Source: Escherichia phage vB_EcoM_WFH. From it: a DNA stretch of 64,000 nucleotides. Below are positions 1 through 64,000 of the stretch, in pieces. The position numbers were made by a program, and so were the translations under genes. Within the stretch, counting starts at the first letter, position 1. The number at the start of each line of letters is the position of its first letter. The notes below the pieces were generated by a model. It was given only the letters and a program-made list of their open reading frames with translations, searched no databases and was not told the origin of the DNA. The stretch lies in the sequence record NC_048194.1, one strand, 5' to 3'.

Positions 1-135
1 ATTTTGAATTAATTTAAATTAATTTTTTTCTACATCCTCATACTTATACTAAACTTATATTTATACGTATTATCCGTAAGATATAAGTAAAAACAAAGAC
101 TTGCGGCAATACGGATGATACGTCATGATACGCTT
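1..135. repeat. AT-rich tract plus iteron-like ATCCGTA / TACGGATGATACG motifs; partial second copy of the element at 16040-16320
   Basis: Read directly: 1-60 is almost pure A/T; ATCCGTA at 72-78, TACGGATGATACG at 110-122, ATGATACG at 125-132; same 9-mer family as the 16-kb element. Confidence 0.5.
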
Positions 136-279
136 CAACCAGCCAGCAGCGGCTAAGTCATTGATTTGCATAACAAGCGGCGAAAGGGATGGATTTCTTT
201 TATGCGTATCAAACAGTACACCACGCACCACGGTCCGATATTCATTCAGCACTATGATTTATGTACTTTTACAGCCAAT

Positions 280-308
280 TTGAACATCAATCTGCACTTG
301 AATATAAT
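280..308 (+). promoter_or_regulatory. sigma70-like promoter upstream of CDS 361-834
   Basis: TTGAAC (280-285), 17-nt spacer, TATAAT (303-308). Confidence 0.4.
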
Positions 309-360
309 GTTCAATCATTGTATAATTCACACTATTAATTTGCACTATGGGATTTGCACT

Positions 361-834
361 ATGAGTCAAGATTATGTAGCAATGCCTGAAGACTTTGAAG
401 ACCCGCGATTTGCAGAGCATAATCAGGCATTATTCGATGAGTTCATTGACCTTGTTATTCAGGGCCATGACATGCGCGCAGCTTTTGCACTAGTATTTGG
501 CATGGAGGTTGCGACCGATAACTACACTGGCCAGCGAATCCTGTGCACTCAGCGCAACCCGTACTACAAGATGCGCTACAAAAAGCGCATGGAAGAAATG
601 CCATTGAAGGAATTGTGGAGCGTAAAAAGTTCCATCCACAATTTAGTGAAGCTTGTGCGTGATCCAGAAGTCGCGGCGTCAGCCAAGCTTAATGCCATTC
701 GTGAACTGAATATCATCTACGGCATCACGATGATTGATGAAAATGGCAATAGTAAAATGGGCCGTTCCATGGACGATTTCTACAAGGATTTTGGAGAGGC
801 AGCCAAAGAGGGTGAGCAATTCTCCCGCCACTAG
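361..834 (+). CDS. Hypothetical HTH-like DNA-binding protein, possibly small terminase-like
   Basis: ORF 166-834 trimmed to the ATG at 361, which sits inside an ATTTGCACTAT copy; segment FDEFIDLVIQGHDMRAAFALVFG resembles small-terminase N-terminal HTHs; function not established. Confidence 0.45.
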   Translation: MSQDYVAMPEDFEDPRFAEHNQALFDEFIDLVIQGHDMRAAFALVFGMEVATDNYTGQRILCTQRNPYYKMRYKKRMEEMPLKELWSVKSSIHNLVKLVRDPEVAASAKLNAIRELNIIYGITMIDENGNSKMGRSMDDFYKDFGEAAKEGEQFSRH

Positions 835-853
835 CCAATTTGCACTATAAAAC

Positions 854-887
854 GGCCCTAGAACACATTTTCTCCACTTCTAGGGCC
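854..887. terminator. Stem-loop GGCCCTAGAA / TTCTAGGGCC with 14-nt loop, candidate intrinsic terminator
   Basis: Perfect 10-bp inverted repeat; T-rich flank only when read on the minus strand. Confidence 0.35.
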
Positions 888-1262
888 GTTGGTAATACGA
901 CGGGGAAGGCTGCAACCATGAACGCGTTAGAAAGTGTATTATTATAAGTCATCTTTTAGTCACTTTACGTAACAATTTACGACCTTCCGCCGTCCAGTCG
1001 AACGACTCCACCAGCAGATTTGCACTATAACCTAAGACGATGCGCCCCTTCTCGTTATCGACCCGCCAACAAGTCTCGAATAGCATTCGATTTGCACTAT
1101 TAACTATCGCCGCAACGCGCGTTGGGTAAGCGCAATTTGCACTATGGTCGTAAAGGGATAAGGTGCGACCACTGCCGATGGACAACGTAGCGATGAGAAT
1201 AAGCGTATTCATAAGCCACCAATTTGCACTATGAAAAGCGACCCCGAAGGGCCGCCATTCGA

Positions 1263-1889
1263 TTAGATAATCTGGAAGGTGTAGGACTTGTTGCCGAACT
1301 CGAAGTTCAAGCGCCCAGCTTCCTTAAGCTTCATGCGGAAGCGAATATGTTTGCTATCCGGTAAGCCCAGCGCGGCGAACGCTACGCGGACCGATTTGAA
1401 CTCGCCTACACCCTCGACCATAACGGCGTTACGGGTGAGACGCTTTTGCGCCACTTCCTTGTTATCCCAACTTTTTGCAATACCTTCGCTATTAGAACGG
1501 CGATGGGAAGGAGTTCCATTTTGCACTACGCAATTTGCACTATCGTTTAGGCCGCTCTTAACGAAGGCTTCATACTCTTCGTCGGTCATCGCGTCGAGTT
1601 CTTCCTGAGTCGGCTCGGCCTTTTTAACGACCGCACGCGCCTTATGCGTTTTTACATCGCTGGACACTTCCTCGCGCGGCTTCGCGTCGGGGATGGGCAA
1701 TTCGTTGGACGGCTCATCGAGCGCGTTTAAGGACTCGATTAACGCGATGACGCGAGTCTCAGCGGTGCGACGGTCCACAAACTTCTTAATCGGTTTTGAG
1801 CCGGAGTTGGCATTATAGAATGCAACGAGGTCGGCGGTCTTAGTTGCGATAACGTCGCCGCTAGTAGAAAAGCGATTTAAGCTAACCAT
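1263..1889 (-). CDS. Hypothetical protein, first gene of the CG-rich island
   Basis: 208-aa ORF; consensus RBS AGGAG before the ATG at 1889; two ATTTGCACTAT copies lie inside it. Confidence 0.6.
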   Translation of the reverse strand: MVSLNRFSTSGDVIATKTADLVAFYNANSGSKPIKKFVDRRTAETRVIALIESLNALDEPSNELPIPDAKPREEVSSDVKTHKARAVVKKAEPTQEELDAMTDEEYEAFVKSGLNDSANCVVQNGTPSHRRSNSEGIAKSWDNKEVAQKRLTRNAVMVEGVGEFKSVRVAFAALGLPDSKHIRFRMKLKEAGRLNFEFGNKSYTFQII

Positions 1890-1969
1890 AATAAACTCCT
1901 ATTTGTTAGGGCGCTAGGCGCGAAAGAATTTTATTAAAGCGCCGCGCACGACGCTCTAAAAATCCTCTC

Positions 1970-2284
1970 TTACTCTTCGTCGTCTTCGATTAATTCGAAG
2001 GCGAAGGCATAAGCTTTGCTATCGTAATTAACTAAAACGGCGAGTTCGAACTCGTTAATAAACGCCGTTTTACCGCATAAATTTAATTCCGCATCGACTT
2101 CGAAGAATCCGTTTTCGTCGCGCTCTAAGCGAGAAGCAGCGAGTTGCTCGATTACCGTCGCGTCGTTAATTTCTTCGCCTAAGCGAACGCCGGAGAATTT
2201 CGCGAGAATTTCGCCGTAAGTAAGCGTAACACCCTGGACTTCGGCGGTTGCGTTTTCGAGGGTGAAGCGGGTAACGATAGCCAT
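1970..2284 (-). CDS. Small strongly acidic protein (paralog family member A)
   Basis: 104 aa, net charge about -15, ends ELIEDDEE; RBS AGGAG; driven by the minus-strand promoter cassette at 2353-2380. Confidence 0.65.
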   Translation of the reverse strand: MAIVTRFTLENATAEVQGVTLTYGEILAKFSGVRLGEEINDATVIEQLAASRLERDENGFFEVDAELNLCGKTAFINEFELAVLVNYDSKAYAFAFELIEDDEE

Positions 2285-2352
2285 TTTAAACTCCTAGTTG
2301 GGAGAGGCGTTAACGACCTATTCGTTAACTCATCCCGTCCCGATATGAGTAC

Positions 2353-2380
2353 ATTATAATATAGTGTAGAAAAAAGTAAA
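2353..2380 (-). promoter_or_regulatory. sigma70-type promoter cassette, copy 1 (leftward)
   Basis: On the minus strand TTTACT, 16-nt spacer containing CTACACT, TATAAT; leader hairpin GAGTTAACGAATAGGTCGTTAAC matches the leader of copy 3. Confidence 0.6.
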
Positions 2381-2424
2381 GCACTTTTTCGATAAAAATG
2401 CGATAAATTATTTTATCTTTTTTC

Positions 2425-2452
2425 TTTACTTCTTCGTACACTCGCGTATACT
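2425..2452 (+). promoter_or_regulatory. sigma70-type promoter cassette, copy 2
   Basis: TTTACT (2425-2430), 16-nt spacer TCTTCGTACACTCGCG, TATACT (2447-2452). Confidence 0.6.
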
Positions 2453-2508
2453 TGTTTATATCGAGACGGGCGATGGCCCTTTCTTCTACTAGCATCGGGA
2501 GCTTTATT

Positions 2509-2811
2509 ATGACTACTTTAATCTCTTCCATCCTTACTTACGACGAAGACCGCTTAACCGTTCGCTCTCTTATCGCCGCCGTTAACGCGGAACTAGAATC
2601 TAGCGCCATCAAGGTCCGTGCCGTTGCCTTCGTCGGCCTTTCCTTCGACGATATTAAGTATGCAGAGTATAGCGCCATTCGCGTTGTTACTACCGACGAT
2701 AACGCCGTTACCCTTATCGAGACGGTTACGCCGCGCGGCGAAGCGTTAATTATCGTCGAGTATATCGACGTAGAAGGCGATAAAGCTTATAAATATTTTA
2801 TCGCAGAATAA
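2509..2811 (+). CDS. Small acidic protein (paralog family member B)
   Basis: ORF 2452-2811 trimmed to the ATG at 2509 after GGGAG; about 100 aa, net charge about -8; C-terminal DKAYKYF resembles SKAYAFAF of member A. Confidence 0.6.
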   Translation: MTTLISSILTYDEDRLTVRSLIAAVNAELESSAIKVRAVAFVGLSFDDIKYAEYSAIRVVTTDDNAVTLIETVTPRGEALIIVEYIDVEGDKAYKYFIAE

Positions 2812-2821
2812 CGAAAAGTGC

Positions 2822-2850
2822 TTTACTTCTTCGTACACTAAGACTATAAT
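2822..2850 (+). promoter_or_regulatory. sigma70-type promoter cassette, copy 3
   Basis: TTTACT (2822-2827), 17-nt spacer TCTTCGTACACTAAGAC, TATAAT (2845-2850); followed by leader hairpin GGTAGCG-AATAGGT-CGCTACC and RBS AGGAGA. Confidence 0.65.
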
Positions 2851-2917
2851 GTTTTATATCGAGAGGGGATGAGGTAGCGAATAGGTCGCTACCCTCCCGA
2901 CTAACTAGGAGAATATT

Positions 2918-3208
2918 ATGATTACTTTAGCCGCTATCCGTTCCGCTCGCGTCGAAACTTCCGAAAACTCTAACGTATTTGGCGAAAAACTTAAAAACGT
3001 TTATCTCTTTAACGTAGATGCGACTATCGAAGAGCTTCATAGTCCTATCGATTTTAGCGAATTTACGGAACTCGAAGAGGAAGATATTACTACCTTCCGC
3101 GTTACTATCGAAGGTAAGGTTTATTTTGCTACGGAGTTCGGCGGCGAATATCTCGCGGTATCCGAAGGCGAAGGCCGTTACTCTTTCTTTAAAATCGTCT
3201 CCTTATAA
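2918..3208 (+). CDS. Small acidic protein (paralog family member C)
   Basis: 96 aa, net charge about -10 (ELEEEDITT); RBS AGGAGA. Confidence 0.65.
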   Translation: MITLAAIRSARVETSENSNVFGEKLKNVYLFNVDATIEELHSPIDFSEFTELEEEDITTFRVTIEGKVYFATEFGGEYLAVSEGEGRYSFFKIVSL

Positions 3209-3228
3209 TACCCTTCCGTTACTAATAG

Positions 3229-3254
3229 GCCGCGCTTAGTCGCGGCTTTTCTTC
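3229..3254 (+). terminator. Rho-independent terminator
   Basis: GCCGCG-CTTAGT-CGCGGC followed by TTTTCTTCG, immediately after the CDS ending at 3208. Confidence 0.6.
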
Positions 3255-3372
3255 GTCCCTATCTCGATGCGCTTCTCCGCGAAAACTCCTTTATCCTTCC
3301 CTTCGTCGTCGCATAATCTTCGTCGAGATGCGCCTTAGTTCGCATAACAGGTATTACGTTAAATGGAGAACA

Positions 3373-3448
3373 TCGCGTAAGTCCTTGTTTTATATAGACA
3401 CCTATATCGGACCGTTAGGGAGGGTCGCGCAAGTCGTTGTTTTATAAA
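3373..3448 (+). repeat. Imperfect 24-bp direct repeat pair in a non-coding region
   Basis: TCGCGTAAGTCCTTGTTTTATATA (3373-3396) and TCGCGCAAGTCGTTGTTTTATAAA (3425-3448). Confidence 0.55.
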
Positions 3449-3571
3449 GGCGCAAAACTTTCCCTTCGTTCCGAACTAAAACGAGAAATATGCCGACCCT
3501 TCGCCCGAAAATAGTACGCATGCGAAATTACATGTATCTAGAATAATCCCCACCGATATTATCCTACACGC

Positions 3572-3629
3572 AATCATTAGCTTTCGAATCATTATGCTTC
3601 ATACTATTATGCGTCGAATCATTCGCTTT
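3572..3629 (+). repeat. Three direct copies of a 14-mer, GAATCATT(A/C)NGCTT
   Basis: Copies at about 3572, 3586 and 3616. Confidence 0.55.
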
Positions 3630-3723
3630 CTAATTGTAACGCTGGAAACTGTAACGGCGATTGATTATTGCGTTCGTGTGGTTTTTAGGGCATGGGTCTT
3701 TTGGTGCGTTTTGGTACTTGATG

Positions 3724-3836
3724 AAATTTGCAGTACACTAATCAAAATACGACACATTTGGTCCACTAACTTTTCAAAGAAAAAGTCCTAGACAGTACCG
3801 TACTATTTTGTACCCACAGTAAATTTGCAGTACACT
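3724..3836 (+). repeat. Two identical 16-mers AAATTTGCAGTACACT, 97 bp apart
   Basis: 3724-3739 and 3821-3836; the GTACACT core also sits in the spacers of promoter cassettes 2 and 3. Confidence 0.6.
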
Positions 3837-3905
3837 CCTGCGCGGCAGGCAAAAGAAAGGGCCGCCACAGCGACCCACGATTCACGGTTAAATCAGCAAC
3901 ACCCA

Positions 3906-4286
3906 CTATTCACTCTTATGGGCATCACCAAAGCCATCCGCAATCTGGCTGATCAATGATTCAATGGACACAGTTTTACCAATTGATCGAGCGGTAATAG
4001 CAAGCATATTATCAATCAAACCATGATTGGATGCATATGGTCCAGGTTTTGAATCATCTTCATGACAACCAAAAAGCTGATCGCGAAGACTTTCAAGAGA
4101 ACGCTCAATATTTTCCAGCTTCTCTTCTAAATCGGATTGGCGACGTAAAACCCATGTTAAGTCGCGGTTGCCGACTTCCAATCCATCATAATCGCAAGAT
4201 GGAACGTTAATTTTGATACTTCCACCAAAGGCCATTCCGCTGCCTTTAGCACATGTGCCGTGAATGGAATCATTCTTATTTGACAT
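3906..4286 (-). CDS. Hypothetical protein with a coiled-coil segment
   Basis: ORF 3906-4316 trimmed to the ATG preceded by AAAGGT; segment DLEEKLENIERSLESLRDQL. Confidence 0.5.
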   Translation of the reverse strand: MSNKNDSIHGTCAKGSGMAFGGSIKINVPSCDYDGLEVGNRDLTWVLRRQSDLEEKLENIERSLESLRDQLFGCHEDDSKPGPYASNHGLIDNMLAITARSIGKTVSIESLISQIADGFGDAHKSE

Positions 4287-4320
4287 ATCATTACCTTTCA
4301 TGAGGGTGATTAACAATAAC

Positions 4321-4344
4321 TATAATAAAGCCGCGTAGCGCGGC
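4321..4344 (-). terminator. Candidate intrinsic terminator
   Basis: GCCGCG-TAG-CGCGGC; on the minus strand it is followed by TTTATTATA. Confidence 0.45.
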
Positions 4345-4395
4345 ATTCAAATCGGTTTATTAATTGTAACGATTGGATTCATCAATCGATACCAA

Positions 4396-4615
4396 CTATG
4401 CTGGGTCGCCGGATACGGTCGAGCCAATGATGCCCATCTGCTGAAAGAACTCTGAATAAACTTCCTTCCAGTATTTACGGGCTGCTTTCTGTGCTTGGCC
4501 TTTGCGCTTGAAGCTTTTACCTTTTACCTTGAAATATGAAACGGTCTTTTGGCGCGGAATACTCCACCACACCTTCCAGCCATTGTAAGAATGCTACTGA
4601 TTCATTTTGATTCAT
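4396..4615 (-). CDS. Small ORF split across two frames; possible frameshifted or recoded gene
   Basis: ATG at 4615 with RBS GAGGT gives a 32-codon frame ending at 4517; an overlapping frame continues protein-like (KGQAQKAARKYWKEVYSEFFQQMG) to 4396; A-runs at the junction. Confidence 0.25.
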
Positions 4616-4622
4616 GTTAACC

Positions 4623-5018
4623 TCAACATTTTAATAAGAAAGCACCCAACCAACTTTCCTCAACCTCGCGGCCAGTAGCCACACGGTCTGTCTTTGCTAT
4701 GGGTCTGGATTCGCCGCAAGGCAATCCGTCTTGTAGTTGTGTACTATTGCCAATTCTCACCAGAACCTTTCCATCAGGGTCGATATAAGCGCGGCAACCC
4801 ATGATTTCGAGTCGTTGTAGACACTGGCGAATCGTTTTCAGCCTTTCACCGGACCGGATAGAGCGCGGTCGCGACCGTTGACCATTCTTATTCACTGTCC
4901 GCTTCACAACCGGAATCTCATTGGTGCGCTGCGCTTTCGGTCGGTAGTAGGCTTCTTCGCCAGGAGTCGCACCTGGCGTCAATTCGCGCTTGAGAGCCTT
5001 TTCAATATCGATGATCAT
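4623..5018 (-). CDS. Hypothetical basic protein
   Basis: ORF 4623-5090 trimmed to MIIDIEK; the Cys-rich N-terminal extension of the long ORF looks non-coding. Confidence 0.45.
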   Translation of the reverse strand: MIIDIEKALKRELTPGATPGEEAYYRPKAQRTNEIPVVKRTVNKNGQRSRPRSIRSGERLKTIRQCLQRLEIMGCRAYIDPDGKVLVRIGNSTQLQDGLPCGESRPIAKTDRVATGREVEESWLGAFLLKC

Positions 5019-5111
5019 AATTATGCCGCTGCAGCGTAAACAATTGCATAAGCAATTCCAAACAGCGCAGCAATACATACCGTGCCCCAAAATGCAAAGC
5101 GTCGTGACTCT

Positions 5112-5321
5112 TTATCCATTGTCCACCGCTCCAATATCCTTCAAGAACTTGTGCAAGTCGCCTTTCTTATTAAGCTTTTGCATAGTTTTGATATCATCAA
5201 GTGATATGCCTTGATCGCTTTGTTGTTTGTCAATGCAGACAATGCCGCCTTTCTTAGCCTTGATTGTCATGCCTTTGGCTTCAATACTTTTTACGAAATC
5301 GGACAATAATTTAATTTCCAT
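5112..5321 (-). CDS. Hypothetical small protein
   Basis: ATG overlaps the upstream stop (TAATG coupling) at 5321. Confidence 0.5.
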   Translation of the reverse strand: MEIKLLSDFVKSIEAKGMTIKAKKGGIVCIDKQQSDQGISLDDIKTMQKLNKKGDLHKFLKDIGAVDNG

Positions 5322-5611
5322 TAGAATCTTCTCCCACATCCATAAAAATTAAACACTAATTTTGCCATGTCATCTTGTGAAACGACACCGTAGTGTTTAG
5401 GCAAATTGCTTTCTGACAATGCCTTCTGGGCTTCTTCTTCTGTCTCAAACAAAGGGATGCACCAATTAGCTGCGTCGCCAGAATCATTGCTATCAACTTG
5501 TTTCAAGAAAACCAAGCGGTTGTCTTCAGGATCAATTCCGCAAATCACATATTTAGGCAACGCTTTTGCTTTTTGGGCCTTATCGATGTCTTCAAATTTC
5601 ATTTCATCCAC
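5321..5611 (-). CDS. Hypothetical protein
   Basis: 96-aa ORF with an acidic centre; no recognisable motif. Confidence 0.5.
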   Translation of the reverse strand: MDEMKFEDIDKAQKAKALPKYVICGIDPEDNRLVFLKQVDSNDSGDAANWCIPLFETEEEAQKALSESNLPKHYGVVSQDDMAKLVFNFYGCGRRF

Positions 5612-5684
5612 CTCACTTGTTAACGTATAATGAGTATAACTTAATAGTGCATAAAGTAAAGGCGCTGAAAGCGCCTTGAGTGAA

Positions 5685-8009
5685 TTATTTCGCTTCCTTT
5701 AGCGCGGCTATCTCTGCCTCTAGTGACTCGACCTTCTTCATCAACTCCTGCACCACGTGCATCGTATCCAAAAGCATAGGTGTTGTGTCAAGTTCTTTTT
5801 GTTCAACAATTTCTCCTGGATTGCTCCCAACATATTTGCGCGTCTTAACATATAAAGGCTCAACACCCTCTGCTTGCTGTGCAATCACGCCGTGCCGAAC
5901 TCGATTTTGTTCGTCATTGTCATAAATGAACTCTACAAATTCCAGTCCTTTAATATTAGAGTATGATTTGTCAACTCCAACAGGGGCGATGCCATGTTTT
6001 ACACGTGAGTCAGAAGTGCCATTTTTTGTATAACTGAAGTTACCGTAATCGGTTGAACCATATATTTGACCATCAATGTCAAAAAAGTAACGGCAAAATT
6101 TTCCGTTATCTCCACCGATTACCACACAAGCTATGCCGAATGCAGCATTACCTGGTAAATACATATGGTATCCAACCTTGGTTGGGTATCCATTAGGTTT
6201 GGTGGCACCGATAGAATAGCCGCGCACCAGAGTATCTGATCCACTCGCGATGGCCACTCTGTCCATTCCGTTAGTGGTCAAGTTAGATACAGCGGCATCC
6301 GTTATTCCATTCCATGTGCCTAAAGGCGTATACATGCGGAATGGGTTGGTCTTCCCTGACTGTCGAAAGTCAACGGTGCCATCTTCATAGAATTTATAAG
6401 CGTGCTTGGAAGAACCCTCCGCCTCTACGACTGCATAACTAGAAGAACCCCATGAAGAACTTGAGTACAGGCGTGCAAACTGTGATGAACTAGGATTGCT
6501 ATATTTTGACTCTACTTTGCCGCCGACAACCAGTGCGCCTGCCACTGGTGCGCTTGAGTCTGCATTGATTACGCTCCAAGACGTATTCGCAGCAACAAAT
6601 CCACCCGATGCACGAATCACCCAAACGCCAACGAAGTTACGGCCCATGATTTCACTGTTTGAACGGCCATAAACTGGGCTTGATCGACTGGCGTCAAAGC
6701 TTACACGTTGAATACCAGACCCCATGTCGTAGTTCTGTACAGGAGCCTCTGACTGGAAATACAGGAAAGGACCAGTAGCACCGTACTGAATGACGCCACC
6801 GATATTACCGATGATGTTAGGCGCAGCAGAATCAAACACAACACCATCAGCATTGGCGTTTGCCGTTCCATTCCCTGCACCATCACCTCGCCCATAGAGA
6901 GCGGCTAATGAACCAACTTGAACGCCGTTTCGGTCAGGCACGCGGAAAGTCGTTGTACCATTACCAAGTGAATACTTTCCGCGTTTTGTAGGGTCTGCAA
7001 GCCAGTCAGCATCAGCAATAGGAGTCAACATCTGCGCATAAGCCCAAAGCTCAGGCCAGTCTGCACGGTTAAGCAATTGCCCGTCTGCCACAACTTCATA
7101 CGGCTGGATGTATGCGCGACTATCACGTAAGTGAAAATCACCAACACCATAGTTCATTACACCGTTCATGTTCGGTCCAACGGTGCCAGTGTTTATAAGG
7201 TTTTGAACCCAACGTTTAGTCGCAGCATCATAATCATTCACAGGGTCACCAGCAAGCGGAGTTGGGCCTGTCGGTCGAATATTCAACCAAGCCTGCGCAT
7301 TATCCCCTGATCCTGTGCCACCCATGGAAGTGGGAACGATATTTTGATCAGCGACTTGTCCGAATCCAAAAGCAGATTTCATGCCCTGAATGGTAGTCTG
7401 GCCTGTACCACCATTTGTGACTGGGATTACATCTTTGTCGGTGTATATTCGCACCCAATTAGACCAAGCCGATGATGCAGCGGTGTATCTTCTTTGGTGC
7501 AGCGTGTTATTGGAATAAGTTGTATATCTTTGGATGCAACTTTCTGTGGCAACGCCTGTTTGTAGCACCTCAAGAACTCCCGCTTGTTCCACAGGGTAGT
7601 TAAGGGGTGCCGATGCGCCAGCATTTGCTGATTGGTGATATTGACCAAACCATGAACCAGTCAACGCATTAAGGTTGATGCCTGAGGGAATCTCTCCAAA
7701 GTTTCGGACAGTACCCGTCAAAGTCGCAGCAGTTGTTCGAATGGAAAGTAAATCACCAGCCGCCCATGCACGCGCTGCAGTACCTTCCTGTGCACGCTGC
7801 ACGGTCAGGACGTTTCCAACCACGGCTGTTACTGTGACTATTTCAAATTGTAGGCCTGTTGCAGCGTCGACGATTGTCGCCACTACACGCTCGTTTGCGC
7901 CCAAGGTCGGAAAGTCTGACCCTGAGCGAATTGTGATTGTGGTGTCTGAAGTTGTCGTTGGTTGAGCCAGCGCGACCTCAAAGTTGTTTTTGAATATTAG
8001 CCTTGGCAT
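5685..8009 (-). CDS. Tail fibre / tailspike with C-terminal intramolecular chaperone (peptidase S74-like) domain
   Basis: 774 aa; fibre-type N-terminal domain; Gly/Ser/Thr-rich shaft; C-terminal GTSDSRVKHG cleavage-type motif followed by a coiled coil (ESLEAEIAALKEAK); RBS GAGGA. Confidence 0.7.
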   Translation of the reverse strand: MPRLIFKNNFEVALAQPTTTSDTTITIRSGSDFPTLGANERVVATIVDAATGLQFEIVTVTAVVGNVLTVQRAQEGTAARAWAAGDLLSIRTTAATLTGTVRNFGEIPSGINLNALTGSWFGQYHQSANAGASAPLNYPVEQAGVLEVLQTGVATESCIQRYTTYSNNTLHQRRYTAASSAWSNWVRIYTDKDVIPVTNGGTGQTTIQGMKSAFGFGQVADQNIVPTSMGGTGSGDNAQAWLNIRPTGPTPLAGDPVNDYDAATKRWVQNLINTGTVGPNMNGVMNYGVGDFHLRDSRAYIQPYEVVADGQLLNRADWPELWAYAQMLTPIADADWLADPTKRGKYSLGNGTTTFRVPDRNGVQVGSLAALYGRGDGAGNGTANANADGVVFDSAAPNIIGNIGGVIQYGATGPFLYFQSEAPVQNYDMGSGIQRVSFDASRSSPVYGRSNSEIMGRNFVGVWVIRASGGFVAANTSWSVINADSSAPVAGALVVGGKVESKYSNPSSSQFARLYSSSSWGSSSYAVVEAEGSSKHAYKFYEDGTVDFRQSGKTNPFRMYTPLGTWNGITDAAVSNLTTNGMDRVAIASGSDTLVRGYSIGATKPNGYPTKVGYHMYLPGNAAFGIACVVIGGDNGKFCRYFFDIDGQIYGSTDYGNFSYTKNGTSDSRVKHGIAPVGVDKSYSNIKGLEFVEFIYDNDEQNRVRHGVIAQQAEGVEPLYVKTRKYVGSNPGEIVEQKELDTTPMLLDTMHVVQELMKKVESLEAEIAALKEAK

Positions 8010-8047
8010 TTTACGGTCCTCGTTTTGTCGACAACCGTATTATAGCC

Positions 8048-8389
8048 TTAATTTCTTTTGAGAGGAATATGACGGTTGCTGTCATTATTTGGTTTAATAA
8101 TGAGCATAAAAACGATTAGAAAGATGATGGCTGATATACTTAATTCAATCAGCGCGGCCTGAGATATGGATTGATCTTCATGATACTGCTTTTGCATTTC
8201 TGCTTTCTTCTGAGCGCAAACTTCAGGCGATATATAATCACCTTTTGAGTTGCCATAATAAATCTCGCCATTTTCAGAAATAAGTCTGCCGCAAATATCC
8301 GTATCGGCCTTTGCACTCGACATCATAATAACGGTGCCGATGATAGCAGCAATTGTCCAGATTAGCAGTTGTGATAAAGTATTGTTCAT
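8048..8389 (-). CDS. Small membrane protein with two predicted transmembrane segments
   Basis: ORF trimmed to MNNTL after RBS AAGAGG; hydrophobic N- and C-terminal stretches. Confidence 0.5.
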   Translation of the reverse strand: MNNTLSQLLIWTIAAIIGTVIMMSSAKADTDICGRLISENGEIYYGNSKGDYISPEVCAQKKAEMQKQYHEDQSISQAALIELSISAIIFLIVFMLIIKPNNDSNRHIPLKRN

Positions 8390-8585
8390 GATAACCTCTT
8401 TAAATTCCCTTCCCATATCGGGAAGGGCGAATGTTATTTTAAGCGAAAGAATAGGCGAGTGCCACACAGAGAGTCCCAACGGCCTTCGCCGTCCCATATC
8501 GACCCAACACCAGCGGTGATTGGGCCAGCAGAATTGGCGGCATTGGCCCAGGCGAGACGTTTTAATTTCCAACTGCACCAACGAT

Positions 8586-8819
8586 TCACAGTTCATCTCC
8601 AGACTTCAAAATTAATCCCGCATAGATTATTGCCAAAGCTAAAGGCGCACCGCCGCCAGCCTCTCTATTCTCTTTGATTTGAAGAGTATCTTTTAGGAAT
8701 TGAAGCTGAACGTTGAATTCATTTTCAATTCCAAGCACTCCAGCTAATTCTTTTACAGAATCTGCATATGCCTTGTCTATCACTTCTTTTGGCACCGTTA
8801 AGGTTAATTCATTTGCCAT
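8586..8819 (-). CDS. Hypothetical protein
   Basis: Start chosen at MANELT with upstream GGAGTGGAAAG. Confidence 0.45.
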   Translation of the reverse strand: MANELTLTVPKEVIDKAYADSVKELAGVLGIENEFNVQLQFLKDTLQIKENREAGGGAPLALAIIYAGLILKSGDEL

Positions 8820-9030
8820 TTTCTTTCCACTCCACAAATGTACTGCTACTTGTTTCTCTATTTAGCAGGTATCTGCCGCGCATTCCACGAAGGCTGAACT
8901 CAACCGTCGATGGATTAGATTTTGAAAGCCACATCACTTGACCGTCGAACGGTCCGCCAACGCATGTGTATTTGGCCTTTGGCTCACTCCTTTTGGGCCT
9001 CTTTGCCCGCTCTTTGATTGATAGTCTCAT
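8809..9030 (-). CDS. Hypothetical basic protein
   Basis: 73-aa ORF in operon-like packing with neighbours. Confidence 0.4.
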   Translation of the reverse strand: MRLSIKERAKRPKRSEPKAKYTCVGGPFDGQVMWLSKSNPSTVEFSLRGMRGRYLLNRETSSSTFVEWKENGK

Positions 9031-9245
9031 CAGTCTTCACCTTGAGATTCAAGACAAGTAAGAACAAGCCACGTCATCGGAAGAATCAAAACCAGAGAAA
9101 TAAGTGACCAAATGGACCAACACAAGATGACAGACTTGAATGTATGAACGTCGCCAAACACAGCAGTGAAACAAAATCCCATCACGAAAGCAAGCGCGGT
9201 GGAGTGGTTGTCAATGGCTTTGATGGCACGGTCGATGAGTTTCAT
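9030..9245 (-). CDS. Small membrane protein
   Basis: 71 aa with two hydrophobic helices. Confidence 0.5.
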   Translation of the reverse strand: MKLIDRAIKAIDNHSTALAFVMGFCFTAVFGDVHTFKSVILCWSIWSLISLVLILPMTWLVLTCLESQGED

Positions 9246-9319
9246 ATTACCTCCGGTTTTGAGTTAATATGATTATAACGCAGAGTTTCAGAAAGGCAAA
9301 CTTTTTGTGAATTTAAATT

Positions 9320-9350
9320 AAAAAAATGGCCAGATTATTTCTGGCCAAAA
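9320..9350 (-). terminator. Hairpin with flanking A7/T7 tract; terminator-like on the minus strand
   Basis: AAAAAAA-TGGCCAGA-TTATT-TCTGGCCA-AAAG. Confidence 0.4.
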
Positions 9351-9422
9351 GATCACCCTTTATCCACTACTAAGCTGGAATCACAATTTTACTTGATATA
9401 GCTGTCGCAAGCAAACTATAAT

Positions 9423-10883
9423 ATGAATAAAATATTAACACATAATTGGAAAGTCATGTACCAGTTGAATCCTGCTTTAAGAGAAGTCTGGAAGACGAAA
9501 GCGCGATACAAAGTCATATACGGCGGTCGTGCATCTTCCAAATCGCACGATGCCGCTGGTTTTGCTATTTATTTGGCGGCAAACTTCAAATTAAAATTCC
9601 TTTGCGTTCGACAATTCCAGAACAAGATTTCTGAATCAGTATATACGCTATTAAAAGATAAAATAGAGATTTCTGATTTTAAAGACGAGTTCAACTTATT
9701 AAAAAACTCTATTGAACACAAAAGAACAAAATCTGAATTTTTATTTTACGGTATCGCACGCAACGTTGACGAAATCAAATCAACAGAAGGTGTTGATGTT
9801 CTTTGGCTTGAAGAAGCGCATGCACTGACTGAAGAGCAATGGGACATTATTGAGCCGACAATTCGTAAGGAAGGGTCCGAAATATGGATCATATTTAACC
9901 CTGATGAAGAGGCTGATTTCGTCTACCAGAACTTTGTTATGCGACCGCCGAAAAATGCCATCGTTAAGAAGATTAACTGGCAGGACAATCCATTCTTGTC
10001 GCAAACAATGCTGGATGTTATCGCTGGCATGTATGAGCGCGACCCGAAAAAGGCAGAACACGTTTATGGCGGAGTGCCGAAGACAGGTGGCGATAAGTCG
10101 GTCATCAACCGTGCATTCGTCAAAGCCGCGCTAAACCTCCACAAACACCCTACGCTGGGATGGAGCTTGTCAGGGTCTAACCGTATAGGCTTCGACGTGG
10201 CGGACGACGGCGACGACTTAAACGCCACAGCGTTTGTCACAGGCAACGTATTACGTGGCATCAAGACATGGGAAGGTCTGGAAGATGAATTGCTTAAGTC
10301 CGCAAGCGGAGTCTGGAAAGACGCATTGACATTCGGCGCATCAATCACCTATGACGCCATCGGTGTTGGTGCATTTGCTGGTTCAAAATTTGATGAGCTT
10401 AATGAGTATGCAATCCATGAAAATCCAACATTCCCAAGAATCGAATTTAATGCGTTCAACGCGCAAGGTGCTGTTGATGATCCTGATGACGTCTTCCTTG
10501 AGTTACCACACGTTGAAATACTCAATAAAGACCATTTCGCAAACATAAAAGCGCAAAAATGGACTGAGATTGCCGAACGATTCAGAAAGACATATGAGTA
10601 TGCGACAGGGCAAGCCGTATATCCGACCGATGAGTTGATTTCCATCGACACAGACGGCATCCCAGAACTTGGTATTCCCGCTTGGTCTGCGGAAGAAATT
10701 GAGACGTTTCTTTTTGAGATGTCAGCACCGCGCAAAGACACGTCTGTACTTGGCAAGTTCAAAGTTGAATCGAAAAAGGATATGGCAAAGCGTGGAGTCA
10801 AATCGCCTAACAAAGCGGACGCAGCAATCATGGCATTGATGAAACCAATTGTTGCAGCATCCGGCTTCTTCTCTAACCTTTAA
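9423..10883 (+). CDS. terL: Terminase large subunit
   Basis: Walker A GGRASSKSH near the N-terminus, Walker B-like VLWLEEAH, nuclease-type C-terminal half; 486 aa; portal follows. Confidence 0.9.
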   Translation: MNKILTHNWKVMYQLNPALREVWKTKARYKVIYGGRASSKSHDAAGFAIYLAANFKLKFLCVRQFQNKISESVYTLLKDKIEISDFKDEFNLLKNSIEHKRTKSEFLFYGIARNVDEIKSTEGVDVLWLEEAHALTEEQWDIIEPTIRKEGSEIWIIFNPDEEADFVYQNFVMRPPKNAIVKKINWQDNPFLSQTMLDVIAGMYERDPKKAEHVYGGVPKTGGDKSVINRAFVKAALNLHKHPTLGWSLSGSNRIGFDVADDGDDLNATAFVTGNVLRGIKTWEGLEDELLKSASGVWKDALTFGASITYDAIGVGAFAGSKFDELNEYAIHENPTFPRIEFNAFNAQGAVDDPDDVFLELPHVEILNKDHFANIKAQKWTEIAERFRKTYEYATGQAVYPTDELISIDTDGIPELGIPAWSAEEIETFLFEMSAPRKDTSVLGKFKVESKKDMAKRGVKSPNKADAAIMALMKPIVAASGFFSNL

Positions 10884-10886
10884 CAA

Positions 10887-11126
10887 TTAAAGCATTCCGT
10901 GCTGAAGGTCGAGCTTTCTTGCGGCAAACGACCTGGCACGGAATCGCTTACCCGCCCTTACTGCCTGTCGAATTTTCTTTTGCAAACACTTACGGTCAAA
11001 ATCGTTGCGGTCGACGGCTTCGAGTAAATCGCGACGCAGTGCACCCAGTGTCGACTTTTCGGAGACTTCAACGCCCAGCGCGGCTGCAACATCTTTCAAA
11101 ACATCGAGTTCGGTTAAAGTTCTCAT
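10887..11126 (-). CDS. Hypothetical protein
   Basis: 79-aa ORF with RBS AAGGGG. Confidence 0.45.
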   Translation of the reverse strand: MRTLTELDVLKDVAAALGVEVSEKSTLGALRRDLLEAVDRNDFDRKCLQKKIRQAVRAGKRFRARSFAARKLDLQHGML

Positions 11127-11539
11127 TTGATAATCCCCTTGATGTCTGATTCTGCCATAAAGATTGGAGTGCCGCCGCCAGGAACAATCGAGCGCGTGAC
11201 CTTGTCAAACATATCGTTTTCTTCAACTTGAATACGATAAAATTTATTTTTGGATGAAGATGGGCACAATCCCATAAATTTGCCGATGCCGCGAACGCAT
11301 TCATCTTCAAAGTATACTGTTTCACCTTGAATGGAGTCGATGTCGTCTACTGGATAGACCTTGCGACCCAATAGCCACTCATCCAAAGTCGCCTGCAAGA
11401 CGTTGCGCGCATCTAAAATCCACGGGTCAATAGTAGCACCTTCATATCGCGCAGCAGTGGCCTTTGCCAGTTCTTCATATTCGCATACGTTAACGACTTC
11501 GCCGTTGTGCAAGACGACAAATACAATTGTTGTGCTCAT
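11123..11539 (-). CDS. Hypothetical protein
   Basis: 138-aa ORF, stop/start overlap with the downstream gene. Confidence 0.5.
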   Translation of the reverse strand: MSTTIVFVVLHNGEVVNVCEYEELAKATAARYEGATIDPWILDARNVLQATLDEWLLGRKVYPVDDIDSIQGETVYFEDECVRGIGKFMGLCPSSSKNKFYRIQVEENDMFDKVTRSIVPGGGTPIFMAESDIKGIIK

Positions 11540-11634
11540 TTCAATCTCCTTTCGTTTGGTTAACTAAAATATAACTCAAAATGATACAAAAGCAAAATAT
11601 TTTATGAACTATTTATGATCACCATACATATCAT

Positions 11635-11663
11635 TTGCTTACAAACACATGAATATTTATAAT
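11635..11663 (+). promoter_or_regulatory. sigma70-like promoter for the portal operon
   Basis: TTGCTT, 17-nt spacer, TATAAT; about 40 nt upstream of the ATG at 11702. Confidence 0.5.
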
Positions 11664-11701
11664 ATAGATTGATTCCCTTTCACTGTCAGGTGGCGTTAAC
11701 A

Positions 11702-14077
11702 ATGAAAATTCTTGGCATAAAACTCTGGGAGAAGACGCAACCAGAAGCCGAACCAGCGGAGATGCCGCCAGGCGACCCATTGGCACCGTTTGAACGCCTT
11801 GAAAGGCGCGGCAGCGGTCAACGCTGGGAAAAGACTGAAAGCAATCGACCGACCTTTAAAACGGTTGATGACTTCCCTTTATATGAGCCTGATATTAATG
11901 GCGATGGTGTTGCAATCATAAAAGGTCGTTCAGTCGATTCCGCAACAGTATCCAAAAAGGTTATGGATAATGCCTTAAAGAACATCAGTTCAGAAGGGCA
12001 AGTCAACCCATACACAGTACCTATTCAACTTCAAAACTGGTATTTGTCACAGTCATTCATCGGCTATCAAGCTTGTGCCATCATCGCACAGCATTGGCTG
12101 GTGAACAAGGCATGTTCCATGGTAGGCCGCGATGCGGTCCGTAAAGGTTGGGAAGTCAAATCCAGTTCTGAGTCAGAATTGTCAGTACAGGCAAGCGAAC
12201 GCCTAAAGCAAATTGATAAAGAATTTAATATCAAAGAGCACTTAGTTGAAGCCGAACGATTCAAAAATATTTTTGGTATCCGCGTCATCATATTTGATGT
12301 GCGTAGCGATGACCCAGAATATTACAGCAAGCCTTTTAACATTGATGGCGTGACAAAGGGGTCTTATAAGGGAATCATTCAGGTTGACCCTTATTGGATG
12401 ATGCCGTTTCTGACGTCTGAAAACACCGCCGACCCTGCATCACAGCACTTCTATGATCCAGAATACTGGGTGATCAGCGGACAACGTTATCATCGCAGCC
12501 ACCTAATCATCTTGCGCAATGATGAGCCAGCTGATATTCTCAAGCCAACTTATATTTACGGCGGCATTCCTCTGACTCAGCAGATTTATGAACGCATCTA
12601 TGCCGCTGAACGTACCGCTAACGAAGCGCCATTGCTGGCAATGTCCAAGCGTACAACCACGCTGCGGACAGACGTTGACAAGGCGATTGCCAATGAGCGG
12701 TCTTTTGCAGAACGTCTGATGATGTGGATCAAGTACCGCGACAACTATGCAGTCAAAGTGCTTGGCCAAAAAGAAGAGATGGACCAGTTTGACATTAACT
12801 TGTCAGACTTCGACAGCATCATCATGAACCAGTACCAGCTTGTGGCCGCAATCGCAAAAGTTCCGTCGACCAAACTGCTTGGGACTTCGCCAAAAGGCTT
12901 TAACGCCACTGGTGAATTCGAGATGGTCAGCTATCACGAAGAGTTGGAAACGTGCCAGCAGCATGACCTGACAAAAATTCTCGACCGCCATTACAAAATC
13001 CTTCTCAAATCAGAAGGGGTGGATGTCGATGTTAAGGTTGCATGGGAACCAGTTGGCTCACTTACTGCTACTCAACTTGCAGAAATCAATGATAAGCGAG
13101 CCAACACTGGCAAAACTCTTATTGATGCTGGCGTCATTTCTCCTGATGAAGAGCGCGACCGCATCAAAGACGACAAAAACAGCGGCTACAACCGTCTGCC
13201 GGAAGACGCAGCAGAAGAAACCCCAGGGATGTCTCCAGAGAATATGGCATTGCTTGGCAAGTCTGCTGGTGAAGTCCTGCAAGGTAAGGCCGATATTGAA
13301 CAGGCGAAAGCTGATGTCGTTAAGATGGGCGGCCAGTTCTATAGCGAAACAGGTATTATGCCAGAGGGTGCCGCGCGTGGTGAGTTGGCGGAAAACCCTG
13401 ACAAAGCGCCTGTCGAAATCAACATGGACGATACCGATGATGAATCAAGCCATCAGGTTGATGTCCTAACGCAGTTGAAAGAAGGGCTGGAGGGTATTGC
13501 GGATTACTACCTGAAAGAAGGTCAGGATGTGGATTTTGACCCTCAAAAAGATTCACGGTCGGTGCAACCGTCTACCCTTCCAAGCGTTAAAGGACACGTC
13601 GTCAACTTACGCCACAACGTGGGTAAAATGGACGCAGCATCATTACCTAAGATGAAGTTGCACGGAATGATTCTTGGCATTGAGAATCCGCGAAACAGCA
13701 TTCGTAGAGGAAACAGCCTTGACGGTGAATGGGCCGTGAAGATGCCGCACCACTACGGATTCATCAAGGGCACCAAGGGCGCAGACGGTGATGAAGTCGA
13801 CTGCTTTGTGGGTCCAAATCTGAAGTCGCCGAAAGTCTTTATCGTGAACCAAAACGATAACTACTCTGGCGAGTTTGATGAACACAAGTGTATGCTTGGA
13901 TTCGATTCAGCAGAAGAAGCGAAAGAAGCTTATCAAGCATCATTTGGTAACGGTTGGAACGGATTCGACTCAATCCACGAATTAGATGTGAACTCATTCA
14001 AGGAGTGGTTGAAGGGTGATTGCTCTCAAGCATACGGAGCACTCAATAATCCTACTAATTCACCGAAGCAAGGTTGA
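11702..14077 (+). CDS. Portal protein with a C-terminal extension carrying an inorganic-pyrophosphatase-type signature
   Basis: Position between terL and MuF; ORF 11669-14077 trimmed to the ATG after AGGTGG; C-terminal about 150 aa contains YGFIKGTKGADGDEVDCFV (D-x-D-x-x-D pattern) and AEEAKEAYQASF. Confidence 0.7.
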   Translation: MKILGIKLWEKTQPEAEPAEMPPGDPLAPFERLERRGSGQRWEKTESNRPTFKTVDDFPLYEPDINGDGVAIIKGRSVDSATVSKKVMDNALKNISSEGQVNPYTVPIQLQNWYLSQSFIGYQACAIIAQHWLVNKACSMVGRDAVRKGWEVKSSSESELSVQASERLKQIDKEFNIKEHLVEAERFKNIFGIRVIIFDVRSDDPEYYSKPFNIDGVTKGSYKGIIQVDPYWMMPFLTSENTADPASQHFYDPEYWVISGQRYHRSHLIILRNDEPADILKPTYIYGGIPLTQQIYERIYAAERTANEAPLLAMSKRTTTLRTDVDKAIANERSFAERLMMWIKYRDNYAVKVLGQKEEMDQFDINLSDFDSIIMNQYQLVAAIAKVPSTKLLGTSPKGFNATGEFEMVSYHEELETCQQHDLTKILDRHYKILLKSEGVDVDVKVAWEPVGSLTATQLAEINDKRANTGKTLIDAGVISPDEERDRIKDDKNSGYNRLPEDAAEETPGMSPENMALLGKSAGEVLQGKADIEQAKADVVKMGGQFYSETGIMPEGAARGELAENPDKAPVEINMDDTDDESSHQVDVLTQLKEGLEGIADYYLKEGQDVDFDPQKDSRSVQPSTLPSVKGHVVNLRHNVGKMDAASLPKMKLHGMILGIENPRNSIRRGNSLDGEWAVKMPHHYGFIKGTKGADGDEVDCFVGPNLKSPKVFIVNQNDNYSGEFDEHKCMLGFDSAEEAKEAYQASFGNGWNGFDSIHELDVNSFKEWLKGDCSQAYGALNNPTNSPKQG

Positions 14078-14078
14078 T

Positions 14079-14930
14079 ATGGCTTTTAAAGCTTCGAAAA
14101 AACGTGAACGCCGCTCACCCGATAGAATCGGGCGCGGCAGTCCGATAATCCCATCAAACGCTATTGCGATGGCCTACCGTCGTGAGATGAAAGGTCTTTG
14201 CTATGCGATGATTGATGACTATCAGGCAGGAATTTCAGAGTGGCTTGAAAAGAAGCAGGTGCAGAAGTTCTTTGCGCAAGACTCTGCTGATTCAACATTC
14301 CAAACTCTTATGAAACGTCTGCAGCTGAAATGGGCAAAGGCGTTTGCTCGTGTTGGGTCGAAGATTGCCGCTGATTTTATCAAGTCGGTTGAAAAGGGTG
14401 CTACTTCTGCTACATTCGCCAGCCTTAAGTCCGCAGGCATAGAAGCGCCAAAGGCCACATATAACAAATTCGTTGAGAACACTCTTAGAACAAGCGAGAC
14501 GTTTAACACGACTCTAGTGACTAAGGTCGGCGAGGATATTCACAACAGAGTGTACGAAGCAGTCATGCTTTCGCTGACTTCGCCCGACCCAGCCCAGCAA
14601 GGCACGTCAGGCATTCAGGCGGCGCTGCGAAACGTAAAACACTTCTCTGCAAAGAGAGTCGACTTAATCGCTAAAGACCAGACAAGCAAATTGTATTGCG
14701 TTCTAAGCGATGAAAGGATGCGCCAGAATGGAGTTGAAGAATTTGAATGGGCGCACTCAGGAGCAGGAAAGGAGCCGCGAATCTCTCATGAACATGTCGA
14801 CGGAATGAGATTCAAACTTGATGACAAGCGTCTATGGGAAGTGGGCGGAGAGTTGAAGTTCAAAAAGGGTGACATCGGTCCTCCTGGATGGGCGATACAC
14901 TGCAAGTGCAGAAAAATACCAATCATTTGA
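14079..14930 (+). CDS. Head morphogenesis protein (Mu F / SPP1 gp7-like)
   Basis: Follows portal; C-terminal HEHVDGMRF ... PPGWAIHCKCR typical of this family. Confidence 0.75.
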   Translation: MAFKASKKRERRSPDRIGRGSPIIPSNAIAMAYRREMKGLCYAMIDDYQAGISEWLEKKQVQKFFAQDSADSTFQTLMKRLQLKWAKAFARVGSKIAADFIKSVEKGATSATFASLKSAGIEAPKATYNKFVENTLRTSETFNTTLVTKVGEDIHNRVYEAVMLSLTSPDPAQQGTSGIQAALRNVKHFSAKRVDLIAKDQTSKLYCVLSDERMRQNGVEEFEWAHSGAGKEPRISHEHVDGMRFKLDDKRLWEVGGELKFKKGDIGPPGWAIHCKCRKIPII

Positions 14931-14937
14931 GGTCATT

Positions 14938-15858
14938 ATGACGATACCAATCAGCACGTTTCCTCTATCTGGACAAACGCCAGTATTGCCTGCTGTATAT
15001 GCTAACGGTTTGGCGATTGTTTCGGAATTCACATCCGATAAAAACCTGATTGTTCCATTGAGTCCGCCATTGGCGTCTGGATACAATTCAGTTGGCCAGT
15101 TCTTTATGATCGGTAATGATGGCGATTCTACCAGCAAGCCGAATCTGACACTTTCAGTTCCCAAAATGAACATAACAGACGTGCAGACTGGTTTAACTGC
15201 ATCTACGATCACCATCGCTTTTGGAGAAGCAGTGATTATAGGCATGGAGTCTGGAGGGTCCAATAATGCTGTCGCCGTTAAGGTAGTCAAATCCAGCAGC
15301 AACCAATACACACTACCAGCGGCAACGGCTTCTATTCTCGGCGGCGTCAAAATAGGAAGTGGCATAAGCGTTGCAGGTGACGGTACAATTAGTGTGACTC
15401 AATACTCATTACCGATTGCATCAGCATCAACCTTGGGTGGCATAAAGGTAGGAACGACACTATCAATTGATGGTTCTGGCGTCCTTAATGCTGCTGCAAG
15501 TACTGTGCAGAACGCAAGCAACAGCGTAAGCAATCCTCCGACAACTCTGGTGAATCTGGCAACCTTAAACCTGCCTGCAGGGAAATGGCTTGTGACAGCA
15601 AGTCAGTTGACTGTCGCGACAGCAGGAGTTCAAGCGAATACCGGAATTACAGTCAAACTGTCAACAAGTAATTCAGATATTACGGATGATGCATTTACAA
15701 TGTCAGCTGGAATTCGGGCTGCAGGTCGTTTCGGCGGCAATATTCCAACAAAGATAATTACCCTTGCCGCGCCTGGCAACGTGTATCTAAACTATCAATG
15801 CACAGACGCATTGACATCTACCGTTTACGGACAGATCACCGCAATTAAGTTGAACTAA
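14938..15858 (+). CDS. Fibre-repeat protein inside the head module (candidate head fibre or decoration)
   Basis: Two copies of a fibre-like repeat (YTLPAATASILGGVKIGSGISVAGDGTISV and YSLPIASASTLGGIKVGTTLSIDGSGVLN); ORF trimmed to the ATG after GAGGT. Confidence 0.5.
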   Translation: MTIPISTFPLSGQTPVLPAVYANGLAIVSEFTSDKNLIVPLSPPLASGYNSVGQFFMIGNDGDSTSKPNLTLSVPKMNITDVQTGLTASTITIAFGEAVIIGMESGGSNNAVAVKVVKSSSNQYTLPAATASILGGVKIGSGISVAGDGTISVTQYSLPIASASTLGGIKVGTTLSIDGSGVLNAAASTVQNASNSVSNPPTTLVNLATLNLPAGKWLVTASQLTVATAGVQANTGITVKLSTSNSDITDDAFTMSAGIRAAGRFGGNIPTKIITLAAPGNVYLNYQCTDALTSTVYGQITAIKLN

Positions 15859-15868
15859 AGAGGAAGTT

Positions 15869-16006
15869 ATGCAAAAGATTATTCAGTCACGTTACGTTAA
15901 AGTGCGAAATATTAATTGCAACTCTTTGCTTTCTTGGAAATGGGCTGTTTACGACTCGATGCTGATTGGCGTTTTAGTTGCTGGAGTGCTTTTTAATATT
16001 CACTGA
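15869..16006 (+). CDS. Small membrane protein (45 aa), not in the supplied ORF track
   Basis: Strong RBS AAGAGGAAG 6 nt before the ATG; hydrophobic AVYDSMLIGVLVAGVLF. Confidence 0.4.
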   Translation: MQKIIQSRYVKVRNINCNSLLSWKWAVYDSMLIGVLVAGVLFNIH

Positions 16007-16039
16007 ATCGCCTGGCAATGGATTGCCGCAGGATTTTAC

Positions 16040-16320
16040 GCGTATAATGACGTATCATCCGTATCAAGTAAGTAGTTGTTTTCAAAAGAATCTTACGGAT
16101 GATACGGATGATACGCGTTGCCGCGATACTTTATAGGAATTCAAATAAATTAATTTAAAATTATATATCTAATTTAATTTTATTTTTTTATAAACTCTTA
16201 TATATGAAAAGTATCCGTATCATCCGTATCATCCGTAGCACACCAGTGATAGCGCGGCTTATACACCGATACGGATAAAAATACGCCTCATTTTATCCGT
16301 ATCATCCGTATCACACTAAT
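16040..16320. repeat. Origin-like element: inverted arrays of the 9-mer ATCCGTATC flanking a 70-bp AT-rich core
   Basis: CGTATCATCCGTATCA (16051-16066), inverted TACGGATGATACGGATGATACG (16094-16115), AT tract 16141-16210, GTATCCGTATCATCCGTATCATCCGTAGC (16211-16239), CGATACGGATA (16268-16278), TTATCCGTATCATCCGTATCAC (16293-16314). Confidence 0.65.
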
Positions 16321-16370
16321 TAAGGCGCGACTATATCGGTTGTTATACATATTCAAACCATAATTATTGT

Positions 16371-16399
16371 TTGCCTAAGTTTTTTTCATTAGATATAAT
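16371..16399 (+). promoter_or_regulatory. sigma70-like promoter for the head-gene operon
   Basis: TTGCCT, 17-nt spacer, TATAAT, about 30 nt upstream of the ATG at 16429. Confidence 0.5.
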
Positions 16400-16428
16400 A
16401 CACAATACTTATTTGAGGGTGGATGCGA

Positions 16429-17841
16429 ATGCAAACGGCACGCGAAATTGACAAAAATGGATTCTTGACGATTGTGGGTTGTCCCATTTCGTCATTTGGC
16501 ATTTTTGATTATTCTGCAGGTCAGGTTGGACTTGATGGTGATCCGAATCGCATCGTAAAAGTTTATCGCCCAGAGTCAGCGGTGAAAGACCCCGAAGCGA
16601 TAGATTCATTCAAAAATATCCCTTTCATCGACAATCACGAAATGCTTTCTGGATTCGAAGGTGATGAGGATAACACAGCACCCGAAGAGTATGGCGTTGA
16701 TGGCGTTCTAACTGGCAATGTTTATTATGACAAGCCATGGATGCGCGGCGACCTTAAAGTTTTTAGCCGTCGTCTGAAGAAGGCCATCGATTCTGGAAAG
16801 GTTGACTTGTCTTTGGGCTATGACTGTGAATTCATCATACAGTCTGGAGAGTTTGACGGGCAGCCGTATGAAGTGGTACAGACAACTCTTCGCGGCAACC
16901 ACATTGCTCTCGTGGACGTTGGTCGAGTACCAGGTGCACGGGTGCTGGATGGTCGTTGCTTTGACCATCTTTGTTTGACGACTGTAACACCATCCAACGA
17001 GGATTTAGACATGCCAAAACCGTTAAAAGGTAAAGCGCGTGATAATGCTGTTGAACAGCTGAAATCACTGATCCCTGCGCTCGAACAATTTCTGAATGAA
17101 GAGAGCACCGAAGCTGCTCATCAGGACGAAGTTGAAGTGAAAGCAGAAGAGAAGGATTCAACCGAAGAACGTGAAGAAGTGATGGTTGATCCAGAAGTCA
17201 AAGCAGAAGCTGAAGAGACTCCAGAAGGTGAAGAGAAGTTTGAAGTTGAAACTGAATCTCACGCTGGCGGCGAGCTTCCGCAACTGATCAGCCAAATCGA
17301 AGCACTTATTGCAAAACTGAAAGGTGGCGCGGTAGGTGATGAAGAAGAAGTTGAAGCCGAAGTCAAAGACGAAGAAGTTGAAGTCAAGGCTGAAGATGTA
17401 TCACCTTGCGACAAAGCTGAAGATGTGGTTAGCGGCCTGCAAAACAGCAACGTAAAGGGGGCTTCGGTCGAAAAAGATGACAAACCGACAAAAGCGGCGA
17501 AAGCGTCGCCAGGTCCAGCAAAAGGGGAACACTCAATGGCATCTGATTCAGCAGTTGCTGCTTTCTACGCTGATTCTGCTCGTAAGAATAGCCTCTACCA
17601 GCGCCTGTCTAAAGTTGTTGGTGCCTTTGATCATGCAACTATGGACTCCAAGTCCGTAGCGAAATATGGCGCTAAAAAGTTAGGCTTGAAGTGCGTTGAT
17701 GGTGCTGAGTTTGACGTGGTGGATAATTATCTGCGCGGCGTTGAACACGGTCAAAAACAGCGTGTAGTCGCAAAACAAAAGGCCGCTGCGGATTCTGCAG
17801 CAACTGACGAAGCATTTGAAGCTTGGTTGAAAGGGGAATAA
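16429..17841 (+). CDS. Prohead protease / scaffolding-like protein
   Basis: Conserved-looking N-terminal domain (RGNHIALVDVGR), then a long acidic Glu/Lys/Ala-rich coiled coil typical of scaffolds; directly upstream of the capsid genes. Confidence 0.55.
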   Translation: MQTAREIDKNGFLTIVGCPISSFGIFDYSAGQVGLDGDPNRIVKVYRPESAVKDPEAIDSFKNIPFIDNHEMLSGFEGDEDNTAPEEYGVDGVLTGNVYYDKPWMRGDLKVFSRRLKKAIDSGKVDLSLGYDCEFIIQSGEFDGQPYEVVQTTLRGNHIALVDVGRVPGARVLDGRCFDHLCLTTVTPSNEDLDMPKPLKGKARDNAVEQLKSLIPALEQFLNEESTEAAHQDEVEVKAEEKDSTEEREEVMVDPEVKAEAEETPEGEEKFEVETESHAGGELPQLISQIEALIAKLKGGAVGDEEEVEAEVKDEEVEVKAEDVSPCDKAEDVVSGLQNSNVKGASVEKDDKPTKAAKASPGPAKGEHSMASDSAVAAFYADSARKNSLYQRLSKVVGAFDHATMDSKSVAKYGAKKLGLKCVDGAEFDVVDNYLRGVEHGQKQRVVAKQKAAADSAATDEAFEAWLKGE

Positions 17842-17843
17842 AT

Positions 17844-18461
17844 ATGACTTTCCAAACTAGTGTAGGCCGTCAATATACAACTGGCTTTCCTGGCGACATC
17901 GTTCGCGACGGCCCACAGCGTGGGAAGCCAGGCCGAATTGCCAACGCTAACGAAGGCGCAAACGTAAACGCCATCAGCCGTGTGTTCGGTTTTAAGACTG
18001 ACGTATCCTTAATGGGTACTGGTCAAACCAAAACTTTGGGCGCGCAGGACTTTGAAGTTGAGCTGGGCGGCACCAACTACTACGGCATCCTCGGCAATAG
18101 CAAGCGTTACGCGCTGTATGGCAACTCTACTGGTCCTTTGGGTGCCAGCATGGTTCTGCCTCAATATAGCGAAGGCGAGTTCTATGATATGTGCACGGGC
18201 CTCGTAGTTGAAGTATTCAACCCAAGCACCAGTCCGCAGACGCTTAACTATGGCGACCTGCTTGCTTATGTACCTAAAGGCATTTCCAGCGGTAACAACC
18301 CGAACAACTTGCCTATTGGTGCAATTATCGCCTATACTGGCTCATTGCCAACTGGCATGGTTGCCATCCCAGGCGGTATTGTGATTGACCCGACGACTAT
18401 TGCCCTTTCCGGCCCAAGCGTCCAGTCTTCCACTTATACCATTGTACAATTGACTCGTTAA
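17844..18461 (+). CDS. Capsid-associated structural protein (decoration or minor capsid, uncertain)
   Basis: Lies between scaffold and major capsid genes; Gly/Ser/Thr-rich; RBS AAGGGG. Confidence 0.45.
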   Translation: MTFQTSVGRQYTTGFPGDIVRDGPQRGKPGRIANANEGANVNAISRVFGFKTDVSLMGTGQTKTLGAQDFEVELGGTNYYGILGNSKRYALYGNSTGPLGASMVLPQYSEGEFYDMCTGLVVEVFNPSTSPQTLNYGDLLAYVPKGISSGNNPNNLPIGAIIAYTGSLPTGMVAIPGGIVIDPTTIALSGPSVQSSTYTIVQLTR

Positions 18462-18475
18462 TAGGCAGGTGAATA

Positions 18476-19615
18476 ATGACTCGCATTAGCCAAACACACT
18501 CTCGCCTCCCAGCGAGCAAGGTGCGCCCTTTTGATATGCAATCCGTGACCGACGCGGCTGTTTCCCAGCTTGCGCGTATCGGTATTGTGTTTGATTCCGC
18601 GATTGTGCGTGATCAGATTGAGCACTTAAACCGTGCAGGTGCTTTCCGCGTAGGTGACGCCGCATTTACTGCGCCGCAAACCACGCCATCAATCCCGACC
18701 CCGCTGCAGTTCCTGCAACAGTGGCTGCCTGGCTTCGTCAAAATCATGACCGCTGCCCGTAAAATTGACGAGCTGGTTGGTATTGACACCGTTGGTCAGT
18801 GGGAAGATGCAGAAATCGTTCAGGGCATCGTTGAACCAGCTGGCACCGCAGTTGAATATGGTGATTTCACCTCTATTCCTCTGGCAAGCTGGAACGTGAA
18901 CTTTGAACGCCGTTCCATCGTTCGCGGTGAAATGGGCATGGCAGTCGGCATGCTGGAAGAAGGCCGCGCGTCTGCGATGCGTCTGAACTCTGCAGAGACC
19001 AAGCGCCAGCAGGCTGCTGTATCTCTGGAAATCATGCGTAACGCAATCGGCTTCTATGGTTGGTATAACGGGAACAACCGCACGTTCGGCTTCCTGAATG
19101 ATCCAAACCTGCCAGCGGCAATGACTTCAAACACCACTTCCGGCTGGGCTACTGCGACCTTCCAACAGGTGACTGCAGACATCCGTTTGATGGTTCGTCA
19201 AATCCGTGTCAACTCTCAGGACCAGATTGATCCAGAGAAGGTTGATATGACTCTGGCGCTGCCGACCAACTCTATTGATTGGCTGTCAAACACCACCGAC
19301 TTCGGTATTTCTGTACGTGACTGGATCACCCAGACTTATCCGAAGATGAAGATCAAATCTGCACCGGAACTCAACGGCGCACTTGGCAGTGACCCGACTT
19401 TCCTGAACGTGGCATATCTGTACGCTGATCACATCGATTCCTCAATTGATGGCTCAAGCGATGATGGTTCCGTATTCAGTCAGCTGGTCCAGACTAAGTT
19501 TATGACTCTGGGCGTTGAGAAACGCGCTAAGAGCTACGTTGAAGACTACGCAAACGCAACAGCAGGCGTTCTGCTCAAGCGTCCTTTCGCAGTCGTCCGT
19601 ATGACTGGTATCTAA
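18476..19615 (+). CDS. Major capsid protein
   Basis: 379 aa directly after the scaffold genes, RBS AGGTGA, followed by a hairpin; assigned by position and size. Confidence 0.65.
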
Positions 19616-19640
19616 TTGCTGTGATTACACAGTAAAACAC

Positions 19641-19670
19641 ATGGGGCGTGGTCGAAAGGCTTCGCCCCAT
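19641..19670 (+). terminator. Post-capsid hairpin, candidate terminator or RNA-stability element
   Basis: ATGGGGCG-loop-CGCCCCAT; no clear T-tract. Confidence 0.35.
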
Positions 19671-19730
19671 ATCAATAGACCTCAAGGGCTGTAGGGGCTT
19701 ATCTGAGGCTTATATAAATAGGACTACAAA

Positions 19731-20195
19731 ATGCCAAAATACATCGTTTCAACTATGTCTATGTCAGTCAACTACACTTTCTATACGGAAGTGAAAGAAA
19801 ACCCGAATGCAAAAGCTGGTTCAGGCGCTCTTCCAAATATTCGCAAACAGATTCTGATCAAGGGCGGTGCTGGTCTTACTTCGGCAACTTCCGGCTTTGG
19901 TGAAATGGCAAAAGGCGCTGATGGTGCACCTTTGTGGACTCCTGAAGGAATCGTCACCGTTGTAAGCGATGCTGATTTTGAACATTTAAAAGATCATCAC
20001 GTATTCAAGCAGCACCTTGAAAAAGGTCTGGTTAAAGTGGTTAACCACGACATCGTTGGCAATCATAAAGCTGTCGCCAAAGAAGTGCGCGGCATGTCAG
20101 ATGACCCGTTCGCACCTATGACGCGTGAGACGGCTGACAAGCGCATCAAGGTTAAATTGAGCGGCGAACAAGAAGATGATTTGTTCCGCGTTTAA
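19731..20195 (+). CDS. Hypothetical structural protein
   Basis: 154-aa ORF in the head-tail joining region. Confidence 0.5.
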   Translation: MPKYIVSTMSMSVNYTFYTEVKENPNAKAGSGALPNIRKQILIKGGAGLTSATSGFGEMAKGADGAPLWTPEGIVTVVSDADFEHLKDHHVFKQHLEKGLVKVVNHDIVGNHKAVAKEVRGMSDDPFAPMTRETADKRIKVKLSGEQEDDLFRV

Positions 20196-20209
20196 ATAAG
20201 GTGAATGCC

Positions 20210-20665
20210 ATGTCATTAGATTACGAAAAGTTCAGAATAAAATTTCCACAGTTTGCTGATCAGGTAAAATTCCCTGACACAACGCTTCAAGTATTCTATG
20301 ACATGGCATGTGAATTTATTGAATCACAAGACAGTCCTTGTCGTGTTTTAAATGGCAGTAAATTGGAGCTGGCATTGGAATATATGACGGCTCATCTTTT
20401 ATGCATAGCCACAGACCAACAGGTGTCTGTGTCTTCTGGTGACGGAGTTGAACAAGGCGGCTTCGTGACTGGTGCAACAATCGGTGACATCACCGTGAAT
20501 AAGGTAGCGCCGCCTGCAAGTGATGGTTGGGAATACTGGCTTTCAAGCACTCCTTATGGCATGGCGCTTTGGGCGCTTCTGCAAGCACTGGCTGTCGGCG
20601 GCTTGTCGTTTGGCGGTCTTCCAGAGCGCGAAGGATTTCGTAAAATTGGTGGGGTATTCTGGTGA
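20210..20665 (+). CDS. Head-tail connector / adaptor-like protein
   Basis: Position and size; RBS AAGGTGA before the ATG at 20210. Confidence 0.4.
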   Translation: MSLDYEKFRIKFPQFADQVKFPDTTLQVFYDMACEFIESQDSPCRVLNGSKLELALEYMTAHLLCIATDQQVSVSSGDGVEQGGFVTGATIGDITVNKVAPPASDGWEYWLSSTPYGMALWALLQALAVGGLSFGGLPEREGFRKIGGVFW

Positions 20666-21021
20666 GGATTCCTGGCGTAAACTTATATCGAGTTGCGACA
20701 AAGGTCATCGGTCGCCAACCGATTCAATATTACATGTACAAGGGGCGCACTCTTGATAAAATGCGCAACTACGTTACCACTTATGAAGAACCAATCACGC
20801 TACTTGCTTCGGTGCAGGCTGTTCTTCGAAATCAATACGTCGAGCTTGGATTGGAGCTTCAAAAGAACTATGTCAAAATCTGGGTAGACAAAGACATTGT
20901 TGACCTTGACCGCGACGCTTCCGGCGACTATTTGTGTTTGGTGGGAAAACGTATAAAATGGAAGATGAAACGACATGGTTTGACCAAGATGGTTGGACGA
21001 CTTGCCTTGCCGTGGAAATAA
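20662..21021 (+). CDS. Hypothetical structural protein
   Basis: GTG start overlapping the upstream stop. Confidence 0.4.
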   Translation: MRIPGVNLYRVATKVIGRQPIQYYMYKGRTLDKMRNYVTTYEEPITLLASVQAVLRNQYVELGLELQKNYVKIWVDKDIVDLDRDASGDYLCLVGKRIKWKMKRHGLTKMVGRLALPWK

Positions 21022-21239
21022 AACAAAGCTTTCCAGTGTCTACTTGAGGTGTATATGACAGATGTCGACCTGATTGAACATGCTGGCAACGCGAATTGAA
21101 GAAGGTCTGGCGGCGTATAGTCGTGCAGACCTTTCTGCTGTTCCGGTCCAGAAAAAGTATCAACCGACTCAACAGGGTATTCCGACTGGTGACCAAATTT
21201 GGTTTAACCTTTTATTCTCAGTTCCGTTTTGGATGGTCC

Positions 21240-21632
21240 ATGAGGAAAAGTGAATTTGTCAATGATGAGTCTCAATTTGTAAACGGAAAATTCAGAGATA
21301 TTGAAGATCAAATATACGCTACACGTTTTCAAATCAGCGGCTTATTTCCAGAAGTTCCTGGCAATCCAGAAAAGCCTACTGCTAATGACGTATTGACTTA
21401 TTTGGCAAGATTCATAACTCATAAAGCGAATTTGAGGGATTGGTTCAAAAAGCATCAGGCATCAGTATATCGAATCGACATGAATAATAATGAAAAGTTT
21501 TATGATGACATGTCGCAATTTGAATCATTCCCTTCTTTTGATTTGGTAATACTTCACAGAAACGCAATTTCAATTGATACTCCTGCTGTTGCAAGAGCTG
21601 TTAATAATGATTTGGGTGATATTCCGGTGTAA
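21240..21632 (+). CDS. Hypothetical structural protein (start uncertain; possible frameshift with a 58-codon upstream frame at 21080-21255)
   Basis: ORF 21096-21632 has a TTG start; a protein-like frame 21080-21255 overlaps it. Confidence 0.35.
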   Translation: MRKSEFVNDESQFVNGKFRDIEDQIYATRFQISGLFPEVPGNPEKPTANDVLTYLARFITHKANLRDWFKKHQASVYRIDMNNNEKFYDDMSQFESFPSFDLVILHRNAISIDTPAVARAVNNDLGDIPV

Positions 21633-21633
21633 T

Positions 21634-21783
21634 ATGACAAAATCAAAAATGATAGAAAAACAGATTAAGGCGCTTCAGTCTATGAAGGGGCTTACTGTTG
21701 AGGCAGGATGGTTTGATTCTACCAGATACCCTTCAGAAACTGGTGGAGAAGGAAATACTGGTGTCAGAAGTCGCGCGGCTTAA
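21634..21783 (+). CDS. Small hypothetical protein
   Basis: ATG overlaps the upstream stop. Confidence 0.35.
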   Translation: MTKSKMIEKQIKALQSMKGLTVEAGWFDSTRYPSETGGEGNTGVRSRAA

Positions 21784-21857
21784 CGAGTTTGGTCACATAG
21801 CCGTTTTGAAACTTTGGACAAGGACCAGTCAGGGTAGAAGTGCCACCCAGACCATTC

Positions 21858-22082
21858 ATGAGATATGCCTATGAATTATTCGTTAGTGAGCGCAGTGAAA
21901 TAGAGAATAAAATTGCTAAAAAGATTTTTTCCGGTAAAATAGACGCTAGACAGGCATTGGGTCAAATTGGGCTTGCGATGGAAGCAAAGATTGTCGAATC
22001 AATTAAAAACGGACCGTGGCAACCAAATGCCAGATATACTGTACGTGTGAAGGGGATTCGACAAGCCTTTGATTCACACTAG
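21858..22082 (+). CDS. Hypothetical neck / tail-completion protein
   Basis: ORF 21840-22082; immediately upstream of the sheath gene. Confidence 0.4.
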   Translation: MRYAYELFVSERSEIENKIAKKIFSGKIDARQALGQIGLAMEAKIVESIKNGPWQPNARYTVRVKGIRQAFDSH

Positions 22083-22134
22083 CCTCATGTGGCAATCTGT
22101 CAGCAGCCAAGTCATTAAATAAGAGGACACCGAC

Positions 22135-23673
22135 GTGATCAGTCAATCTCGTTATATTAAAATTGTATCAGGGGTCGGAGCAGGCGCGGCTGTTGCAGTT
22201 CGCAAACTGTCGCTTCGCGTCATGACTTCTAATACAGTTCTGCCGCCGGGCATTGTAGCAGAATTTTCAACGGCTGATGCTGTTGGATCATATTTCGGTT
22301 ATTCTTCCGAAGAATATAAGCGCGCAGCATTATATTTTGGATTCATCAGCAAGCAAATTAACTCGCCTGATTCAATCAGCTTCTCGCGTATTGTTTCAAC
22401 TGCGATTCCAGCAATGGTCATCGGTGATACTGAGCCTAAAGTGCTTGCTACGTTTCAAGCATTCACTGGCGCTATTTTAAGCATCACTTATGATGGCACA
22501 GACTACCTGACTGACGCAATTAACCTTTCAGCGGCAACAAGTCTGGCGAATGTGGCTGAACTTCTGGAAACGGCAATCAATACTAAATTTGCAGCAGAAG
22601 GGGGCACGTCGGTGCCTGCACTTGCTGATGCAGAAGTGTATTGGAACGCTAATACTCAGCAGTTCACGCTGGAAGCAGCGCCGTCGACCGCTGGCGCAGG
22701 CAATCTGTCTATCAACGTCACAGGCCAACCGACCGACCCGTCTCAAGCATTAGGTTGGACCACCACTGGCACCGTAACCGTTGCAGGCCAGGGCGTTTCA
22801 AGTCCGGTAGAAGCCATCGCGGCATCTGTGGAAATCTCCAACAACTTTGGCTCATTCCTTTTTGCTGGGGCTGACCGAACTCTGGAAGAAATTACCGCTG
22901 TGGCAGCGTGGACTCATTCGCAGAATAATATGTACATGTATTTATTCTCGACTTCGTTCGCTAATATCGGGTCATACTACACCGCTCTGAAAGGGTACTC
23001 AGGCGTTGGCATGATGATTCGCGCAACTAACCTTGCAAACGATTACATCGACCAAGCACCTGCTGAAATCCTTGCGGCGACAAACTATAATACTGTGAAT
23101 GCGACTCAAAACTACATGTATTATCAGTTTGATACTCGCAACGTGACTGTTTCAACTGACTCTCGTGCAGACACTGCTGATCAAAACCGTGCTAACTACA
23201 TCGGTGCAACTCAGCAGGCCGGACAAACCTTGGCATTCTTCCAGCGCGGCGTATTGATGGGCGGGTCTACCGCAGCAGTTGACATGAATACTTATGCCAA
23301 CGAGATGTGGCTTAAATCTGCTATCACTTCTCAGCTGTTCAGCATGTTCTTGAATCTTGGTCGCGTGCCTGCAAACGAAGAAGGTAAAGCGACTGTACAA
23401 GCCATGATTCAAGTTGCTGTTGACAATGCGAAGGTTAACGGCACCATCTCTGTTGGTAAGGCGCTGACTGAGATTCAGAAACAATACATCACGCAAACTT
23501 CCGGTGACAACACTGCTTGGCGGCAGGTTGAAACTATCGGTTACTGGCTGACTGTAGATTTTGATACTGAAACCACTTCAGATGGGCGCACCGAATACTA
23601 TGCAACATACACGCTAATCTACTCTAAAGATGATGCTGTGCGTCGCGTTGAAGGTCGTGACGTCCTTATCTAA
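22135..23673 (+). CDS. Tail sheath protein
   Basis: 512 aa, GTG start after AAGAGGA; followed by tube paralogs and tape measure. Confidence 0.6.
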   Translation: MISQSRYIKIVSGVGAGAAVAVRKLSLRVMTSNTVLPPGIVAEFSTADAVGSYFGYSSEEYKRAALYFGFISKQINSPDSISFSRIVSTAIPAMVIGDTEPKVLATFQAFTGAILSITYDGTDYLTDAINLSAATSLANVAELLETAINTKFAAEGGTSVPALADAEVYWNANTQQFTLEAAPSTAGAGNLSINVTGQPTDPSQALGWTTTGTVTVAGQGVSSPVEAIAASVEISNNFGSFLFAGADRTLEEITAVAAWTHSQNNMYMYLFSTSFANIGSYYTALKGYSGVGMMIRATNLANDYIDQAPAEILAATNYNTVNATQNYMYYQFDTRNVTVSTDSRADTADQNRANYIGATQQAGQTLAFFQRGVLMGGSTAAVDMNTYANEMWLKSAITSQLFSMFLNLGRVPANEEGKATVQAMIQVAVDNAKVNGTISVGKALTEIQKQYITQTSGDNTAWRQVETIGYWLTVDFDTETTSDGRTEYYATYTLIYSKDDAVRRVEGRDVLI

Positions 23674-23720
23674 ATAATTGCCGCCGTAACTGGCGGCCAT
23701 CTCTCTGAGAGGAATCTGTA

Positions 23721-24188
23721 ATGATTAACGTTTCCGGTTTTGGCGCTTCGATTCGTTTAGTGGCATCAAACACTTTTCCAAATGGTGTAACTCTTTCTGA
23801 TTTCGCAGATGATGCTGATCCGATTGACGCGCCTGATCTTCAAATCTCTGAAGCGGCAATGGGATTGAACGGTGACTTGGTAGTCTGGAACCGTGCCAAC
23901 CCTCTTGAAGTAGGCGTCAACATCATCCCTACTTCTGAAAGCGATGTAAACTTAGATGTTCTGGCAGCGGCTAACCGTGTAGGCAAGCGCAAGAACTCTG
24001 CGAAAGACGTGATCACCCTTATTCTGACCTACCCTTCTGGCATGGTCATCACACTGAACAAGGGAACTTTGACGACTGGTTCAGTGATTCCTGGCATCCA
24101 GTCTCAGGGTCGTGTAAAAACACGTCAATATCGCTTTAAGTTTGAGAACGTAGTCAAAACTGGCGTGAGCAACCAAGAGATTTTATAA
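23721..24188 (+). CDS. Tail tube protein (paralog 1)
   Basis: 155 aa after the sheath; N-terminus MINVSGFGASIRLVA matches the paralog at 25139. Confidence 0.55.
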   Translation: MINVSGFGASIRLVASNTFPNGVTLSDFADDADPIDAPDLQISEAAMGLNGDLVVWNRANPLEVGVNIIPTSESDVNLDVLAAANRVGKRKNSAKDVITLILTYPSGMVITLNKGTLTTGSVIPGIQSQGRVKTRQYRFKFENVVKTGVSNQEIL

Positions 24189-24517
24189 TGTATCAAATAC
24201 CACTTGACAGCGTACCTAACCAGAATATCAGCTTTAACGTTGACGGTGCTTATTGGCAGCTGCACATATTCGCCGCAATTGAGCACATGTGCGCAGATGT
24301 TTACCGCAATGGCGAATTGTTGATTCAGGGGGTACGTTGTTTTGGTGGTATACCAATGGTGCCTTATAAATATCTCATGATTGGGTACGGCAACTTTATT
24401 TTTGACAGCGTACCAGATTATGAGCATTTTAACTCTGGCGGCTGTAATTTATATTACATGTCAGAATCTGAGTTGGCTGAATTCCAGAAAACTGCTGAAG
24501 CGGAGTTTGCAATTTGA
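24188..24517 (+). CDS. Hypothetical tail protein
   Basis: 109-aa ORF, overlapping stop/start. Confidence 0.45.
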   Translation: MYQIPLDSVPNQNISFNVDGAYWQLHIFAAIEHMCADVYRNGELLIQGVRCFGGIPMVPYKYLMIGYGNFIFDSVPDYEHFNSGGCNLYYMSESELAEFQKTAEAEFAI

Positions 24518-24870
24518 CAACTCTAACGATTGAAGTTAATGATAACAATGACCTGTTTCTGCCTGATGGAAGAAATTTGAATATCCTGTCAGGAGAAAAG
24601 GCCATGGTACAAGTTATCAAGGCGGCGCATCAAATGCGACTTGGTGAAGACTTGTACGATGTTGAAAACGGAGTCGATTATTTAGGCACTGTTTTCAAAT
24701 CGCCCGTTGATGAAGACGGTGCGAGAAAGTCGATTGCAGATGCTATTCTGAAGAAAGCAGACGTTGCCGGAATCGACTCATTGACTGTCACCATCCAAAA
24801 CGGTATTCTTGGATTCACCGCTGAAGTGGTGACTATTTATGGCGAACGTATAAAGGTGAGTAATCAATAA
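24514..24870 (+). CDS. Hypothetical tail protein
   Basis: TTG start, coupled to neighbours. Confidence 0.4.
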   Translation: MTTLTIEVNDNNDLFLPDGRNLNILSGEKAMVQVIKAAHQMRLGEDLYDVENGVDYLGTVFKSPVDEDGARKSIADAILKKADVAGIDSLTVTIQNGILGFTAEVVTIYGERIKVSNQ

Positions 24871-25136
24871 TGGCACAAGTAATTCATTTTGCTAATGGCG
24901 TCATGAAATTTGGCGAAAAATTTGAAGACGCATCGGAATTATTCAAAAAGACTTCAAACCCTGTTGCGGAGAAGAAAGAACAGGTTGAAGAGAAGGCAGT
25001 AGAATCGAAAGTTGATTTCGATTCAATGAGCGTCTCTGAATTGAAGGCTTATGCAAAGGAACATGAGATTGACATTAAAGGTCTTTCTTATAAGGATGAA
25101 ATTCTTGCAGCAGTTAAATCTGCATCTGCGGAGTAA
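24870..25136 (+). CDS. Small protein with a Rho-N / HeH-like motif
   Basis: SMSVSELKAYAKEHEIDIKGLSYKDEILAAVKSA. Confidence 0.45.
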   Translation: MAQVIHFANGVMKFGEKFEDASELFKKTSNPVAEKKEQVEEKAVESKVDFDSMSVSELKAYAKEHEIDIKGLSYKDEILAAVKSASAE

Positions 25137-25138
25137 AC

Positions 25139-25636
25139 ATGGTCAATATTAGTGGATTTGGCACAAGCATTAGAATTGTCGCTCTCCAATCTTTTCCTGT
25201 TGGGCTGAATATCAGTTCTTTGTCTGATGACCAGGATTCGCTAATTATTGAGGAAGTTGAATCAGTAGGCTATCAACTTACTTATGACGGCGGCATTTGT
25301 ATTTATGACAAGGCCGCCGTCGTTCGCGTATCCATTGCAGTGATCCCAAACACTGAAGACGACATAAACCTAAAGCTTTTGCTTTCCGCTCGTAAAGGCG
25401 GATTCAAGTGGCTTCCTATACAGGATGTCACATCAATGCTTATTACATATCCTGATGGCGGCAGAGTAGCATTTTCGAACGGGACCATCATCAGCGGTCC
25501 GCTTGGCGACTCCATTGAGCAATCAGGTCGTCGCAAGACAAACAGATACACATTCGTGTTTGCCAGCTACGGCGGCGCACAGAGTACATCGCAAATTGCA
25601 AAAGGCGTGGTGCAGAGCATATTGGGGTCAATTTAA
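25139..25636 (+). CDS. Tail tube-like protein (paralog 2)
   Basis: N-terminus MVNISGFGTSIRIVA and shared C-terminal pattern with 23721-24188. Confidence 0.5.
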   Translation: MVNISGFGTSIRIVALQSFPVGLNISSLSDDQDSLIIEEVESVGYQLTYDGGICIYDKAAVVRVSIAVIPNTEDDINLKLLLSARKGGFKWLPIQDVTSMLITYPDGGRVAFSNGTIISGPLGDSIEQSGRRKTNRYTFVFASYGGAQSTSQIAKGVVQSILGSI

Positions 25637-26169
25637 TGGCTATCGATTTATTGTCATATAGTCTTTCAAACAGAAGCTTCAAAATAAGAAGCTTCAACCT
25701 TGGGGAAGTGTCAACGCTTGGTTGGGCTATTGTTAACGTAAAAATAAGACTCCAAGCAAAGATATTCAAAAACCAAAGGGAAGACGGAAGCTATATCGTC
25801 GATGGCAGAGTCAAAATGCCTAGAATATTGACTGTGACTGTAATAGCACAGACAAAAAGCGCGTCCGACGCAATCACAAAGATGTTGCAGAACAGGTCCA
25901 CGATATACACAATAAATTCTCGTGGGCTAATCTTTGAACGTATGGTGCTGCAAAATAACAATTTCAGCCAAGATGCTGACAATATAACCTCACAACCCAT
26001 ACAACTGGTCTTCCATGAGATATTAACACAGCAGGATGTGTCTATTCAAACAGCGCAAGCAGCCGACTCCACTGTCATTGAGCGCGGCATCGCTTATATA
26101 AAAGAGACTACTGCCAGCGTCACTGGCGTTGCAACAAAGGTGATGAATGGCATCAAGGGGATGTTCTGA
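25636..26169 (+). CDS. Hypothetical tail protein
   Basis: 177-aa ORF, ATGA overlap. Confidence 0.45.
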   Translation: MAIDLLSYSLSNRSFKIRSFNLGEVSTLGWAIVNVKIRLQAKIFKNQREDGSYIVDGRVKMPRILTVTVIAQTKSASDAITKMLQNRSTIYTINSRGLIFERMVLQNNNFSQDADNITSQPIQLVFHEILTQQDVSIQTAQAADSTVIERGIAYIKETTASVTGVATKVMNGIKGMF

Positions 26170-26729
26170 TGGACTTTGTTTCGATTCTGCTCTCTGGTCA
26201 ATCTCTGACCATAACGAATGAGTCAACAGGGATTCCTGTATGGGCAAAGCTTTCTCCAGTGTCTGCAGAAATAACATCACCAGCAGAAACTACTCAATTT
26301 CCACTTGCTGGAACGGCGATGCAGGTTGTGGAAGTATCAAGCACATCCTCAGTAAGCAATTTACAGGCGGCAAAAGTAATAATGCCAGCGCACATGGCGC
26401 TAAACGTAATTTGCAATGACCAATCGACTATTGAAAACATAATTAATACATTCGACAATGATGAAGTTACATTTTCAATAACTTCTCGAAGCATAATTGC
26501 AAGCAAAATGTCGATGTCTGATGTCGAAATAACTCAGTCAGAAGAAAACCTGAATGGAGTCTCAATTGTAATAACATTTGAACAGACGTCATTTAGTATT
26601 CAGGGAAGCTTTGACCCTAAACAGTCCGCAGATGAATCGTCAAATGGCGTGGCTATTAAAGAGCCAGTCAGTTTGACTACAACTGTGAGTTCGTTATATA
26701 ATAAAATAAAATCAACAGTAGGAATATAA
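26169..26729 (+). CDS. Hypothetical tail protein
   Basis: 186-aa ORF, RBS AAGGGGA. Confidence 0.45.
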   Translation: MDFVSILLSGQSLTITNESTGIPVWAKLSPVSAEITSPAETTQFPLAGTAMQVVEVSSTSSVSNLQAAKVIMPAHMALNVICNDQSTIENIINTFDNDEVTFSITSRSIIASKMSMSDVEITQSEENLNGVSIVITFEQTSFSIQGSFDPKQSADESSNGVAIKEPVSLTTTVSSLYNKIKSTVGI

Positions 26730-26730
26730 A

Positions 26731-27147
26731 ATGAAGATCACCAATAAACAAACTGGTCGCAAAGTAGAAATTAAAATCAGCAAAATGACTGCGATGGAAG
26801 GTTGGAACATACAGCGCCGATTCATCGAATTTGCAATGTCAAAAGACCCTGCATTTCGTTCAGAATATACAATGGAAGTATTAAGCTTTGCAAAGGTTGA
26901 ACTTGATGTAGGGCAAGAAATTCCTCTGAGCACTGGCGCACTTATTGACAACCATCTTGGCGACTGGGAAAACTTGAAATTGGTTTTCGAAGCGGTGTTG
27001 ATGGAAAACGGAATAAACCCAGAGACTCACGCTGAACGTGAAGGATACTGGGAACAGGCTGGCGGCGAAATGGCTGCAGCATTTATTGGCGAATCGATGC
27101 GATTAATCGCGCCATTCCTCAGCGGCGAGACTCCAAACAAGGGGTAA
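26731..27147 (+). CDS. Tail assembly chaperone-like protein
   Basis: 138 aa immediately upstream of the tape measure. Confidence 0.4.
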   Translation: MKITNKQTGRKVEIKISKMTAMEGWNIQRRFIEFAMSKDPAFRSEYTMEVLSFAKVELDVGQEIPLSTGALIDNHLGDWENLKLVFEAVLMENGINPETHAEREGYWEQAGGEMAAAFIGESMRLIAPFLSGETPNKG

Positions 27148-27150
27148 ACT

Positions 27151-29331
27151 GTGTCTGACTCATTAGAAAAATTTGTTCTTCAATATACGGTGGACTTGAA
27201 AGAGTCCATCAATCGTCTTGAGCAATTGCAAGATAAGGTTGATCAGACAAACAAAAAGGCAAAGTCAGCTGGCAAAGACTTCACTGGAGCATTCAAGGAT
27301 GTGTTTGGGGAGTTGAAGCCTCTCACAGCTGAACTGGGGTCTATTGACGGAATCCTTGCGCGGCTTACTTATCGCTTTGCCGCGCTCGTCCCTGTTGTCG
27401 CAGGATTGGCTGTCGTAGTCAAATCTATCGTTGATGTTCGAAAAGAATACGAAGCGCAAAGGAAGCTTGGATTTGAAGCAGGTCTTTCACCAATTGGCGT
27501 AGAGCAATTACAGCGACAATTGAATGAAAGTTCAGGCGGAGTTCTTGGTGCGCAAGGGTCAAGGGATTTAATCAGCAAGGCTTCTAATCTCGCATTCAAC
27601 GCATACACCAACCCCGATGTGATGAACAAGGATAACTTGCTGCTGAACAAGATGGGGACCAGTCCTTTCAACAGTAACGGCGGCATCAAAGACACAAACC
27701 AGCTGCTTGATGAAATTGGCACAAAGCTGAGAAGTGTGAATGAGCAAACCGCTCGTGCTATTGGTGCTCTGGCAGGTTTTACCGCCGATGAAGTCCGTGC
27801 GCTTCGTGAGCGAAATCAATCAGTCAAAGAAAGCACCCGTATAAGCGACGAAGAAACGGCGAAGCTGCAAAGACAGCAGGCTGCGCTTGAAACGATACGA
27901 AACAGCATGGGCCAAATTCAAGAAGACTGGCGACGCATTGAACTGGTAATCGGTGAGAACGTGATGCCTGCATTCTCGACGCTTGTCAGCAAGACTGCCG
28001 ATACAGTCGAAGGATTCCAGATGATGTTCCAAAGGATGTCTGATGGATGGTCTGAATTTGTCGACAATTTCATCGCTGATTTGAAACACCCGTTCGATAA
28101 ACAGGCAGCTGTTAACGAGCGTCACGAGCGTGCCGTTGATAGATGGATCACTCAGATGGCTGACGGCGATGTGAAACGCCAGAGGAACCAGGAGCAAAAC
28201 GCGGCTGAGCAACGTTCTGCTCAAGCACTTTTCACTCGCGATATAAACCTGTTTTCAAGCGCCGTTTCAACCTTTGCTGGTGTTATTGATGAGCGACAAG
28301 CGTGGGCTGCATGGGCTGGTGAGATAGGACGAAGCGCAGGCCAATCCGCAATGCCTGGCACGCCAGCACTAAGCACTGGCGCGACCGTAGGCAACAACTT
28401 GGGGTCAGGAAATCCGACTGCATATGACTCAATCTATGAGGAAGCCTCCAAGCGTTATGGAATCCCTGTTGCGATGATGAAGGCCGTCACAGAAGTCGAA
28501 TCTGGATTCAACCCTAATGCCGTAAGCGGAGCAGGCGCGACCGGATTGATGCAAATAATGCCTTCCAACTTCAAGGGACTTGGCATCACAGACGGTAACG
28601 ACCCAAGACAAAACATTATGGGCGGCGCTCAACTTCTCAAGGAATATTTAACTGCTGCCAATGGCGATTGGAATCTTGCGCTGACTATGTATCACGGCGG
28701 ATATGACCGCAGCGGATGGGGAAAGAACACCCGCGCATACCCTGGCAAGGTGATGGCCGCTCTCGAACGACAGGCGAATGGAGAATACGCCACGGGAGCG
28801 CCGCAAGGTGCACCAGTTACTCCAGTGCTTAGCGGTAGCGGAGCAGAAGCGCCGAAAGGAAGCTATGCACCAGTACAAGGCCAATCCCGCCAAACGGTGC
28901 AATACAGACAGTTGCAAGAAGCCATTGCAGGATACCTAAACGTGCCAGTTGAGCAGCTGATGCAAGGGCAAGTTAACAAAGGTGATATTGACTTTGCTCA
29001 AACTTACCTTAAACTTGGAACGCAAAGGGATTATATTAAAAACATGCAGCTGGCTTCAACTCCAGGCGTAAGACCGAACATTCAGGCCGAAGCGATGAAG
29101 AATGCTCGTCTTGCGGCATTCCAGCTTGAGGCGTTCCAGAAATACGGCGGCGACCTCTCCGCGAATAGTCGACCTGGTGGGCGTGATATTACTGTGGGTC
29201 AGAAAAACGTTGTCATCAACGTCAACGGCGCTCAAGACCCACGAAGCACGGCTATTGAGACTAAGCGCGTGCTTGAACAAGATGATATCAACGACATAAA
29301 CAACCTTACTGCTACACCTTTGAAGTGGTGA
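27151..29331 (+). CDS. Tape measure protein with lytic transglycosylase (SLT) domain
   Basis: 726 aa, coiled-coil N-terminal half; SLT motif EVESGFNPNAVSGAGATGLMQIM; GTG start after AAGGGG. Confidence 0.8.
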   Translation: MSDSLEKFVLQYTVDLKESINRLEQLQDKVDQTNKKAKSAGKDFTGAFKDVFGELKPLTAELGSIDGILARLTYRFAALVPVVAGLAVVVKSIVDVRKEYEAQRKLGFEAGLSPIGVEQLQRQLNESSGGVLGAQGSRDLISKASNLAFNAYTNPDVMNKDNLLLNKMGTSPFNSNGGIKDTNQLLDEIGTKLRSVNEQTARAIGALAGFTADEVRALRERNQSVKESTRISDEETAKLQRQQAALETIRNSMGQIQEDWRRIELVIGENVMPAFSTLVSKTADTVEGFQMMFQRMSDGWSEFVDNFIADLKHPFDKQAAVNERHERAVDRWITQMADGDVKRQRNQEQNAAEQRSAQALFTRDINLFSSAVSTFAGVIDERQAWAAWAGEIGRSAGQSAMPGTPALSTGATVGNNLGSGNPTAYDSIYEEASKRYGIPVAMMKAVTEVESGFNPNAVSGAGATGLMQIMPSNFKGLGITDGNDPRQNIMGGAQLLKEYLTAANGDWNLALTMYHGGYDRSGWGKNTRAYPGKVMAALERQANGEYATGAPQGAPVTPVLSGSGAEAPKGSYAPVQGQSRQTVQYRQLQEAIAGYLNVPVEQLMQGQVNKGDIDFAQTYLKLGTQRDYIKNMQLASTPGVRPNIQAEAMKNARLAAFQLEAFQKYGGDLSANSRPGGRDITVGQKNVVINVNGAQDPRSTAIETKRVLEQDDINDINNLTATPLKW

Positions 29332-29335
29332 TCAT

Positions 29336-30208
29336 TTGAAAAAGAGAATCCTTAAAGTCACCTTATCCATGCCGGATGGCACAAGCCAAGTGCTTGACGA
29401 AGGATTGATGCTTAGATGCCGAATCAAAAAGGCAGCACTTTCCGTTCAGAATAAGGCCACGATTGAAGTCGCAGGATTAACAGGGTACTTGAGAGAGTAC
29501 CTGCTTTCCAACTTCACGGCATTCAACAAACGTCTGCGTGATCAAGGCCAGCTGGCGGCGAACTACGTCAACGTGACTATTGAAGCTGGATACAGAGAAG
29601 GGAATGTAATCAGCAGCAACTTGGTATACAAGGGACAGGTGACGACAGTTGAGATAACAGCGCCGCCGCCGAATATTGTCATCAGAATCACTTGCTACAC
29701 CAACCAAATAAACAGAACTAAGTTCATCACTCAAGCTGCGCCATCCAACCCGACTTTCAAAGAGTTTGTGGAATGGTCTGCAAAACAAATGGACATCGAT
29801 ACTGTTATTTGTGATACGTCGATTAACAATCAGCGACTTGTGAATCCAGGAAGGACGACATATGTTGCTGCTGCGCTGCTGCTTGAGATCCAGAACTATC
29901 AACGCAACTCCATCGCGGCATACATTGATGACGATACGTTAATTGTCAAGGATAAAGACAAAATTCTAAATCCAGACCAGATTACGGTCATTGAGGAATT
30001 TGTCGGAATACCGATGTGGAATGAGTGGGGTGCAGACTTCACTTGTATGTATAACGCAGATTTGAAGCTTGCACAAGGTGTTAAATTCAAATCAGTCTTA
30101 AACCCAAGCTTGAACGACACTACATTTGTCATCATGCAACTTGAATATGATTTAGCAAGTCGTGATGATATATTTACGGTGACGGGCGGCGTTGCACCAT
30201 CGGCATAA
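29336..30208 (+). CDS. Baseplate / tail hub protein
   Basis: 290 aa directly after the tape measure; start (TTG 29336 or ATG 29369) uncertain. Confidence 0.4.
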   Translation: MKKRILKVTLSMPDGTSQVLDEGLMLRCRIKKAALSVQNKATIEVAGLTGYLREYLLSNFTAFNKRLRDQGQLAANYVNVTIEAGYREGNVISSNLVYKGQVTTVEITAPPPNIVIRITCYTNQINRTKFITQAAPSNPTFKEFVEWSAKQMDIDTVICDTSINNQRLVNPGRTTYVAAALLLEIQNYQRNSIAAYIDDDTLIVKDKDKILNPDQITVIEEFVGIPMWNEWGADFTCMYNADLKLAQGVKFKSVLNPSLNDTTFVIMQLEYDLASRDDIFTVTGGVAPSA

Positions 30209-30210
30209 AT

Positions 30211-30732
30211 ATGAGAAAGAATAAAGTAATTGACTTGTTTGGCGTTACTTATGAAATTCATCAATTCAGCGCAATAGATGCATTCGAAATGGTGGACGAC
30301 ATAAGCATATTAACTCCACTTGAATTATTGAGTGAATGTTATGTCATCAAATATGACGGGTCCAAAGTAAGGCTTAATTCTGAAAAAGTAATTAGTGAGG
30401 AAGTGAAAAGCATACCTAATCACTTGCCGCCTAATCTTGTGTTGAAAGTATTAATGGAAGCCGTTAAAAAGCACAACTTTGGATTCCTTAGCGATTGGAA
30501 AGGCACCAAGATTCCAAATAGATTCTTGGCGGATGCACCGACAGTAGAGCCTAATTATCTTGAGCCAATGGTTGCAAGTCTAATAAATAACGGCCTTGCC
30601 TCTTTAAAGGAGTTGGAAGAATACTATTCATTGCGTGATGCATTTGCCATGTTTGATGGTTTAATAGCAAAATCACTTAATGAAGCCTACTCAAACGAAG
30701 CTGCCATTAAAGAATCAAAGTCAAATCGCTAA
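30211..30732 (+). CDS. Hypothetical baseplate protein
   Basis: 173-aa ORF in baseplate block. Confidence 0.4.
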   Translation: MRKNKVIDLFGVTYEIHQFSAIDAFEMVDDISILTPLELLSECYVIKYDGSKVRLNSEKVISEEVKSIPNHLPPNLVLKVLMEAVKKHNFGFLSDWKGTKIPNRFLADAPTVEPNYLEPMVASLINNGLASLKELEEYYSLRDAFAMFDGLIAKSLNEAYSNEAAIKESKSNR

Positions 30733-30789
30733 AATATTGCTTATAGACTCCTTATAGATTATAATTTGTTGATCAGATATAAGGAGTCT

Positions 30790-31518
30790 ATGATGGCAGA
30801 AAAGTTAACCCAACTTACAAGCCCCAACCAAACTGACAAATCAAGTATGTTTGCCGCGCTTCAGGGAATGCTGGACCGTGGCAAGTATACCACTGATGGC
30901 ATGATTCCTGCGCAAGTAATATCTTATGACCGCAAGAAAAATTTAGCAGTCATAAAACCTGTTATTCATTTCGTAAGTCTTGATGATAAGCCAGTGGAGC
31001 GTCAACCTTTGGTGTCAATTCCGGTACTGGCAATCGGCGGCGGCGGATTCGTGATCAACTTCCCTTTGAAGGAAGGCGACTTGGGCTGGATATTCGCTGG
31101 CGACCGCGAGTTGTCGACATTCCTTGAAGAATTGAAGCCGACCGCGCCTACCAATGGCCGTGTAAAAACTTTCGCTGATGGACTGTTCATACCGGATGTA
31201 TTCCGAAAATACACCATAAGCGGAGAGGATGCAGGGTCAATGGTAATTCAATCCCTCAGCGGCGCTGTGAGAATTGCACTAAGCGATGACTCAATAAACA
31301 TAACTGCGTCTGCTGGAGTAAACGTCAAGACCCCGATAACCACTATCGATCAACAATTGATAGTAAATGGAAAGGCAACATTCAATGGTGGGATAGAAGG
31401 CAAAGAAGGAACGACGGCAACGCTTCCGACTGGCACAACGGTCGGCGGCATTGATGTATCCACTCACGGGCATATCGGTAACGGGCCTGGAAACAGAACT
31501 GGGAATATGATAGAATGA
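30790..31518 (+). CDS. Baseplate spike / gpV-like protein
   Basis: RBS AAGGAG; Gly-rich C-terminus (GGIDVSTHGHIGNGPGN); assigned by position. Confidence 0.4.
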   Translation: MMAEKLTQLTSPNQTDKSSMFAALQGMLDRGKYTTDGMIPAQVISYDRKKNLAVIKPVIHFVSLDDKPVERQPLVSIPVLAIGGGGFVINFPLKEGDLGWIFAGDRELSTFLEELKPTAPTNGRVKTFADGLFIPDVFRKYTISGEDAGSMVIQSLSGAVRIALSDDSINITASAGVNVKTPITTIDQQLIVNGKATFNGGIEGKEGTTATLPTGTTVGGIDVSTHGHIGNGPGNRTGNMIE

Positions 31519-32786
31519 GTGCACAATATTCTTACATAGTAAGCACTGGTGTGATCACCATTGACACGGCAGATTTATTGGCTGATGTTCAAGATGAATG
31601 GATTGAGTCTTTAGGGGTCGGGCTTGATGTTGATGCTTCGACGCCGCAAGGCACGCTAATCGCAACAGAAACGTTGGCAAGAACTTCAGTGATGAAGAAC
31701 AATGCCGAATTGGGAAGTCTCATCAACCCTAACTACTCATATGGAGTATATCTTGATGCAATCGCGGCGCTTCTTGGTATCGAGCGCACAAAGAACGTAA
31801 GCACGATGTTGAAAGGTGTGACTGCAGAGGGAGTGCCGCTGCTGGAAATTCCTGCTGGAAGTCTTCTTACTGATTCAAATGGTACATACTGGTATGTTCT
31901 GGAAGACGTTCAAATCACTTCGACTGGCAAGACAAGCAATATGACTCTTGCGTCAAAAGATTATGGATCATTCACTGTTGCGCCTGATGAAGAGTTTACA
32001 GTGGTGCAAGGTTATGATGTCATCGGATGGTCAAGAACTTATTCAACGTCGGCAACAACGACCGTGCCAGGAACACAATACATGAGCGACGGAGCATTAA
32101 AGGCCGCTCGTGTTAAGCGTCTTTACCAGCAGGGCATTGCATCGCTTGGTGCCATTCGCGCTCGCGCCATGTCGGTCGACGGTGTAGAATCTGTGATGGT
32201 CGTTGAGAACGACACAGGAGCGCCTGGAACGGTGCGCGGCATCACCTTCTCAACGCCTAACGGTGTTTGGGTGTGCGCAAGCGGAACATTTGACAAGCAA
32301 GTGTTTGCGGAGACGATATTCAAGGCGAAGATGGGCGGTCAACCTTGGGACTTTGGCGCTGCTAATCAAGGTGATCCGGTAAACTCGCCTGATGGAATCG
32401 AAGTGGTCGATGCAGAATCACAACTGTCTTATTTCGTCAAATTCAACACTGCAGTGATATATGATTTGTATGTTGATATAACCGTTTCAAGAGGAACGGC
32501 TACCGCTGATGCTGAGTCTATTATTGCCGCTGTACTGAATTACGGCAATGGCAATTTTAACGGTGAGCAGGGGTATACAGTAGGGCAATCTCAATCTTCT
32601 TTTGAAATTGCTTCAGCAGTATCCTGCGAATATCCAGGACTTTACATCAAAGATTGCAAAATTGCAGCAGTCAAAAGCGGACAGGCAGCGCCAACTTATC
32701 CTTCCGATTATGGCAGCGAGTGGATTGCCAATCCATGGGATAAGGCCAATACCATGCGCGGCTTCATCAACGTTAAATTTGTGTGA
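31515..32786 (+). CDS. Baseplate J-like protein
   Basis: 423 aa between spike and fibre genes; assigned by position and size only. Confidence 0.4.
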   Translation: MSAQYSYIVSTGVITIDTADLLADVQDEWIESLGVGLDVDASTPQGTLIATETLARTSVMKNNAELGSLINPNYSYGVYLDAIAALLGIERTKNVSTMLKGVTAEGVPLLEIPAGSLLTDSNGTYWYVLEDVQITSTGKTSNMTLASKDYGSFTVAPDEEFTVVQGYDVIGWSRTYSTSATTTVPGTQYMSDGALKAARVKRLYQQGIASLGAIRARAMSVDGVESVMVVENDTGAPGTVRGITFSTPNGVWVCASGTFDKQVFAETIFKAKMGGQPWDFGAANQGDPVNSPDGIEVVDAESQLSYFVKFNTAVIYDLYVDITVSRGTATADAESIIAAVLNYGNGNFNGEQGYTVGQSQSSFEIASAVSCEYPGLYIKDCKIAAVKSGQAAPTYPSDYGSEWIANPWDKANTMRGFINVKFV

Positions 32787-32792
32787 GGAACT

Positions 32793-35531
32793 ATGCAAAA
32801 GTTTGACACAAACCTGTTGCAAAACCTTAAGTGGATGCAGAACAACGCGCCAAACATCACATCTTTGGTTCAGAAGAAGAGCGACTGGTATGAGCGATAT
32901 CAAGATCAGTTTTGGATTGACTGGTACAAGAACATATTCAACATTGATACTTGTGATGCAATGGGCATCTATATTTGGTGTGACATCCTATGCATACCAA
33001 GGGATTTTGTTGACTTAAGCAACTATGAGCACAACTGGGCGTTTGGACCCACACGCGACAACTTCGAAGGGCCGGACAATATCGGCGGCAACTTCTTTGG
33101 TGCTGGCGGAAAGGTTGTGAAAAACATCGAAGAAGCCCGCATCCTTCTGAAGCTTCGTTATCTGACGCTTACAAGTGATGGCCGCATAGAAAGCATCAAC
33201 CGTATGCTTAAGTGGATTTTCAACCGTGGAGAAGATTGGGATTACTCTTCATCGCGCTACGCATATGTGACAGATAATACTCAAGGCGCGGTGTCTTCTT
33301 CTGAAGCCACAAACGGCTCATTCCTTCTGTACGACTGGCAGGGGTCAACTGAGATTCAGCACGATTATAAACAAGTTCTTTTGAGCCACGGCAACAACGC
33401 AGGACTTACCATAAGTGGGGTGGCAGGGACCGTTTCGCGAATGGCACACCCAGACTGGTATTCATGGGGCAATGGTTCCGGCGCTGGTATTGTCGGCGGC
33501 GATACACGACAATATGGCGGCCCTGACTATTACGGCCAACTGTGCGGTGACTACCCAGGAGAGGCCATAGAGAATTTCGCCAACGCAGTACGGGTCATCA
33601 AGACCGCTTCCAGCGGCGAGCCTGTGTATTCTTTGGCCAATAATCCAAGCGCCCAATCTATTGCGCTTCCTTCTCAGGCTGGTGTCAACGTTTGCTATAG
33701 CTTCTACATAAAAGTGCTTTCTGAAAACGTGGCTTCTGTTTCCGTAACAGAGAACAGTGATGCATCGAGTAATGGAAAACTTTTCGACCCAGTGACTGGG
33801 CAGTTCAATCTTGACTCTTCTTTGAGTTATTTCATCACAGGCAAGTTCGACGGTGTGAGAAGGGAATCAAACCGTGGTGGCATCAAGGCAATCGGCGGCG
33901 ATTGGTACAGAATCTGGATTGTAGAGCAAACTGCAAACGCGACGGCTGGGGTGAAAACAAGCTTTTCAATTGAGTTGAAAGCAACTGCCGCTGGATCAAC
34001 CCAGACTCGCGAATTGCCTGAAGGGTCTGATGCGCTTCTTTTTGGATACTCCATTTGTGTTTGCGACCCTGTTCAAAATCCTAATGGGCCTGAGCCTTAT
34101 TTCTATGGGACTCAAAATCCTCCTGCAGATGGAACGGCAATCCTGTCTGTTACGGCAGGAACGCTCAACAACATATCTTGCGCAAACGGTCCGTTGACCA
34201 CAAGGGATGGCGTGGTAGGTGAATCATTCATGCAGCCTGGTTCATCGCTTGCATACTCTGGTTCAATCGGCGGCTACCCGTACCCAGGAAACGCAACATT
34301 GATTGCAGAGACAGATGGAATCAGACGCTCATGGAACGTTAGCCGACTGGACGGCGTACCGCCGCCGCCGACCGCTGACTATTACATGGAATATGTCATC
34401 GGGCCTTATTTCGCCAACAACTTATCCGACAACTTTAAGACGCTAGTTGGCGACAGGAATGAAGGATTCTTGCCAGCAAATGCCGGAATACGTTGGCAGC
34501 TTTACCAAGAAGTCGCAGACTTATCTGATATTGATTTGACCGTCAGCAACATAACAGACACGCGAGTAGGATTCGAAACGGAAGGTGTCGCATGGATTAA
34601 CACTGACGGCATCATCAGAGTTGGCGGCATAAACGAGTGGCCGTTAAACAACTTCAAAGGTGTTATACGACAGCTTGAATCTTTGAAAGGTGTGAACCAA
34701 GTTATCGACGGCGCACTTGTCAACGACTATTCAATCTCAAAAGCATCAAGAGATGACTTTGGTCGTGAAATCCCACGTGCTGCGATCACAAACTACTGGC
34801 GATACACACAGCCCAATGACGGCACATCTTTTGGAAATATCGTCAAGGACGGAGATAACACGGTAACGGCGACGCCAATCAGCGGTGTGCCCAACCAGTT
34901 CCCATCATTCAAGCTTTCCGCTACAATAGGGACTGTGCCAGCGTCCGGCTATGCACGTGCTGTACTTGCTACTAAATACACTGGCAACCTGACTGGTCCT
35001 TTGTCATTTATCGCAATAGTTAAAAACAACACGGTAAACGGTCAAAAACTTTTCGTAACCGTACCGGATGGTATGGGCGGCTATATCCCTAAATTCTACA
35101 GCATAGGCGCAGGTGATTTGCAACGCATCGAAATTGACCTTGCCGCTGAGATTGTTGCAGGAACGACTTGGGATGGTTCGACAGGTGGAATCAGCATTGG
35201 TTTGATATCAGGGAAAGACTTGCCGACCGAAGTCGGTACGACTCTTGAACTTGATATTTTAAGCTTGATGCTTGTTTCTGGTAATACGATGAATGCGCTT
35301 GCGATTTCAACAAGCGAAGACTTTGCAAAGAAAACTGCAACTTCTATATACATCAAAAACCCAGGGTCACTGGCGACTGGAGTTCAATTGATAGCTTCGA
35401 ATGGGGATGTTGTAGCGACAGTAAACTTTCCAAGAAGTGCTGCTGGCGGTTATGTCTCAAGCATGAATATAACTGACTTAACTGGTGATTGGGCATCAAC
35501 CCTTTTATCAAAAATTAAATACATCGTGTAG
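32793..35531 (+). CDS. Large tail fibre / baseplate wedge protein
   Basis: 912 aa, Gly/Ser/Thr/Asn-rich repetitive shaft; RBS GAGGAA. Confidence 0.55.
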   Translation: MQKFDTNLLQNLKWMQNNAPNITSLVQKKSDWYERYQDQFWIDWYKNIFNIDTCDAMGIYIWCDILCIPRDFVDLSNYEHNWAFGPTRDNFEGPDNIGGNFFGAGGKVVKNIEEARILLKLRYLTLTSDGRIESINRMLKWIFNRGEDWDYSSSRYAYVTDNTQGAVSSSEATNGSFLLYDWQGSTEIQHDYKQVLLSHGNNAGLTISGVAGTVSRMAHPDWYSWGNGSGAGIVGGDTRQYGGPDYYGQLCGDYPGEAIENFANAVRVIKTASSGEPVYSLANNPSAQSIALPSQAGVNVCYSFYIKVLSENVASVSVTENSDASSNGKLFDPVTGQFNLDSSLSYFITGKFDGVRRESNRGGIKAIGGDWYRIWIVEQTANATAGVKTSFSIELKATAAGSTQTRELPEGSDALLFGYSICVCDPVQNPNGPEPYFYGTQNPPADGTAILSVTAGTLNNISCANGPLTTRDGVVGESFMQPGSSLAYSGSIGGYPYPGNATLIAETDGIRRSWNVSRLDGVPPPPTADYYMEYVIGPYFANNLSDNFKTLVGDRNEGFLPANAGIRWQLYQEVADLSDIDLTVSNITDTRVGFETEGVAWINTDGIIRVGGINEWPLNNFKGVIRQLESLKGVNQVIDGALVNDYSISKASRDDFGREIPRAAITNYWRYTQPNDGTSFGNIVKDGDNTVTATPISGVPNQFPSFKLSATIGTVPASGYARAVLATKYTGNLTGPLSFIAIVKNNTVNGQKLFVTVPDGMGGYIPKFYSIGAGDLQRIEIDLAAEIVAGTTWDGSTGGISIGLISGKDLPTEVGTTLELDILSLMLVSGNTMNALAISTSEDFAKKTATSIYIKNPGSLATGVQLIASNGDVVATVNFPRSAAGGYVSSMNITDLTGDWASTLLSKIKYIV

Positions 35532-35541
35532 AGGAACGGCA

Positions 35542-37326
35542 ATGCCAACACTTATTAACAGACCTTTCGCGCAAAGCGGTGATGTATCCGTGGTGCCGGA
35601 TGCAAGCCCAAGCGGTTATGTGAACTTCCAGCGCGGCTACACACCTGACTATGCGCTTGCCCTGGAGGCTGGAAACGTCGCCGCGAAAGCTGTTGAGCGC
35701 GAATCCATGAACTGGTTGCTGAATTTGATTACAGACAACCTTATGTTTATTCAAGATCATGGCGCTCAACAATATTTCTCTTCTGACTTGAAGCCGGATG
35801 GATACCCGAAAAACGCCATCGTAGTAAGCAACTCTGGAACGCCTTCAGCGCCTGAGTGGCGCATCTTTCAAAGCGTGGTCGACGGCAACACAAGCGCCGT
35901 ACCAGCCAACGGAGAAACGGAATCTTGGCAGGAATTAACGCTGCCCAGCGAAGCGCGAAAATACATTCCGATGCCTGCTGGCGGCGATGCGCAAAACCCG
36001 TACTTTGTTCGTGGATTGATTTCAAGTTTTGTGGACTTCGATAATATCACGACTTCCACAACTATCGTGATTCAATCCGATTCCGTCGCCGCTCTGTGCT
36101 CTAACATCCCGAATGCGGTTGGCGCAACGAAGGTTGCAGGTCGGCTGCAGGTCTGCGCTTGGCAGGTCGATGCGCAGACCTTTGCCTTGCAGCAATATAC
36201 ATCAATGAATGGCTATTTGTTTACTCGCTCTTATGCTTCTGGTGCTTGGAGTGCTTGGATTCAAAATGCCACTGTTCAAGACGTGCAAATTGGAACGCCG
36301 AATCTTGCATCAGGTAAAGGAGCGCAAGACATAATCCTTACCGTCCCAGCAGGTTATTCATGGCCTCCGTCAGCAGGTAGTCGCCTGACAATCGTCAATG
36401 ATGTAACGACTACCGGACCTGTCACAGTGACCATTGGTGTAAACAAAGTTGCCGTTCTTGGATTCGACGGCAGCGAGTTGCCAGCTGGCGCTATCGTAGG
36501 CCTGTTGCCATTCACCATCATCTATGACGGCACTGTTTGGCGTCTTCTTCAGGCATTCGGCGCGGCGCAAATCGGCGTTGATGCTACGGAGCCGCAGCAG
36601 TTTGTTACCAAAAGGCAACTTGACGCGCTTGCCGCGAAGTTGATTACCATGGGCGACGTATTCGAAGTTGGTGAGACTCGATTCCTTACCAACGGTACTA
36701 ACCCAAACACTAAACTGGGCGCTTACGGTCAGGTATGGACAAGGTTGCCTGATAACATGGTGATTCGCACGTCTGGCACGGCGCGAAACGGTCTTGATAC
36801 AGGCGGTGCAGACTCTGTTACTCTTACCGCTGCAATGCTTCCACTCCACAATCACAGTGTGAACATTACCACGCGACAAAGTGGTCCATGGTCAAATACC
36901 ACTGGAGACGCAGGCAACCATAACCATATAGGTGATACAAGCCAAAACGGTGCTCACTCTCACGGTATGGATGCGGCTGGCAACCACCATCACGACAGTG
37001 GATGGGGCGAGGCGTTTGCCGACCAAGCTCGATACGGAGTTTATGATGGAACAAACAACAACATTGGAAGCAGAAAGACGGATTATGATAACTACAAGTT
37101 CAACACTTCAACTAACGGCAACCATGTCCACAATATTCAATCTTCTGGTTCACACACCCATGGCTTGAATATTCAATTTTCCGGCAATCACAGCCACAGC
37201 TATACACTTCCCGCTCACACTCACGATGTGGTCGGTAACACTGGCGATGCAGGACAGTCCGTGCCGACGGCTGTTGCTACTTTGCCGCGATACGTTGTTT
37301 TGAATGGCTGGTACAGAAGCGCATAA
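35542..37326 (+). CDS. Tail fibre with His-rich receptor-binding tip
   Basis: Fibre-type N-terminus; C-terminal HxH boxes (NHNHIGD, GAHSHG, GNHHHD, HVHNIQ, SHTHG, NHSHS, HTHD) as in metal-binding fibre tips. Confidence 0.65.
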   Translation: MPTLINRPFAQSGDVSVVPDASPSGYVNFQRGYTPDYALALEAGNVAAKAVERESMNWLLNLITDNLMFIQDHGAQQYFSSDLKPDGYPKNAIVVSNSGTPSAPEWRIFQSVVDGNTSAVPANGETESWQELTLPSEARKYIPMPAGGDAQNPYFVRGLISSFVDFDNITTSTTIVIQSDSVAALCSNIPNAVGATKVAGRLQVCAWQVDAQTFALQQYTSMNGYLFTRSYASGAWSAWIQNATVQDVQIGTPNLASGKGAQDIILTVPAGYSWPPSAGSRLTIVNDVTTTGPVTVTIGVNKVAVLGFDGSELPAGAIVGLLPFTIIYDGTVWRLLQAFGAAQIGVDATEPQQFVTKRQLDALAAKLITMGDVFEVGETRFLTNGTNPNTKLGAYGQVWTRLPDNMVIRTSGTARNGLDTGGADSVTLTAAMLPLHNHSVNITTRQSGPWSNTTGDAGNHNHIGDTSQNGAHSHGMDAAGNHHHDSGWGEAFADQARYGVYDGTNNNIGSRKTDYDNYKFNTSTNGNHVHNIQSSGSHTHGLNIQFSGNHSHSYTLPAHTHDVVGNTGDAGQSVPTAVATLPRYVVLNGWYRSA

Positions 37327-37334
37327 GGTGATTT

Positions 37335-37979
37335 ATGATTAATGCAAACGTAATATCTAAAGGGACCGGATGCAGCATGGATGTTGCAGAGAAATGGGTG
37401 GACCATTTCAAGCAGGCTTGTGAGCACTACGGAATCAAAAGCAAGAATGCCATCGCGGCATTCCTTGCAAACGTAGGAGTAGAGACGGGCAGCTTGAAGA
37501 CCTTTGTGGAAAATCTCAACTACTCTGCTCAAGGTCTTGCCAATACATGGCCTAGTCGTTACAGCGTCAACGGTCGCTCTGGAAGTGCCCCGAACTCATT
37601 GGCCCTGTCGATTGCCCGTAAACATGTGGAAATCGCCAATAATACATATGCAAACCGCATGGGCAACGGTTCAGTAGCATCTGGCGACGGTTGGAAGTAC
37701 CGTGGCCGTGGTGCCATTCAGCTGACTGGAAAGGCCAACTATGCGGAATATACGCGTCAATCAGGCTATGATGCATTGAACAATCCTGATATTCTGACTG
37801 AACCAAAATACATTGCTGACAGCGCGGCATGGTTCTTTAAGAATAGCGGCTGTATTCCTCTTGCGGATGCAGGAAATTTTGATTCAACCGTTAAGCGGAT
37901 TAACGGGGCCGCGCCGAACGCAGCAAACCACGGCGAGTTGCGAAGAAAGCGTTACAAGGATGCATTAGCAGTTATGTAA
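37335..37979 (+). CDS. Endolysin, glycoside hydrolase family 19-like
   Basis: GH19-type motifs FLANVGVETG and KYRGRGAIQLTGKANY; RBS AAGGTGA. Confidence 0.8.
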   Translation: MINANVISKGTGCSMDVAEKWVDHFKQACEHYGIKSKNAIAAFLANVGVETGSLKTFVENLNYSAQGLANTWPSRYSVNGRSGSAPNSLALSIARKHVEIANNTYANRMGNGSVASGDGWKYRGRGAIQLTGKANYAEYTRQSGYDALNNPDILTEPKYIADSAAWFFKNSGCIPLADAGNFDSTVKRINGAAPNAANHGELRRKRYKDALAVM

Positions 37980-37984
37980 GAAAA

Positions 37985-38010
37985 AGGCCCATATGGGCCT
38001 TTGTTTATTT
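37985..38010. terminator. Bidirectional intrinsic terminator
   Basis: AAAAA-GGCCCATATGGGCC-TTTGTTTATTTT between convergent genes. Confidence 0.6.
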
Positions 38011-38235
38011 TACGGCTTCAACTTGGACGGGCGGAGCGGAACTTGTATCAATGTCTGGCAAGTCGAAGTAATACCCCGCCATACCAATTGCACCCACAAT
38101 CGCGGCCCGTGCCACCTTGTTGCTAATTGACTCCCCAATAAGCTTTACCAACAGGGATAAGATTTGAGACGTCAAAGCCTTTTTCAGCCTTTTGTTTTCT
38201 TCCAAATCTTTCTGCATAACTACCACCCATGTCAA
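38005..38235 (-). CDS. Small membrane-associated protein (holin or antiholin candidate, unverified)
   Basis: 76 aa, charged amphipathic N-terminus and one hydrophobic segment; adjacent to endolysin on the opposite strand. Confidence 0.4.
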   Translation of the reverse strand: MTWVVVMQKDLEENKRLKKALTSQILSLLVKLIGESISNKVARAAIVGAIGMAGYYFDLPDIDTSSAPPVQVEAVK

Positions 38236-38774
38236 CGCACTTCCTGTGTCTTAACATTACCTGAAGCATCTCTCAAGGGCAGTGGATAGTAGGCCATTTG
38301 GTAGTCTGATACGCCTTCAATGTGATAAAACACGATTACGTCTTTGCTGTTGATGAGCATGTTAACGACATCTGATTTATCTTCTGGAGTGAGTATTAGT
38401 GCGCCGCCTGTCCTGCTGTCTACTGCAACAGGGTATGTCTTGTCGACAAGGCCGCTGTCCAATGTATTATACCTGACAACGATTTCAGGGGCATCAACTT
38501 TTGCCATTGACATTCCGAACACAAACGACACGACCTGCCGACCGCGATCATTCATTACGCACATCTTTTCTTTGTCAAATCTTTCTTTTATTACGTCGTA
38601 TTTATTCCAGCAAAACTCAAATGACTGCCCATTGTTAAAATATCTTGTCAAAACTTTTGCACTTCCATTCGGCGGCGTAAACATATTTTCAGCCGATGCA
38701 GTCTTGGTGAAGAATATAACTGTCAGCATAGCCATGATGATGATCAAAACAATCTTTAATTTGTTCGCTTTCAT
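38232..38774 (-). CDS. Secreted / periplasmic protein of unknown function
   Basis: Signal peptide with ASA-EN cleavage-like site; no lipobox. Confidence 0.5.
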   Translation of the reverse strand: MKANKLKIVLIIIMAMLTVIFFTKTASAENMFTPPNGSAKVLTRYFNNGQSFEFCWNKYDVIKERFDKEKMCVMNDRGRQVVSFVFGMSMAKVDAPEIVVRYNTLDSGLVDKTYPVAVDSRTGGALILTPEDKSDVVNMLINSKDVIVFYHIEGVSDYQMAYYPLPLRDASGNVKTQEVR

Positions 38775-38858
38775 TATAATTCACCTTTTGATTATGAATA
38801 TTAATAGTATAGGCTTAAGGTTTTGAAAGTAAATACGCCGAAAGTAAATAAAAGAAAA

Positions 38859-38874
38859 GCCGGAAATTTCCGGC
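38859..38874 (-). terminator. Intrinsic terminator after the ligase operon
   Basis: Palindrome GCCGGAAATTTCCGGC; on the minus strand followed by TTTTCTTTTATTT. Confidence 0.55.
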
Positions 38875-38949
38875 TTTATGTATACACTGTATATTAAATT
38901 CTAGAAAACGGCGCGATAGATTATACGCAACAATTATTTATCCAGTGTG

Positions 38950-39927
38950 TTAAAAATACTCCATATCGGTAATATCACGGAAGCACTTATACAAGGCAGA
39001 GCGCGGCACGTCAACTATGCCAAAGTTAAAGAATTTATATGTCAAATACTTGTTTCGATAATTCTCGCGATTCTCCCAAAGCATTTTTCTCTCTGCCATA
39101 GGCATTGAACCAGCGGAGACGCGGAAGGGAATCATTTCACCTTTCTCATCAACATATTTTGGATTGACAACCACAAATGATCCAAGGTATCCTTTTGCAA
39201 CTAAGCCTTCAGCCTCTTTCGAACGCTTAGTGCGACCCAACTCATCAATGAATGCTTCGTTGTTATTCTCCATCATCTCAACGAAGTCTATGATCAGTCC
39301 TTCTTCATCGGTCCACGGCTTGTCCTTCCACACATCACGTGACTTTGGCGTCGCGCGGCCATGCTTGTATTTGCCCGTCCAAGACTTGCCATACAAGCCT
39401 TCATAGCCAAGCTGGTCTGCTTCGATTTGCATCGCCGCGTACTGTTCCATATTTTCGATGTTTCGATATTCGAGAGCGCGAAGGAATGGGCGTCGACCAT
39501 GGTTGATGAGGTGCTGATTGACTTCAGCAACTCTAGCGCGATAGTTTGCATAACGCTTTTCAAAAGGCAAATCAGGGTCGCTGAAGTCATCAAACACCCA
39601 CCATGTAAAGTTAGTGATTGCATCAGTGTTCATGCATGCAGTATAGGCCTGTTGCATGACGTTCTTGTCATTCGGATTACCGTCAATTAGCTCTCCATCA
39701 AGTCCGTGAATCAATTCACCCAAGAATAGGAACTCTTTTTTGATTTGAATGTTGCGCAGTGCCATGCCGGATGTGCCCATTGGCAAGTTGTCATACGCCA
39801 TCGCGCGTATTCCATCGACCTTGAAGGATAATCCGCAAGGCAGCGGCACATCTTCGCCGCGCTCGATGATTTGTTTACGCTGGCAACCTTTCATTGGTTT
39901 TAATGCTTTGATTTCTCCTGCCATCAC
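38950..39927 (-). CDS. ATP-dependent DNA ligase
   Basis: Motif I KVDGIR, motif III DGEL, motif IV VFDDF, motif V EGLI. Confidence 0.8.
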   Translation of the reverse strand: MMAGEIKALKPMKGCQRKQIIERGEDVPLPCGLSFKVDGIRAMAYDNLPMGTSGMALRNIQIKKEFLFLGELIHGLDGELIDGNPNDKNVMQQAYTACMNTDAITNFTWWVFDDFSDPDLPFEKRYANYRARVAEVNQHLINHGRRPFLRALEYRNIENMEQYAAMQIEADQLGYEGLYGKSWTGKYKHGRATPKSRDVWKDKPWTDEEGLIIDFVEMMENNNEAFIDELGRTKRSKEAEGLVAKGYLGSFVVVNPKYVDEKGEMIPFRVSAGSMPMAERKMLWENRENYRNKYLTYKFFNFGIVDVPRSALYKCFRDITDMEYF

Positions 39928-40517
39928 TCAAACTCCTTATTCATCACTTGTTCCAGCGCATAGGCATAAGCCTGATCAGTCGATTTAATAAACGTTCCGT
40001 TGTACATCACACCTTTACGGTCCTTGATGTCTTCATAGGCGGCTTGAGCGCAATCAGACAGTCGAAGTCCATAATCATGCGCTACGCCGGAAAGATAATC
40101 GACTGCGGCCATGATAGTGACATCAATATCCATGCTTTGATTTTTAGCAATGGCGTCACCAAGCCGTCCGAGAGTCTTCGCCAAGCGAAGGATAAAGGAA
40201 TGAGGGTGAGCGCCTTTGTCAGCGCAACCGCCTCCGTTGATGTCTTCGATTTTTGCACCATTTTGCGCGGCAAGAATAGTTAACACAACAAGGCAATCAC
40301 CGATGTCGTCCTTGATTGCGGCTTGCAAATCACAAATGGCCTGCTCTGTATATCCGATTTCAGGGTCAAAGAACACAAGGTCATGGAGTTGATCCACGTG
40401 GTCGGTCAACTCCCCAAACTCGCTAATAAGCTTCGGGTATTGGTCTTTAAGGCCGCAACCTTTGATGATGTTACGGTCAGAAGCCCATTGGCGAATGTTT
40501 GCATAAATCTGGTTCAT
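39924..40517 (-). CDS. mazG: MazG-like nucleoside triphosphate pyrophosphohydrolase
   Basis: All-alpha NTP-PPase pattern: EFGELTDHV and DDIGDCLVVLTILAAQNGAKIED. Confidence 0.65.
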   Translation of the reverse strand: MNQIYANIRQWASDRNIIKGCGLKDQYPKLISEFGELTDHVDQLHDLVFFDPEIGYTEQAICDLQAAIKDDIGDCLVVLTILAAQNGAKIEDINGGGCADKGAHPHSFILRLAKTLGRLGDAIAKNQSMDIDVTIMAAVDYLSGVAHDYGLRLSDCAQAAYEDIKDRKGVMYNGTFIKSTDQAYAYALEQVMNKEFE

Positions 40518-41032
40518 TTATTTTCCTTTGATGCGTTGAATTGGTCGATTTTAATTTTAGCCTGATTATAAGTATCAATCAAGCTATTAACTTTCTCTTT
40601 TAATCGGTTCGTTTCTGCGGCGAACTGAACAAGAAATCGGACATCCTCTTCTGATAGTCCACAGTTTCCTTCTGGGATAGAGAGGCGTCCAGTGGTCGCA
40701 GAGTAGGGCACACTCCTGAGTAATTCACGGGAACAGCTGAGTTGCTCGCGCAGCTTGATATTCCCAGACTTGTAACGAGCAATAGTGTCATCAGCAACCA
40801 GTTGCGCTTCCTGGCGACCCTTCTCATATGCCGATGCCGATTCAACCTGTAAAGATGCAATTTGCTCTTCGAGTGCATTTATCTTGTCCTTACGCTCATT
40901 AAGCGATGTCAGATATTGATTGTCCTTGGCCAGTGATGCGTTGGTTTGCTGAAGGTCTTCAACGTATGATCCAGCGGCGAACGCGCCAACAAGGGCCAGA
41001 ATCTTCAGTAGCGGTACAATTCTTTCTATCAT
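40514..41032 (-). CDS. Rz: i-spanin (Rz-like)
   Basis: N-terminal transmembrane segment then long periplasmic coiled coil; contains the embedded lipoprotein ORF. Confidence 0.6.
   Translation of the reverse strand: MIERIVPLLKILALVGAFAAGSYVEDLQQTNASLAKDNQYLTSLNERKDKINALEEQIASLQVESASAYEKGRQEAQLVADDTIARYKSGNIKLREQLSCSRELLRSVPYSATTGRLSIPEGNCGLSEEDVRFLVQFAAETNRLKEKVNSLIDTYNQAKIKIDQFNASKENK
40600..40827 (-). CDS. Rz1: o-spanin (Rz1-like) embedded in an alternative frame of the i-spanin gene
   Basis: MRRVARKRNWLLMTLLLVTSLGISSC: basic n-region, hydrophobic core, lipobox Cys, then Pro-rich segment; start could also be the downstream Met. Confidence 0.55.
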   Translation of the reverse strand: MRRVARKRNWLLMTLLLVTSLGISSCASNSAVPVNYSGVCPTLRPLDASLSQKETVDYQKRMSDFLFSSPQKRTD

Positions 41033-41089
41033 GATGCACCAGATAAATAAAAGGCCGCCAATCGGCAGCCTTGTTGATTTGATTGTCGA

Positions 41090-41950
41090 TTAAAACTCTT
41101 CTGCGTCGGTCGGAGTTTCATTGACAGGACCAGCGGCACCACTTGCTTCTTCCTGCTTGCTGCGGTCAATGTTAACGTTGCCGCCAACCACGTCGTTGTG
41201 GAATGCTTTGGCGACTTCGTACAGGCCTTTGTCCTGCACCAGACCTTCCAGCTCAAACTTCAGGACGGACCAGGTGTTGCCGTCTTTGGACTGAGACGCA
41301 GTACCCATGCGAACGATGTTCATGAAGGTCGGCGGCGTTTTCAGGCCCTGCGGAGTCTGAACTTTCTTCTGCTGCAGAGCGGTCATCAGCATGCGAGACG
41401 GCTTGATCATGGAAGAAGTCAGAGACAGCATTGCACTACCAAATTCACCAGTTTCTTCGTTCAACAGAATCACGAAGTGGTTACGTGTATCTGCGTAGTA
41501 AGGTGATTTCTTCTCGTGCACCTTGCCGTTTTCGTCTGGCACAAACACCTTACCGTTGATCTCAACAGCGCGGCCTGCCGCGACTTCTGCATCAACGTGC
41601 TCTTTGGTGAATTCACCTTTAAAGCCTTTATCGTCGGACTCGCGACCGCCCCAAAGGATGAAGGTGCGTTTGAATGCGCAAGGGATGATCTGCACGCCCT
41701 TCTTGCCGTCATACAATTCACCAGTAACGGTGTTGTACAGCATACCAGCTTTTGCGCCAGGAACGTGTTTTGGATCATCTTCGTCGACCATCGGAGACAT
41801 CTTTTGCAGTACGACGATAAAAGGAATGGCATAAGCGTCGGCATCGGCACCTTCAAAACCAGCGCCAAAATCGGTCATATCGACAAAATCAGCCATAGCG
41901 GACATCTGGGTGTTTTTTGCTGCAACTTCGGTAGTTTCTTTCTTAGACAT
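41090..41950 (-). CDS. Putative single-stranded DNA-binding / recombination protein
   Basis: 286 aa ending in an acidic tail that terminates in Phe (TDAEEF), a hallmark of phage SSBs; fold not verified. Confidence 0.4.
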   Translation of the reverse strand: MSKKETTEVAAKNTQMSAMADFVDMTDFGAGFEGADADAYAIPFIVVLQKMSPMVDEDDPKHVPGAKAGMLYNTVTGELYDGKKGVQIIPCAFKRTFILWGGRESDDKGFKGEFTKEHVDAEVAAGRAVEINGKVFVPDENGKVHEKKSPYYADTRNHFVILLNEETGEFGSAMLSLTSSMIKPSRMLMTALQQKKVQTPQGLKTPPTFMNIVRMGTASQSKDGNTWSVLKFELEGLVQDKGLYEVAKAFHNDVVGGNVNIDRSKQEEASGAAGPVNETPTDAEEF

Positions 41951-42009
41951 TTGGTGTTTTCCTATAGTATCAAGTTTCGTGGCAACCTGATTTCAAGATA
42001 AAGGTTAAA

Positions 42010-42567
42010 TTACTTTTTGCTTTTAGGCAAGGTTATTTTAGCTTCTTTATACTCAAAAACGCTAATATCTTCACTAACTGGATTACCCGCTTCCAGCTGT
42101 TCTTTAACAAATGACTTCAGTGTAGCAGAATGAACGCCTTGTTTCAACGTGGCTTCAACACCGTCTTCACGCAGCGCGGCAACAATCTCTTGCGCTTGCT
42201 CGATTTCTTCGCGACCGAACTCAGCCGTGACGCTGGACTTGATCAAGCCGCCGTAACCGTTGTTGACGAGCCAATCGAATACCTTCAATTCATTTTCTTT
42301 CTTGATTGAAGCATTTACTTTTGACTCGACCTTGATTTTGGTCTTGTCTTCAAGCTTGATTTCGGACACGCCAAGCTCATCCATGACGCCAGGAAGCAGA
42401 ACAGTTTTGATTTCACTGATGCGCTGCTTTTGCATATCAGCTTCATCTTCAAGCTCTGTCAAAGCTTCTTGGCGTTCTGCCAATTCCGATACTAAGCGCG
42501 CAAGGCGCTCTTGAATGCTCTCAGGAGCGACCTGCGGCAAATCATCTTCCCAATTAATATTGCTCAT
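42010..42567 (-). CDS. Hypothetical protein with N-terminal coiled coil
   Basis: 185-aa ORF in the replication module. Confidence 0.45.
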   Translation of the reverse strand: MSNINWEDDLPQVAPESIQERLARLVSELAERQEALTELEDEADMQKQRISEIKTVLLPGVMDELGVSEIKLEDKTKIKVESKVNASIKKENELKVFDWLVNNGYGGLIKSSVTAEFGREEIEQAQEIVAALREDGVEATLKQGVHSATLKSFVKEQLEAGNPVSEDISVFEYKEAKITLPKSKK

Positions 42568-42827
42568 ATTTTACCTTCTTGCATTAGCCCTTCAACACGG
42601 GTCATTTGATAACGTTCAGGTTTCCAAGCCGCCAAAGCCTTCTCAGCGCCTTTTAAAGTCTTATATGCCTTGATGCCAGGCATAATTACGGTATTCACCC
42701 CAGCACCGTTGCCATAATCAAACTCTTTTACAACGCGGAACATGCCGTCAATTTCTTTGACCAAAAGACGTTTGAACGCGATTGCGCCAGTAGCTTCATT
42801 TTTGTAACGTTCAAGGATGCGTACCAT
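42564..42827 (-). CDS. Hypothetical protein
   Basis: 87-aa ORF coupled to neighbours. Confidence 0.45.
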   Translation of the reverse strand: MVRILERYKNEATGAIAFKRLLVKEIDGMFRVVKEFDYGNGAGVNTVIMPGIKAYKTLKGAEKALAAWKPERYQMTRVEGLMQEGKI

Positions 42828-42901
42828 TTTGTATTCCTCTATTTCGTTTCGATGAAGTAATTATGACTCATCTTCCGTGACAAGTCAAATTATTTTTGAT
42901 A

Positions 42902-44425
42902 TTAATTCATCTTTTTGCCGTCGAGGATGTGATCAGCAAGCATTGACTTCATACTGAGTGAACGCTGAATTTCTTCGTCGATGGTATCAACACCAATAAA
43001 ATCAACATACAACACGCTTGATTTGGTGCCGATGCGGTGATTTCGGTCTTCGGATTGTTTGCGCAGCTCGTTGTCGTAGTTGCAAGAATAATAAATTGCC
43101 AAGTCAGCGGCGGTAAGCGTGATGCCGATGCCTGCCGCTGCAGCGTGGCAAACCAATACCTGTGTTCCACCATTCGCGACTGTGTTCTTCTGGAAGTCAT
43201 CAATTAAGAACTCGCGCTGCTCTTTGGACGTTTCACCGTTGTATACACCAGTGACCACGCCTTCAGACTCAAGCCAGTCCTTAATCTGGTTCATCTCTTC
43301 CTTAAAGATGGCCCAAACGATGAATTTGCGCTCTGGGTCGTCTTCCAGCACCCCTTCCACATAATCCTTAAAGGCCGTGAATCGTGGGTTGTCTTCCATG
43401 TAGACCATCTCATCATACACCTTAACAAAACCGGATGTCACCTGCTTCATCTTAGTGCGCGACGCGATCATCTCAAACTTGACGTTTTCTTCTTCGCCCT
43501 TGTATTCCATCAAATAGTTGTACTCATTCTTGAGTTCATCGTAAACATCGCGTTGTTTAGGCGACAACTCGAAGTCAATAAACTTGTACACCTTCTCTGG
43601 AAGGTCAGGCAAGTATTCTGCTTTTGTTGCACGAAAATAGTGCGGTTCCATCAGCCGGATAAGCTTGTCAAGGTTCTTGTACATCGGTCGGCCAAACTGG
43701 TCTTTGCGCGGCACTTGCGGAATCCCATAGCCATTGCCGCCGATTTTCTTGAGGATGGCTTGCATCTCTGGGTCGTGCGCTTCAAGCAGCACAGTGAATT
43801 CAGAGTTAAAGGCACGGAATGATTTGGTGCCGAGCAATCCTGCTTCAAGGAAGTGGTATTGCATGTAAATATCCGCAGGCGAGCGCGGCAACGGCGTGCC
43901 AGAAAGGATTCGACGGGCCTTTGCCAGCCGTCCCAATTCCACAACCTTGATGGAGCGTTTGGCTGTGTTATTCTTGATGCGCGTTGATTCGTCGATGATC
44001 ATCAGGCAGCGGTACTTCTTCAAGACCGACTCGATGTGTTGATAACCGACTGGTGTGTTGACAGTATCGATGTTGAATGAGAAGATGCGCGCAGGCACTT
44101 CGCCTTCGGGGTAGTGATCAGCAAACATCTTCTCCCAAAGCGCCTTGCCCTTTTTAGTTTTCATCTTGTCGTTGCCGCGCCAGTAGTGCCCAATCCACTT
44201 GATGGAAAGGTGCTCTGGCGCTTCACGACGAATCCAGTTTGAGTGGACACCGTTTGGAGCGATGACTACCATGGCATCGAACGCGCCAGCGTTGAAGTGC
44301 TTTTCAAACTCTGCCAAAGCGGTCCAAGTTTTACCAAGACCCTGTTCCATGAAATAGGCAAAGTATTTTCTGCGGCCTGCTTTATCAAGCGCCAGAAGCT
44401 GGTGGCGCATCCCTTGTGTTTTCAT
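42902..44425 (-). CDS. SNF2-family DNA helicase
   Basis: Walker A GLGKT, DEST box in MIIDESTRIKN, SGTPLPRS, C-terminal helicase motifs (EDRNHRIG). Confidence 0.85.
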   Translation of the reverse strand: MKTQGMRHQLLALDKAGRRKYFAYFMEQGLGKTWTALAEFEKHFNAGAFDAMVVIAPNGVHSNWIRREAPEHLSIKWIGHYWRGNDKMKTKKGKALWEKMFADHYPEGEVPARIFSFNIDTVNTPVGYQHIESVLKKYRCLMIIDESTRIKNNTAKRSIKVVELGRLAKARRILSGTPLPRSPADIYMQYHFLEAGLLGTKSFRAFNSEFTVLLEAHDPEMQAILKKIGGNGYGIPQVPRKDQFGRPMYKNLDKLIRLMEPHYFRATKAEYLPDLPEKVYKFIDFELSPKQRDVYDELKNEYNYLMEYKGEEENVKFEMIASRTKMKQVTSGFVKVYDEMVYMEDNPRFTAFKDYVEGVLEDDPERKFIVWAIFKEEMNQIKDWLESEGVVTGVYNGETSKEQREFLIDDFQKNTVANGGTQVLVCHAAAAGIGITLTAADLAIYYSCNYDNELRKQSEDRNHRIGTKSSVLYVDFIGVDTIDEEIQRSLSMKSMLADHILDGKKMN

Positions 44426-44844
44426 GACAATTCCTCTAAATACTTGATGATGTGATGAATAGTGCCCTTCACGATTATCTCACGTTGAACGTCTGCAATA
44501 TTATAACGCTTTAATTCAATCGAAGGGTGGACTAAATAAAACATCTTCTCAGAATCGACTTTAAGCAAAACAAATGATGGGTATTTCCAATCATTCCACG
44601 AAGAAAGAAAGCTGCACTGACCTTTCTCAAATGCATTTCTGAAAGGTGCAGTGGTGGCCCTTGCAGGCCACGATTCAAAGAACTTCATTTCAAGCCAAAA
44701 GCCGCGCCCTTTCCGGTTGGTGCCGATTACGTCCGGCACACCATCACCCGTCATTGATTCGATTCTTTGAAGCTTCAAGATTGATTCTGAATGCTTCTTC
44801 AAAGGCACGAATATGTATTTCTGTTCACGGTTATTTGTTGCCAT
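44422..44844 (-). CDS. VRR-NUC domain nuclease
   Basis: PD-(D/E)xK signature GVPDVIG ... FWLEMK; usual partner of SNF2 helicases in phages. Confidence 0.7.
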   Translation of the reverse strand: MATNNREQKYIFVPLKKHSESILKLQRIESMTGDGVPDVIGTNRKGRGFWLEMKFFESWPARATTAPFRNAFEKGQCSFLSSWNDWKYPSFVLLKVDSEKMFYLVHPSIELKRYNIADVQREIIVKGTIHHIIKYLEELS

Positions 44845-47728
44845 CTGGATACACCTGTTTGATCACGTCGACGATAAACATGTCAATACCTTCAAGCTTG
44901 CGGCCTTTCATCAGAAAGAATGCGCCGTTCCCGACGTTCTCTGCAATGTACTTACCGTATTTCTGGAACTTCTCTGGGCGAATCCTGAAGCGCATTGGCG
45001 AGTCGGTCGAATCGTCCTTGCACATAAGGTCAATGAACTGAGTCTCAAGCTTGTTTCCATACTGGTCAAACTCTGCGTAGCGGCCATCAGCTTGAAGACC
45101 CTTTTTAAGTTTGCCGTGCTTTGTATAAATGCCGCGCTCAAGACGTTTACGGATGCGTGTCGCTTCGTTCTCGTCAGCCAGCACTTTCTTGGTCAACTTG
45201 CCGATTACTATTGCACGCTCGTCATCGCCGACTTCCTTCATCTGGCGTATTGAAGCACCGGAAGTAACGCCAATCAGATAGGGGTCATTATACGCCCAGC
45301 CAAACTTGGTGTGCATCTCTGTAAGGTCGCCGTATTTGACTTCAGCATTGGCCAATGCATCCTTTTGTTTTTGCGTTAAGGTTCCGGCTTCACGCGCTTC
45401 GATGTACTTCATCGCCTTCACCATTCCGTACCCTTTGGCGTTCATTATGCCGCCGATTAGCTTTCCGTTAGCGATGGTCCAGTTCATTGAAGAGTGATCA
45501 GGGTCGATTGGCACATAATCCACGCCTTCCTTTGCAAGTTCACGTAATATCGCAATCGTCTGGTCTTCGTCCTTAGCAGCGCGTAAGCAAGCAGCGGCAA
45601 ATTCCAACGGGTAGTGTCGTTTAAGCCACAAGGTCCAGTAAGTCACGACCGCGTATGACACGGAGTGTGACTTGTTAAAGCCCCATGACCCGAACGTCGC
45701 CATCGCCTGCCAAAGCTTTCTTGCATCCGCTTCCGGTACGCCGTTATTTATTGCGCCTGCAACGAAGTCTTCGCCAAGCTTGTTAAAGTATTCCTCACCC
45801 TTACGACCTGACATCGCCTTACGCACAGCTGACGTTTTCGCCCAGTCGAATGAACCAATCTCTTTAACCACGGCCATGATTTGCTCTTGGTAAAGAAACA
45901 CGCCATAAGTCTCTTTTAAGTACGGCTCAAGCTGCGGCACGTCGTACTCAATCGGCGCACGTCCTGCCGCGCGTTCAATGTATTTCTGGGCCATACCGGA
46001 CGACAACGGGCCAGGTCGGCCAAGTGCTGTCAGGTTATCGATTTTGTTAAAGTTATCAACGTGCACAAAGTTGGTCACTGAGCGTACAGCGTCGCCTTCA
46101 AACTGGAAGATGCCTGACATCTTGTTTTCGTTAAGGATGTCAAGGACGCTTTGGTCATCAAGCTTGATTCCGTACAGCGTTTCAGCATCTATCACGCCAG
46201 TATCAGAAATGATTCCGAGGGTGCGAAGACCCAATGCATCAAGCTTCAAAAGGTTAAGGTATTCGCTGTCAGGCTTATCAATTTGTGCAATCCCTTCCGC
46301 CGTTACCGTACAGTAATCAGAGATTGGGTCATTACAAACGATGATTCCCGCTGCGTGAACGCCAGTGTGGGAAGGGTGAATCTCAAGGTCACCCATGCAT
46401 CGCGCGGCATCGGGATATTTAGCCACAAACTCTTGGCCCGTGGTCGTTGTTGCAAAGGTGTCCTCCAGGCCGTGGCCATAACGGGCGTCACCGGATGAGT
46501 ATTCAAGCAATGCGTTTTTAATGTTGGCCGTTTCGTGATATCCAATGTTGAATTTCTTACCAACCTGAGCCATTACTGAGTTGGCCTTAAGCGTGTTGAT
46601 GTTGCCAAGTTTTGCAACGTTCATTTCGCCGTATTTTTCTTTAAGGTAATCAAAAACCATATAGCGTTTGGTATCCTCAAAGTCAATATCAATATCAGGA
46701 AGGTCTGCGCGGCTTACGTCAATGAATCGGGCAAACAGTAGCTTATACGGGATTGGGTCAACCTCCGTGATGCCGAGGCAATAACAAACCAGTGAACCAG
46801 CCGATGAGCCGCGAGCGGGTCCGACGAGCATTTTTGTTTTTGCGAATCGTACAAGGTCCGCTACCACCAGAAAGTATGAGTCGAAATCTTTCAGCTGAAT
46901 CTGGTGAATCTCTTCGTTGAATCGGTCCTCATATTCCTGAGTCCATTCTTTGATGTGACCTGCCTTAAGGCGGTACTCCATCCCCTCACGAGCAAGCTTT
47001 ACCATGTCACCAGCAAGGTGGATAATCGGTGCCTTGCGCAGCTTCAGGTCAAGCCCAACGATTCCATTTGCAATATCAACCGCATTGGCCGTTGCTTGAT
47101 TCAACTCGTCTTCGGTCAGGATTCCTTTAAGCTGTTTGCGCAAGTCTTCCGCGTCAACGATGCAGTGCGGCTTAACCGTGTCTCGAACTTCCCATGCATA
47201 AGCAAAGTCAACGTGCTCAGGTGAAGGCATGTGGTTGTATCCGGTTAAAACCAGCGGCCTTCCGTTGCTGCGGTGAGCCAATACCTGGCGCTTGGCCAAA
47301 AGGAACGATGATGGGTTGACGTCTATATAATCATAGTCCTCTGGCCGCAGCAGCTCCACGGCCCCGCCACAGAATTTAACGACGCCATCGAGCGCCCCGA
47401 ACTCTGCACGGGTCAGTCCGCCGCGCTGTGTTGCAAGCGTGGTCGCGTTGTAAAAGGATTTCAGGTCAAGCGCCAATATCCAAGCCTTCGGTTTGAATCC
47501 CTTTTTCGGGTCCGCATCAGGGTCAATGATTGGAATCTCCATACCGAACATAGGCTTGATATCATTCTTCTGACATTCCTTTTCCCATCGAACGTGACCC
47601 CATGTATTGTTATCAACTAATGCCGCGACTTCGCAGCCCAACTCTTTGAGCCGTGCTATAATTTCAGGATGCCGTCCATATACTTCTTTGAACGTGTAAC
47701 CGCTGCGAACTCTCAATTGTGGAAACAT
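44831..47728 (-). CDS. dnaE: DNA polymerase III alpha-type (DnaE-like) replicase
   Basis: N-terminal PHP domain; polymerase signature GPARGSSAGSLVCYCLGITEVDP; 965 aa. Confidence 0.9.
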   Translation of the reverse strand: MFPQLRVRSGYTFKEVYGRHPEIIARLKELGCEVAALVDNNTWGHVRWEKECQKNDIKPMFGMEIPIIDPDADPKKGFKPKAWILALDLKSFYNATTLATQRGGLTRAEFGALDGVVKFCGGAVELLRPEDYDYIDVNPSSFLLAKRQVLAHRSNGRPLVLTGYNHMPSPEHVDFAYAWEVRDTVKPHCIVDAEDLRKQLKGILTEDELNQATANAVDIANGIVGLDLKLRKAPIIHLAGDMVKLAREGMEYRLKAGHIKEWTQEYEDRFNEEIHQIQLKDFDSYFLVVADLVRFAKTKMLVGPARGSSAGSLVCYCLGITEVDPIPYKLLFARFIDVSRADLPDIDIDFEDTKRYMVFDYLKEKYGEMNVAKLGNINTLKANSVMAQVGKKFNIGYHETANIKNALLEYSSGDARYGHGLEDTFATTTTGQEFVAKYPDAARCMGDLEIHPSHTGVHAAGIIVCNDPISDYCTVTAEGIAQIDKPDSEYLNLLKLDALGLRTLGIISDTGVIDAETLYGIKLDDQSVLDILNENKMSGIFQFEGDAVRSVTNFVHVDNFNKIDNLTALGRPGPLSSGMAQKYIERAAGRAPIEYDVPQLEPYLKETYGVFLYQEQIMAVVKEIGSFDWAKTSAVRKAMSGRKGEEYFNKLGEDFVAGAINNGVPEADARKLWQAMATFGSWGFNKSHSVSYAVVTYWTLWLKRHYPLEFAAACLRAAKDEDQTIAILRELAKEGVDYVPIDPDHSSMNWTIANGKLIGGIMNAKGYGMVKAMKYIEAREAGTLTQKQKDALANAEVKYGDLTEMHTKFGWAYNDPYLIGVTSGASIRQMKEVGDDERAIVIGKLTKKVLADENEATRIRKRLERGIYTKHGKLKKGLQADGRYAEFDQYGNKLETQFIDLMCKDDSTDSPMRFRIRPEKFQKYGKYIAENVGNGAFFLMKGRKLEGIDMFIVDVIKQVYPDGNK

Positions 47729-48270
47729 TATTTACTCCAGATGTCATATACGCCAATTTGTTGGCAGACTTTGTGCAGTAATATTACGTCGTCTAATGCA
47801 CGGTGTTTCTGTTCATATTTTCCGAAATATAATTCATACAGCTCTTGAAGCTTAACTCTTCGGCCAAAAATAGGCAAGGTTTGCTCGACTGTACAAATGT
47901 TTATTTCTGGAAAATTAACATCACCAAGTGTAAGACCTTCGCGCTGTAGTGCATAATCAAGAATGTTCTTATCGAACGCATGGTTGTGCGCGATAGTTGC
48001 ATCAGTCTTCTTGAAGATTTCTTTTAGCTGCGGAACGAAATTGATGAATGGTGGATTGCACTCAAGGTCTTCATTTGTTAATCCGGTAATCTTTGTGATG
48101 ATTTCTTCAATCACAATTTCAGGATTAATTATGAACTCGAAAGTTTCAAGAATCTCTTTTCCATCCGTCAACAGGCCTGCAAATTCAATAGGGCGCGGCT
48201 GCATCCCAAGCGGCGCTTTCGGGTGCACGGTTAATCCGGTTGTTTCGAAGTCATAAGGGAGAAATAACAC
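47728..48270 (-). CDS. dnaQ: DnaQ-like 3'-5' proofreading exonuclease (DEDDh)
   Basis: Exo I YDFETTGL, Exo II HNHAFDKNIL, Exo III HRALDDV; stop overlaps the dnaE start (TAATG). Confidence 0.85.
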   Translation of the reverse strand: MLFLPYDFETTGLTVHPKAPLGMQPRPIEFAGLLTDGKEILETFEFIINPEIVIEEIITKITGLTNEDLECNPPFINFVPQLKEIFKKTDATIAHNHAFDKNILDYALQREGLTLGDVNFPEINICTVEQTLPIFGRRVKLQELYELYFGKYEQKHRALDDVILLHKVCQQIGVYDIWSK

Positions 48271-48324
48271 ATTAGCCTCCTACAAAAAGGCCGCCCATTA
48301 GGACGGCCACAGATTCACGATTCG

Positions 48325-48876
48325 TTATACAGTGTACGGAGTACCGTCTTGATTCAACCGCACGATGAACTTAAGGTCGACACCAATGATTTCACGCGTA
48401 TCAAAGATCACATAGTTGTAACGACGCTGACCAGCAATGTTTGGGTTGGTGTGAGAGTCGGTCACAACTTCCTGCGCAACCTGAATGCCTTCTTCTTTAA
48501 AGAACTTGCGCCATTCAGCAAGTTCAGCGGCAGTCACGTGCATACCAAGATGGCTAACCTGATTGTCGTGCGCATCGATGTATTCGATGTTTTCGTGAAT
48601 CCAGTTGCAACCTTTTGTATAGTCAAGAATTTCAAGCTCAAGAGGCTTACCAGCTCCGCCATCGGTGCCGTTGCCAGCCTGATAGTTGAAGCGCAAGTCA
48701 GCTTCGTTGGTGCAATCGCCGCGCTGACCCTTAAAGACATCAGCTTCAAATACGCGACCAGTAGCAACAACGTGATCATGGAACCATTCTGTCAGGCCGA
48801 TTTTAGCCAGGAAATTCTGTGCGCGCTGAGCACCTGGAATTGACAGGGCGATTTGTTCAATTTTAAAATGTGGCAT
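48325..48876 (-). CDS. VOC / glyoxalase-fold protein (tentative)
   Basis: N-terminal FKIEQIALSIPGAQRAQNFLAKIGL and second-half HLGMHV pattern. Confidence 0.35.
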   Translation of the reverse strand: MPHFKIEQIALSIPGAQRAQNFLAKIGLTEWFHDHVVATGRVFEADVFKGQRGDCTNEADLRFNYQAGNGTDGGAGKPLELEILDYTKGCNWIHENIEYIDAHDNQVSHLGMHVTAAELAEWRKFFKEEGIQVAQEVVTDSHTNPNIAGQRRYNYVIFDTREIIGVDLKFIVRLNQDGTPYTV

Positions 48877-48966
48877 TTTGTTTCCTTAATTAAATATTAT
48901 TGATTAATTACTGTGTTGTCTTCGTCCTGTTTTTCAGGAGCAGCGACAACTTCAAATGTTCTTGAT

Positions 48967-49650
48967 TTATTTACCAAATGGAATATCAGTACCAGACATA
49001 AAGCGCCATGCGCCCGTAATTAAGATATGGCGAATGAAGTCAGCAATTACTTGCGGCTCAGTCTCCAATCCATTCATCAGCGCCTTTTTCTGGTATTCAG
49101 CAGCATACTCAGGAGTCCAGCCGCGAGTCGCGCAAACAGCATCTTCAATCTGTTTGGACATGCCAGTACCACGTAGCTTGTTAGGACTAATAGAGAATAC
49201 CGTGATCCCGTATTTAGGCGTAAGCTCGTGAGCCATCTGCTTGCTAATCATGAGCGCAGCAGCCTTGGAAGCATTATAACACAAGCTGGACGTCATAGGA
49301 ATATGCGCAGCGTTGGAAACGATGTTGATCACAAAACCTTTGTTGTCAATAAGACTTTTCAGCGCGGCCTGAGTCGTGTTGACGAAAGAGAAGGCGTTGG
49401 TGTGCATAACGCGATTGAACTCTTCGTAGTTAACATCTTCGAACCAGTTGTTGGAGTTGACGCCAGCGCAGTTGATCAAGCCTTCTACGTCGTATTGAGA
49501 GAGAAGCTCTTTCATCTGTTTCGCGTTACGGATGTCATAGCCGTTCTCCAAATCAATACCGACAACTTCATGACCGTAAGCGCCAAGGGTGTCAAAAATG
49601 GATTTACCAAGACCGGAATTGCAGCCAGTTACAACAATTACTTTTTTCAT
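48967..49650 (-). CDS. Short-chain dehydrogenase/reductase (SDR)
   Basis: Cofactor motif VTGCNSGLGKS, NCAG, catalytic Ser ... YNASK. Confidence 0.8.
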   Translation of the reverse strand: MKKVIVVTGCNSGLGKSIFDTLGAYGHEVVGIDLENGYDIRNAKQMKELLSQYDVEGLINCAGVNSNNWFEDVNYEEFNRVMHTNAFSFVNTTQAALKSLIDNKGFVINIVSNAAHIPMTSSLCYNASKAAALMISKQMAHELTPKYGITVFSISPNKLRGTGMSKQIEDAVCATRGWTPEYAAEYQKKALMNGLETEPQVIADFIRHILITGAWRFMSGTDIPFGK

Positions 49651-49715
49651 TTATTTATCCTTTTTGGACTTCGTTTCGATGAGATAAATATAACTCATCG
49701 AAACGCACAAGTAAA

Positions 49716-50588
49716 CTATTTATTGAAATTAATATTATGGGTGTTGACAAGACGTTCACACATGGCGCTGTAAACACCATCATCGTGTATTGAGTCTTCG
49801 TGCTTCAGGCCGCTGATTGCGAAGCGTGTAAGCTTGACAATCTTAAGCTCGAACAGATGCCACATGTGGTAGTCTTCCGGCGTTTTCAACGTCACGCCAT
49901 TAGGGAAAAGCACCTGCATAACCTGACCTACCATCACAGCGTTATCGCCATAGACAGCGTTGCGCTCACGGAAGGTTGCTGCCATCGCATCAAGAATATC
50001 GGCGGCAGTTGCCGGAGATTGTTCAACTTCCACAGCCTTAGTCTCTTCTTGCCCTGTTGCACTTGGATCAATTGCTAATTGTTGCACCACTTCACCTGCC
50101 TTGCAAAGATTAAATGTAAAAGCGATTTTATTTTGAGCAACGGAATTATAATACAATGCTTCATCTTGCATCCGCGCGAGTACGTCTTGTCGGTCGTCGA
50201 ATACATTGATGATTCGATAATCGCCGTGCCGCAATGCGTGCGACAGCCATGCAGATTTCATAATAGTTGATGGACGTTTGTCGCCATAGTCTCTCATCTT
50301 GATTGTAAATTCATCAAAAGGGAAAACATTGTCCAGACGTTCAAAAGTCACTTGTCTGTATTTTTCTGGCCTTGCAGTCCAATATTCAACCGCCTCACCG
50401 CGAAGAGATGCCGACTCTACTGCTGATGCAATGTGAGGATAGAACTGATCATAACCAATACCGCTGTGATAATCATCATAGTCTGACAACGGACCTGCCA
50501 CCTTGATGCGGTCTAAGCGCCAACGGTCATCAAACAGCGTTCCGTCAAGGTCGAATACGTTTAAGATTTCGCTGTTTTTAATGCTCAT
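49716..50588 (-). CDS. HAD-superfamily phosphatase domain fused to an uncharacterised C-terminal domain
   Basis: Motif I FDLDGTL, motif II WTARP, later Lys and FDDRQD; C-terminal about 140 aa unassigned. Confidence 0.6.
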   Translation of the reverse strand: MSIKNSEILNVFDLDGTLFDDRWRLDRIKVAGPLSDYDDYHSGIGYDQFYPHIASAVESASLRGEAVEYWTARPEKYRQVTFERLDNVFPFDEFTIKMRDYGDKRPSTIMKSAWLSHALRHGDYRIINVFDDRQDVLARMQDEALYYNSVAQNKIAFTFNLCKAGEVVQQLAIDPSATGQEETKAVEVEQSPATAADILDAMAATFRERNAVYGDNAVMVGQVMQVLFPNGVTLKTPEDYHMWHLFELKIVKLTRFAISGLKHEDSIHDDGVYSAMCERLVNTHNINFNK

Positions 50589-51388
50589 CCTTTTGATACT
50601 CCATCTTTAGCAACTGGATTGTTGGTGATTGGCATCGCACTCCAAAACTGGATGCGCAACTCTTCTTGCTGTGCCGTGGTATCCATCCAATCACGATACC
50701 AAGGGCAATGGGCTTTACCGTGACGAGGAAATGCGCACTTACCCATACCAATGCATTGCGGCTGCAGTAATGGATTCGCCCAAGGGTGCACCTTGAGGAC
50801 TTCCGCAACCATTGCGCGGAATACTTCTTGATACTCTCCTTGCGTGCGCGTGCACAAGCGGTTTGACGCCATCTGCTGCAGCGTGCGCAAGTTGAACTTT
50901 GCCATGATATGCGTTTGCATATTAGAAGGCAACACGGCACGTGCATCTTGAATCTCTGCGCCAGCCGCGCGAAGCTCTTGATACAAAGCGTCGATAGTCG
51001 CCATCGCATCATCCCACTTCTCTGCCAGTTCAGCTGCCTTCTCGTCATGGCGAGTCCATCCCTTTGGATCATCCTCTGGGTAAGTGAATTTAGCAGGACG
51101 AATCGCATCAAATGCAGACGACTCCTGAGCGCGGCTGGTGCGTTCTTGATATGCGCCTGTGCGTGTGCGTACCATCTGATGGGTCATGTTCTTTGATACA
51201 GCTGTGATATCAAAGATATAGTCCACAAAGTCAAAAGGCGACTTGATTGTATCAAGCATGTAGCGCCAATGCTCTTGCTTCTCTGATTCCGTCATCTCAG
51301 AGACAGGCTTACCAGTCATGCGCGTGTTCTTTGTTTCCAGCAAAAGGTCAAGTGCATCTTGGGTGTATCGAATTAATTCAACTTTCAT
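50585..51388 (-). CDS. ThyX-family (flavin-dependent thymidylate synthase-like) protein with divergent active-site motif and Cys-rich C-terminal extension
   Basis: ThyX-like N-terminus MKVELIRYT; HQMVRTRTGAYQERTSR where canonical ThyX has RHR-x7-S; C-terminal CIGMGKCAFPRHGKAHC. Confidence 0.6.
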   Translation of the reverse strand: MKVELIRYTQDALDLLLETKNTRMTGKPVSEMTESEKQEHWRYMLDTIKSPFDFVDYIFDITAVSKNMTHQMVRTRTGAYQERTSRAQESSAFDAIRPAKFTYPEDDPKGWTRHDEKAAELAEKWDDAMATIDALYQELRAAGAEIQDARAVLPSNMQTHIMAKFNLRTLQQMASNRLCTRTQGEYQEVFRAMVAEVLKVHPWANPLLQPQCIGMGKCAFPRHGKAHCPWYRDWMDTTAQQEELRIQFWSAMPITNNPVAKDGVSKG

Positions 51389-51401
51389 TTTAATTGTCCT
51401 A

Positions 51402-51848
51402 TTAACGGTAATTCACTAGTTGCTGATCACCAGAGAAGGTGCAATGATAAACGAATTGTGCGTTATAAAGCAACTGAAAACTTTTCTTTGGTTCATTATT
51501 AGAACTCATTGATGTAAAGATTTCTGCACCAGAACGGTTTTCACCAATCAGATTGATAAAGCCGCCAGTTGAACGAGGTTGAACGAAAGTGAAACGTTGC
51601 ATCCACGGAGTCCGGTTGACACCTTTTCCGGTGAATCCTTGAATCTGAATATTCAGACCTTCTTGCTCATTCACACCGATGTAAGTGGTAATCTTCGCAC
51701 CAGTCGTTGCTGCGGTCTTACCGTCCATCGCTTCGCAATCGTAAACAGCGATTGAATCGGAAGTACGGATGGCGGCTTCAGTCGCTTCCATATACATGGT
51801 GCCGAGAATAGCAGTTGCGGCAAGCGCGATTCCAGTGATTCGTTTCAT
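51402..51848 (-). CDS. Secreted protein of unknown function
   Basis: N-terminal signal peptide MKRITGIALAATAILGTMYMEA; 148 aa. Confidence 0.5.
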   Translation of the reverse strand: MKRITGIALAATAILGTMYMEATEAAIRTSDSIAVYDCEAMDGKTAATTGAKITTYIGVNEQEGLNIQIQGFTGKGVNRTPWMQRFTFVQPRSTGGFINLIGENRSGAEIFTSMSSNNEPKKSFQLLYNAQFVYHCTFSGDQQLVNYR

Positions 51849-51913
51849 TTTCGTTTCCTCTATGAGTTCTGCTTCAATGATTAAAGTATACGCCCATTGA
51901 AGCAGAAAGCAAA

Positions 51914-52909
51914 TTATTTATTAGCAATATAAGCAAATTTTTGATAGTTATTTGCTTTGATGAGTTTTTCGACTTCAACAAGGTCATGAGCGACGTCATC
52001 AAGCAAGATATTGCGCCAGGTCGCGAATCGACCGACACTAAACACGTTTAAATCCATAGTCAGCTGCAGGAGTAGGGCGTGTCGCAAGTCTTTCGGAATG
52101 TCGACAATCTTGCCATATTTCTGGTCGACCTTTTCAACTTCTTCAAGAGCAATGTCACTCCATGAAAGGCCAAAGGCCGTCAACACTTCGTCGACTTCTG
52201 CGCGCAGCTTCATGTCACGGTAACGAGTGATGCCGCCTGCGGCTTCAACTGCAGCTTCACTCACGCTGACCAAAGGAATTGTTTCAATGATAAGCGTGTC
52301 ACCAGTAATTGATGCGCGGTAAGTTCTGACGGAGTAGTCAGGGAAGTAAATTGTCTGATACAAATCACACTTACGTTTAATCTTAAAGCGGTAAACGCGA
52401 ATGTTTGCTTTATCAAATGAGAAATCAAGCTTTTGATCAATTCCAGCAAGCTTCATCATGACTGGCAGCGGCGACGTGTTGATGATTGGCGTCTCGCTAT
52501 AGCCGCAAAGAGTATCAACCGGAGTATTAAAGAATATGCGGTCACCCAGTTTGTCGACAAGCTGATCATAAAAGTCATCAGGCGCAATATAACGCGTTGC
52601 AGTCTTAAGCTTCATGATTGAACGGCTGCCAAATTGATTGGTGACCTTCATGGAATACATATTGGCAAGGTTGATTGGGCAATGGTCGTGATAGTAGTTG
52701 CCGCGAAAATACACAGCCTTGTCAACTGTCACGGCCTTAAAAGGGATTCCGGTAATACGGCTTACTTCTTCGCCGCGAAAGCGTAGCAGCGCCTTGTGCT
52801 GTTGCGCTCGTTCCCCTGCTTCGTACACAATAGAGTTCGGGAAGTGACACGCGGTGATAAGTCCTGCCAATCCGCCGCCGATAATCATTACAGGTTGTTT
52901 CATGTTCAT
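51914..52909 (-). CDS. FAD/NAD(P)-binding Rossmann-fold flavoprotein (UDP-galactopyranose-mutase-like or GidA/TrmFO-like, unresolved)
   Basis: N-terminal IIGGGLAGL with acidic residue about 20 aa later; C-terminal GRFATWRN resembles a mutase-type motif. Confidence 0.55.
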   Translation of the reverse strand: MNMKQPVMIIGGGLAGLITACHFPNSIVYEAGERAQQHKALLRFRGEEVSRITGIPFKAVTVDKAVYFRGNYYHDHCPINLANMYSMKVTNQFGSRSIMKLKTATRYIAPDDFYDQLVDKLGDRIFFNTPVDTLCGYSETPIINTSPLPVMMKLAGIDQKLDFSFDKANIRVYRFKIKRKCDLYQTIYFPDYSVRTYRASITGDTLIIETIPLVSVSEAAVEAAGGITRYRDMKLRAEVDEVLTAFGLSWSDIALEEVEKVDQKYGKIVDIPKDLRHALLLQLTMDLNVFSVGRFATWRNILLDDVAHDLVEVEKLIKANNYQKFAYIANK

Positions 52910-53042
52910 TTGTCCTTTGTGGGTGATATGAGAAGTATAATAGCTAAATTATTTTACAGCAACAAGTCATTTTATTTAGTACAGATGAAAAAAAGACCCA
53001 CAACAAGTGTGGGTCAATTACCGCTGCATAACCGTCCTAAGG

Positions 53043-53888
53043 TTATTCCGCTTGATCACCGTCTTCGGCATCTTCGTTGGGTTCAACATCGACAAACTCG
53101 ATGTGGCCCATCTCTTCCAGCTTGCTCAGGTAGGAGCGAACGGAAGCGCCAAACAGTTGATCTTTAACTTTTTCGCCCAGCTCATCGATAGACTGCGCCA
53201 CGCCAACTTCGCCTTCTTTGATCGCCGCCAGAACGCGTCCACGGGTGGAATGCTCTTGCGGCTGGCTCAGGCCATTGCCAGTGTAGATGAAGTGAGTAGC
53301 TTTTGCACGACGTTGACCGTTTGCCTTTTTAGCGGCCTTACGTTCTGCGATGGCTTTGCGACGTTCTTCAGCTTCTTTCTTACGCTGTTCTTTCTGTTGT
53401 TCTGCAGCTTCTTTCGCCGCAATCTTAGCAGCTTCACGCTCTGCCTTGCGTTTCGCTTTAGCTTCTTCTTTGGCCTTCTCTTTTTCGGCCTTCGCTGCAG
53501 CACGGGCTTGATCACGCTCTGCTTTCTTAGCAGCAGCTTGTTCAGCTTTCAGGCGCTTGGCTTCTTCTTTAGCCTTTGCCTTTTCGATTTCTTTTGCTGC
53601 TTTAGCGGCTTCACGCTCTGCTTTCTTAGCAGCAGCCTTTTCTGCACGCTCTTTAGCTTTCTTAGCTGCTTCTTCAGCACGCTTCTGAGCCTTCTCATCA
53701 GCAGCCTGCTTGCGTTTCAGGGCAGCTTCTTCACGCTTGGCTTGTTTTTCCTGCTCACGCTTCTGGCGTTTTTCTTCGGCTTCTTTCTTTTTAGCCAGAC
53801 GTTTTTCTTCAGCCACGCGACGGCGTTCTGCTGCAGCTGCTTGCTTTTCTTCTTTAGATAATACTTTGATTGCTTCGGCCATATTCAC
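53043..53888 (-). CDS. ER/K-rich single-alpha-helix protein with C-terminal winged-helix-like domain
   Basis: About 170 aa of Lys/Glu/Ala/Arg repeats then a globular C-terminus (RVLAAIKEGEVGVAQSIDELGEKV ... YLSKLEEMGHIEF). Confidence 0.6.
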   Translation of the reverse strand: MNMAEAIKVLSKEEKQAAAAERRRVAEEKRLAKKKEAEEKRQKREQEKQAKREEAALKRKQAADEKAQKRAEEAAKKAKERAEKAAAKKAEREAAKAAKEIEKAKAKEEAKRLKAEQAAAKKAERDQARAAAKAEKEKAKEEAKAKRKAEREAAKIAAKEAAEQQKEQRKKEAEERRKAIAERKAAKKANGQRRAKATHFIYTGNGLSQPQEHSTRGRVLAAIKEGEVGVAQSIDELGEKVKDQLFGASVRSYLSKLEEMGHIEFVDVEPNEDAEDGDQAE

Positions 53889-54041
53889 AGTCCTTAAATA
53901 AATTAGTTTATTTTATATTCCCCTTTTGGGATAACTTAATTATGCCTTCAGTCGCCGCCAGTAGCAACTAAAAACTCTGGCGGCAATGCCACTTTAATTA
54001 AACTGATTTTCAGTTTTATTTTTCGTAAATTTACGTCAACA

Positions 54042-55226
54042 TTAACGCGCTTTCAAATCACGGTACACGGTCAGATTCTTCTTAGCGCGGGTGATGGCTG
54101 TGTACATCATCTTGGCATACGGAACGCCGCGCAAGATTTCTTCTAGCACGCACACATTGTCCCACTCGCTGCCTTGCGATTTGTGCACCGTTATGACATA
54201 GCCATAGTCCATGCCTCCAACAGCGCGTTGAGCCTCTTTGCGCACTTCCTGATCAGTAGAGAAGGAAAGAGGATTTATCTTCACCTTTATATCTTTGCCA
54301 TCGGTAAGCGAGCGCAAATTGACATACATGATTTCATTAGACTCGTCTTCATCCCTTTCAAAGTCCGGTACTGGCTCATAACTAATAACAATCCCTTGCT
54401 CGCCATTACAGAATCCTGGACCGTGTTGATTGAATGTGCAAATAACTTTCTCGCCGATTCCTGGCATTGGCGTTATACGTCCGCTCACTTGGCGCAATAA
54501 TGAATTCCATTTATCTTTGGTGCTATTATAAGAGCAAATAATTTGATCATCTTCGCCCATGAATTTCTTCAGTGCGGTAACGCGCGGCGATTCAGCCAAC
54601 ACCTTTACGTCATCGTATTCACGCGGAGGAAGTCGGTTGCCCTGTCGCACGAAGAAGGAAGCGCGGATTATGTTTGACTCTTTCCCCTGCCGCATGATTT
54701 CGGTTAACAGTACGTCAACGGCATCTTCAGTGAAGTAGGCGGCGGCTTTTACCGGAGGGACTTGTCCAATGTCGCCTAATGCCAGGACAGGGATGCGGTG
54801 ATCAAGAAGGCGCTCTGTGTCCCACTCACCGACCATTGAAGCTTCATCAAGGACGACAAGGTGCGGCCTTTCATCAAGCGTTGACTTTCTTGCGAAGATT
54901 GGTTCATTGTCATCGTTAACGCCGCGCACGTTATAGATGAACTGGTGAAGGGTCTTAGCGCCACGACAACCTTTTTGCTTTAATCGGCTGGCGGCCTTTC
55001 CGGTCGGCGCAATATAAATGGCACCGTACTCACCGACACAACGGCGCACAATCTCACGCGCAATAGAGGTTTTACCTGTTCCTGCATAGCCAGCGATGAA
55101 AAACACGCGCTTCGTCGTTTTACCGTCCTGCAATCGCTTGTACCATGCAACGGCCTTTTCGATGGCATCAATCTGTTGCGCGTTGAACTGAATCACTGGC
55201 TCATTATTAAATTCTGGAATGTTCAT
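54042..55226 (-). CDS. dda: Dda / RecD-like SF1B DNA helicase
   Basis: Walker A GYAGTGKTS, Walker B VVLDEASMV, motif V/VI ITVHKSQGSEWDNV. Confidence 0.8.
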   Translation of the reverse strand: MNIPEFNNEPVIQFNAQQIDAIEKAVAWYKRLQDGKTTKRVFFIAGYAGTGKTSIAREIVRRCVGEYGAIYIAPTGKAASRLKQKGCRGAKTLHQFIYNVRGVNDDNEPIFARKSTLDERPHLVVLDEASMVGEWDTERLLDHRIPVLALGDIGQVPPVKAAAYFTEDAVDVLLTEIMRQGKESNIIRASFFVRQGNRLPPREYDDVKVLAESPRVTALKKFMGEDDQIICSYNSTKDKWNSLLRQVSGRITPMPGIGEKVICTFNQHGPGFCNGEQGIVISYEPVPDFERDEDESNEIMYVNLRSLTDGKDIKVKINPLSFSTDQEVRKEAQRAVGGMDYGYVITVHKSQGSEWDNVCVLEEILRGVPYAKMMYTAITRAKKNLTVYRDLKAR

Positions 55227-55552
55227 TATAACTCCACTACGCTTTCAAGGTCCAGATATACTGGAATAAAATGGCAATCTTCTTTTCGTTCAAACATCTC
55301 ACCGTCAACGTGACTGAAGAAAACAGTCGTGTTTGGTATCTTCCACCCTTTCTCGTCGCGCACCAGGTACGCCATGGATTCAACAGGGATGTAAAGCGAT
55401 ACCGGATTTGCGGCAAAGATGAATTTGATTCTGTCTGGTTGACCCAGGAATCGCATAATTGTAAGACTTGAATTCAGTCTTGTATTAAGAAAGGACTCAA
55501 CGATTCCGACGTGTGTCGCACGTTCGCGTTGCTTCGTATCTTTTTCGTTCAT
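55226..55552 (-). CDS. Hypothetical protein
   Basis: 108-aa ORF, stop/start overlap with the helicase. Confidence 0.45.
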   Translation of the reverse strand: MNEKDTKQRERATHVGIVESFLNTRLNSSLTIMRFLGQPDRIKFIFAANPVSLYIPVESMAYLVRDEKGWKIPNTTVFFSHVDGEMFERKEDCHFIPVYLDLESVVEL

Positions 55553-55655
55553 TTCAGGCGACCTTTGTTAGTGCGGAAATATTTTCTGATAGTATAATTG
55601 CAGATATAGTATAAAGCAAAGTAAATCGAAATTGTGAACTAAATGGTAAATATTG

Positions 55656-55683
55656 TTGACTTTGTATCACTCAATATTATACT
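55656..55683 (+). promoter_or_regulatory. sigma70-like promoter for the primase operon
   Basis: TTGACT, 16-nt spacer, TATACT, about 30 nt upstream of RBS AAGGAAAG. Confidence 0.55.
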
Positions 55684-55712
55684 GCAGGTATTGATCACCG
55701 AAGGAAAGAAAG

Positions 55713-56795
55713 ATGGCTAGTTTAAGAGAAGAAGCAAAAATAATCGAAGAGTTTTTGACGGAACTCCAAAGAGGCATTCCAGAAGATGAACGCGTCATGA
55801 CCGTGTTTGCTCCTGAAGCAACAGTGCAGACTGACGAGCGCGGCAAAAAGATTAACAGCAGCTTCTGGCCTAAGCCTTGGAAGCTTGGCAAGCCGCTGAT
55901 GCAACATCAGAACGGTTACGCCTGCATAAGTTCAATGCGTAAGTCTCCCAACCCAAAGACAGGCGAGATGCGATACTGGCGCACGGAATCGGCTTTCGGT
56001 CATGGCATGGCGATGATGGTCGACGACATCGGACACGGTAAAGGGTCCAAAGGCGATTTGGATTTGGAGTTCTTTTTCGAGCGCCTAAAACCAACCGTCA
56101 TTGTCGAGACTTCGCCGAACAACCACCAGCTGTGGTACTTCTTTAAAGACCCGATTGACCATCTTATCCAGTTCAAGGCATTTCTTGGGTCTTTCGTAAA
56201 CATGGTACTCAAGAAGGGCGGCGACAACACGATTAAAGATGTGACGCGCGTTGGCCGTGTTCCTGGGTGTATCAACAACAAACGTGTGACTCACGACGGA
56301 CCTTACAAATATGTCGATGAGAACGGCGACCCGTTCCGCTGCCGACTTGTTCATGCAGACTACTCTTTGCGCTACACAATCGAAGAGATTTGCCAAGCCT
56401 TCGGTTTCCACGTCGTTATGCCGCAAAAGCGTGAAATTCAAATCGACGTTGACGAATACAAATATGACGCTGTTTGGTATAAGATAGCCCAGCAAATCCT
56501 TGCGCGCAATAAGATGGGCGAAGGGTCCGATGGCGATGTGGTTGAAAACATGTCAGGTAAATGCCGCATCATCTGTCCTTGGGGTGAAGAGCACACCAAC
56601 GGCGACCCATACGGCGCTTATTTTCGCGGCCCAATCCCTGGCGCTGAACATGAATTCGTTTTCGGTTGCGCTCACGACTGCCACCGGAAAGGGGAAGGCA
56701 AGAAAGGATGGACCGCTTTTGTTGAAGCAGTAGTTATGCCTTATATTGAGAATCAACTTGATATGATAAATCGTCGCGCAGGTGGCATAAAATAG
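55713..56795 (+). CDS. DNA primase, RepB-prime / primase-polymerase-like, with C-terminal zinc-binding region
   Basis: MMVDDIGHGKG, ETSPNNHQLWYFF, RVGRVPGCINNK; C-terminal CRIICPWGEEH ... FGCAHDCH. Confidence 0.6.
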   Translation: MASLREEAKIIEEFLTELQRGIPEDERVMTVFAPEATVQTDERGKKINSSFWPKPWKLGKPLMQHQNGYACISSMRKSPNPKTGEMRYWRTESAFGHGMAMMVDDIGHGKGSKGDLDLEFFFERLKPTVIVETSPNNHQLWYFFKDPIDHLIQFKAFLGSFVNMVLKKGGDNTIKDVTRVGRVPGCINNKRVTHDGPYKYVDENGDPFRCRLVHADYSLRYTIEEICQAFGFHVVMPQKREIQIDVDEYKYDAVWYKIAQQILARNKMGEGSDGDVVENMSGKCRIICPWGEEHTNGDPYGAYFRGPIPGAEHEFVFGCAHDCHRKGEGKKGWTAFVEAVVMPYIENQLDMINRRAGGIK

Positions 56796-56853
56796 TTTGC
56801 TTTTATTTTTCTAGCAACTATAATCATTTTATGAACTGAAGCAGAGGTGATTT

Positions 56854-57000
56854 ATGCAAAGCGAAGAATTGAACATCGAGCTTGAAGGTCTGTTAAATTC
56901 GTTAGAACCTAAGCACGTAGAGCTTCCCACCCTTGAAGGTGTCATGGCTCACCACCAATCGGCTGCGGCCAAACACTACTCTGAATTTGTTAAGGAATAA
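56854..57000 (+). CDS. Small hypothetical protein (48 aa), not in the ORF track
   Basis: RBS AGAGGTG 6 nt before the ATG. Confidence 0.35.
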   Translation: MQSEELNIELEGLLNSLEPKHVELPTLEGVMAHHQSAAAKHYSEFVKE

Positions 57001-57001
57001 A

Positions 57002-57292
57002 ATGAACGAACCAAAAATGATGACCACTGAAGAAGCACAAAAACTTCGCGTGGAGAACGAGCTGAAGCTTGTCAATGAAATTCTTCCTCTGTTTAAAGGC
57101 TATGCGGTTGAAGAAGTCGTTGGCGCAATCCTTAATGTGTCGACTCACGTGGCGATGAATCTGAATGCAGAGCGTTTCAATACTTTGCTGACGATCAACA
57201 ACTTTACTGTCAGTGCGACATTTACCGTTGAGCCAGTCAATTTTGAAGAGGCTGCAGCCGCGATTCAACAACAGAGAAATCAAGAGGTGTAG
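57002..57292 (+). CDS. Hypothetical protein
   Basis: ORF 56933-57292 trimmed to the ATG after AAGGAA. Confidence 0.5.
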   Translation: MNEPKMMTTEEAQKLRVENELKLVNEILPLFKGYAVEEVVGAILNVSTHVAMNLNAERFNTLLTINNFTVSATFTVEPVNFEEAAAAIQQQRNQEV

Positions 57293-57293
57293 C

Positions 57294-57557
57294 ATTGGCG
57301 CTTTCCGCAACGAGTTCATTTGGAACGTTACAAGCAGTCTTTCGACTTGTCCTAACTGTACGAGCGATGTTATCAAGGTGCGGCAGCATCGCAATGCAGA
57401 GGAAGGTGCCTGGGAGGACGGCGACCTTGTAGAGTGCCAGTGCTGCTCTCACGAAGGCGTGGTGGAGCTTTACGCCGGAGAAGGTTGCCCACCAGCAGAC
57501 CGTTCAGCACGCGTTGAATGGGATGCGACAGACTCCATCGGTGATACTCAACAGTAA
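57294..57557 (+). CDS. Cys-rich small protein, putative zinc finger; start uncertain
   Basis: CPNC ... CQCC; no canonical start adjacent to the RBS. Confidence 0.3.
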   Translation: MGAFRNEFIWNVTSSLSTCPNCTSDVIKVRQHRNAEEGAWEDGDLVECQCCSHEGVVELYAGEGCPPADRSARVEWDATDSIGDTQQ

Positions 57558-57676
57558 ATTTAGGTATAGATACATATGAAAGCCGTAAAGAAATACACAT
57601 TAATCATTTCCCTTGTAATCATCCTGGGGCTATTATATGTATTGGATATGGCATATTATTTGGCAGGGGTGAGTAA

Positions 57677-57967
57677 ATGAATATTGTAATTCTTTATGGT
57701 GAGAATATCAGCGATGACGACATCGAAGTTGCCGTTGATGTTTACGGTATCGATGAGGTGAAACGTGTTGAAGAAATTAATGGCTCAAATCTTAATGAGA
57801 TTGCCAAAGAAGCTGGTTGCCCTTCTGAAGAGATTCTGGTGGTTACTAACGATGACCTGTCTTCTATGGATTGTTTGCGCCGCATCTTCACCGATTGCCA
57901 ATACCTTCATTCTGTTCAGTCAGTAAACAAATTGAGAAAGGCATACGCTGACCAATTTCCTTGCTGA
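57677..57967 (+). CDS. Hypothetical acidic protein
   Basis: 96-aa ORF followed by a terminator. Confidence 0.5.
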   Translation: MNIVILYGENISDDDIEVAVDVYGIDEVKRVEEINGSNLNEIAKEAGCPSEEILVVTNDDLSSMDCLRRIFTDCQYLHSVQSVNKLRKAYADQFPC

Positions 57968-58018
57968 TAGTTCACCAGTTATATTGCTTTAAACTGAGTT
58001 TTACTATATTAATATACA

Positions 58019-58045
58019 ACGCCAGATTTCTGGCGTTTATTTACC
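58019..58045 (+). terminator. Rho-independent terminator
   Basis: ACGCCAGA-TT-TCTGGCGT followed by TTATTT. Confidence 0.65.
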
Positions 58046-58103
58046 GCACCCTGAAAGGATATATCCATGCAACAATATAACAAAGCCGTATCAGGAGGAT
58101 TAA

Positions 58104-59774
58104 ATGTCAATTGAACATGACAATCTTCCAGAGGATACAGGTGATGAATTTGGTGCAATCTTTGACGAAATTCAAGACGCTGGTGTTTCAGAAGAAATGC
58201 AAGCGGCAGAGCAGCAAGGCACCAGAGCTAAAATCAGCCTACAGCACAAGGCTGTTGAGAAAGATGCAGAGCGCATGGAATGCTACGGTGAAGAAGACTT
58301 GGTTGAAAGAGCACGTTTGCTCGCCTCACTTCAGGTAATCAAGTTCCCTCATTATAAACCGACGAAAGATGATTTTGTTCTTCAGGCGGACCGGACGAGT
58401 GACATGAACCGTTATGCGGTTTTCGACGCGTTGTTTGATAAGGGAAGCGGCATCGTCCCATTCCCTCACAAAGATACTTTTCGTGGACGCTTAGTCGACC
58501 ATCGCGGCGAAACATTCACCGACCGGACGTTGGAAGTCACAGAGATAGTTGCCGCTGTCGATGCAGCAGGCCTGTCCAACCCAAACTCACGTCAGGTCGC
58601 TCAATCCTATAAGGAATGGGCCATGCGTTATCAGCGCGACGACCTGATGGACTTCTTCTACAAGAAGCTTCCTGAATGGGACGGTACTGCGCGCATTGAG
58701 AAATACCTTATCGAGCTATTCCGACCGTTCGATACAGAGTTAAACCGACAAATCGGTGTGTATTTTTGGCTATCGCTCTATAACCGCCTGACCAACCCTG
58801 GCTGTCAAGCGCCAATCTCCATCGCGCTCATCGGCGGCCAGAACGCAGGGAAGAGTTATTTTAGTAAGCTGCTTTGCGAAGCTATTATGAACGACCGCCA
58901 CGCAACACCGATTCCGTTGAACTTGGCCGCGCAGAACTTCAACCCGTTCTTGCGAGCTATTACGGGTCGCTCAATTATCGCGAACGTTGGCGAGATGACG
59001 GGCTTTAAAAAGGCCGACATCGAAAACATGAAGGCATTCCTGACTAAGACGGAAGATGACCTGGACTTCAAATTTGAAGACACGCAGGTCAAACCACGCC
59101 AGTGGATTGCTATCATGGACGGCAACGAATACGCAGGCATGCAGCGTGACGATACGGGCAACCGTCGTGTGTATCCTATCTTTGTTGGCCAACTCGCCGA
59201 CAAGGACGGGCAACCGAACTGGTCAAAAGACTTCCAAGCTGACCTTTCCACTTTGAAAGAAGACGTTTGGCAACTGATGGCTGAGTGTGCTGCGTGGATG
59301 GAGAAGCACGGCGAAGCAGGTTACAACGCGTTTGTCGGTGAAACGTCTCGCATGCTTACTGAGTTCAGTAAGAACGAAATGGAACGCGCTCGCGGCGTTA
59401 TCCGTGATGAGATGGTCGACAACGACCTTGTTGAAGTCGTCATTACCGCGCCTTATGACCGACATCACAGCGGACGCTGGCACATCACCAGTGGTGCAAT
59501 CGCTATGGGATTCAGAGCTAAGTGCGGCAAGTCGCCTTTCTCACGTACCCTTGCGCCGCACATGTCGAAGCTTGGATTTGAGCCTGCAACCTATCGCAAC
59601 CAGCGCGGCTACTTTACGCCGCTGATTAAGAATGAAGCAGGGGAATACATTTCTGACTTGATGACTATCTTAGCGTATCTTATTCGCGACGAGTCTGACC
59701 CTGAAGATATTGAATTCTTGAAGAAGGTTATTGAACGCAAACGTTCTTTAGGAAGAGATAAGGATGAATTCTGA
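58104..59774 (+). CDS. VirE / D5-like P-loop NTPase (putative replicative helicase or primase partner)
   Basis: Walker A IGGQNAGKS; strong RBS CAGGAGGA. Confidence 0.5.
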   Translation: MSIEHDNLPEDTGDEFGAIFDEIQDAGVSEEMQAAEQQGTRAKISLQHKAVEKDAERMECYGEEDLVERARLLASLQVIKFPHYKPTKDDFVLQADRTSDMNRYAVFDALFDKGSGIVPFPHKDTFRGRLVDHRGETFTDRTLEVTEIVAAVDAAGLSNPNSRQVAQSYKEWAMRYQRDDLMDFFYKKLPEWDGTARIEKYLIELFRPFDTELNRQIGVYFWLSLYNRLTNPGCQAPISIALIGGQNAGKSYFSKLLCEAIMNDRHATPIPLNLAAQNFNPFLRAITGRSIIANVGEMTGFKKADIENMKAFLTKTEDDLDFKFEDTQVKPRQWIAIMDGNEYAGMQRDDTGNRRVYPIFVGQLADKDGQPNWSKDFQADLSTLKEDVWQLMAECAAWMEKHGEAGYNAFVGETSRMLTEFSKNEMERARGVIRDEMVDNDLVEVVITAPYDRHHSGRWHITSGAIAMGFRAKCGKSPFSRTLAPHMSKLGFEPATYRNQRGYFTPLIKNEAGEYISDLMTILAYLIRDESDPEDIEFLKKVIERKRSLGRDKDEF

Positions 59775-60421
59775 TGAATAAAGCAATCAACATCGCTAAA
59801 TTCTTTCAACATCTCGGTGAACTGAACAAAGAGAGTGACGTTCACGGAGAAGAAATGAACCGGATGATTTCAACCGTGTTGCGTGGTTTTGGTTACGATA
59901 AGGACTCAATCACCTGTAAGCGCACGAAGCTTGTCGATGAGACATACCTTTACTACGTTGAATTGCGCGTAGGCAAAGATTTGATGATCATCGACCCTAA
60001 ATTGGAAGGGGCGCACTGTTTTGGCGCTCACCCTCGTGCGAGTGAATTCAAGGGTCGCGGTCGCAACCGACTCCAGAAGCTTGATGATGCAGGCGACCTG
60101 AACATCTCGATGTTCCTCAAAGAGTTCCTTGCTCTGCCGAAGGTTGCATCTTCAACGGGCCGTGATGACCTGTGCAAGATTGGATTCAGAACTAAAGATT
60201 TGCGCAATGCGCTACGCAAGAAGGGATTTGTGCCTTCTTATGATAACGTCGCCGCGCTGATGGCTTCCATGGAGGAAGCTGAAGCAATGGACAAGGTGCG
60301 CGGCTATTTCCTGAATACAGGCTACACAATGTATGAGTGGCACACCAAAGGATTGACGGTCGCCGACTTCATCTATTCATTAGAGCAGAAGTATGTACGC
60401 AATATGCAGGCCACAGGATAA
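59774..60421 (+). CDS. Hypothetical protein
   Basis: 215-aa ORF, ATGA overlap. Confidence 0.5.
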   Translation: MNKAINIAKFFQHLGELNKESDVHGEEMNRMISTVLRGFGYDKDSITCKRTKLVDETYLYYVELRVGKDLMIIDPKLEGAHCFGAHPRASEFKGRGRNRLQKLDDAGDLNISMFLKEFLALPKVASSTGRDDLCKIGFRTKDLRNALRKKGFVPSYDNVAALMASMEEAEAMDKVRGYFLNTGYTMYEWHTKGLTVADFIYSLEQKYVRNMQATG

Positions 60422-60460
60422 TTATCATCAAAATATTTGCTTTTCTGACGAGGTGATATT

Positions 60461-60685
60461 ATGATTAATTTAGACAGGATTGAGTTAGCACTTAGTACCT
60501 TAATCAAATATTACCAGTTTGCTTTTAAGGCTAGTTTATTTGGCTTGTTCAATCCTCATCAAGCAGCAAAGGCGCGAAGCAATGCCAACCGCCTGCGCTG
60601 CACTGGTATAGTCATCCACGACCGGATATTGACAGAGGGTAGATTCAGCCATGAATACACAAGGGAGAATAACAAAGCAACGTAG
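60461..60685 (+). CDS. Hypothetical small protein
   Basis: RBS GAGGTGA. Confidence 0.45.
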   Translation: MINLDRIELALSTLIKYYQFAFKASLFGLFNPHQAAKARSNANRLRCTGIVIHDRILTEGRFSHEYTRENNKAT

Positions 60686-60860
60686 GGCTTTACAAGTCCT
60701 CACCCACTACCTGACACGCCTTTATCCTACGGCGCACGAGCAGAATCCATCAACTGGTCACCTGTTTAAGCGCCGTAACCTTTCGTTGAAAACATTCGCT
60801 TTAATCCAATACGACCGATACCTGGACGGGCGCTACTGCGGCCCGAAGGACTCACTATGA
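60651..60860 (+). CDS. Hypothetical small basic protein
   Basis: Overlaps the 3' end of the previous gene. Confidence 0.35.
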   Translation: MNTQGRITKQRRALQVLTHYLTRLYPTAHEQNPSTGHLFKRRNLSLKTFALIQYDRYLDGRYCGPKDSL

Positions 60861-61135
60861 TTTCTACATACAAAGTGTTCTTTGTCAAGTGCACGTCATC
60901 GATTGATGACCAGTTTACTGCTGGAAAGAATTATCCCGTGATTTCTGAGTCAAGACTAGATATAATCTTGAACGATCATGAAATCTATGAGCCGATGCCG
61001 GCAACTGCGTTTGATGTTATCGGTCACGTTCGGATTAAGACGAATGTTGGAACGATGCATGACCCGTTGTTCAAGAAGCAAATTAAGAATGCCATGCAAG
61101 ACTTTTGCTCGGCTATGTTTAAATACTATAAGTGA
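60857..61135 (+). CDS. Hypothetical protein
   Basis: ATGA overlap. Confidence 0.45.
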   Translation: MISTYKVFFVKCTSSIDDQFTAGKNYPVISESRLDIILNDHEIYEPMPATAFDVIGHVRIKTNVGTMHDPLFKKQIKNAMQDFCSAMFKYYK

Positions 61136-61142
61136 GTTGAAG

Positions 61143-61364
61143 ATGAGAAAGAAAACTCTTAAGGCTGGGGACCGCATCCGTTGGATGTCAGGACAGAATA
61201 TGCGAGCAGGCACCATCCTTGAGCTGGATCAATACCTTACTGATTCGCGTGGTCGCAATCACTATCGCGTTCGAATCGATACGGTAAAAGAAGATGACAA
61301 GTCACTGGTTGGTGAAGTGGTCATCGTTACTCCACGTCAAATTAAGGCGGCTTGTGAAGCATGA
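61143..61364 (+). CDS. Hypothetical small protein
   Basis: ORF 60978-61364 trimmed to MRKKTLK. Confidence 0.45.
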   Translation: MRKKTLKAGDRIRWMSGQNMRAGTILELDQYLTDSRGRNHYRVRIDTVKEDDKSLVGEVVIVTPRQIKAACEA

Positions 61365-61516
61365 ATAAATTTCAGTTTAACGATAACAAAATCAATAAGG
61401 CAGATGCAATCAAGCAGCTTCGGCGCGTACTTGAAGCCAGCGGCCACACGAAAGAGCGTGCACGCGTCTTAGCCAAAGAACATTATAAACGTTTTGTGTC
61501 ACAAATCAGAGGTTGA
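61361..61516 (+). CDS. Small hypothetical protein (51 aa), not in the ORF track
   Basis: ATGA overlap with the upstream gene; basic, helical-looking. Confidence 0.35.
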   Translation: MNKFQFNDNKINKADAIKQLRRVLEASGHTKERARVLAKEHYKRFVSQIRG

Positions 61517-61518
61517 CC

Positions 61519-61866
61519 ATGGCTCATGTTAAAGACGAAGTGTTGTTTGGCGCAGAGATTAAGAAGCGTGTCAGAGAAATGGCAGGAGAAGAAAGAATGA
61601 AACCGCTGCGAAAAGGTTTTGATCACATCAATGGCGTATCCGGCACGAAGGAGATGGGCGTGTTGGTAAAAGACATTCGCATTGGGGATGTCATGGTCAT
61701 CGACCGACAAGCGCGAGTTGTTATCCAGGTGCAACCGAACGATGATGAAGGATGTGTCCTATTGAAGCTGAAGAAGCTTTCATCCAGCCCAGCAAAGGCC
61801 GTCATTAAGAAGGTCTGGCCCGAAGGATTACGCAAACTCATTCGTCGACCCGTGGAGAATGTATGA
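61519..61866 (+). CDS. Hypothetical protein
   Basis: RBS AGAGGT before the ATG at 61519. Confidence 0.5.
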   Translation: MAHVKDEVLFGAEIKKRVREMAGEERMKPLRKGFDHINGVSGTKEMGVLVKDIRIGDVMVIDRQARVVIQVQPNDDEGCVLLKLKKLSSSPAKAVIKKVWPEGLRKLIRRPVENV

Positions 61867-62102
61867 TGGAAGATTATATCAACGCAATGTACATGGCATT
61901 CTATGTCGTACAACTTCCCAATGGCGCGGTATTTTATGGCGAGTATACCTTTGACGTTCAATATGACGTCTCAGAGCGTACAGTGTTAACAAGGGAGTTG
62001 ATTGCGGACCTTAAGGACGACATCAAGCGCGTCGCGCGGCAGCAGTTCAATTTGGATGACACCGTCATCGTTCGAATTACCGGAATAACAGAGGTGCAGT
62101 GA
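61863..62102 (+). CDS. Hypothetical protein
   Basis: ATGA overlap. Confidence 0.45.
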   Translation: MMEDYINAMYMAFYVVQLPNGAVFYGEYTFDVQYDVSERTVLTRELIADLKDDIKRVARQQFNLDDTVIVRITGITEVQ

Positions 62103-62431
62103 TGACCCGTGATCAGATACTCGCCGCGCATGAGCGTGGGTTGATAAAGGAAGTGTGGAAGAAGGCCAATGCCTTTGCTGATTCTTATTACTTCTTAAAG
62201 AAGTGCATCAAGCAAAACGCAAAGATGGATAACACTGTATTGACATTCAACCTTTTGTCTAACGGAGCGAAGCTTGATGCAATATGCGGTTGCAGAATTG
62301 CCAGTGTGATGTTTGAACGAGGTGCTCACAAAGACTCTTTCTTCTATCAATTCTCTCACCGGACGGGTGATACAAAGATAACAAGGACGCGTGAAGAGCT
62401 GGAGATTGACCTACTCCACTATGTAAAATGA
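62099..62431 (+). CDS. Hypothetical protein
   Basis: RBS GAGGTG; start at 62099 or 62102. Confidence 0.5.
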   Translation: MMTRDQILAAHERGLIKEVWKKANAFADSYYFLKKCIKQNAKMDNTVLTFNLLSNGAKLDAICGCRIASVMFERGAHKDSFFYQFSHRTGDTKITRTREELEIDLLHYVK

Positions 62432-62434
62432 ATA

Positions 62435-62484
62435 TCAAAAAGGTGAGCTAAATGCTTGCCTTTTCTTTTATCAATACTTATACT
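62435..62484 (+). promoter_or_regulatory. sigma70-like promoter with a 26-bp upstream block repeated at the window end (63975-64000)
   Basis: CAAAAAGGTGAGCTAAATGCTTGCCT occurs at 62435-62461 and 63975-64000; here TTGCCT, 17-nt spacer, TATACT (62479-62484). Confidence 0.5.
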
Positions 62485-62516
62485 CTTTTCATCAAGACTA
62501 ACAAGTGAGGTGAATT

Positions 62517-62834
62517 ATGATTTACTTAGGCATCGACAAGGAACAAGACGAGCGGTTAGGAAGCGTGTTAAACGTAGACTTGAACACAGCTGTACATATC
62601 AAGCCTTGGCCAGATGGCCACCCCGACGTAGTTGTACCCGTTGCACCTTGGACGCGTTACGTGGCCATTGACGATGATGGCCTTGTCCATTGTTATTCAG
62701 AAAGGCCAACGTATTTCGAGCTTCACCGCGAATGGCTGATGACTGGATGGGCAAAGGTGCGCTGTTGCGGCGAAGTCGGTCTGGAATGCTGGGGATTCAA
62801 GGCTAGTGAATCGTGTGTCGAGGTGCAATTATGA
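62517..62834 (+). CDS. Hypothetical protein
   Basis: RBS GAGGTG. Confidence 0.5.
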   Translation: MIYLGIDKEQDERLGSVLNVDLNTAVHIKPWPDGHPDVVVPVAPWTRYVAIDDDGLVHCYSERPTYFELHREWLMTGWAKVRCCGEVGLECWGFKASESCVEVQL

Positions 62835-63049
62835 ATGCCGCGCTGGGTAAGCTGTCTTTCAACAAGCGCAATGAGCTGCGCATGGTGTCGCGCTTTCAAC
62901 AAACGTATTCATCACTAATAAAGATTGCAAATAAGGCCGACTCTAGAGCTTGCCATAAAGAAGAATGGGAAGCATTGAACGAGCGTCGTAAACAATTACA
63001 ACATGCTGCATTCAAGCTGCAGCAATATGCTATGGAGTATGCAAAATGA
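62831..63049 (+). CDS. Hypothetical small protein
   Basis: ORF 62813-63049 trimmed to the ATGA-overlap start. Confidence 0.45.
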   Translation: MNAALGKLSFNKRNELRMVSRFQQTYSSLIKIANKADSRACHKEEWEALNERRKQLQHAAFKLQQYAMEYAK

Positions 63050-63330
63050 AGGTGCAACGCTGCCCACATTGCTTGTCAACTATGCGACTTCCTGTTGAAG
63101 AATATTTACATCACGTTAACGTTTGTGAAGCTAATCCTGAAAATTCGACGCGTTACTATTATCACTATCACGCAGAAGCGGAAGATGGATCAGGCGCAAC
63201 AGGAATCGTTACCACGAAAGAAATGGTGATCACCAAAAAGGCGTATGAAAGCCTGCTGGATACAATAAAGGAAGTATCTGGAAAAGAAATAATCTGCATT
63301 AAATCTTTGTCTTTCTTACACGAGGTGTAA
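63046..63330 (+). CDS. Zinc-ribbon-like small protein (tandem paralog 1)
   Basis: RCPHCLSTMRLPVEEYLHHVNVCEANP; ATGA overlap. Confidence 0.5.
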   Translation: MKVQRCPHCLSTMRLPVEEYLHHVNVCEANPENSTRYYYHYHAEAEDGSGATGIVTTKEMVITKKAYESLLDTIKEVSGKEIICIKSLSFLHEV

Positions 63331-63331
63331 A

Positions 63332-63715
63332 ATGAGAATGAAACGTTGTCCGTATTGCCACGATGTGATGCATCTTCCACATGAAGAGTTTGTGCAGCAC
63401 ATGACTAACTGTGATAAGAATCCTAATAGCGAAAGCCAACTTGAAGAAAGAATGTTCTTGGTGTCATTCAAAGCTTCTGCTTATGAAGTGCAACGTTCTT
63501 ACGGCGCACCAAGTACGATTTACTGTCCAACGACATTGAGAAGCGACATCGACTCAATTCAGCTTGCGGCCTGGATTAACGTTAAGGAAGGAATCACGCC
63601 GCACTTTATCGCGCGCATCCAATCCCAGATTCTACAAATCAAGCGCGAATACAACCGTGACATCACTGAAGTGAAGGTGTTGTCTATCACACCGATGAAT
63701 AAGGAGTTGCCGTGA
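63332..63715 (+). CDS. Zinc-ribbon-like small protein (tandem paralog 2)
   Basis: KRCPYCHDVMHLPHEEFVQHMTNCDKNP, same C-x2-C ... H ... C spacing as paralog 1. Confidence 0.5.
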   Translation: MRMKRCPYCHDVMHLPHEEFVQHMTNCDKNPNSESQLEERMFLVSFKASAYEVQRSYGAPSTIYCPTTLRSDIDSIQLAAWINVKEGITPHFIARIQSQILQIKREYNRDITEVKVLSITPMNKELP

Positions 63716-63972
63716 ACAAGGGTCCGATGACTAAGTTAGCCGTTGCCGCGCGGAAGCTTCGACAAGCCGTTAATGGGTCGCGGCCCGTGGTGTTAACACT
63801 CGACGATGCAAAGGCACTGGTAGAGCTACTCGACGAGCACAACCGACGCAAGAATCTGGAGAACACATTACGCTGGCGCGTTACTCCGAAAGGGCGGGAG
63901 AGCGAGAAGAAAGCTTACTTGCGACGCAAACTAAGGTCAGTCGGCCTCCACGAAGAGGCGAAGAATATTTAA
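63712..63972 (+). CDS. Hypothetical basic protein
   Basis: GTG start overlapping the upstream stop; followed by the repeated promoter block. Confidence 0.4.
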   Translation: MNKGPMTKLAVAARKLRQAVNGSRPVVLTLDDAKALVELLDEHNRRKNLENTLRWRVTPKGRESEKKAYLRRKLRSVGLHEEAKNI

Positions 63973-64000
63973 TTCAAAAAGGTGAGCTAAATGCTTGCCT

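Follow-up and report, generated by a model that had tools for sequence, protein, structure and literature searches.

Why should a short asymmetric word recur, always in the same direction, over little more than a kilobase at the very start of a phage genome, running through genes and the spaces between them alike? The question is raised by the 64-kb stretch of DNA analysed here, hereafter the window, and we have approached it by asking how exceptional the repetition is, where it lies relative to the genome end, what the embedded genes encode and how far the pattern is shared with other phages.

Copy number and direction of the repeated word

In an exact-word scan of the 64-kb window, ATTTGCACTAT was found eight times on the plus strand, with starts at 338, 352, 838, 1018, 1090, 1135, 1222 and 1533, and not once on the minus strand, in agreement with an earlier reading, made from the sequence alone, that placed all copies on the plus strand. 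That reading had counted nine copies of the 11-mer; eight are exact, and the ninth, at 1519-1529, is TTTTGCACTAC, which differs at two positions. The two tandem pairs it had described are genuine (338/352 and 1519/1533) and have a common 14-nt register. Shuffled sequence is expected to contain 0.07 copies of the exact word and never reached eight, and within the window dense copies are confined to 325-1543. The exact copies alone span 338-1543, the lower limit moving to 325 when degenerate copies are included. Outside the array, the window has 24 matches with at most two mismatches, no more than chance would give (26.6 expected). The core GCACTA occurs 10 times on the plus strand between 300 and 1600, where the remainder of the window would predict 0.14 (Poisson P ~1e-15), and all nine plus-strand copies of GCACTAT lie before 1545, with zero in the remaining 62 kb of the window.

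The word is non-palindromic. It can be written as R-A-T-T-T-GCACTA-Y, i.e. 11-12 bp with an invariant 6-bp core and an A/T-rich 5′ shoulder; its reverse complement, ATAGTGCAAAT, bears no relation to Chi. The flanks of the copies are mutually unrelated. Spacing is uneven over the 1.2 kb of the array (14-486 bp), successive sites being separated by 14, 131, 355, 180, 72, 45, 87, 297 and 14 nt, irregularly and with no helical phasing. A blastn search for prophages or satellites with window positions 280-1600 gave no match among 5,426 complete E. coli genomes, and no Rfam covariance model matched window positions 1-4200 on either strand at E<=1. When contig collections were scanned for two copies at most 31 nt apart, a pattern too permissive for viral and genome contig collections of such size, the matches listed were chance matches or tandem coding repeats, and among them WFC was the sole carrier of a small terminase homologue.

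Position at the genome end

The source phage is a Wifcevirus, a virulent E. coli myovirus with a direct terminal repeat (DTR) of ~3.7 kb, the length found in both WFC and WFH. Phage Mansfield, which is 96.5% identical, begins at the same base and has a PhageTerm-predicted DTR at 1-3673; in the near-identical record PQ604604, the first 40 nt of the window recur 3701 nt before the record end. With the end position transferred from these relatives, position 1 would be the physical left end of the genome and 1..3701 the left copy of the repeat, and thus the array, whose first copies lie 325-338 bp from position 1 and which extends from 325 to 1543 bp from the left end, would fall inside the repeat. 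In phage Kyle, the array lies 475-1478 bp from that phage's own repeat boundary. In a 99%-identical relative, the 3.6 kb that are absent from the window contain the motif only in the right-hand copy of the repeat. The array therefore has two attributes of a packaging site: it is near a genome end, as judged from the PhageTerm boundary in Mansfield, and it is present at one locus only, in and beside the small terminase gene, in the 64-kb window, in the 3.6-kb remainder in the relative and in the 69.5 kb of Kyle.

Layout of the array

The array opens at the predicted promoter of the first gene, terS. This putative promoter (298..326, plus strand) is of the sigma70 type and near-consensus, with TTGAAT, a 17-nt spacer and TATAAT (10/12 in a consensus scan), and it is invariant across six Wifcevirus genomes. 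A degenerate copy, ATTCACACTAT (325..335, plus strand, two-mismatch match), covers the last two bases of the -10 hexamer. Exact copy 1 (338..348), which opens tandem pair 1, lies in the terS leader, and exact copy 2 (352..362) lies just past the GGGA ribosome-binding site, its last two bases being the first two of the ATG, which agrees with the earlier description of a copy overlapping the start codon at 361. The arrangement TATAAT-NN-(G/A)CACTAT is found in four of the seven lineages that have the motif (that of the window, L047, L048 and L049); in these four, a copy adjoins the -10 element and the leader is covered by two or three others.

Within terS itself (361..834, plus strand, 157 aa) there is a second degenerate copy, TTTTGCACTAG (483..493, plus strand, two-mismatch match), where the reading frame gives A-F-A-L-V. 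Coding may account for this copy; Kyle and L047 also have GCACTA at the equivalent positions. Exact copy 3 (838..848) starts 4 nt past the terS stop codon and directly precedes a hairpin with a 10-bp stem (855..887), annotated as a putative terminator in WFC. Exact copies 4, 5 and 6 (1018..1028, 1090..1100 and 1135..1145) are antisense in a small minus-strand gene (949..1212), where they read Y-S-A-N, N-S-A-N and H-S-A-N, respectively. Two nucleotides from copy 4, at 1008..1015 on the plus strand, is CCACCAGC, the reverse complement of E. coli Chi (GCTGGTGG). Exact copy 7 (1222..1232) is intergenic and directly precedes another hairpin (1238-1255). Finally, tandem pair 2, opened by the TTTTGCACTAC variant (1519..1529) and closed by exact copy 8 (1533..1543, antisense, read D-S-A-N), overlies the 3′ part of a conserved 208-aa minus-strand gene (phrog_4730, 1263..1889), so that the two copies previously assigned to this gene are indeed there, one as a variant. 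The end of the array falls in the 208-aa gene in every lineage.

The gene at 949-1212 encodes 87 aa with a signal-peptide-like N-terminus and its product resembles an exported protein; we rejected the possibility of a spurious ORF because it is conserved in Kyle (938-1225, minus strand; BLASTP E=1e-12) and has a homologue in PA1. For the 208-aa protein, sequence searches of PDB and Pfam gave nothing significant, and we consider it unlikely to be the binder of the array since E217, MTx and PCSE1, phages without the motif, show the same degree of conservation in its C-terminal domain. The genes at 1970-3208 encode acidic proteins. The terminal-repeat region contains several strong sigma70-type promoters, as judged from a promoter scan, which placed none on the motif copies. 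The copies lack -35/-10 geometry, and those from 838 on face antisense into the genes at 949-1212 and 1263-1889; on these two grounds the copies were rejected as promoters, as the sequence-only reading had argued, and, being confined to a single locus, the motif does not represent a class of phage promoters.

The embedded gene encodes a small terminase

CDS 361-834 encodes a small terminase (TerS) of the E217 type. It matches PDB 7UXE, the E217 TerS decamer, over residues 3-147 (phmmer E=9e-33; 38-39% identity), and an AlphaFold2 model of the monomer (pLDDT 72) retrieved the same structure as best Foldseek match (E=4e-6, probability 1.00), followed by the TerS of PaP3 and NV1. It also matches phrog_4783, and the Mansfield annotation is terminase small subunit. 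The large terminase gene is 8.6 kb away, at 9423-10883 (TerL; Pfam Terminase_3, E=3e-37).

Comparison of TerS lineages with and without the motif revealed one position of interest. The residue before the sequence x-N-P-Y-Y is Glu in 15 of 15 motif-less lineages, and in 7 of 7 motif-bearing lineages it is Gln, Lys or Arg, followed by Arg (Q64-R65 in the window). These residues are at the end of a predicted helix (56-65), the third of the N-terminal domain. The seven motif-bearing lineages form one clade in the TerS tree, i.e. a single evolutionary event, and hence the link between the substitution and the motif is inseparable from shared ancestry.

Conservation across lineages and within the genus

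Seven phage lineages, with TerS proteins 42-70% identical to that of the window, have 7-14 copies of R-A-T-T-T-GCACTA-Y around terS, always on the same strand as this gene. Altogether, the array intervals of the seven lineages contain 74 GCACTA cores on the terS strand; in Kyle, PA1 and L047-L050, for which minus-strand copies were counted over the whole loci, none was found inside the arrays. In the 69.5 kb of Kyle, the 12 YYGCACTA on the array strand all fall within 1 kb. The positions of the sites shift from one lineage to another, with number, direction and region preserved. Kyle and PA1 have a copy with the same flank as copy 5 (GCACTATTAAC). The sites overlie terS in sense and three other genes in antisense, and the antisense sites always read xAT-AGT-GCA-AAT, giving [H/N/D/Y]-S-A-N with identical codons.

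Within the genus, 3 of 77 columns are variable in the seven single sites as against 172 of 1364 elsewhere (P=0.019) when tandem pair 2 is set aside, and no difference from the flanks is seen when all 99 site columns are taken; the test is a weak one, since the genomes are ~97% identical. Copy 4 is ATTCGCACTAT in WFC, Eco4M-7, Bas98 and L021. Tandem pair 2 (1519 and 1533) is missing in Eco4M-7 and ECML-117, where a local patch has been replaced, and this pair in gene 1263-1889 is, given its loss there, dispensable. The use of identical codons where sites overlie genes, and the lower variation of the seven single sites within the genus, speak for a constraint at the DNA level.

The motif is absent from E217, MTx and PCSE1, and Serratia and Salmonella sister phages are without it; the known hosts of the motif-bearing clade are Enterobacterales (Escherichia, Shigella and Pantoea). 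The idea that every TerS lineage has an array of its own was abandoned: among the motif-less lineages tested, a clearly significant directional 9-mer near terS was found only in E217 (GTAATTTGG, four copies) and L037 (GAACTTGCG, five copies), in both between the helicase gene and terS.

A candidate recognition array for the small terminase

The explanation that we tentatively prefer, while holding it to be somewhat short of probable, is that the array consists of recognition sites for TerS that would serve both as packaging signal and as autoregulatory operator. TerS is taken to act as a ring-forming protein with N-terminal helix-turn-helix domains, and its subunits, or several rings, would bind the R-A-T-T-T-GCACTA-Y words, about 10 of them, all facing the same way, in the first 1.5 kb of the repeat. 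The asymmetry of the site would suit one subunit per site better than a dimeric repressor. The first task of the array would be to mark the concatemer junction as phage DNA and to set the polarity of the terminase, after which the large subunit would make its cut at position 1, the repeat boundary close by, and drive packaging inward. The second would fall to the copies at the terS start codon, in its leader and across -10/+1: bound there, TerS could hold down transcription from its strong sigma70 promoter and would thereby limit its own amount.

What supports TerS recognition is the identity of the 361-834 product together with the location of the array, near the end, around terS and unique in the genome, the recurrence of the motif in seven lineages, the evidence for constraint at the DNA level and the coincidence of the motif with the residue change at position 64. 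The autoregulation half is supported by the operator-like placement in four of seven lineages and by the effect of excess TerS in E217, which reduces infectivity according to a review by the E217 TerS authors. The sequence-only reading had suggested a protein-binding array, of the pac/cos, partition-like or regulator type, with the 361-834 protein as a candidate binder. The TerS neighbour, the genome-end position, the uniqueness and the seven-lineage conservation add to the case for pac/cos or regulator sites and for this binder; the partition-like option is left unsupported.

Several observations count against the TerS recognition array. The same review states that E217 TerS shows no appreciable DNA binding in vitro. 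Tandem pair 2 is lost in Eco4M-7 and ECML-117, and an early-type sigma70 promoter is unusual for a packaging gene. The coincidence of substitution and motif goes back to one clade, and clearly significant directional 9-mers were limited to E217 and L037 among the motif-less lineages tested. Known pac and cosB sites are much smaller and tighter than this irregularly spaced array, which at 1.2 kb is too extended to wrap a single ring; as the positions are not conserved between lineages, a signal based on density and polarity would fit better than a fixed nucleoprotein complex.

Alternative explanations

One alternative, which we regard as unlikely, is that the copies are operators for a transcription regulator distinct from TerS, whether a phage protein specific to this clade or one supplied by the host, which would time or shut off expression of the early repeat region. 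The sites at the terS promoter would then be the functional core, and the remaining sites would add cooperative or roadblock binding. The copies abutting the -10 element and lying over the leader in four lineages are in line with this, as are the strong sigma70-type promoters of the repeat region and the known Enterobacterales hosts of the clade. However, only 2-3 of ~11 copies are at a promoter, the rest being in convergent 3′ regions and inside genes, remote from anything resembling a promoter; no further DNA-binding protein is recognisable nearby; and the motif is missing from the Serratia and Salmonella sister phages. No E. coli regulator is known to have such a site, and by informal comparison none of the DnaA box, the marbox, the sigma54 -12 element and the TrpR half-site fits the motif in register.

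Another possibility, to which we give slightly less credence, is that a machine moving in from the genome end, such as a helicase-nuclease (in the manner of Chi and RecBCD) or the translocating terminase, reads the array as a signal whose effect depends on density and polarity. The array would then govern how the terminal repeat survives, recombines or is processed, and would not be a static platform for binding. Turnover of positions with persistence of number, direction and region is the logic of Chi and KOPS, and Kyle, PA1, L048 and L049 interleave the motif with co-oriented arrays of true Chi (CCACCAGC, plus strand). In Kyle, 9 Chi are present at 255-1972, versus ~1 expected per 65 kb, and a similar Chi array is found in the motif-less Serratia phage MTx. 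Motif and Chi words sometimes abut, e.g. GCACTACCCACCAGC. From the known polarity of Chi, the orientation of these Chi words is the active one for RecBCD entering at the left end. It is equally doubtful that the motif is a new polar word for managing the end, which, with the co-oriented Chi arrays, would control end survival, recombination into concatemers or regeneration of the long repeat; in that event an early function at DNA ends, besides packaging, is conceivable for the TerS-like protein, whose gene has the first early-type promoter on the repeat. Against all this, there is no known translocase for the motif word, the two words are separable (the window has one Chi and L047 none, yet both keep the motif), copies overlapping a promoter would be unexpected, and the form of the motif (11-12 bp, six of them an invariant core, with A/T-rich sequence on the 5′ side) resembles a helix-turn-helix site.

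Still less likely are replication-origin iterons bound by a phage initiator, e.g. the primase-helicase at 55.7-59.8 kb. Direct repeats of a short asymmetric word, partly in a non-coding convergent zone, would be appropriate for iterons; the phage does encode a RepB-type primase and a VapE/D5-like helicase in that interval, and the other directional 9-mers of E217 and L037 lie between the helicase gene and terS. But the spacing is uneven and without helical phasing, most copies are in coding sequence, and neither a distinct AT-rich unwinding element nor DnaA boxes were seen when positions 1-2400 were read by eye, so that the combination of phased repeats, AT-rich element and initiator gene was not found. 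Moreover, the array brackets terS, and in the concatemer the replication genes are ~8 kb away from it.

A chance or compositional artefact, or a functionless remnant of an ancient tandem duplication, for which one could invoke the low within-genus divergence (which alone cannot prove constraint), is effectively refuted by the excess over shuffled expectation, the Poisson probability of the core, the unrelated flanks and the recurrence of the same word at differing positions in seven lineages with such divergent TerS proteins.

Comparison with known systems

The array is reminiscent of lambda cosB (sites R3, R2 and R1, bound by gpNu1) in that several TerS-type sites, here candidate sites, are located just inside a genome end, and in the order of cut site, sites and terS as first gene (cosN, cosB and Nu1 in lambda). 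Lambda cosB has three 16-bp sites within ~120 bp, IHF-bent and not all in one direction, whereas here ~10 co-oriented sites of 11-12 bp extend over 1.2 kb, through and past terS, and the ends are not cohesive but carry a 3.7-kb terminal repeat. As reviewed by the E217 TerS authors, the known cosB and pac sites of lambda and P22 are in or beside the terS gene, and lambda TerS binds DNA sequence-specifically. E217 is similar in having a homologous TerS and a terS gene likewise apart from terL; it differs by the absence of a GCACTA array and by Glu at the position of Gln64 of the window.

In P1, pac comprises seven hexamer repeats that flank the cut site; they lie within or alongside the terminase gene, and the small terminase contacts them. 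The pacL and pacR regions of SPP1, also in or next to the terminase gene, have multiple short repeats contacted by the small terminase (review). Both are compact (~160-270 bp) and used for headful packaging, with cutting between the repeat clusters; here, by contrast, ~325 bp separate the array from the nearest terminus, and the packaged DNA has exact terminal repeats.

The resemblance to Chi (GCTGGTGG, acting on RecBCD) lies in the polarity, the enrichment near a DNA end, the primacy of number and orientation over exact position, and the overlay on coding sequence, as well as in the presence of true Chi arrays in the same region and orientation in relatives. The motif is nevertheless not the Chi octamer, of which a single true copy lies beside the array at 1008-1015: the sequence is different, the word longer, copies occur at a promoter and no cognate translocase is known.

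Plasmid R1 parC, in which ten 11-bp direct repeats are bound by ParR around their own promoter, next to parM and parR, offers a further parallel, with ~10 direct repeats of 11 bp that might combine a platform for a DNA machine with an autoregulatory operator. The parC repeats are contiguous and helically phased, but here the sites are dispersed. The phage is a virulent myovirus, and none of six neighbouring proteins matched a partition family when scanned against Pfam and PHROG.

DNA recognition and cutting are poorly understood in phages with long exact terminal repeats. For the small terminase of the PB1/E217 type, the structure is solved but no DNA target is known; the array would be a concrete candidate, and the replacement of Glu by Gln, Lys or Arg, then Arg, in the putative recognition helix is a specific change open to mutagenesis. 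Phages of Wifcevirus and Pbunavirus are in therapeutic use or under consideration for it, and both transducing particles and synthetic genomes require a packaging signal that has been defined. Since the sites overlie coding sequence, recoding of those genes could silently destroy the signal. Members of Wifcevirus are now in the BASEL collection, and the genus is a tractable group of E. coli phages.

An array of co-oriented sites and the genes it overlies

The 11-mer ATTTGCACTAT occurs eight times in the 64-kb window (starts at 338, 352, 838, 1018, 1090, 1135, 1222 and 1533), always on the plus strand, as against a mean of 0.07 matches and a maximum of one in dinucleotide-preserving shuffles. 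The sequence-only reading had counted nine copies in a single orientation; the orientation stands, and so do eight of the copies, but the ninth, TTTTGCACTAC at 1519, carries two mismatches. The two tandem pairs that it described, 338/352 and 1519/1533, share a 14-nt register. A two-mismatch search added degenerate copies at 325 (ATTCACACTAT) and 483 (TTTTGCACTAG); in the rest of the window, outside 325-1543, such matches were at chance level (24 found for 26.6 expected). The core GCACTA is found 10 times on the plus strand of 300-1600, where its frequency in the remainder of the window predicts 0.14 (P ∼1e-15). Sequences flanking the copies are unrelated to one another, so that each is a short site in its own right and not what is left of a longer repeat. 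No copy of the array region was found in 5,426 E. coli genomes, Rfam gave no family, and collection-wide scans for paired motif copies brought, among the matches listed, only chance matches and tandem coding repeats.

The terS gene has a near-consensus sigma70-type promoter (298-326, plus strand: TTGAAT, a 17-nt spacer and TATAAT), and the degenerate plus-strand copy at 325 shares the final two bases of the -10 hexamer. The terS leader is taken up by copies 338 and 352, the latter running into the ATG, as had been noticed from the sequence. Copy 838 begins 4 nt past the terS stop codon and copy 1222 is located in the next gap between genes, both with a hairpin close by on the 3′ side that is given as a putative terminator in the WFC annotation. 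The presence of copies inside coding sequence was also borne out: copies 1018, 1090 and 1135 are antisense to ORF 949-1212, a real gene since its product matches a homologue in phage Kyle (E=1e-12), and the tandem pair 1519/1533 is antisense to a conserved 208-aa gene (1263-1889), for the product of which neither PDB nor Pfam offers an informative homologue. In these minus-strand genes, all the sites except variant 1519 read xAT-AGT-GCA-AAT, i.e. H/N/Y/D-S-A-N with identical codons, and the homologue of the small gene 949-1212 in phage PA1 contains four such S-A-N triplets. Because the Ser, Ala and Asn codons are identical at each site, codon usage points to a constraint that would act on the DNA, the proteins accommodating it.

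Conservation in relatives

The strongest evidence is conservation in relatives. The first 6 kb of the window matched 36 phage records (91-99% identity), all from Escherichia or Shigella myoviruses of the genus Wifcevirus. These genomes are too alike for a strong within-genus test, in which seven single sites showed 3 variable columns out of 77 versus 172 out of 1364 elsewhere (P=0.019). In Eco4M-7 and ECML-117 the second tandem pair is lost, a ∼30-nt patch (window 1517-1545) being swapped for unrelated sequence that turns the peptide DSANCVVQNG of the 208-aa gene into roughly DAPVGANKIA. Eco4M-7 has also gained a site: at the position that corresponds to window ∼245, where the window itself shows just AGCACTAT, it carries the full motif.

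The Pantoea phages Kyle and PA1 (genus Kylevirus), whose TerS is 42-44% identical to that of the window, have repeat boundary, terS, small minus-strand genes and 208-aa gene in the same order and contain 14 and 13 GCACTA cores, respectively, all on the terS strand and within ∼1 kb. Over the 69.5 kb of unique sequence that make up the complete Kyle genome, the 12 copies of YYGCACTA on that strand all fall in 475-1476. A protein search of public assemblies brought four more lineages, with TerS 70, 53, 50 and 45% identical to the window's and 10, 11, 9 and 7 co-oriented cores around terS, respectively. No minus-strand core was found inside the arrays of Kyle, PA1 and these four lineages. The pooled consensus of 74 plus-strand cores from the array intervals is R-A-T-T/C-T/C-GCACTA-T/C, with no information outside these 12 positions. 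Between lineages, the positions of the sites are mostly not conserved; their number, their direction and the region are, the latter beginning shortly before terS and ending in the 3′ part of the 208-aa gene. At the terS promoter, TATAAT-NN-(G/A)CACTAT is present in four of the seven lineages.

A chance origin of the array is excluded by the shuffles, the core statistics, the uniqueness in Kyle and the recurrence in relatives. In two Serratia Myosmarvirus phages, MTx (951-1093) and L041 (4526-4620), three copies of a ∼25-nt element, AAAAAATAAGCATGCTTTGTATAGG, directly follow terS, the place of the Wifcevirus array.

The genome end and the terminal repeat

Because the records of WFC, Mansfield and Ro157lw start at window position 1 or at most ∼11 bases from it, a terminal repeat of ∼3.7 kb is described in WFC and WFH, and the first 40 nt of the window recur 3,701 nt from the end of the closest record, position 1 is, as judged by end positions transferred from close relatives, the physical left end of the genome. 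By the same comparison, the array occupies the left 40% of the repeat.

The extreme left terminus bears a tandem repeat (3-25, TTTAAATTAA x2.3) and the boundary region is very A/T-rich, as is Kyle's. Just outside the right boundary (∼3701), the exact 16-mer AAATTTGCAGTACACT occurs twice (3724-3739 and 3821-3836); at an equal distance from its own boundary, Kyle has an element CAGTACACTAATCA(A/G)AAT (∼3625-3655) with a core, ACACTA, similar to the array motif. These elements could mark the right-hand repeat boundary or be promoter elements. Divergent early-type promoters with a TTTACT -35 hexamer lie at 2353-2380 (minus strand), 2425-2452 and 2822-2850 (both plus strand). An exact 19-mer, CTTTACTTCTTCGTACACT, is repeated at 2424-2442 and 2821-2839, 397 nt apart and 5′ of two small acidic-protein genes (2509-2811 and 2918-3208), which suggests a duplicated promoter-gene cassette within the terminal repeat. 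In PQ604604.1, an UNVERIFIED record with the length published for phage WFH (71,283), the right-hand repeat (67583-71283) differs from window 1-3701 at 229 of 3701 positions and the left-hand copy has 99.3% identity with the window over its first 2 kb; this record is possibly a chimera.

The terS product and what may read the array

No Pfam family matches the product of CDS 361-834. Nearly its full length aligns with the E217 small terminase (PDB 7UXE, from a Pseudomonas phage; E=9e-33), 7UXE is the sole significant structural match of its AlphaFold2 model (mean pLDDT 72), with the PaP3 and NV1 small terminases next, and the annotators of Mansfield made a small-terminase call as well, via HHpred. 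The protein is TerS, and therefore the 'HTH-like' product singled out by the sequence-only reading is the subunit type that recognises the packaging site. As in E217, according to a review, terS lies apart from terL (9423-10883). The portal ORF (11669-14077) combines Phage_portal_3 (Pfam, E=3e-88) with a C-terminal inorganic pyrophosphatase domain (InPase, E=3e-46); it was taken as the longest ORF, which starts at TTG, and the true start may differ.

We tentatively propose that TerS binds the array, for packaging recognition and for autoregulation of terS, a reading that we hold to be a little short of probable. One helix-turn-helix domain would bind each site, which its asymmetry suits; the uniform direction would give the terminase a polarity with respect to the repeat boundary, which lies 325 bp from the array; and through the copies over the -10 element, leader and start codon, TerS would throttle its own very strong promoter. 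Excess TerS is stated in a review to lower E217 infectivity and to inhibit packaging in other systems. The same review counts against TerS binding, however, since E217 TerS showed no DNA binding in vitro; moreover, the array exceeds known pac or cosB sites 10-fold in length and is much less regular, its positions turn over between lineages, and one pair is dispensable.

Sites of another regulator or of a host factor, which we consider unlikely, would fit the promoter-proximal copies, but about eight copies far from any promoter would be left unexplained and a scan of the neighbouring proteins made no further DNA-binding protein evident. A polar signal for an enzyme that translocates along the DNA, which we regard as distinctly improbable, would agree with the turnover of positions under conserved density and direction, and with co-oriented Chi arrays in relatives. 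In Kyle, PA1, MTx and two of the lineages from public assemblies (L048 and L049), the 8-mer with the highest over-representation next to terS is CCACCAGC, which is E. coli Chi (GCTGGTGG) in reverse complement; it is always on the strand of the motif and sometimes abuts it. Near the left end, Kyle has nine in 1.7 kb (255-1972) and the others four to seven each (PA1 1965-3537, MTx 179-1276, L048 323-1824, L049 411-1836). Chi is polar, and RecBCD that enters from the left end meets these copies in the active orientation. In the window, CCACCAGC occurs just once (1008-1015), 2 nt before copy 1018, and there is a Chi-like CCACTAGC spanning the terS stop codon (828-835). Replication-origin iterons are very improbable: the direct repeats would fit, but not their irregular spacing, coding location and distance from replication genes.

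If TerS does bind the array, the closest analogue in working is lambda cosB with Nu1, where cosB gives polarity for cosN and the terS gene directly follows, an order found in the window as well. In construction from many short repeats, P1 pac and SPP1 pacL/pacR are closest. The window's array differs from all of these in scale, with ∼10 sites spread over 1.2 kb, in that the sites are strictly co-oriented, in overlying three or four genes and in its location inside a long exact terminal repeat. The motif has no mention in published Wifcevirus descriptions, and full-text searches with it and its variants gave, among the matches listed, only unrelated and apparently incidental ones. For this TerS family, which has a structure but no known target on DNA, the array is a candidate for the sites recognised.

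A residue change in TerS and the words of other lineages

The seven motif-bearing lineages group as a single clade in a tree of TerS. Directly before x-N-P-Y-Y, Glu is found in all of the 15 lineages examined that lack the motif (E217, the Serratia MTx group, Salmonella PCSE1, BcepF1, a Xanthomonas phage related to FoX7, tabernarius and nine metagenomic lineages), whereas the seven with the motif all have Gln, Lys or Arg there and Arg next to it (Q64-R65 in the window). In the model, this position falls at the C-terminal end of helix 56-65, the third of the N-terminal domain and expected to be the recognition helix. A gained DNA contact would look like this, with an acidic residue lost and a basic one acquired, but shared ancestry explains the change equally well, because it is a single-clade character.

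Among the motif-less lineages tested, directional 9-mers of their own near terS were clear only in E217 (GTAATTTGG, four copies) and in the metagenomic phage L037 (GAACTTGCG, five copies), with P<0.004 for both in Markov simulations; a general rule that each TerS lineage has its own word is therefore not established. Both sets lie just upstream of terS (E217 3084-3432, L037 3580-3800) and include close pairs 8 or 14 nt apart, and the GTAATTTGG copies are candidate sites for E217 TerS.

Follow-up and report, generated by a model that had tools for sequence, protein, structure and literature searches.

Natural selection that removes nearly all CA/TG dinucleotides and all GATC sites from both strands underlies the odd composition of an island near the left end of the genome of this phage, a Wifcevirus myophage with Escherichia coli and Shigella as hosts, of which a stretch of 64 kb (the window) was analysed. 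The island is probably the first-expressed gene module of this E. coli phage, as judged from promoter type and position only, and immediate-early host takeover or anti-defence is the most likely role of the module formed by genes A, B, C and D. Taken together, these features lead us to regard the segment, with reasonable though limited confidence, as an immediate-early (pre-early) host-takeover or anti-defence module of a Wifcevirus myophage that is located in the terminal repeat and combined with evasion by loss of CA/TG and GATC.

The island makes up the right two-thirds of a direct terminal repeat of about 3.8 kb (Table 1). A terminal repeat of 3,673 bp is annotated in phage Mansfield on the basis of PhageTerm, and the right-end copy in phage WFC, where the WFC record stops, has 95.4% aligned identity to positions 1–3782 of the window. 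Two transcription units are predicted in the island, a leftward unit in which P_A is followed by A and D, and a rightward unit in which P_B and P_C are followed by B and C, and both appear to be closed by terminator-like elements.

Table 1. Features of the terminal repeat and the island (window positions; a dot marks features assigned to neither strand)
Feature	Position	Strand	Description
Direct terminal repeat of phage genome	1..3782	.	~3.8 kb; position 1 is the left genome end
Terminator-like hairpin	1228..1260	-	just past the D stop codon; putative, from sequence only
Gene D	1263..1889	-	208 aa, basic, pI 8.9; second gene of the leftward (A) unit
Zone depleted of CA/TG, GATC-free	1300..3600	.	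core 1900-3300; CG and TA enriched in compensation
Gene A	1970..2284	-	104 aa, pI 4.07, net charge -15, C-terminal IEDDEE tail
5' leader of A	2285..2352	-	hairpin 2309-2329, GUUAACG [AAUAGGU] CGUUAAC; Shine-Dalgarno AGGAG
Promoter P_A	2353..2380	-	TTTACT, 16-nt spacer, TATAAT
AT-rich tract between divergent P_A and P_B	2381..2424	.	candidate UP elements (TTTTCGATAAAAATGCGATAAATTATTTTATC); read from sequence, function putative
Promoter P_B	2425..2452	+	TTTACT, 16-nt spacer, TATACT
Gene B	2509..2811	+	100 aa, pI 4.39, net charge -8
Promoter P_C	2822..2850	+	TTTACT, 17-nt spacer, TATAAT
5' leader of C	2851..2917	+	hairpin 2873-2893, GGUAGCG [AAUAGGU] CGCUACC; Shine-Dalgarno AGGAG
Gene C	2918..3208	+	96 aa, pI 4.40, net charge -10
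Intrinsic terminator after C (predicted)	3227..3248	+	8-bp stem, 6 G-C pairs, then TTCTTCG
Conserved non-coding DNA past C terminator	3249..3600	.	CA/TG still depleted to ~3500 (per-100-nt counts)

The segment had been singled out in the original prediction as richer in G+C and in CG dinucleotides than its surroundings. Windowed G+C does not bear out the first part (0.468 versus 0.462, with only the part carrying D reaching 0.51–0.53); the second part holds, with a CpG observed/expected ratio of 1.96 in 1260–3260, where the mean of the window is 1.12 (sd 0.25). This CpG richness is one side of a depletion of CA/TG that reaches beyond that segment, to about 1300–3600. The value of rho*(CA/TG) is 0.43 over 1263–3700, with a minimum of 0.11 in 3001–3300, compared with 1.18 in the rest of the window (300-nt windows, sd 0.20), and the eight trinucleotide pairs containing CA/TG are the eight most depleted in the island, headed by CAG/CTG (0.10). 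GATC is absent from the 1300–3600 zone, where about seven sites are expected, and occurs once in the 7.4 kb of pooled islands (p = 2e-17), while the whole genome is partly depleted (102 observed versus 232 expected). The dinucleotide signature distance between the island and the rest (delta* x 1000) is 219, whereas other 2.4-kb segments average 48 and reach at most 119.

The depletion is seen at synonymous sites and codon junctions, in the amino-acid content and in the flanking non-coding DNA. Against the numbers of CA+TG expected for each gene from synonymous resampling, A contains 11 (38.7 +/- 4.0 expected), B contains 11 (37.3 +/- 4.1) and C contains 5 (30.7 +/- 3.7), with an intermediate depletion in D (52 versus 77.6 +/- 5.7). 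CA or TG is formed at 12% of the pyrimidine–purine codon junctions of the island genes compared with 59% in reference genes, and each island protein contains 1–4 residues of Gln, His, Cys, Trp and Met together, where about ten are expected. Both CA and TG are depleted on the sense strands of genes of both orientations, as well as in non-coding DNA; the sense strand of C retains one CA and four TGs.

A composition that serves expression, in which the removal of TG and CA yields clean, stable and highly translated messages rather than evasion at the DNA level, is in our view very unlikely. The loss of TG would remove NTG starts, TGA codons and both –35-like (TTGACA) and extended –10 (TGn) sequences, and the loss of CA would remove ACA-type toxin RNase sites; consistent with this, the depletion peaks in the most strongly promoted genes and fades along D and beyond, the real –35 element TTTACT is TTGACA minus its TG and its CA, and many of the residual TGs are start codons or lie at conserved regulatory positions. 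However, CA is as strongly depleted as TG on the sense strands, the depletion runs about 250 nt past the terminator into non-coding DNA, and the enrichment of TA makes more, not fewer, –10-like sequences. Moreover, CTG, the preferred leucine codon of E. coli, is nearly absent from the island, the loss of GATC is left unexplained, and the early regions of T7 and T5, which are also very strongly expressed, have no such depletion.

The signature is under ongoing purifying selection against CA/TG, which is arithmetically indistinguishable from selection for CG plus TA. Some 110 substitutions between strains have left the CA+TG count of the island unchanged, although their random placement would take it from about 55 to about 80 +/- 5; in a control region the substitutions agree with the random expectation. 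Since substitutions between strains avoid creating CA/TG, the signature is maintained and is not decaying towards the genome average. The depletion recurs in five lineages of enterobacterial phages. Every Wifcevirus genome matched contains the island, at 90–98% identity, which is similar to the rest of the genome; Kylevirus and two metagenomic relatives have it in syntenic position, and in a Myosmarvirus it occupies another genome position. The syntenic islands of Kylevirus, L073 and L075 bear the same signature even though their proteins are only about 30% identical, and so does the island of the Myosmarvirus. In the Serratia phage, the island copy of D has 12 CA+TG in 507 nt, whereas its other D paralog has 79 in 663 nt. 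To our knowledge, there is no precedent for a stretch of 2 kb held nearly free of one dinucleotide on both strands in several phage genera.

These observations run counter to the proposal of a recently acquired cassette, and a horizontally acquired island that retains the composition of a foreign donor is the least probable of the explanations considered, already largely refuted. The atypical composition given above and a gene content of the slots that differs between strains would fit such an origin. However, the presence in close relatives is general rather than patchy, extending to related genera; no integrase, transposase or flanking repeats were found at the island; and, as the substitutions indicate, its composition does not drift towards that of the recipient. 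Nor did a plausible donor composition emerge: in 506 kb of unrelated viral contigs no 1-kb window had a CA/TG value below 0.70, and the combination of a CG rho* of about 2 with CA/TG of 0.2–0.4 lay outside every window. The full scan of Pseudomonas phage 14-1 revealed no region with low CA/TG together with CG of about 2 and TA above 1; one 500-nt window went down to 0.56 in CA/TG, but with normal CG and very low TA, and GATC sites were common in the parts of 14-1 examined. The link of the depletion to enterobacterial hosts takes its contrast from one fully scanned Pseudomonas relative.

A further claim, that three genes of the segment stand behind near-identical expression cassettes, was borne out by sequence searches. 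Matches to TTTACTTNTTNNTACACT were found at 2363–2380(-), 2425–2442(+) and 2822–2839(+) and nowhere else in the 64 kb, with a chance expectation of 0.15. As predicted, TTTACT, a spacer of 16–17 nt, TATAAT or TATACT and a ribosome-binding site are present at all three; a conserved TATATCGRGA follows the –10 element at each site and is itself followed by the leader and the Shine–Dalgarno sequence, in that order. The modules in front of A and C are inverted copies of each other over 149 nt (75% identity, E 8e-18), and P_B and P_C have 48 nt in common at 83%. All three are predicted sigma-70 promoters with –35 and –10 elements near TTGACA and TATAAT, in which the hexamers match at 10 of 12 positions in P_A and P_C and at nine of 12 in P_B, with a perfect or near-perfect –10 in all and with spacers of 16 or 17 nt, inside the 16–18 nt usual for this class. 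Sigma-70-like early promoters have been mapped in a relative, Pbunavirus 14-1 (PMC10914365). The three modules are near invariant across the Wifcevirus loci examined, with single spacer, –10 or leader substitutions in a few strains (P_A of RCIP0319 differs by one spacer substitution), while the proteins downstream of them vary between loci. The module also occurs in Kyle, L073, L075 and Serratia phage KKP 3709, partly with the same spacer (CTTTACTTCTTCGTACACT), in front of proteins that are only about 30% identical, and there too TTTTCGAAAA-type tracts lie upstream.

The leader hairpin that had been noted in two of the cassettes is supported for A and C by compensatory base changes. Its helix of 7 bp is paired in four of four sequences, with compensatory changes at five of the seven pairs, the A leader covarying with the C leader and with a Serratia phage leader, and its AAUAGGU loop is invariant across the E. 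coli and Serratia phages. The minimum free energies are –19.5 kcal/mol for the A leader (z –2.9) and –21.7 kcal/mol for the C leader (z –2.6), whereas the fold of the B leader is unremarkable (z –0.17). A search of positions 1–5000 with the covariance models of Rfam 15 gave no match at E up to 1.

At the end of the rightward unit, a G+C-rich hairpin with a T-run is found at 3227–3248(+), where Mansfield and WFC carry a terminator annotation. Its putative counterpart at 1228–1260(-) is a hairpin of –18.0 kcal/mol, GGCGGCCC-UUCG-GGGUCGCU, followed by UUUUC. The DNA beyond the C terminator is 94% homologous to SP13 DNA that is annotated as non-coding until a 42-aa ORF call starts near window position 3590; SP13 has an additional 69-aa gene upstream of this DNA. 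The idea of a strongly expressed early module is thus in keeping with its context, namely the terminal repeat, the host-type promoters with AT-rich upstream tracts, the strong ribosome-binding sites and the predicted terminators at both ends.

The three proteins of about 100 aa are, as had been predicted, strongly acidic (96–104 aa, pI 4.07–4.40, net charge –8 to –15), but their description as triplicated paralogs did not hold. BLASTP detected no significant similarity among them, the best pair being A and C (23% over 78 aa, E 0.2). The A family aligns with the family of C and A' end to end but weakly (hhalign E 0.017), where A' is a true C paralog that occupies the A slot in sister strains (33% identity over 89 aa, E 1e-7); B showed no similarity to A and C, profile against profile included. 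It is the regulatory module that is triplicated, whereas a triplication of the proteins is not demonstrable from their sequences. No sequence match of A, B or C to any family was found in Pfam, PHROGs, NCBIfam or the PDB. Homologs of A occur in Wifcevirus-size contigs, in Pantoea phage Kyle (gp6, 33% identity) and, by eye, in a Serratia phage (a 114-aa protein), and distant homologs of B stand in the second position of the L073 and L075 islands (27–30% identity). For C, which exists as two deeply diverged alleles within the genus, a search of 1.84 billion representative proteins found only three clusters. C is the one protein with a confident structural model, a predicted alpha+beta fold ending in a four-stranded beta-meander (AlphaFold2, pLDDT 86, pTM 0.75), and this model matched neither solved structures nor known DNA mimics. 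D matches phrog_4730 (E 4e-87), and its tblastn matches span 354 phage records, among them those of Pbunavirus, Serratia, Xylella and Pantoea phages, by which it is identified as a core gene of the PB1-like phage clade.

A phenotype is available for an anti-defence role to explain, since Wifcevirus phages are reported to resist all restriction–modification systems tested except EcoP1_I, with no protection mechanism known (PMC11990801). That A, B and C are Ocr-like or ArdA-like DNA-mimic anti-restriction proteins triplicated from one ancestor nevertheless seems unlikely to us. Their small size and strong net negative charge are those of the DNA-mimic class, and the resistance of the genus, the first-expressed position, as with T7 gene 0.3, the presence of A' in the A slot and the weak alignment of the two families are compatible with such a history; for mimicry as such, acidity is the sole supporting feature. 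Against this proposal, no sequence relationship to known DNA mimics was found for A, B and C and no fold relationship for the model of C, the database searches above returned no family, and B resembles neither of the other two. Furthermore, the main targets of known mimics are type I restriction enzymes and BREX, but the resistance that has been reported extends to types I, II and III.

Gene content varies around the constant regulatory modules. The slot behind the leftward promoter P_A holds A, or A', or nothing, D being placed directly behind P_A in ECML-117 and RCIP0319; extra island genes are present in AV128, SP13, F13 and ECML-117, and F13 carries a recombinant duplicated cassette. Comparison of these loci shows the gene slots to be exchangeable, with the repeated promoter–leader modules as the sites of recombination.

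In its outline, the island resembles known early modules. Bacillus phage SPO1 has a host-takeover module in its terminal redundancy, with small genes mostly of unknown function and a strong host-type early promoter and a strong ribosome-binding site before each gene or pair. Like the modules of the SPO1 and T5 type, the island lies inside a direct terminal repeat, and in it a strong host-type promoter and ribosome-binding site precede each of several small genes; unlike that of SPO1, as generally known, it comprises only 4–6 genes in about 2.3 kb, and no sequence relationship was detected in Pfam or PHROGs. We know of no CA/TG or GATC purge in SPO1. The T5 pre-early region likewise places first-expressed genes in the (left) terminal repeat, with repeated motifs near the repeat boundary, and takes over the host before the rest of the genome is expressed, as the island may do; however, it is 10 kb long, large proteins (A1 and A2, for example) are among its products, and two-step entry of DNA is known for T5 but not for Wifcevirus. 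With a CA/TG rho* of 0.93 and 23 GATC sites, T5 first-step-transfer DNA has therefore undergone no purge (its CpG ratio is 1.34 versus 0.76 in the next 50 kb). In T7, the genome end that is first to enter carries the class I early region with its strong E. coli promoters, and the first product, Ocr (gene 0.3), is small, very acidic and anti-restriction. The island proteins are similarly small and acidic but have no homology to Ocr, nor does the model of C match its fold, and the T7 early region is normal in CA/TG (rho* 1.08 over the first 12 kb). T7 avoids GATC genome-wide (three sites in 12 kb), whereas the Wifcevirus genome does so partly and the island completely. Counter-selection of GATC in enterobacteriophages was reportedly described by McClelland in 1985 and by Deschavanne and Radman in 1991; the likeness is that phages of Dam-positive hosts strongly avoid the Dam/MutH/SeqA site, the difference that the avoidance is total only in the early island here and accompanies a far broader purge of CA/TG. 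The leading regions of conjugative plasmids, as the first-available DNA, also carry small, variable anti-defence genes with dedicated promoters. As in these regions, the DNA first expressible in a new cell would here hold small variable genes with promoters of their own, but the plasmids use single-stranded-DNA promoters and carry ardA, psiB and ssb, with no genes in common found, and we are aware of no dinucleotide purge described for them.

We propose that at DNA entry the unmodified host sigma-70 RNA polymerase would fire three copies of one strong promoter module, composed of an AT-rich upstream tract, a CTTTACT –35, a conserved spacer, TATAAT and a conserved TATATCGRRA start region. Transcription from P_A would proceed leftward through A and then D to the terminator near 1230–1260, and transcription from P_B and P_C rightward through B and C to that at 3227–3248. 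Short leaders, two of them with a 5'-proximal hairpin and its invariant loop, and strong Shine–Dalgarno sequences would give high mRNA and protein output, and the acidic A, B and C and the basic D would act on host targets in takeover or anti-defence. As to the selection, our guess is that the island may be the only phage DNA that needs to work before any countermeasure exists and would therefore be kept invisible to a DNA-reading factor of the enterobacterial (Dam-positive) host. Candidate readers of GATC are Dam, SeqA and MutH; we know of no host factor that reads a bare CA:TG step. An evasion confined to 2 kb would shield the genome only if the factor blocks expression and does not cut DNA, or if the remaining DNA enters later.

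Alternatively, an early phage nuclease, DNA-modifying enzyme or DNA-binding shutoff protein may target CA/TG (and GATC), and the module may have been purged of targets as self-immunity, an explanation to which we give little credence. It would agree with a selection-maintained depletion limited to first-expressed DNA, with the richness of the host genome and of the remaining phage genome in CA/TG, and with CAG/CTG as the most depleted pair. T5 first-step-transfer DNA survives a degradation of host DNA that depends on its pre-early genes, in a manner that is unexplained, and by analogy the island might be protected in a similar way; the restriction–modification resistance, for which no mechanism is known (PMC11990801), might also fit. 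However, the remaining phage genome has normal CA/TG and would be hit unless it entered later or had other protection, and searches of A, B, C and D turned up no domain of a nuclease, methyltransferase or other DNA enzyme. In addition, EcoRI and EcoRV sites, of which the window contains 15 and 7, are without CA/TG, so a CA/TG-specific modification would not explain resistance to these enzymes.

In conclusion, early modules in terminal repeats are already known, and in outline the island is an ordinary one. Its composition implies selection by an agent able to recognize very short features of DNA in the first moments of infection. We suggest, tentatively and with slightly more doubt than conviction, that an enterobacterial myophage clade keeps its first-expressed DNA without CA:TG steps or GATC because of such a DNA-reading agent. 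The agent might belong to the host, as a defence or nucleoid factor by which incoming DNA is silenced or attacked, or to the phage, as an effector to which the module needs immunity. If the suggestion is true, codon choice, codon pairs, the form of the –35 element and amino-acid composition are all dictated by a constraint of this strength. The island is also a compact candidate for the basis of the restriction–modification resistance and the reportedly very fast infection cycle of Wifcevirus, and the sliding-window CA/TG ratio is an easy means of searching other phages for modules of this kind. Since an in vitro genome-assembly system exists for a Wifcevirus (PMC11074155), recoding experiments are feasible, and naming the selective agent might uncover a host barrier or a phage takeover activity that is new.

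The original prediction, of a compositionally distinct segment at 1260–3260 carrying three cassettes for acidic proteins, proved to be largely right, although it mis-described the G+C content, the relationship between the proteins and the age of the segment. The segment was said to be richer in G+C, and its value of 0.468 is close to the 0.462 found elsewhere; its richness in CG dinucleotides was upheld by windowed statistics, with a CpG observed/expected ratio of about 2 over 1500–3700, compared with 1.12 ± 0.25 for the window. In terms of the strand-symmetric dinucleotide ratio (rho*), the composition of the island (taken here as 1263–3700) shows one primary change, which is in CA/TG: its value is 0.43 in the island and 1.18 in the rest of the window, accompanied by 1.95 versus 1.08 for CG and 1.16 versus 0.65 for TA, while all other dinucleotides are essentially the same in both. 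In 300-nt windows CA/TG (mean 1.17, sd 0.20) is lowest, at 0.11, at 3001–3300, and among trinucleotide pairs depletion is strongest in the eight that bear CA/TG, ranging from 0.10 for CAG/CTG to 0.52 for GCA/TGC. The sole window below 0.7 outside the island in the 64 kb is a marginal 0.69 in a repeat array at 16.1–16.4 kb. A CpG-rich spot at 15.7–16.5 kb was considered as a second island and rejected, as it is explained by this AT-rich array of iteron-like, CGTATCATC-type repeats (CA/TG rho* of 0.69), which may be a replication origin or a protein-binding array.

On the sense strands CA is about as rare as TG for genes in either orientation, and the depletion runs about 250 nt beyond the terminator into noncoding DNA; the constraint therefore lies on the double-stranded DNA and not on the messages. 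With the protein sequences held constant and the phage's own codon usage applied, the genes of the acidic proteins A, B and C would be expected to contain 38.7 ± 4.0, 37.3 ± 4.1 and 30.7 ± 3.7 CA+TG, respectively, and contain 11, 11 and 5. At codon junctions the third-position pyrimidine follows the next base, with C before G and T before A, and CA or TG occurs in 12% of pyrimidine/purine junctions, compared with 59% in reference genes. The proteins themselves are affected, as Gln, His, Cys, Trp and Met together account for four, one and two residues of A, B and C, versus about ten expected. Codon optimization for E. coli is ruled out, since CTG is nearly absent, and optimization of expression is in general an improbable cause of the depletion. 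GATC is missing from the island, where about seven sites would be expected; general avoidance of palindromes or restriction sites is also ruled out, since the CA/TG-free palindromes TCGA, CGCG, TTAA and TTCGAA are enriched and GATC alone is missing. GATC is scarce in the rest of the genome as well, with 102 sites observed at 4001–64000 versus 232 expected from the base composition.

The island is ancestral and under selection. It is present in every Wifcevirus genome matched, at the 90–98% identity that is typical of the rest of the genome, and an exhaustive profile search with C against 1.84 billion representative proteins returned two distant clusters only, the contigs of which (the metagenomic relatives L073 and L075) share the layout of the window: a small-terminase-like gene, a small leftward gene, a homolog of the basic protein D, and C-like and B-like acidic proteins. 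The signature of these contigs is equal to or stronger than that of the window (CA/TG of 0.23 and CG of 2.31 in L073; CA/TG of 0.42 in L075). Pantoea phage Kyle (Kylevirus) is arranged likewise, with an acidic protein resembling A and a CA/TG as low as 0.19, and the island of Serratia phage KKP 3709 (Myosmarvirus) has a CA/TG of 0.16–0.24 and almost no GATC. The latter island lies about 3 kb from that phage's normal D gene, and of the two D paralogs, the one within it (8687–9193) contains 12 CA+TG in 507 nt, whereas the one outside (4977–5639) contains 79 in 663 nt; the composition thus tracks location and not protein family, and a depletion tied to the D gene is excluded. Pooling of four islands gives a single GATC site in 7.4 kb (p = 2e-17). 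Selection acts against both CA/TG and GATC. Across about 110 substitutions among Wifcevirus strains the CA+TG count is unchanged (for example, 57 versus 49), whereas a count of about 80 ± 5 is predicted if these substitutions fall at random. In a control region located beyond the terminal repeat, the count agrees with the random expectation. The recent acquisition that had been proposed is contradicted by this distribution across genera and by the maintenance of the signature, and it is very improbable that the composition is a relic of a foreign donor.

The Pseudomonas relative 14-1 lacks the signature, and in unrelated viral contigs totalling 506 kb the lowest CA/TG value of any 1-kb window is 0.70. 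The depletion is not a general trait of coliphage early regions, as CA/TG is 0.93 in the first-step-transfer DNA of T5 and 1.08 in the early region of T7. In T5 the CpG ratio is 1.34 in the first-step-transfer DNA (1–9100) versus 0.76 in 14001–64000, with CA/TG nearly equal in the two regions (0.93 versus 1.02). This compositional change, in a pre-early region that likewise belongs to a terminal repeat, is weaker and of a different kind.

Over its first 6 kb the window is 91–98% identical to Wifcevirus myophages that infect E. coli and Shigella, with CWP003 (97%) among the best, and window position 1 is the left genome end. A 3,673-bp direct terminal repeat is annotated in phage Mansfield (PhageTerm-based), and the right-end repeat copy of phage WFC aligns with window 1–3782, where the WFC record stops; the 1260–3260 segment therefore lies inside the terminal repeat, together with the small-terminase-like gene and a direct-repeat cluster to its left. 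To the right of the island the terminal repeat ends and a leftward gene block runs towards the tail fibre. The features of the region are collected in the table.

Features of the left terminal region and the distal repeat array
Feature	Position	Strand	Remarks
Copy related to the distal array	108–133		Extreme left end of genome
ATTTGCACTA(T) repeats	338–1542	+	Ten copies (8 exact, 2 with one mismatch)
Small-terminase-like gene	361–834		Left of 1260–3260 segment, within terminal repeat
D	1263–1889	−	Basic, 208 aa
Hairpin then UUUUC		−	3' of D
A	1970–2284	−	104 aa, pI 4.07
Divergent promoter spacer	2381–2424		Holds GCGATAAATT and TCGATAAAAAT
B	2509–2811	+	100 aa, pI 4.39
C	2918–3208	+	96 aa, pI 4.40
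Terminator			3' of C
AATTTGCAGTACACT (variant repeat)	3724–3739, 3821–3836		Either side of right boundary of terminal repeat (about 3782)
ATCCGTATCATCCGTATCA/TACGGATGATACGGATGATACG iteron-like array	16020–16330	Both	AT-rich, intergenic, between tail-fibre-like ORF and head maturation protease gene

The ATTTGCACTA(T) copies all fall within a 1.2-kb stretch that surrounds the small-terminase-like gene, towards the left of the terminal repeat, and the other 60 kb holds just two copies, each with one mismatch. The repeats might be recognized by the terminase or in packaging, or they might act as phage-specific promoters that read rightward, antisense to the leftward early genes. The start codon of the small-terminase-like gene sits within one ATTTGCACTATG repeat copy. 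In the Mansfield annotation this gene encodes the small subunit of the terminase, on an HHpred match to Sf6 TerS; the gene for the large subunit, with which the Bas99 record opens, is distant from it.

Three near-identical promoter cassettes, two of them with a conserved leader hairpin, had been predicted, and both features were recovered. The window contains exactly three matches to the pattern TTTACTTNTTNNTACACT, and all of them lie in the island (0.15 expected). In each case TATAAT or TATACT follows after 16–17 nt, and beyond it come a conserved TATATCGRGA, a leader and a ribosome-binding site of the AGGAG type. TTTACT, the −35 hexamer, is TTGACA minus its TG and its CA. Over 149 nt the module 5' of A is an inverted copy of the one 5' of C, with 75% identity, and the promoters of B and C have 48 nt in common at 83%. 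Among IMG/VR contigs the pattern is multi-copy in Wifcevirus contigs only, and the single matches in other contigs look like chance. The identical module type precedes the island genes of Kyle, L073, L075 and the Serratia phage, in the common order of an AT-rich TTTTCGAAAA-type tract, CTTTACT, spacer, TATAAT and TATATCGRRA. The spacer CTTTACTTCTTCGTACACT is identical in several of these phages, although the proteins are only about 30% identical; both it and the start region therefore have a function, which may be to bind RNA polymerase or a regulator. The repeated modules also recombine, as in phage F13 (4522–4940) a duplicated promoter–leader module of C is fused with the 3' part of gene B. 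The words in the divergent promoter spacer resemble the H-NS high-affinity motif, TCGATAAATT, and TCGA and CGATA-type words are enriched across the whole island.

The leader hairpins of A and C are real (z of −2.9 and −2.6), and the leader of B is unremarkable. The 7-nt loop, AAUAGGU, is invariant, while the stems differ among the leaders of A, C and a Serratia gene; the helix of seven pairs is paired in every one of the four sequences compared, with compensatory changes in five of the seven. A search of window 1–5000 gave no Rfam family match for the hairpin, which begins within a few nucleotides of the inferred 5' end of the transcript and could serve in mRNA stabilization, regulator binding or an AGGU-type ribosome contact.

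The prediction of three acidic proteins of about 100 aa was likewise confirmed, whereas their paralogy was not: pairwise BLASTP among A, B and C gave no significant similarity, and B is unrelated to A and C by BLASTP or profile–profile comparison, while A and C show a weak relation by these methods. In roughly half of the strains the place of A behind its promoter is taken by A' (94 aa), which is clearly paralogous to C (33% identity over 89 aa, E of 1e-7); the A of the window resembles A' weakly (E of 0.07), and the A and C/A' families give a weak end-to-end alignment (hhalign E of 0.017). D lies downstream of A in the same orientation, and in ECML-117 and RCIP0319, which lack A, it directly follows the same promoter and leader. 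The alleles of C fall into two deeply diverged types (62–65% amino-acid identity, dS of about 0.65–0.70), whereas the genes next to it are 93–100% identical; dN/dS of B is 0.14–0.26, and D and the small-terminase-like gene are under far stronger constraint. Additional small genes are present in AV128, SP13, F13 and ECML-117. Searches of Pfam and NCBIfam with A–D and the neighbouring genes gave nothing significant, as did PDB sequence searches, and in PHROGs the sole matches were those of D and the TerS-like protein, each to a family whose function is unknown. The structure predicted for C had a pLDDT of 53, too low for use, when the alignment was shallow, and of 86 once two distant homologs were added. 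Acidity is the sole feature that A, B and C share with DNA mimics. No account of the region was found in the literature on Wifcevirus, the phage names or early-gene dinucleotide depletion.

In conclusion, the best-supported reading is that the island serves, from within the terminal repeat, as an immediate-early module for host takeover or anti-defence. Its logic resembles that of the SPO1 host-takeover module, the T5 pre-early region and T7 gene 0.3, to which it is unrelated in sequence. The depletion may reflect evasion of a host DNA-reading factor ahead of takeover, an explanation that we hold tentatively and at somewhat less than an even chance, and which ties to the known counter-selection of GATC in phages of Dam-positive hosts; self-immunity to an activity encoded by the phage itself is an unlikely cause. 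Wifcevirus phages resist all restriction–modification systems tested except EcoP1_I, by a protection mechanism that is not known (PMC11990801), and this resistance would be a plausible phenotype for the module. The Bas99 annotation places genes for a FabG-like reductase, polynucleotide kinase and thymidylate synthase side by side at 39634–42061, and this cluster, if it were a DNA-modification pathway, would bear on the unexplained resistance. Although a module of this kind is already known in outline, the present example is a new variant, and its surprising part is the composition free of CA/TG and GATC, which is kept by selection across genera and is directly testable.

Follow-up and report, generated by a model that had tools for sequence, protein, structure and literature searches.

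In phage T5, the left terminal repeat holds at its inner end Repeat Region 3 (AY587007, 9194-10409), a candidate injection stop signal (iss) whose function is itself still hypothetical. Here, we compare that region, and the end regions of phages lambda, T7, and T3, with a gene-free, repeat-rich stretch in a Wifcevirus phage. Our window, the whole 64-kb stretch of DNA that was analyzed, opens at the left physical end of a Wifcevirus genome of the WFC/WFH/Mansfield group, and its first letters, ATTTT..., are the same in the WFC, Mansfield, SA1, Ro157lw, and SP13 records. The inner end of a 3.7-kb direct terminal repeat (DTR) falls within the gene-free stretch. T5 Repeat Region 3 is the closest architectural analogue of this stretch, and lambda cosB may be a looser functional one. 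In T5 as in Wifcevirus, the block that begins after a terminator is untranslated; most of it is contained in a long DTR with early genes, and it extends past the DTR end (by 270 bp in T5 and by approximately 200 bp here). The block carries several unrelated direct-repeat families in fixed order and is better conserved across the genus than the DTR ORFs. The words in common with the T5 repeats are GAATCATT and GATTGATT (DRC), TGCAAAT (DRD), and TAAGTC..TTGAT (DRB), and a 52-bp spacing, equal to five helical turns, occurs in both regions, although it measures different things in each. In contrast, the two have no alignable homology, and the DTR is 3.7 kb long in the myovirus studied here compared to approximately 10 kb in the siphovirus T5. 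The T5 region also contains about eight paired DnaA/DnaA* boxes within inverted repeats (IRD'-spacer-IRC'), whereas positions 3201-3950 of our window contain no match to TTWTNCACA (DnaA) at ≤1 mismatch and only short, weak inverted repeats.

The lambda cos site consists of a nicking site, cosN, and of cosB, with its small-terminase R sites and the IHF site I1. The Wifcevirus locus resembles it in having a cut with short repeated sites beside it, candidate bending sites of the host-IHF type, and a small terminase gene close to the genome end. It differs in that lambda has 12-nt cohesive ends rather than a 3.7-kb direct repeat, the IHF-like sites here are farther from the cut (260-325 bp), and the array units are 15 bp long and degenerate. 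We rejected a lambda-type cos with a symmetric cosN, given the 3.7-kb DTR and the failure of a search for dyad symmetry at the cut site to find any. The concatemer junctions of T7 and T3 reportedly carry short-repeat arrays (SRL/SRR) and pac signals; these imperfect, regularly spaced arrays are said to abut the terminal-repeat boundaries, and there, as would be the case here, duplicating the repeat requires that both boundaries be processed. The T7 repeat reportedly measures 160 bp with the arrays just outside it, whereas here the array lies inside the repeat and a pair of 16-mers outside, and the T7 and T3 sequences are unrelated to the Wifcevirus stretch. Neither the Mansfield record nor the literature searched contained a description of the repeat architecture or of the four-copy motif reported below.

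The window holds only the left DTR copy, and because the right copy lies outside it, we took the DTR end from related genomes that are 92-98% identical here. In four related records (Mansfield, Ro157lw, SP13, and SA1), the DTR ends between window positions 3702 and 3703 (3702/3703), and the duplicated ends of the Ro157lw, SP13, and SA1 records all stop at GGGTCTTT/TGGTGCG, where the slash marks the boundary. The Mansfield record (MK903282), which is without a duplicated right copy, gives the DTR as a repeat_region at 1..3673 predicted by PhageTerm; because this DTR has the same boundary sequence, the boundary was already on record. The WFC record alone places the DTR end at 3782/3783, 80 bp further right; the genome ends of WFC and WFH were reported from PacBio read ends. 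Comparing the left and right DTR copies, we found them identical in Ro157lw and SP13 and different at 24 positions in SA1. The box that carries the DTR end has just four variable sites in its 47 bp across 20 aligned genomes, and the two reported ends are nearly symmetric about the center of an imperfect dyad (Table 1). The small terminase (TerS) gene lies inside the DTR, and its product matches the TerS decamer of Pseudomonas phage E217 (PDB 7UXE) with E = 9e-33. Within ±200 bp of the two DTR boundaries, no common motif rose above shuffled sequences; the IHF-like family, located 90-325 bp from the ends, does not appear in this test. Because the boundaries are without a significant common motif, a single recognizer for both DTR ends is not evident.

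A preliminary description had proposed, from the letters of the window, a gene-free region flanked by convergent genes, and this was borne out: 3209-3905 contains no conserved ORF, and the terminators on both flanks are directed into it. None of the seven ORFs tested in 3250-3905 (33-65 aa) is intact across all 20 aligned genomes, and the variable sites of the ORFs have no third-codon-position excess (e.g., 16, 14, 8 and 17, 11, 7). Two short ORFs in the stretch are labeled "hypothetical protein" in the Mansfield record, and neither is conserved across the genus. PHROG and Pfam searches of the flanking proteins were uninformative, and apart from TerS no DTR protein matched an annotated PHROG or a Pfam family. 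Across the 27 Wifcevirus records, all of which align over the noncoding stretch, identity there is 93-98%, except in Bas100 (88.9%), where a 45-bp deletion lowers the value; conservation in the flanking bins is lower, at 73% in 3001-3200, which is coding, and 83-94% in 4001-4600. We found no DNA homologues beyond the 27 records, and a TerS-based locus search in IMG/VR returned close relatives only. The G+C content is approximately 44% in the 3001-4000 bin; strongly AT-rich DNA is found at the left DTR boundary instead. The region had also been described as repeat-dense, and its density does fall within about the upper 5% for 650-bp windows, without being the extreme of the 64 kb. The repeats, whose absence from related genomes had been named as evidence against a role, are present in them, and the substitutions among the 20 genomes fall on degenerate positions.

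Table 1. Positions of the features of the gene-free stretch and its surroundings, in window coordinates.
Feature	Position	Strand	Remark
Left-end YAAGTCNTTGWTT copies, 91-103 (-) and 154-166 (+)	91..166	.	Noncoding left DTR end
Small terminase (TerS) gene, inside DTR	361..834	+	Homologue of Pseudomonas phage E217 TerS
Left flanking gene, 96 aa, function unknown, last gene of DTR	2918..3208	+	~73% identity among relatives
Intrinsic terminator closing rightward early transcription; stem 3227-3248 and T run	3227..3256	+	Annotated in WFC and Mansfield
25-mer copy 1, core TAAGTCCTTGTTT at 3378-3390, then A/T-rich tract	3373..3397	+	
25-mer copy 2, core CAAGTCGTTGTTT at 3430-3442, same orientation as copy 1	3425..3449	+	
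Degenerate periodic array, about nine 15-bp units forming three 45-bp super-units, AATCATT/AATTGTA type	3542..3676	.	
Most conserved box, with DTR end (virion right terminus) at 3702/3703, ...GGGCATGGGTCTTT/TGGTGCG	3677..3723	.	
Imperfect dyad, center 3741/3742, 27/50 positions complementary	3692..3791	.	
16-mer copy 1, AAATTTGCAGTACACT, 22 bp outside DTR end	3724..3739	+	
16-mer copy 2, AAATTTGCAGTACACT, 119 bp outside DTR end	3821..3836	+	
Intrinsic terminator closing leftward transcription of tail-fibre-side operon; stem 3876-3859 and T run	3850..3876	-	Annotated in WFC
Right flanking gene, 126 aa, function unknown, first gene of unique region	3906..4286	-	

What had been described as a 24-bp imperfect direct repeat is real but 25 nt long, with two copies that are identical at 22 of 25 positions and spaced 52 bp apart. 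There are no further copies in the 64 kb at ≤3 mismatches (0.00 expected). The cores of the 25-mers belong to a family, YAAGTCNTTGWTT, with exactly four copies in the 64 kb compared to 0.07 expected, and all four (at 91, 154, 3378, and 3430) are in the noncoding ends of the DTR. The left-end copies bracket TACGGATGATACG-type repeats, and the right-end copies are at -323 and -271 from the cut (-278 and -226 in Bas100). All four copies were present in 17 of 18 relatives; in RCIP0319, copy 1 was lost by substitution. Substitutions within the 13-nt cores of the right-hand copies are confined to Y or N positions, and one more lies outside the core.

The YAAGTCNTTGWTT motif fits the IHF consensus (YAANNNNTTGATW / WATCAANNNNTTR), from which the right-hand 25-mer cores depart by one mismatch. 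The copy at 154 is an exact match to WATCAANNNNTTR, and the copies at 91, 3378, and 3430 have A instead of T at position 3 and keep the CA...TT core, which a review of oriC describes as the conserved part of the consensus. Strict IHF and Fis pattern scans of 3201-3950 gave no match, and the IHF likeness of the sites at 3378 and 3430 appears only once the T of ATCAA is relaxed. We considered 111 unrelated occurrences of the extended motif in bacteria: 83% have Y at -1, an unconstrained base, and 12 have a sigma-54 -24/-12 promoter 7-37 bp away, compared to an estimated 0.3 or so expected. The neighborhood of a sigma-54 promoter is a classic setting of IHF sites. From these likenesses, we infer candidate IHF-type sites at 3378 and 3430. 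The "N" positions are filled by GTC in all four copies, which could point to a phage protein rather than to IHF. At the "N" positions of IHF-like sites in other phages, GTC is only mildly enriched (~6% versus 1.6% expected).

The three GAATCATT-type 14-mers noted in the preliminary description exist, with AATCATT starting at 3572, 3587, and 3617 and GAATCATT itself occurring twice, but they are part of a longer, degenerate array with a 15-bp period. The autocorrelation of the array is 0.47, 0.40, and 0.52 at lags of 15, 30, and 45, values reached by none of 5,000 shuffles; Tandem Repeats Finder missed the array. It stops 26 bp short of the DTR end. Bas100, a viable isolate, is without exactly 45 bp (3572-3616), equivalent to three of the approximately nine units, and this clean three-unit deletion is the sole indel within the array.

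The third family consists of two 16-mers, which are identical as had been described, and the window contains no third copy even at 3 mismatches. The conserved form is AATTTGC-N-GTACACT. Outside Wifcevirus, the 16-mer gave single hits only in IMG/VR, several of them evidently coding and none with conserved flanks; the motif is therefore genus-specific. A Fur-box reading of GAATCATTAT was dropped, since only half-sites were present.

The preliminary description had offered a non-coding RNA locus as one possible meaning of the region, and its proposed scanner and folding checks did not bear this out. We identified no tRNA or tmRNA and no Rfam family at gathering score, and minimum-free-energy z-scores (-0.68, +0.57, +1.37, and +0.34) gave no fold signal on either strand. 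An alifold analysis of 20 genomes, again on both strands, revealed zero compensatory pair changes and many broken predicted pairs. A sigma-70 promoter scan of 2200-4500 returned six promoter-like matches compared to 4.5 expected, no more than chance would explain, with one weak minus-strand match inside the region. A small non-coding RNA could be reconciled with a stretch that is noncoding yet conserved, and a weakly structured transcript is compatible with the sequence, but the pattern of variation fits the degeneracy of DNA sites, and we consider such a locus very improbable. The best reading is that the stretch functions as DNA and not as a gene.

It is plausible, from their sequences, that all three repeat families are DNA-binding sites. 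Our preferred explanation, which we regard as probable though not by much, is that the stretch is a cis-acting module through which the right-hand DTR end is recognized and processed during packaging. Replicating concatemers would contain one DTR copy between two unit genomes; given that a DTR is needed at both virion ends, the machinery must recognize and cut both boundaries and duplicate the repeat. The right-hand boundary would be recognized and processed at the 650-bp stretch. In such a module, the in-phase IHF-type bending sites at 3378 and 3430 would fold the DNA, and the 15/45-bp array would dock an oligomeric end-binding protein, the simplest candidate being a ring-shaped TerS. The nearly invariant box would carry the cut, the external AATTTGCNGTACACT sites (3724 and 3821) would mark the unique side, and the convergent terminators would stop RNA polymerase from running through the complex. 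We infer these functional assignments from position and analogy, as we do the identity of the binding proteins and the purpose in packaging and end processing. The regulator-binding hub of the preliminary description survives to the extent that protein docking is plausible, with phasing and distances to the end being fixed, but the decisive context is the inner end of the DTR.

In favor of the packaging module, we counted the DTR end within the stretch, the conservation, the four-copy family and its IHF likeness, the significant periodic array abutting the cut, the inward-pointing terminators, and the location of the TerS gene within the DTR; at lambda cos, IHF is required for site-specific terminase assembly. 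Several observations count against it. The IHF-like sites are farther from the cut than I1 is in lambda cosB, and in three of the four copies the T in ATCAA of the classic consensus is replaced, which counts against their being IHF sites. The related E217 TerS showed no appreciable DNA binding in vitro, and Bas100 is viable without three array units. The absence of a cut-site dyad, the displaced WFC end, the boundaries without a common motif, and the derivation of the end from relatives also count against the module.

Given the parallel with T5, the stretch could instead control DNA entry: the DTR would enter first, and its repeat-rich, untranslated inner end would signal injection to stop or pause until early proteins had been made from the strong sigma-70 promoters and small early genes of the DTR. 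In favor of this, the stretch is built much like T5 Repeat Region 3, the DTR contains three TTTACT-N16-17-TATAAT/TATACT promoters, and the stretch has 45 8-mers in common with the T5 region compared to 22.8 in other windows (top 0.3%), although at k ≥ 9 the overlap is no longer significant and most of the control windows are coding. An entry pause is nevertheless unlikely. DnaA boxes, a conserved feature of the T5 region, are absent even with one mismatch; no large inverted repeats or palindromes were found; the DTR also encodes TerS, a late function; and two-step entry has never been reported for Wifcevirus phages. Equivalents of the T5 pre-early proteins A1 and A2 were not recognized among the DTR proteins, because these proteins are without an annotated family match. 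It is rather improbable that T5-like two-stage delivery or holding operates in a Wifcevirus myovirus with the conserved repeat block as its stop or hold signal; such a signal would consist of host-IHF-type bends rather than DnaA boxes, with the GAATCATT- and TGCAAAT-type sites in common with T5. There is similarly little chance that the stretch is a replication origin or initiation region, in which iteron-like 15-bp repeats and IHF sites would organize an initiator complex. Origins typically combine iteron-like arrays and IHF sites (oriC review), at least five copies of the extended motif form an iteron-like cluster in noncoding DNA of an unrelated viral contig, and the stretch is noncoding, conserved, and shielded from transcription. 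However, it has no DnaA boxes, it is not markedly AT-rich, and replication genes are absent from the neighborhood; its units are short and degenerate, three of them are dispensable in Bas100, and the fixed distances of the elements to the genome end fit end biology better.

A transcriptional operator hub, at which a phage regulator would bind GTACACT sites here and in early promoter spacers and thereby co-regulate the small-protein cassettes, is rather improbable. The preliminary description had placed GTACACT in the promoter spacers; this is correct for two TTTACT-N17-TATAAT promoters (2436 and 2833), but the third, on the minus strand, has CTACACT. All three TTTACT-type promoters carry (G/C)TACACT at one and the same place in the spacer, positions 2436-3836 contain four of the six GTACACT copies of the 64 kb, and the 16-mers can each be interpreted as a weak promoter (TTGGTA/TTGTAC-N17-TACACT). 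Because the three promoters are evident duplicates, the likeness of their spacers need not mean a binding site. Genome-wide, GTACACT is not over-represented (6 copies versus 4.1 expected), and the 16-mers have no obvious target gene, with terminators pointing inward and no conserved ORF downstream. Co-regulation with the acidic-protein cassettes, also proposed earlier, retains the common 7-mer, but the flanking bases differ between promoters and 16-mers, and the sequences hint at such a link weakly. Some relatives have an additional gene of 70 aa, annotated as a "transcriptional regulator", immediately to the left of the region; the repeats are fully conserved in phages without that gene, this phage included. 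We regard it as quite improbable that the stretch is a conserved linker without a dedicated function, that is, a recombination junction kept similar by exchange, with repeats as relics. The flanking genes are mosaic in the manner typical of module boundaries (73% identity on the left, gene gain and loss in relatives), but substitutions avoid the core positions of the motif, the four-copy family occupies both DTR ends with a spacing fixed in nearly all relatives, and the array has significant periodicity and a clean three-unit deletion as its only indel.

If two-stage delivery were true, unrelated coliphages that have long terminal repeats would have arrived at an entry-control device by convergence or acquired it by exchange, and the device could be connected with the very short latent period that has been reported for Wifcevirus. 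As a packaging module, the stretch would represent an expected kind of element; the cis-acting genome-end signals of Wifcevirus were previously undescribed. For annotation, the analysis bears on several records that call short, non-conserved ORFs in the stretch. For packaging studies, the locus offers a defined substrate for asking how an E217-type small terminase, a poor DNA binder by itself, finds its site, possibly helped by host IHF, and the parallel with T5 Repeat Region 3 provides a second, much smaller system in which to test DTR-end repeat blocks. Wifcevirus phages are biocontrol candidates against E. coli O157, their replication is reported to be unusually fast, and synthetic versions have been built, with synthetic rebooting used for vB_Eco4M-7; for genome design the elements described here show what to keep when rebooting or engineering these phages.

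The preliminary description had reported a gene-free region dense in repeats between convergent genes, and this observation is confirmed, beyond what chance would give. The stretch spans 3209-3905, each of seven short ORFs tested in it lacks an intact counterpart in at least one of the 20 aligned genomes, and its variable sites show no third-position bias in these genomes. A megablast search with window 2800-4400 recovered 27 phage records at 89 to 98% identity, all of them from E. coli and Shigella myoviruses of the Wifcevirus group (WFC, WFH, ECML-117, Mansfield, Bas98-101, and others); no DNA homologue more distant than these was found. Each of the 27 records aligns with the noncoding stretch, with 93 to 98% identity except in Bas100, where a 45-bp deletion brings the value down to 88.9%. 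Per 100-bp bin among 19 relatives, identity is 92 to 98% in the noncoding stretch, 73% in the adjoining coding bins at 3001-3200, and 83 to 94% at 4001-4600. Small indels are confined to the less conserved part right of 3835.

Some records annotate "hypothetical protein" CDSs within the noncoding block (equivalents of 3374-3493 and 3746-3910 in Mansfield, several in phage kaset); these short CDSs are not shared throughout the genus and probably represent over-calling. ECML-117 gp19 (record L006, 1922-2131) is an extra 70-aa gene that separates the 96-aa gene from the terminator; it has equivalents in Ro157lw, SP13, FEC19, F13, and vB_Eco4M-7 and bears the RefSeq label "transcriptional regulator." The window lacks this gene, and the repeat block is the same with or without it. 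The densest repeats and strongest AT skew in the window lie elsewhere, at 53043-53888 on the minus strand, in a 281-aa ORF for a low-complexity protein rich in lysine, alanine, and glutamate; that repeat is coding.

In Wifcevirus phages, the direct terminal repeat (DTR) is ~3.7 kb long. The window shares its opening bases (ATTTT...) with the WFC, Mansfield, SA1, Ro157lw, and SP13 records; its gene coordinates differ from those of WFC by at most 2 bp and agree with those of Mansfield to ~2.3 kb, beyond which Mansfield is ~30 bp shorter. Position 1 is therefore the physical left genome end. Because the window (64 kb of a ~71-72-kb genome) holds only the left DTR copy, the inner boundary was located through relatives, by comparing both termini of records that include two copies. 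In Ro157lw, SP13, and SA1, the DTR stops after ...GGGCATGGGTCTTT and before TGGTGCG..., a sequence that is identical in Mansfield and that maps to window 3702/3703. The WFC record places the end 80 bp further on, at 3782/3783; both WFC and WFH had their ends set at the points where PacBio reads stopped, so their single-base precision is not assured. With either placement, sequence comparison puts the DTR end, a context missed by the preliminary description, inside the gene-free stretch, and the DTR end sequence is also the right terminus of the virion. One relative, Mansfield, already has the boundary as such annotated, with a PhageTerm-predicted DTR of 1..3673. SA1 (PQ604604.1, ECP_WGS_SA1, our L004/L011) is an "unverified" record of 71,283 bp, the length Korf et al. 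give for WFH, and there are 24 mismatched positions between its two DTR copies, an unusual finding for a true DTR. A dinucleotide island (observed/expected CpG 1.4-2.35, TpA 1.0-1.4) covers most of the DTR (900-3650), coding and noncoding DNA alike; past 3900, in the unique region, most values are 0.9-1.1 for CpG and 0.5-0.9 for TpA, with the switch at ~3600-3700, at the DTR end.

Features in and around the gene-free stretch and at the left end of the DTR (window coordinates)
Feature	Position	Strand	Remark
YAAGTCNTTGWTT copy	91	-	noncoding left end of DTR
YAAGTCNTTGWTT copy	154	+	noncoding left end of DTR; exact IHF consensus
Small terminase (TerS) gene	361-834	+	inside DTR; homologue of E217 decameric TerS, PDB 7UXE, E = 9e-33
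Left convergent gene	2918-3208	+	stop codon bounds stretch 3209-3905
Terminator	3227-3248	+	points into stretch
YAAGTCNTTGWTT copy	3378	+	in stretch
YAAGTCNTTGWTT copy	3430	+	in stretch
Terminator	3876-3859	-	points into stretch
Right convergent gene	3906-4286	-	stop codon bounds stretch 3209-3905

The repeat families named in the preliminary description are real. The two 25-mers (3373 and 3425) are identical at 22 of 25 positions and resemble nothing else in the 64 kb. Their motif reads YAA-NNNN-TTG(A/T)T-T followed by A/T-rich DNA, which is the IHF consensus YAANNNNTTGATW (other strand WATCAANNNNTTR) with one deviation; it keeps the CA...TT core singled out in a review of oriC. In exact-pattern scans, the extended core AAGTCNTTGTTTTATAWAG was locally repeated in two unrelated viral contigs (L185 and L196) and present at no fewer than 120 bacterial genome loci with unrelated flanks. 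Among 111 distinct bacterial occurrences, the base before AAGTC, which the pattern leaves unconstrained, is T or C in 83%, and a sigma-54 -24/-12 promoter lies 7-37 bp from the motif in 12, against ~0.3 expected by our estimate; proximity to such promoters is a characteristic position of IHF sites and thus supports an IHF-type reading. YAAGTCNTTGWTT occurs exactly four times in the 64 kb (0.07 expected), and all four copies are kept in 17 of 18 relatives, with RCIP0319 lacking the first through a substitution. The right-end copies, positioned at -323 and -271 relative to the right cut (-278/-226 in Bas100), have the same orientation and lie 52 bp, or five helical turns, apart; their 13-nt cores vary only at Y or N positions of the consensus, and the 25-mers show one more change, outside the core. 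GTC occupies part of the N positions in all four copies but is only mildly enriched at comparable sites in other phages, so the protein that binds could be phage-encoded and recognize an IHF-like site. On the sequence evidence, IHF is the leading candidate binder of the four-copy motif rather than an established one.

The contig L185 (IMGVR_UViG_3300010430_000127), otherwise unrelated to Wifcevirus, carries at ~1200-1650 on the minus strand a noncoding iteron-like cluster of at least five copies of GTAAGTCATTGTTTTATAAAGGG, the extended motif of the 25-mers; it adjoins a (CAACCTGG)n tandem repeat, and neighboring proteins have no known function. A 590-bp contig of Xanthomonas pisi DSM 18956 (NZ_JPLE01000250.1, L275) matches the stretch around both 25-mers over the ~200 bp inspected, including the 52-bp spacing, and most likely reflects coliphage DNA contaminating that assembly.

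The three AATCATT copies (3572, 3587, and 3617) belong to a longer array at 3542-3676, ending 26 bp from the cut and made of about nine degenerate 15-bp units, or three 45-bp super-units. Its autocorrelation of 0.47, 0.40, and 0.52 at lags 15, 30, and 45 was reached by none of 5,000 shuffles, and the region ranks third of 1,420 windows by this measure. The sole indel within it is the Bas100 (L020) deletion, a clean loss of exactly three 15-bp units (equivalent to 3572-3616), which is consistent with slippage between AATCATT units; Bas100 is a viable isolate despite this loss. In the 47-bp box that follows and spans the cut (3677-3723), just four sites vary. With the DTR end at 3702, the exact 16-mers at 3724 and 3821 are both external to the repeat, 22 and 119 bp away; with the end at 3782, they flank that end. 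Across the genus their form is AATTTGC-N-GTACACT, with A, G, or C in the center, a pattern that suits a two-part protein site; matches in IMG/VR outside Wifcevirus are single copies, several evidently in coding DNA, with no conservation of flanks. No dyad symmetry was found at the cut site. An imperfect dyad at 3692-3791, centered on 3741/3742, has 27 of 50 positions complementary, a score reached by just 4 of 63,840 centers in the window. The two reported ends are placed almost symmetrically around it, each adjoining a GG(G/A)(T)CTTTT-like word, the two words being on opposite strands; the symmetry may stem from two nick sites, from alternative ends, or from chance.

A phage with a DTR must recognize both boundaries of the single DTR in the concatemer, cut, and duplicate the repeat, as is established for T7-like phages. 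The preliminary description had proposed a regulator-binding hub or a noncoding RNA locus; a protein-binding hub is likely. The anatomy of the right DTR end is what one would expect of a nucleoprotein site for end recognition, a reading we consider somewhat more probable than not. The in-phase bending sites would form one part of the recognition complex and the periodic array near the cut another, the almost invariant box would be the cut site, two specific sites would mark its unique side, and the inward-facing terminators would keep transcription out. A likeness exists in lambda, whose terminase requires IHF to assemble site-specifically at cos. Because it lies inside the DTR, the TerS gene is present in two copies per virion; most records label it hypothetical. 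Several points weaken the end-recognition reading: the repeats at the left boundary are of another family (TACGGATGATACG type), no motif within +/-200 bp is common to both boundaries, Bas100 has lost array units, and the TerS of E217, a Pseudomonas phage of the distantly related genus Pbunavirus, binds DNA poorly in vitro. The left boundary (window 63-212; 2960-3420 in record L005, in concatemer form) lies within an 850-bp noncoding zone; its cut site is very AT-rich, with repeats TACGGATGATACG, TACGTCATGATACG, and TTTTATCCGTATCA on both sides, direct and inverted.

Other readings were weighed against end recognition. The stretch contains no DnaA boxes; that it is a replication origin is unlikely. 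An operator hub, tied to the early promoters as the preliminary description suggested, could draw on GTACACT, which does sit in the spacers of two TTTACT-N17-TATAAT promoters (a third has CTACACT), but this 7-mer is not over-represented genome-wide, and no promoter signal above chance was found in the stretch; we consider such a hub improbable. A linker conserved without function is very doubtful. Least credible is an sRNA: we found no tRNA or tmRNA genes or Rfam match in the stretch, folding energies on both strands did not differ from shuffles, and no compensatory pair changes occur among 20 genomes, leaving the noncoding RNA proposal without support.

The closest known analogue is Repeat Region 3 of T5. 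This untranslated region of ~1.2 kb occupies the inner end of the left terminal repeat, itself 10 kb long, beginning past a terminator and reaching 270 bp beyond the end of the repeat; it is dense in direct-repeat families and shows stronger conservation than the ORFs of the repeat. The Wifcevirus block reproduces this layout at reduced size and shares with the T5 repeats the short words GAATCATT and GATTGATT (DRC), TGCAAAT (DRD), and TAAGTC..TTGAT (DRB). It shares about twice as many 8-mers with the T5 repeats as other windows (top 0.3%), these controls being mostly coding DNA; sharing is not significant at k of 9 or more. The features that define the T5 region (DnaA boxes in pairs, large inverted repeats, and A1/A2) are absent or unrecognised here, so the block does not belong to the Repeat Region 3 family. 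An injection stop signal has been proposed to reside in the T5 region; a comparable pause in DNA entry is, like an origin, an unlikely role here. In the literature examined, we found no description of how the repeats are arranged, of the IHF-type family with its four copies at the two DTR ends, or of the parallel with T5. We classify the stretch as a cis-acting repeat block at a phage terminal-repeat boundary, a kind of element already known, which in Wifcevirus may function like Repeat Region 3 of T5.
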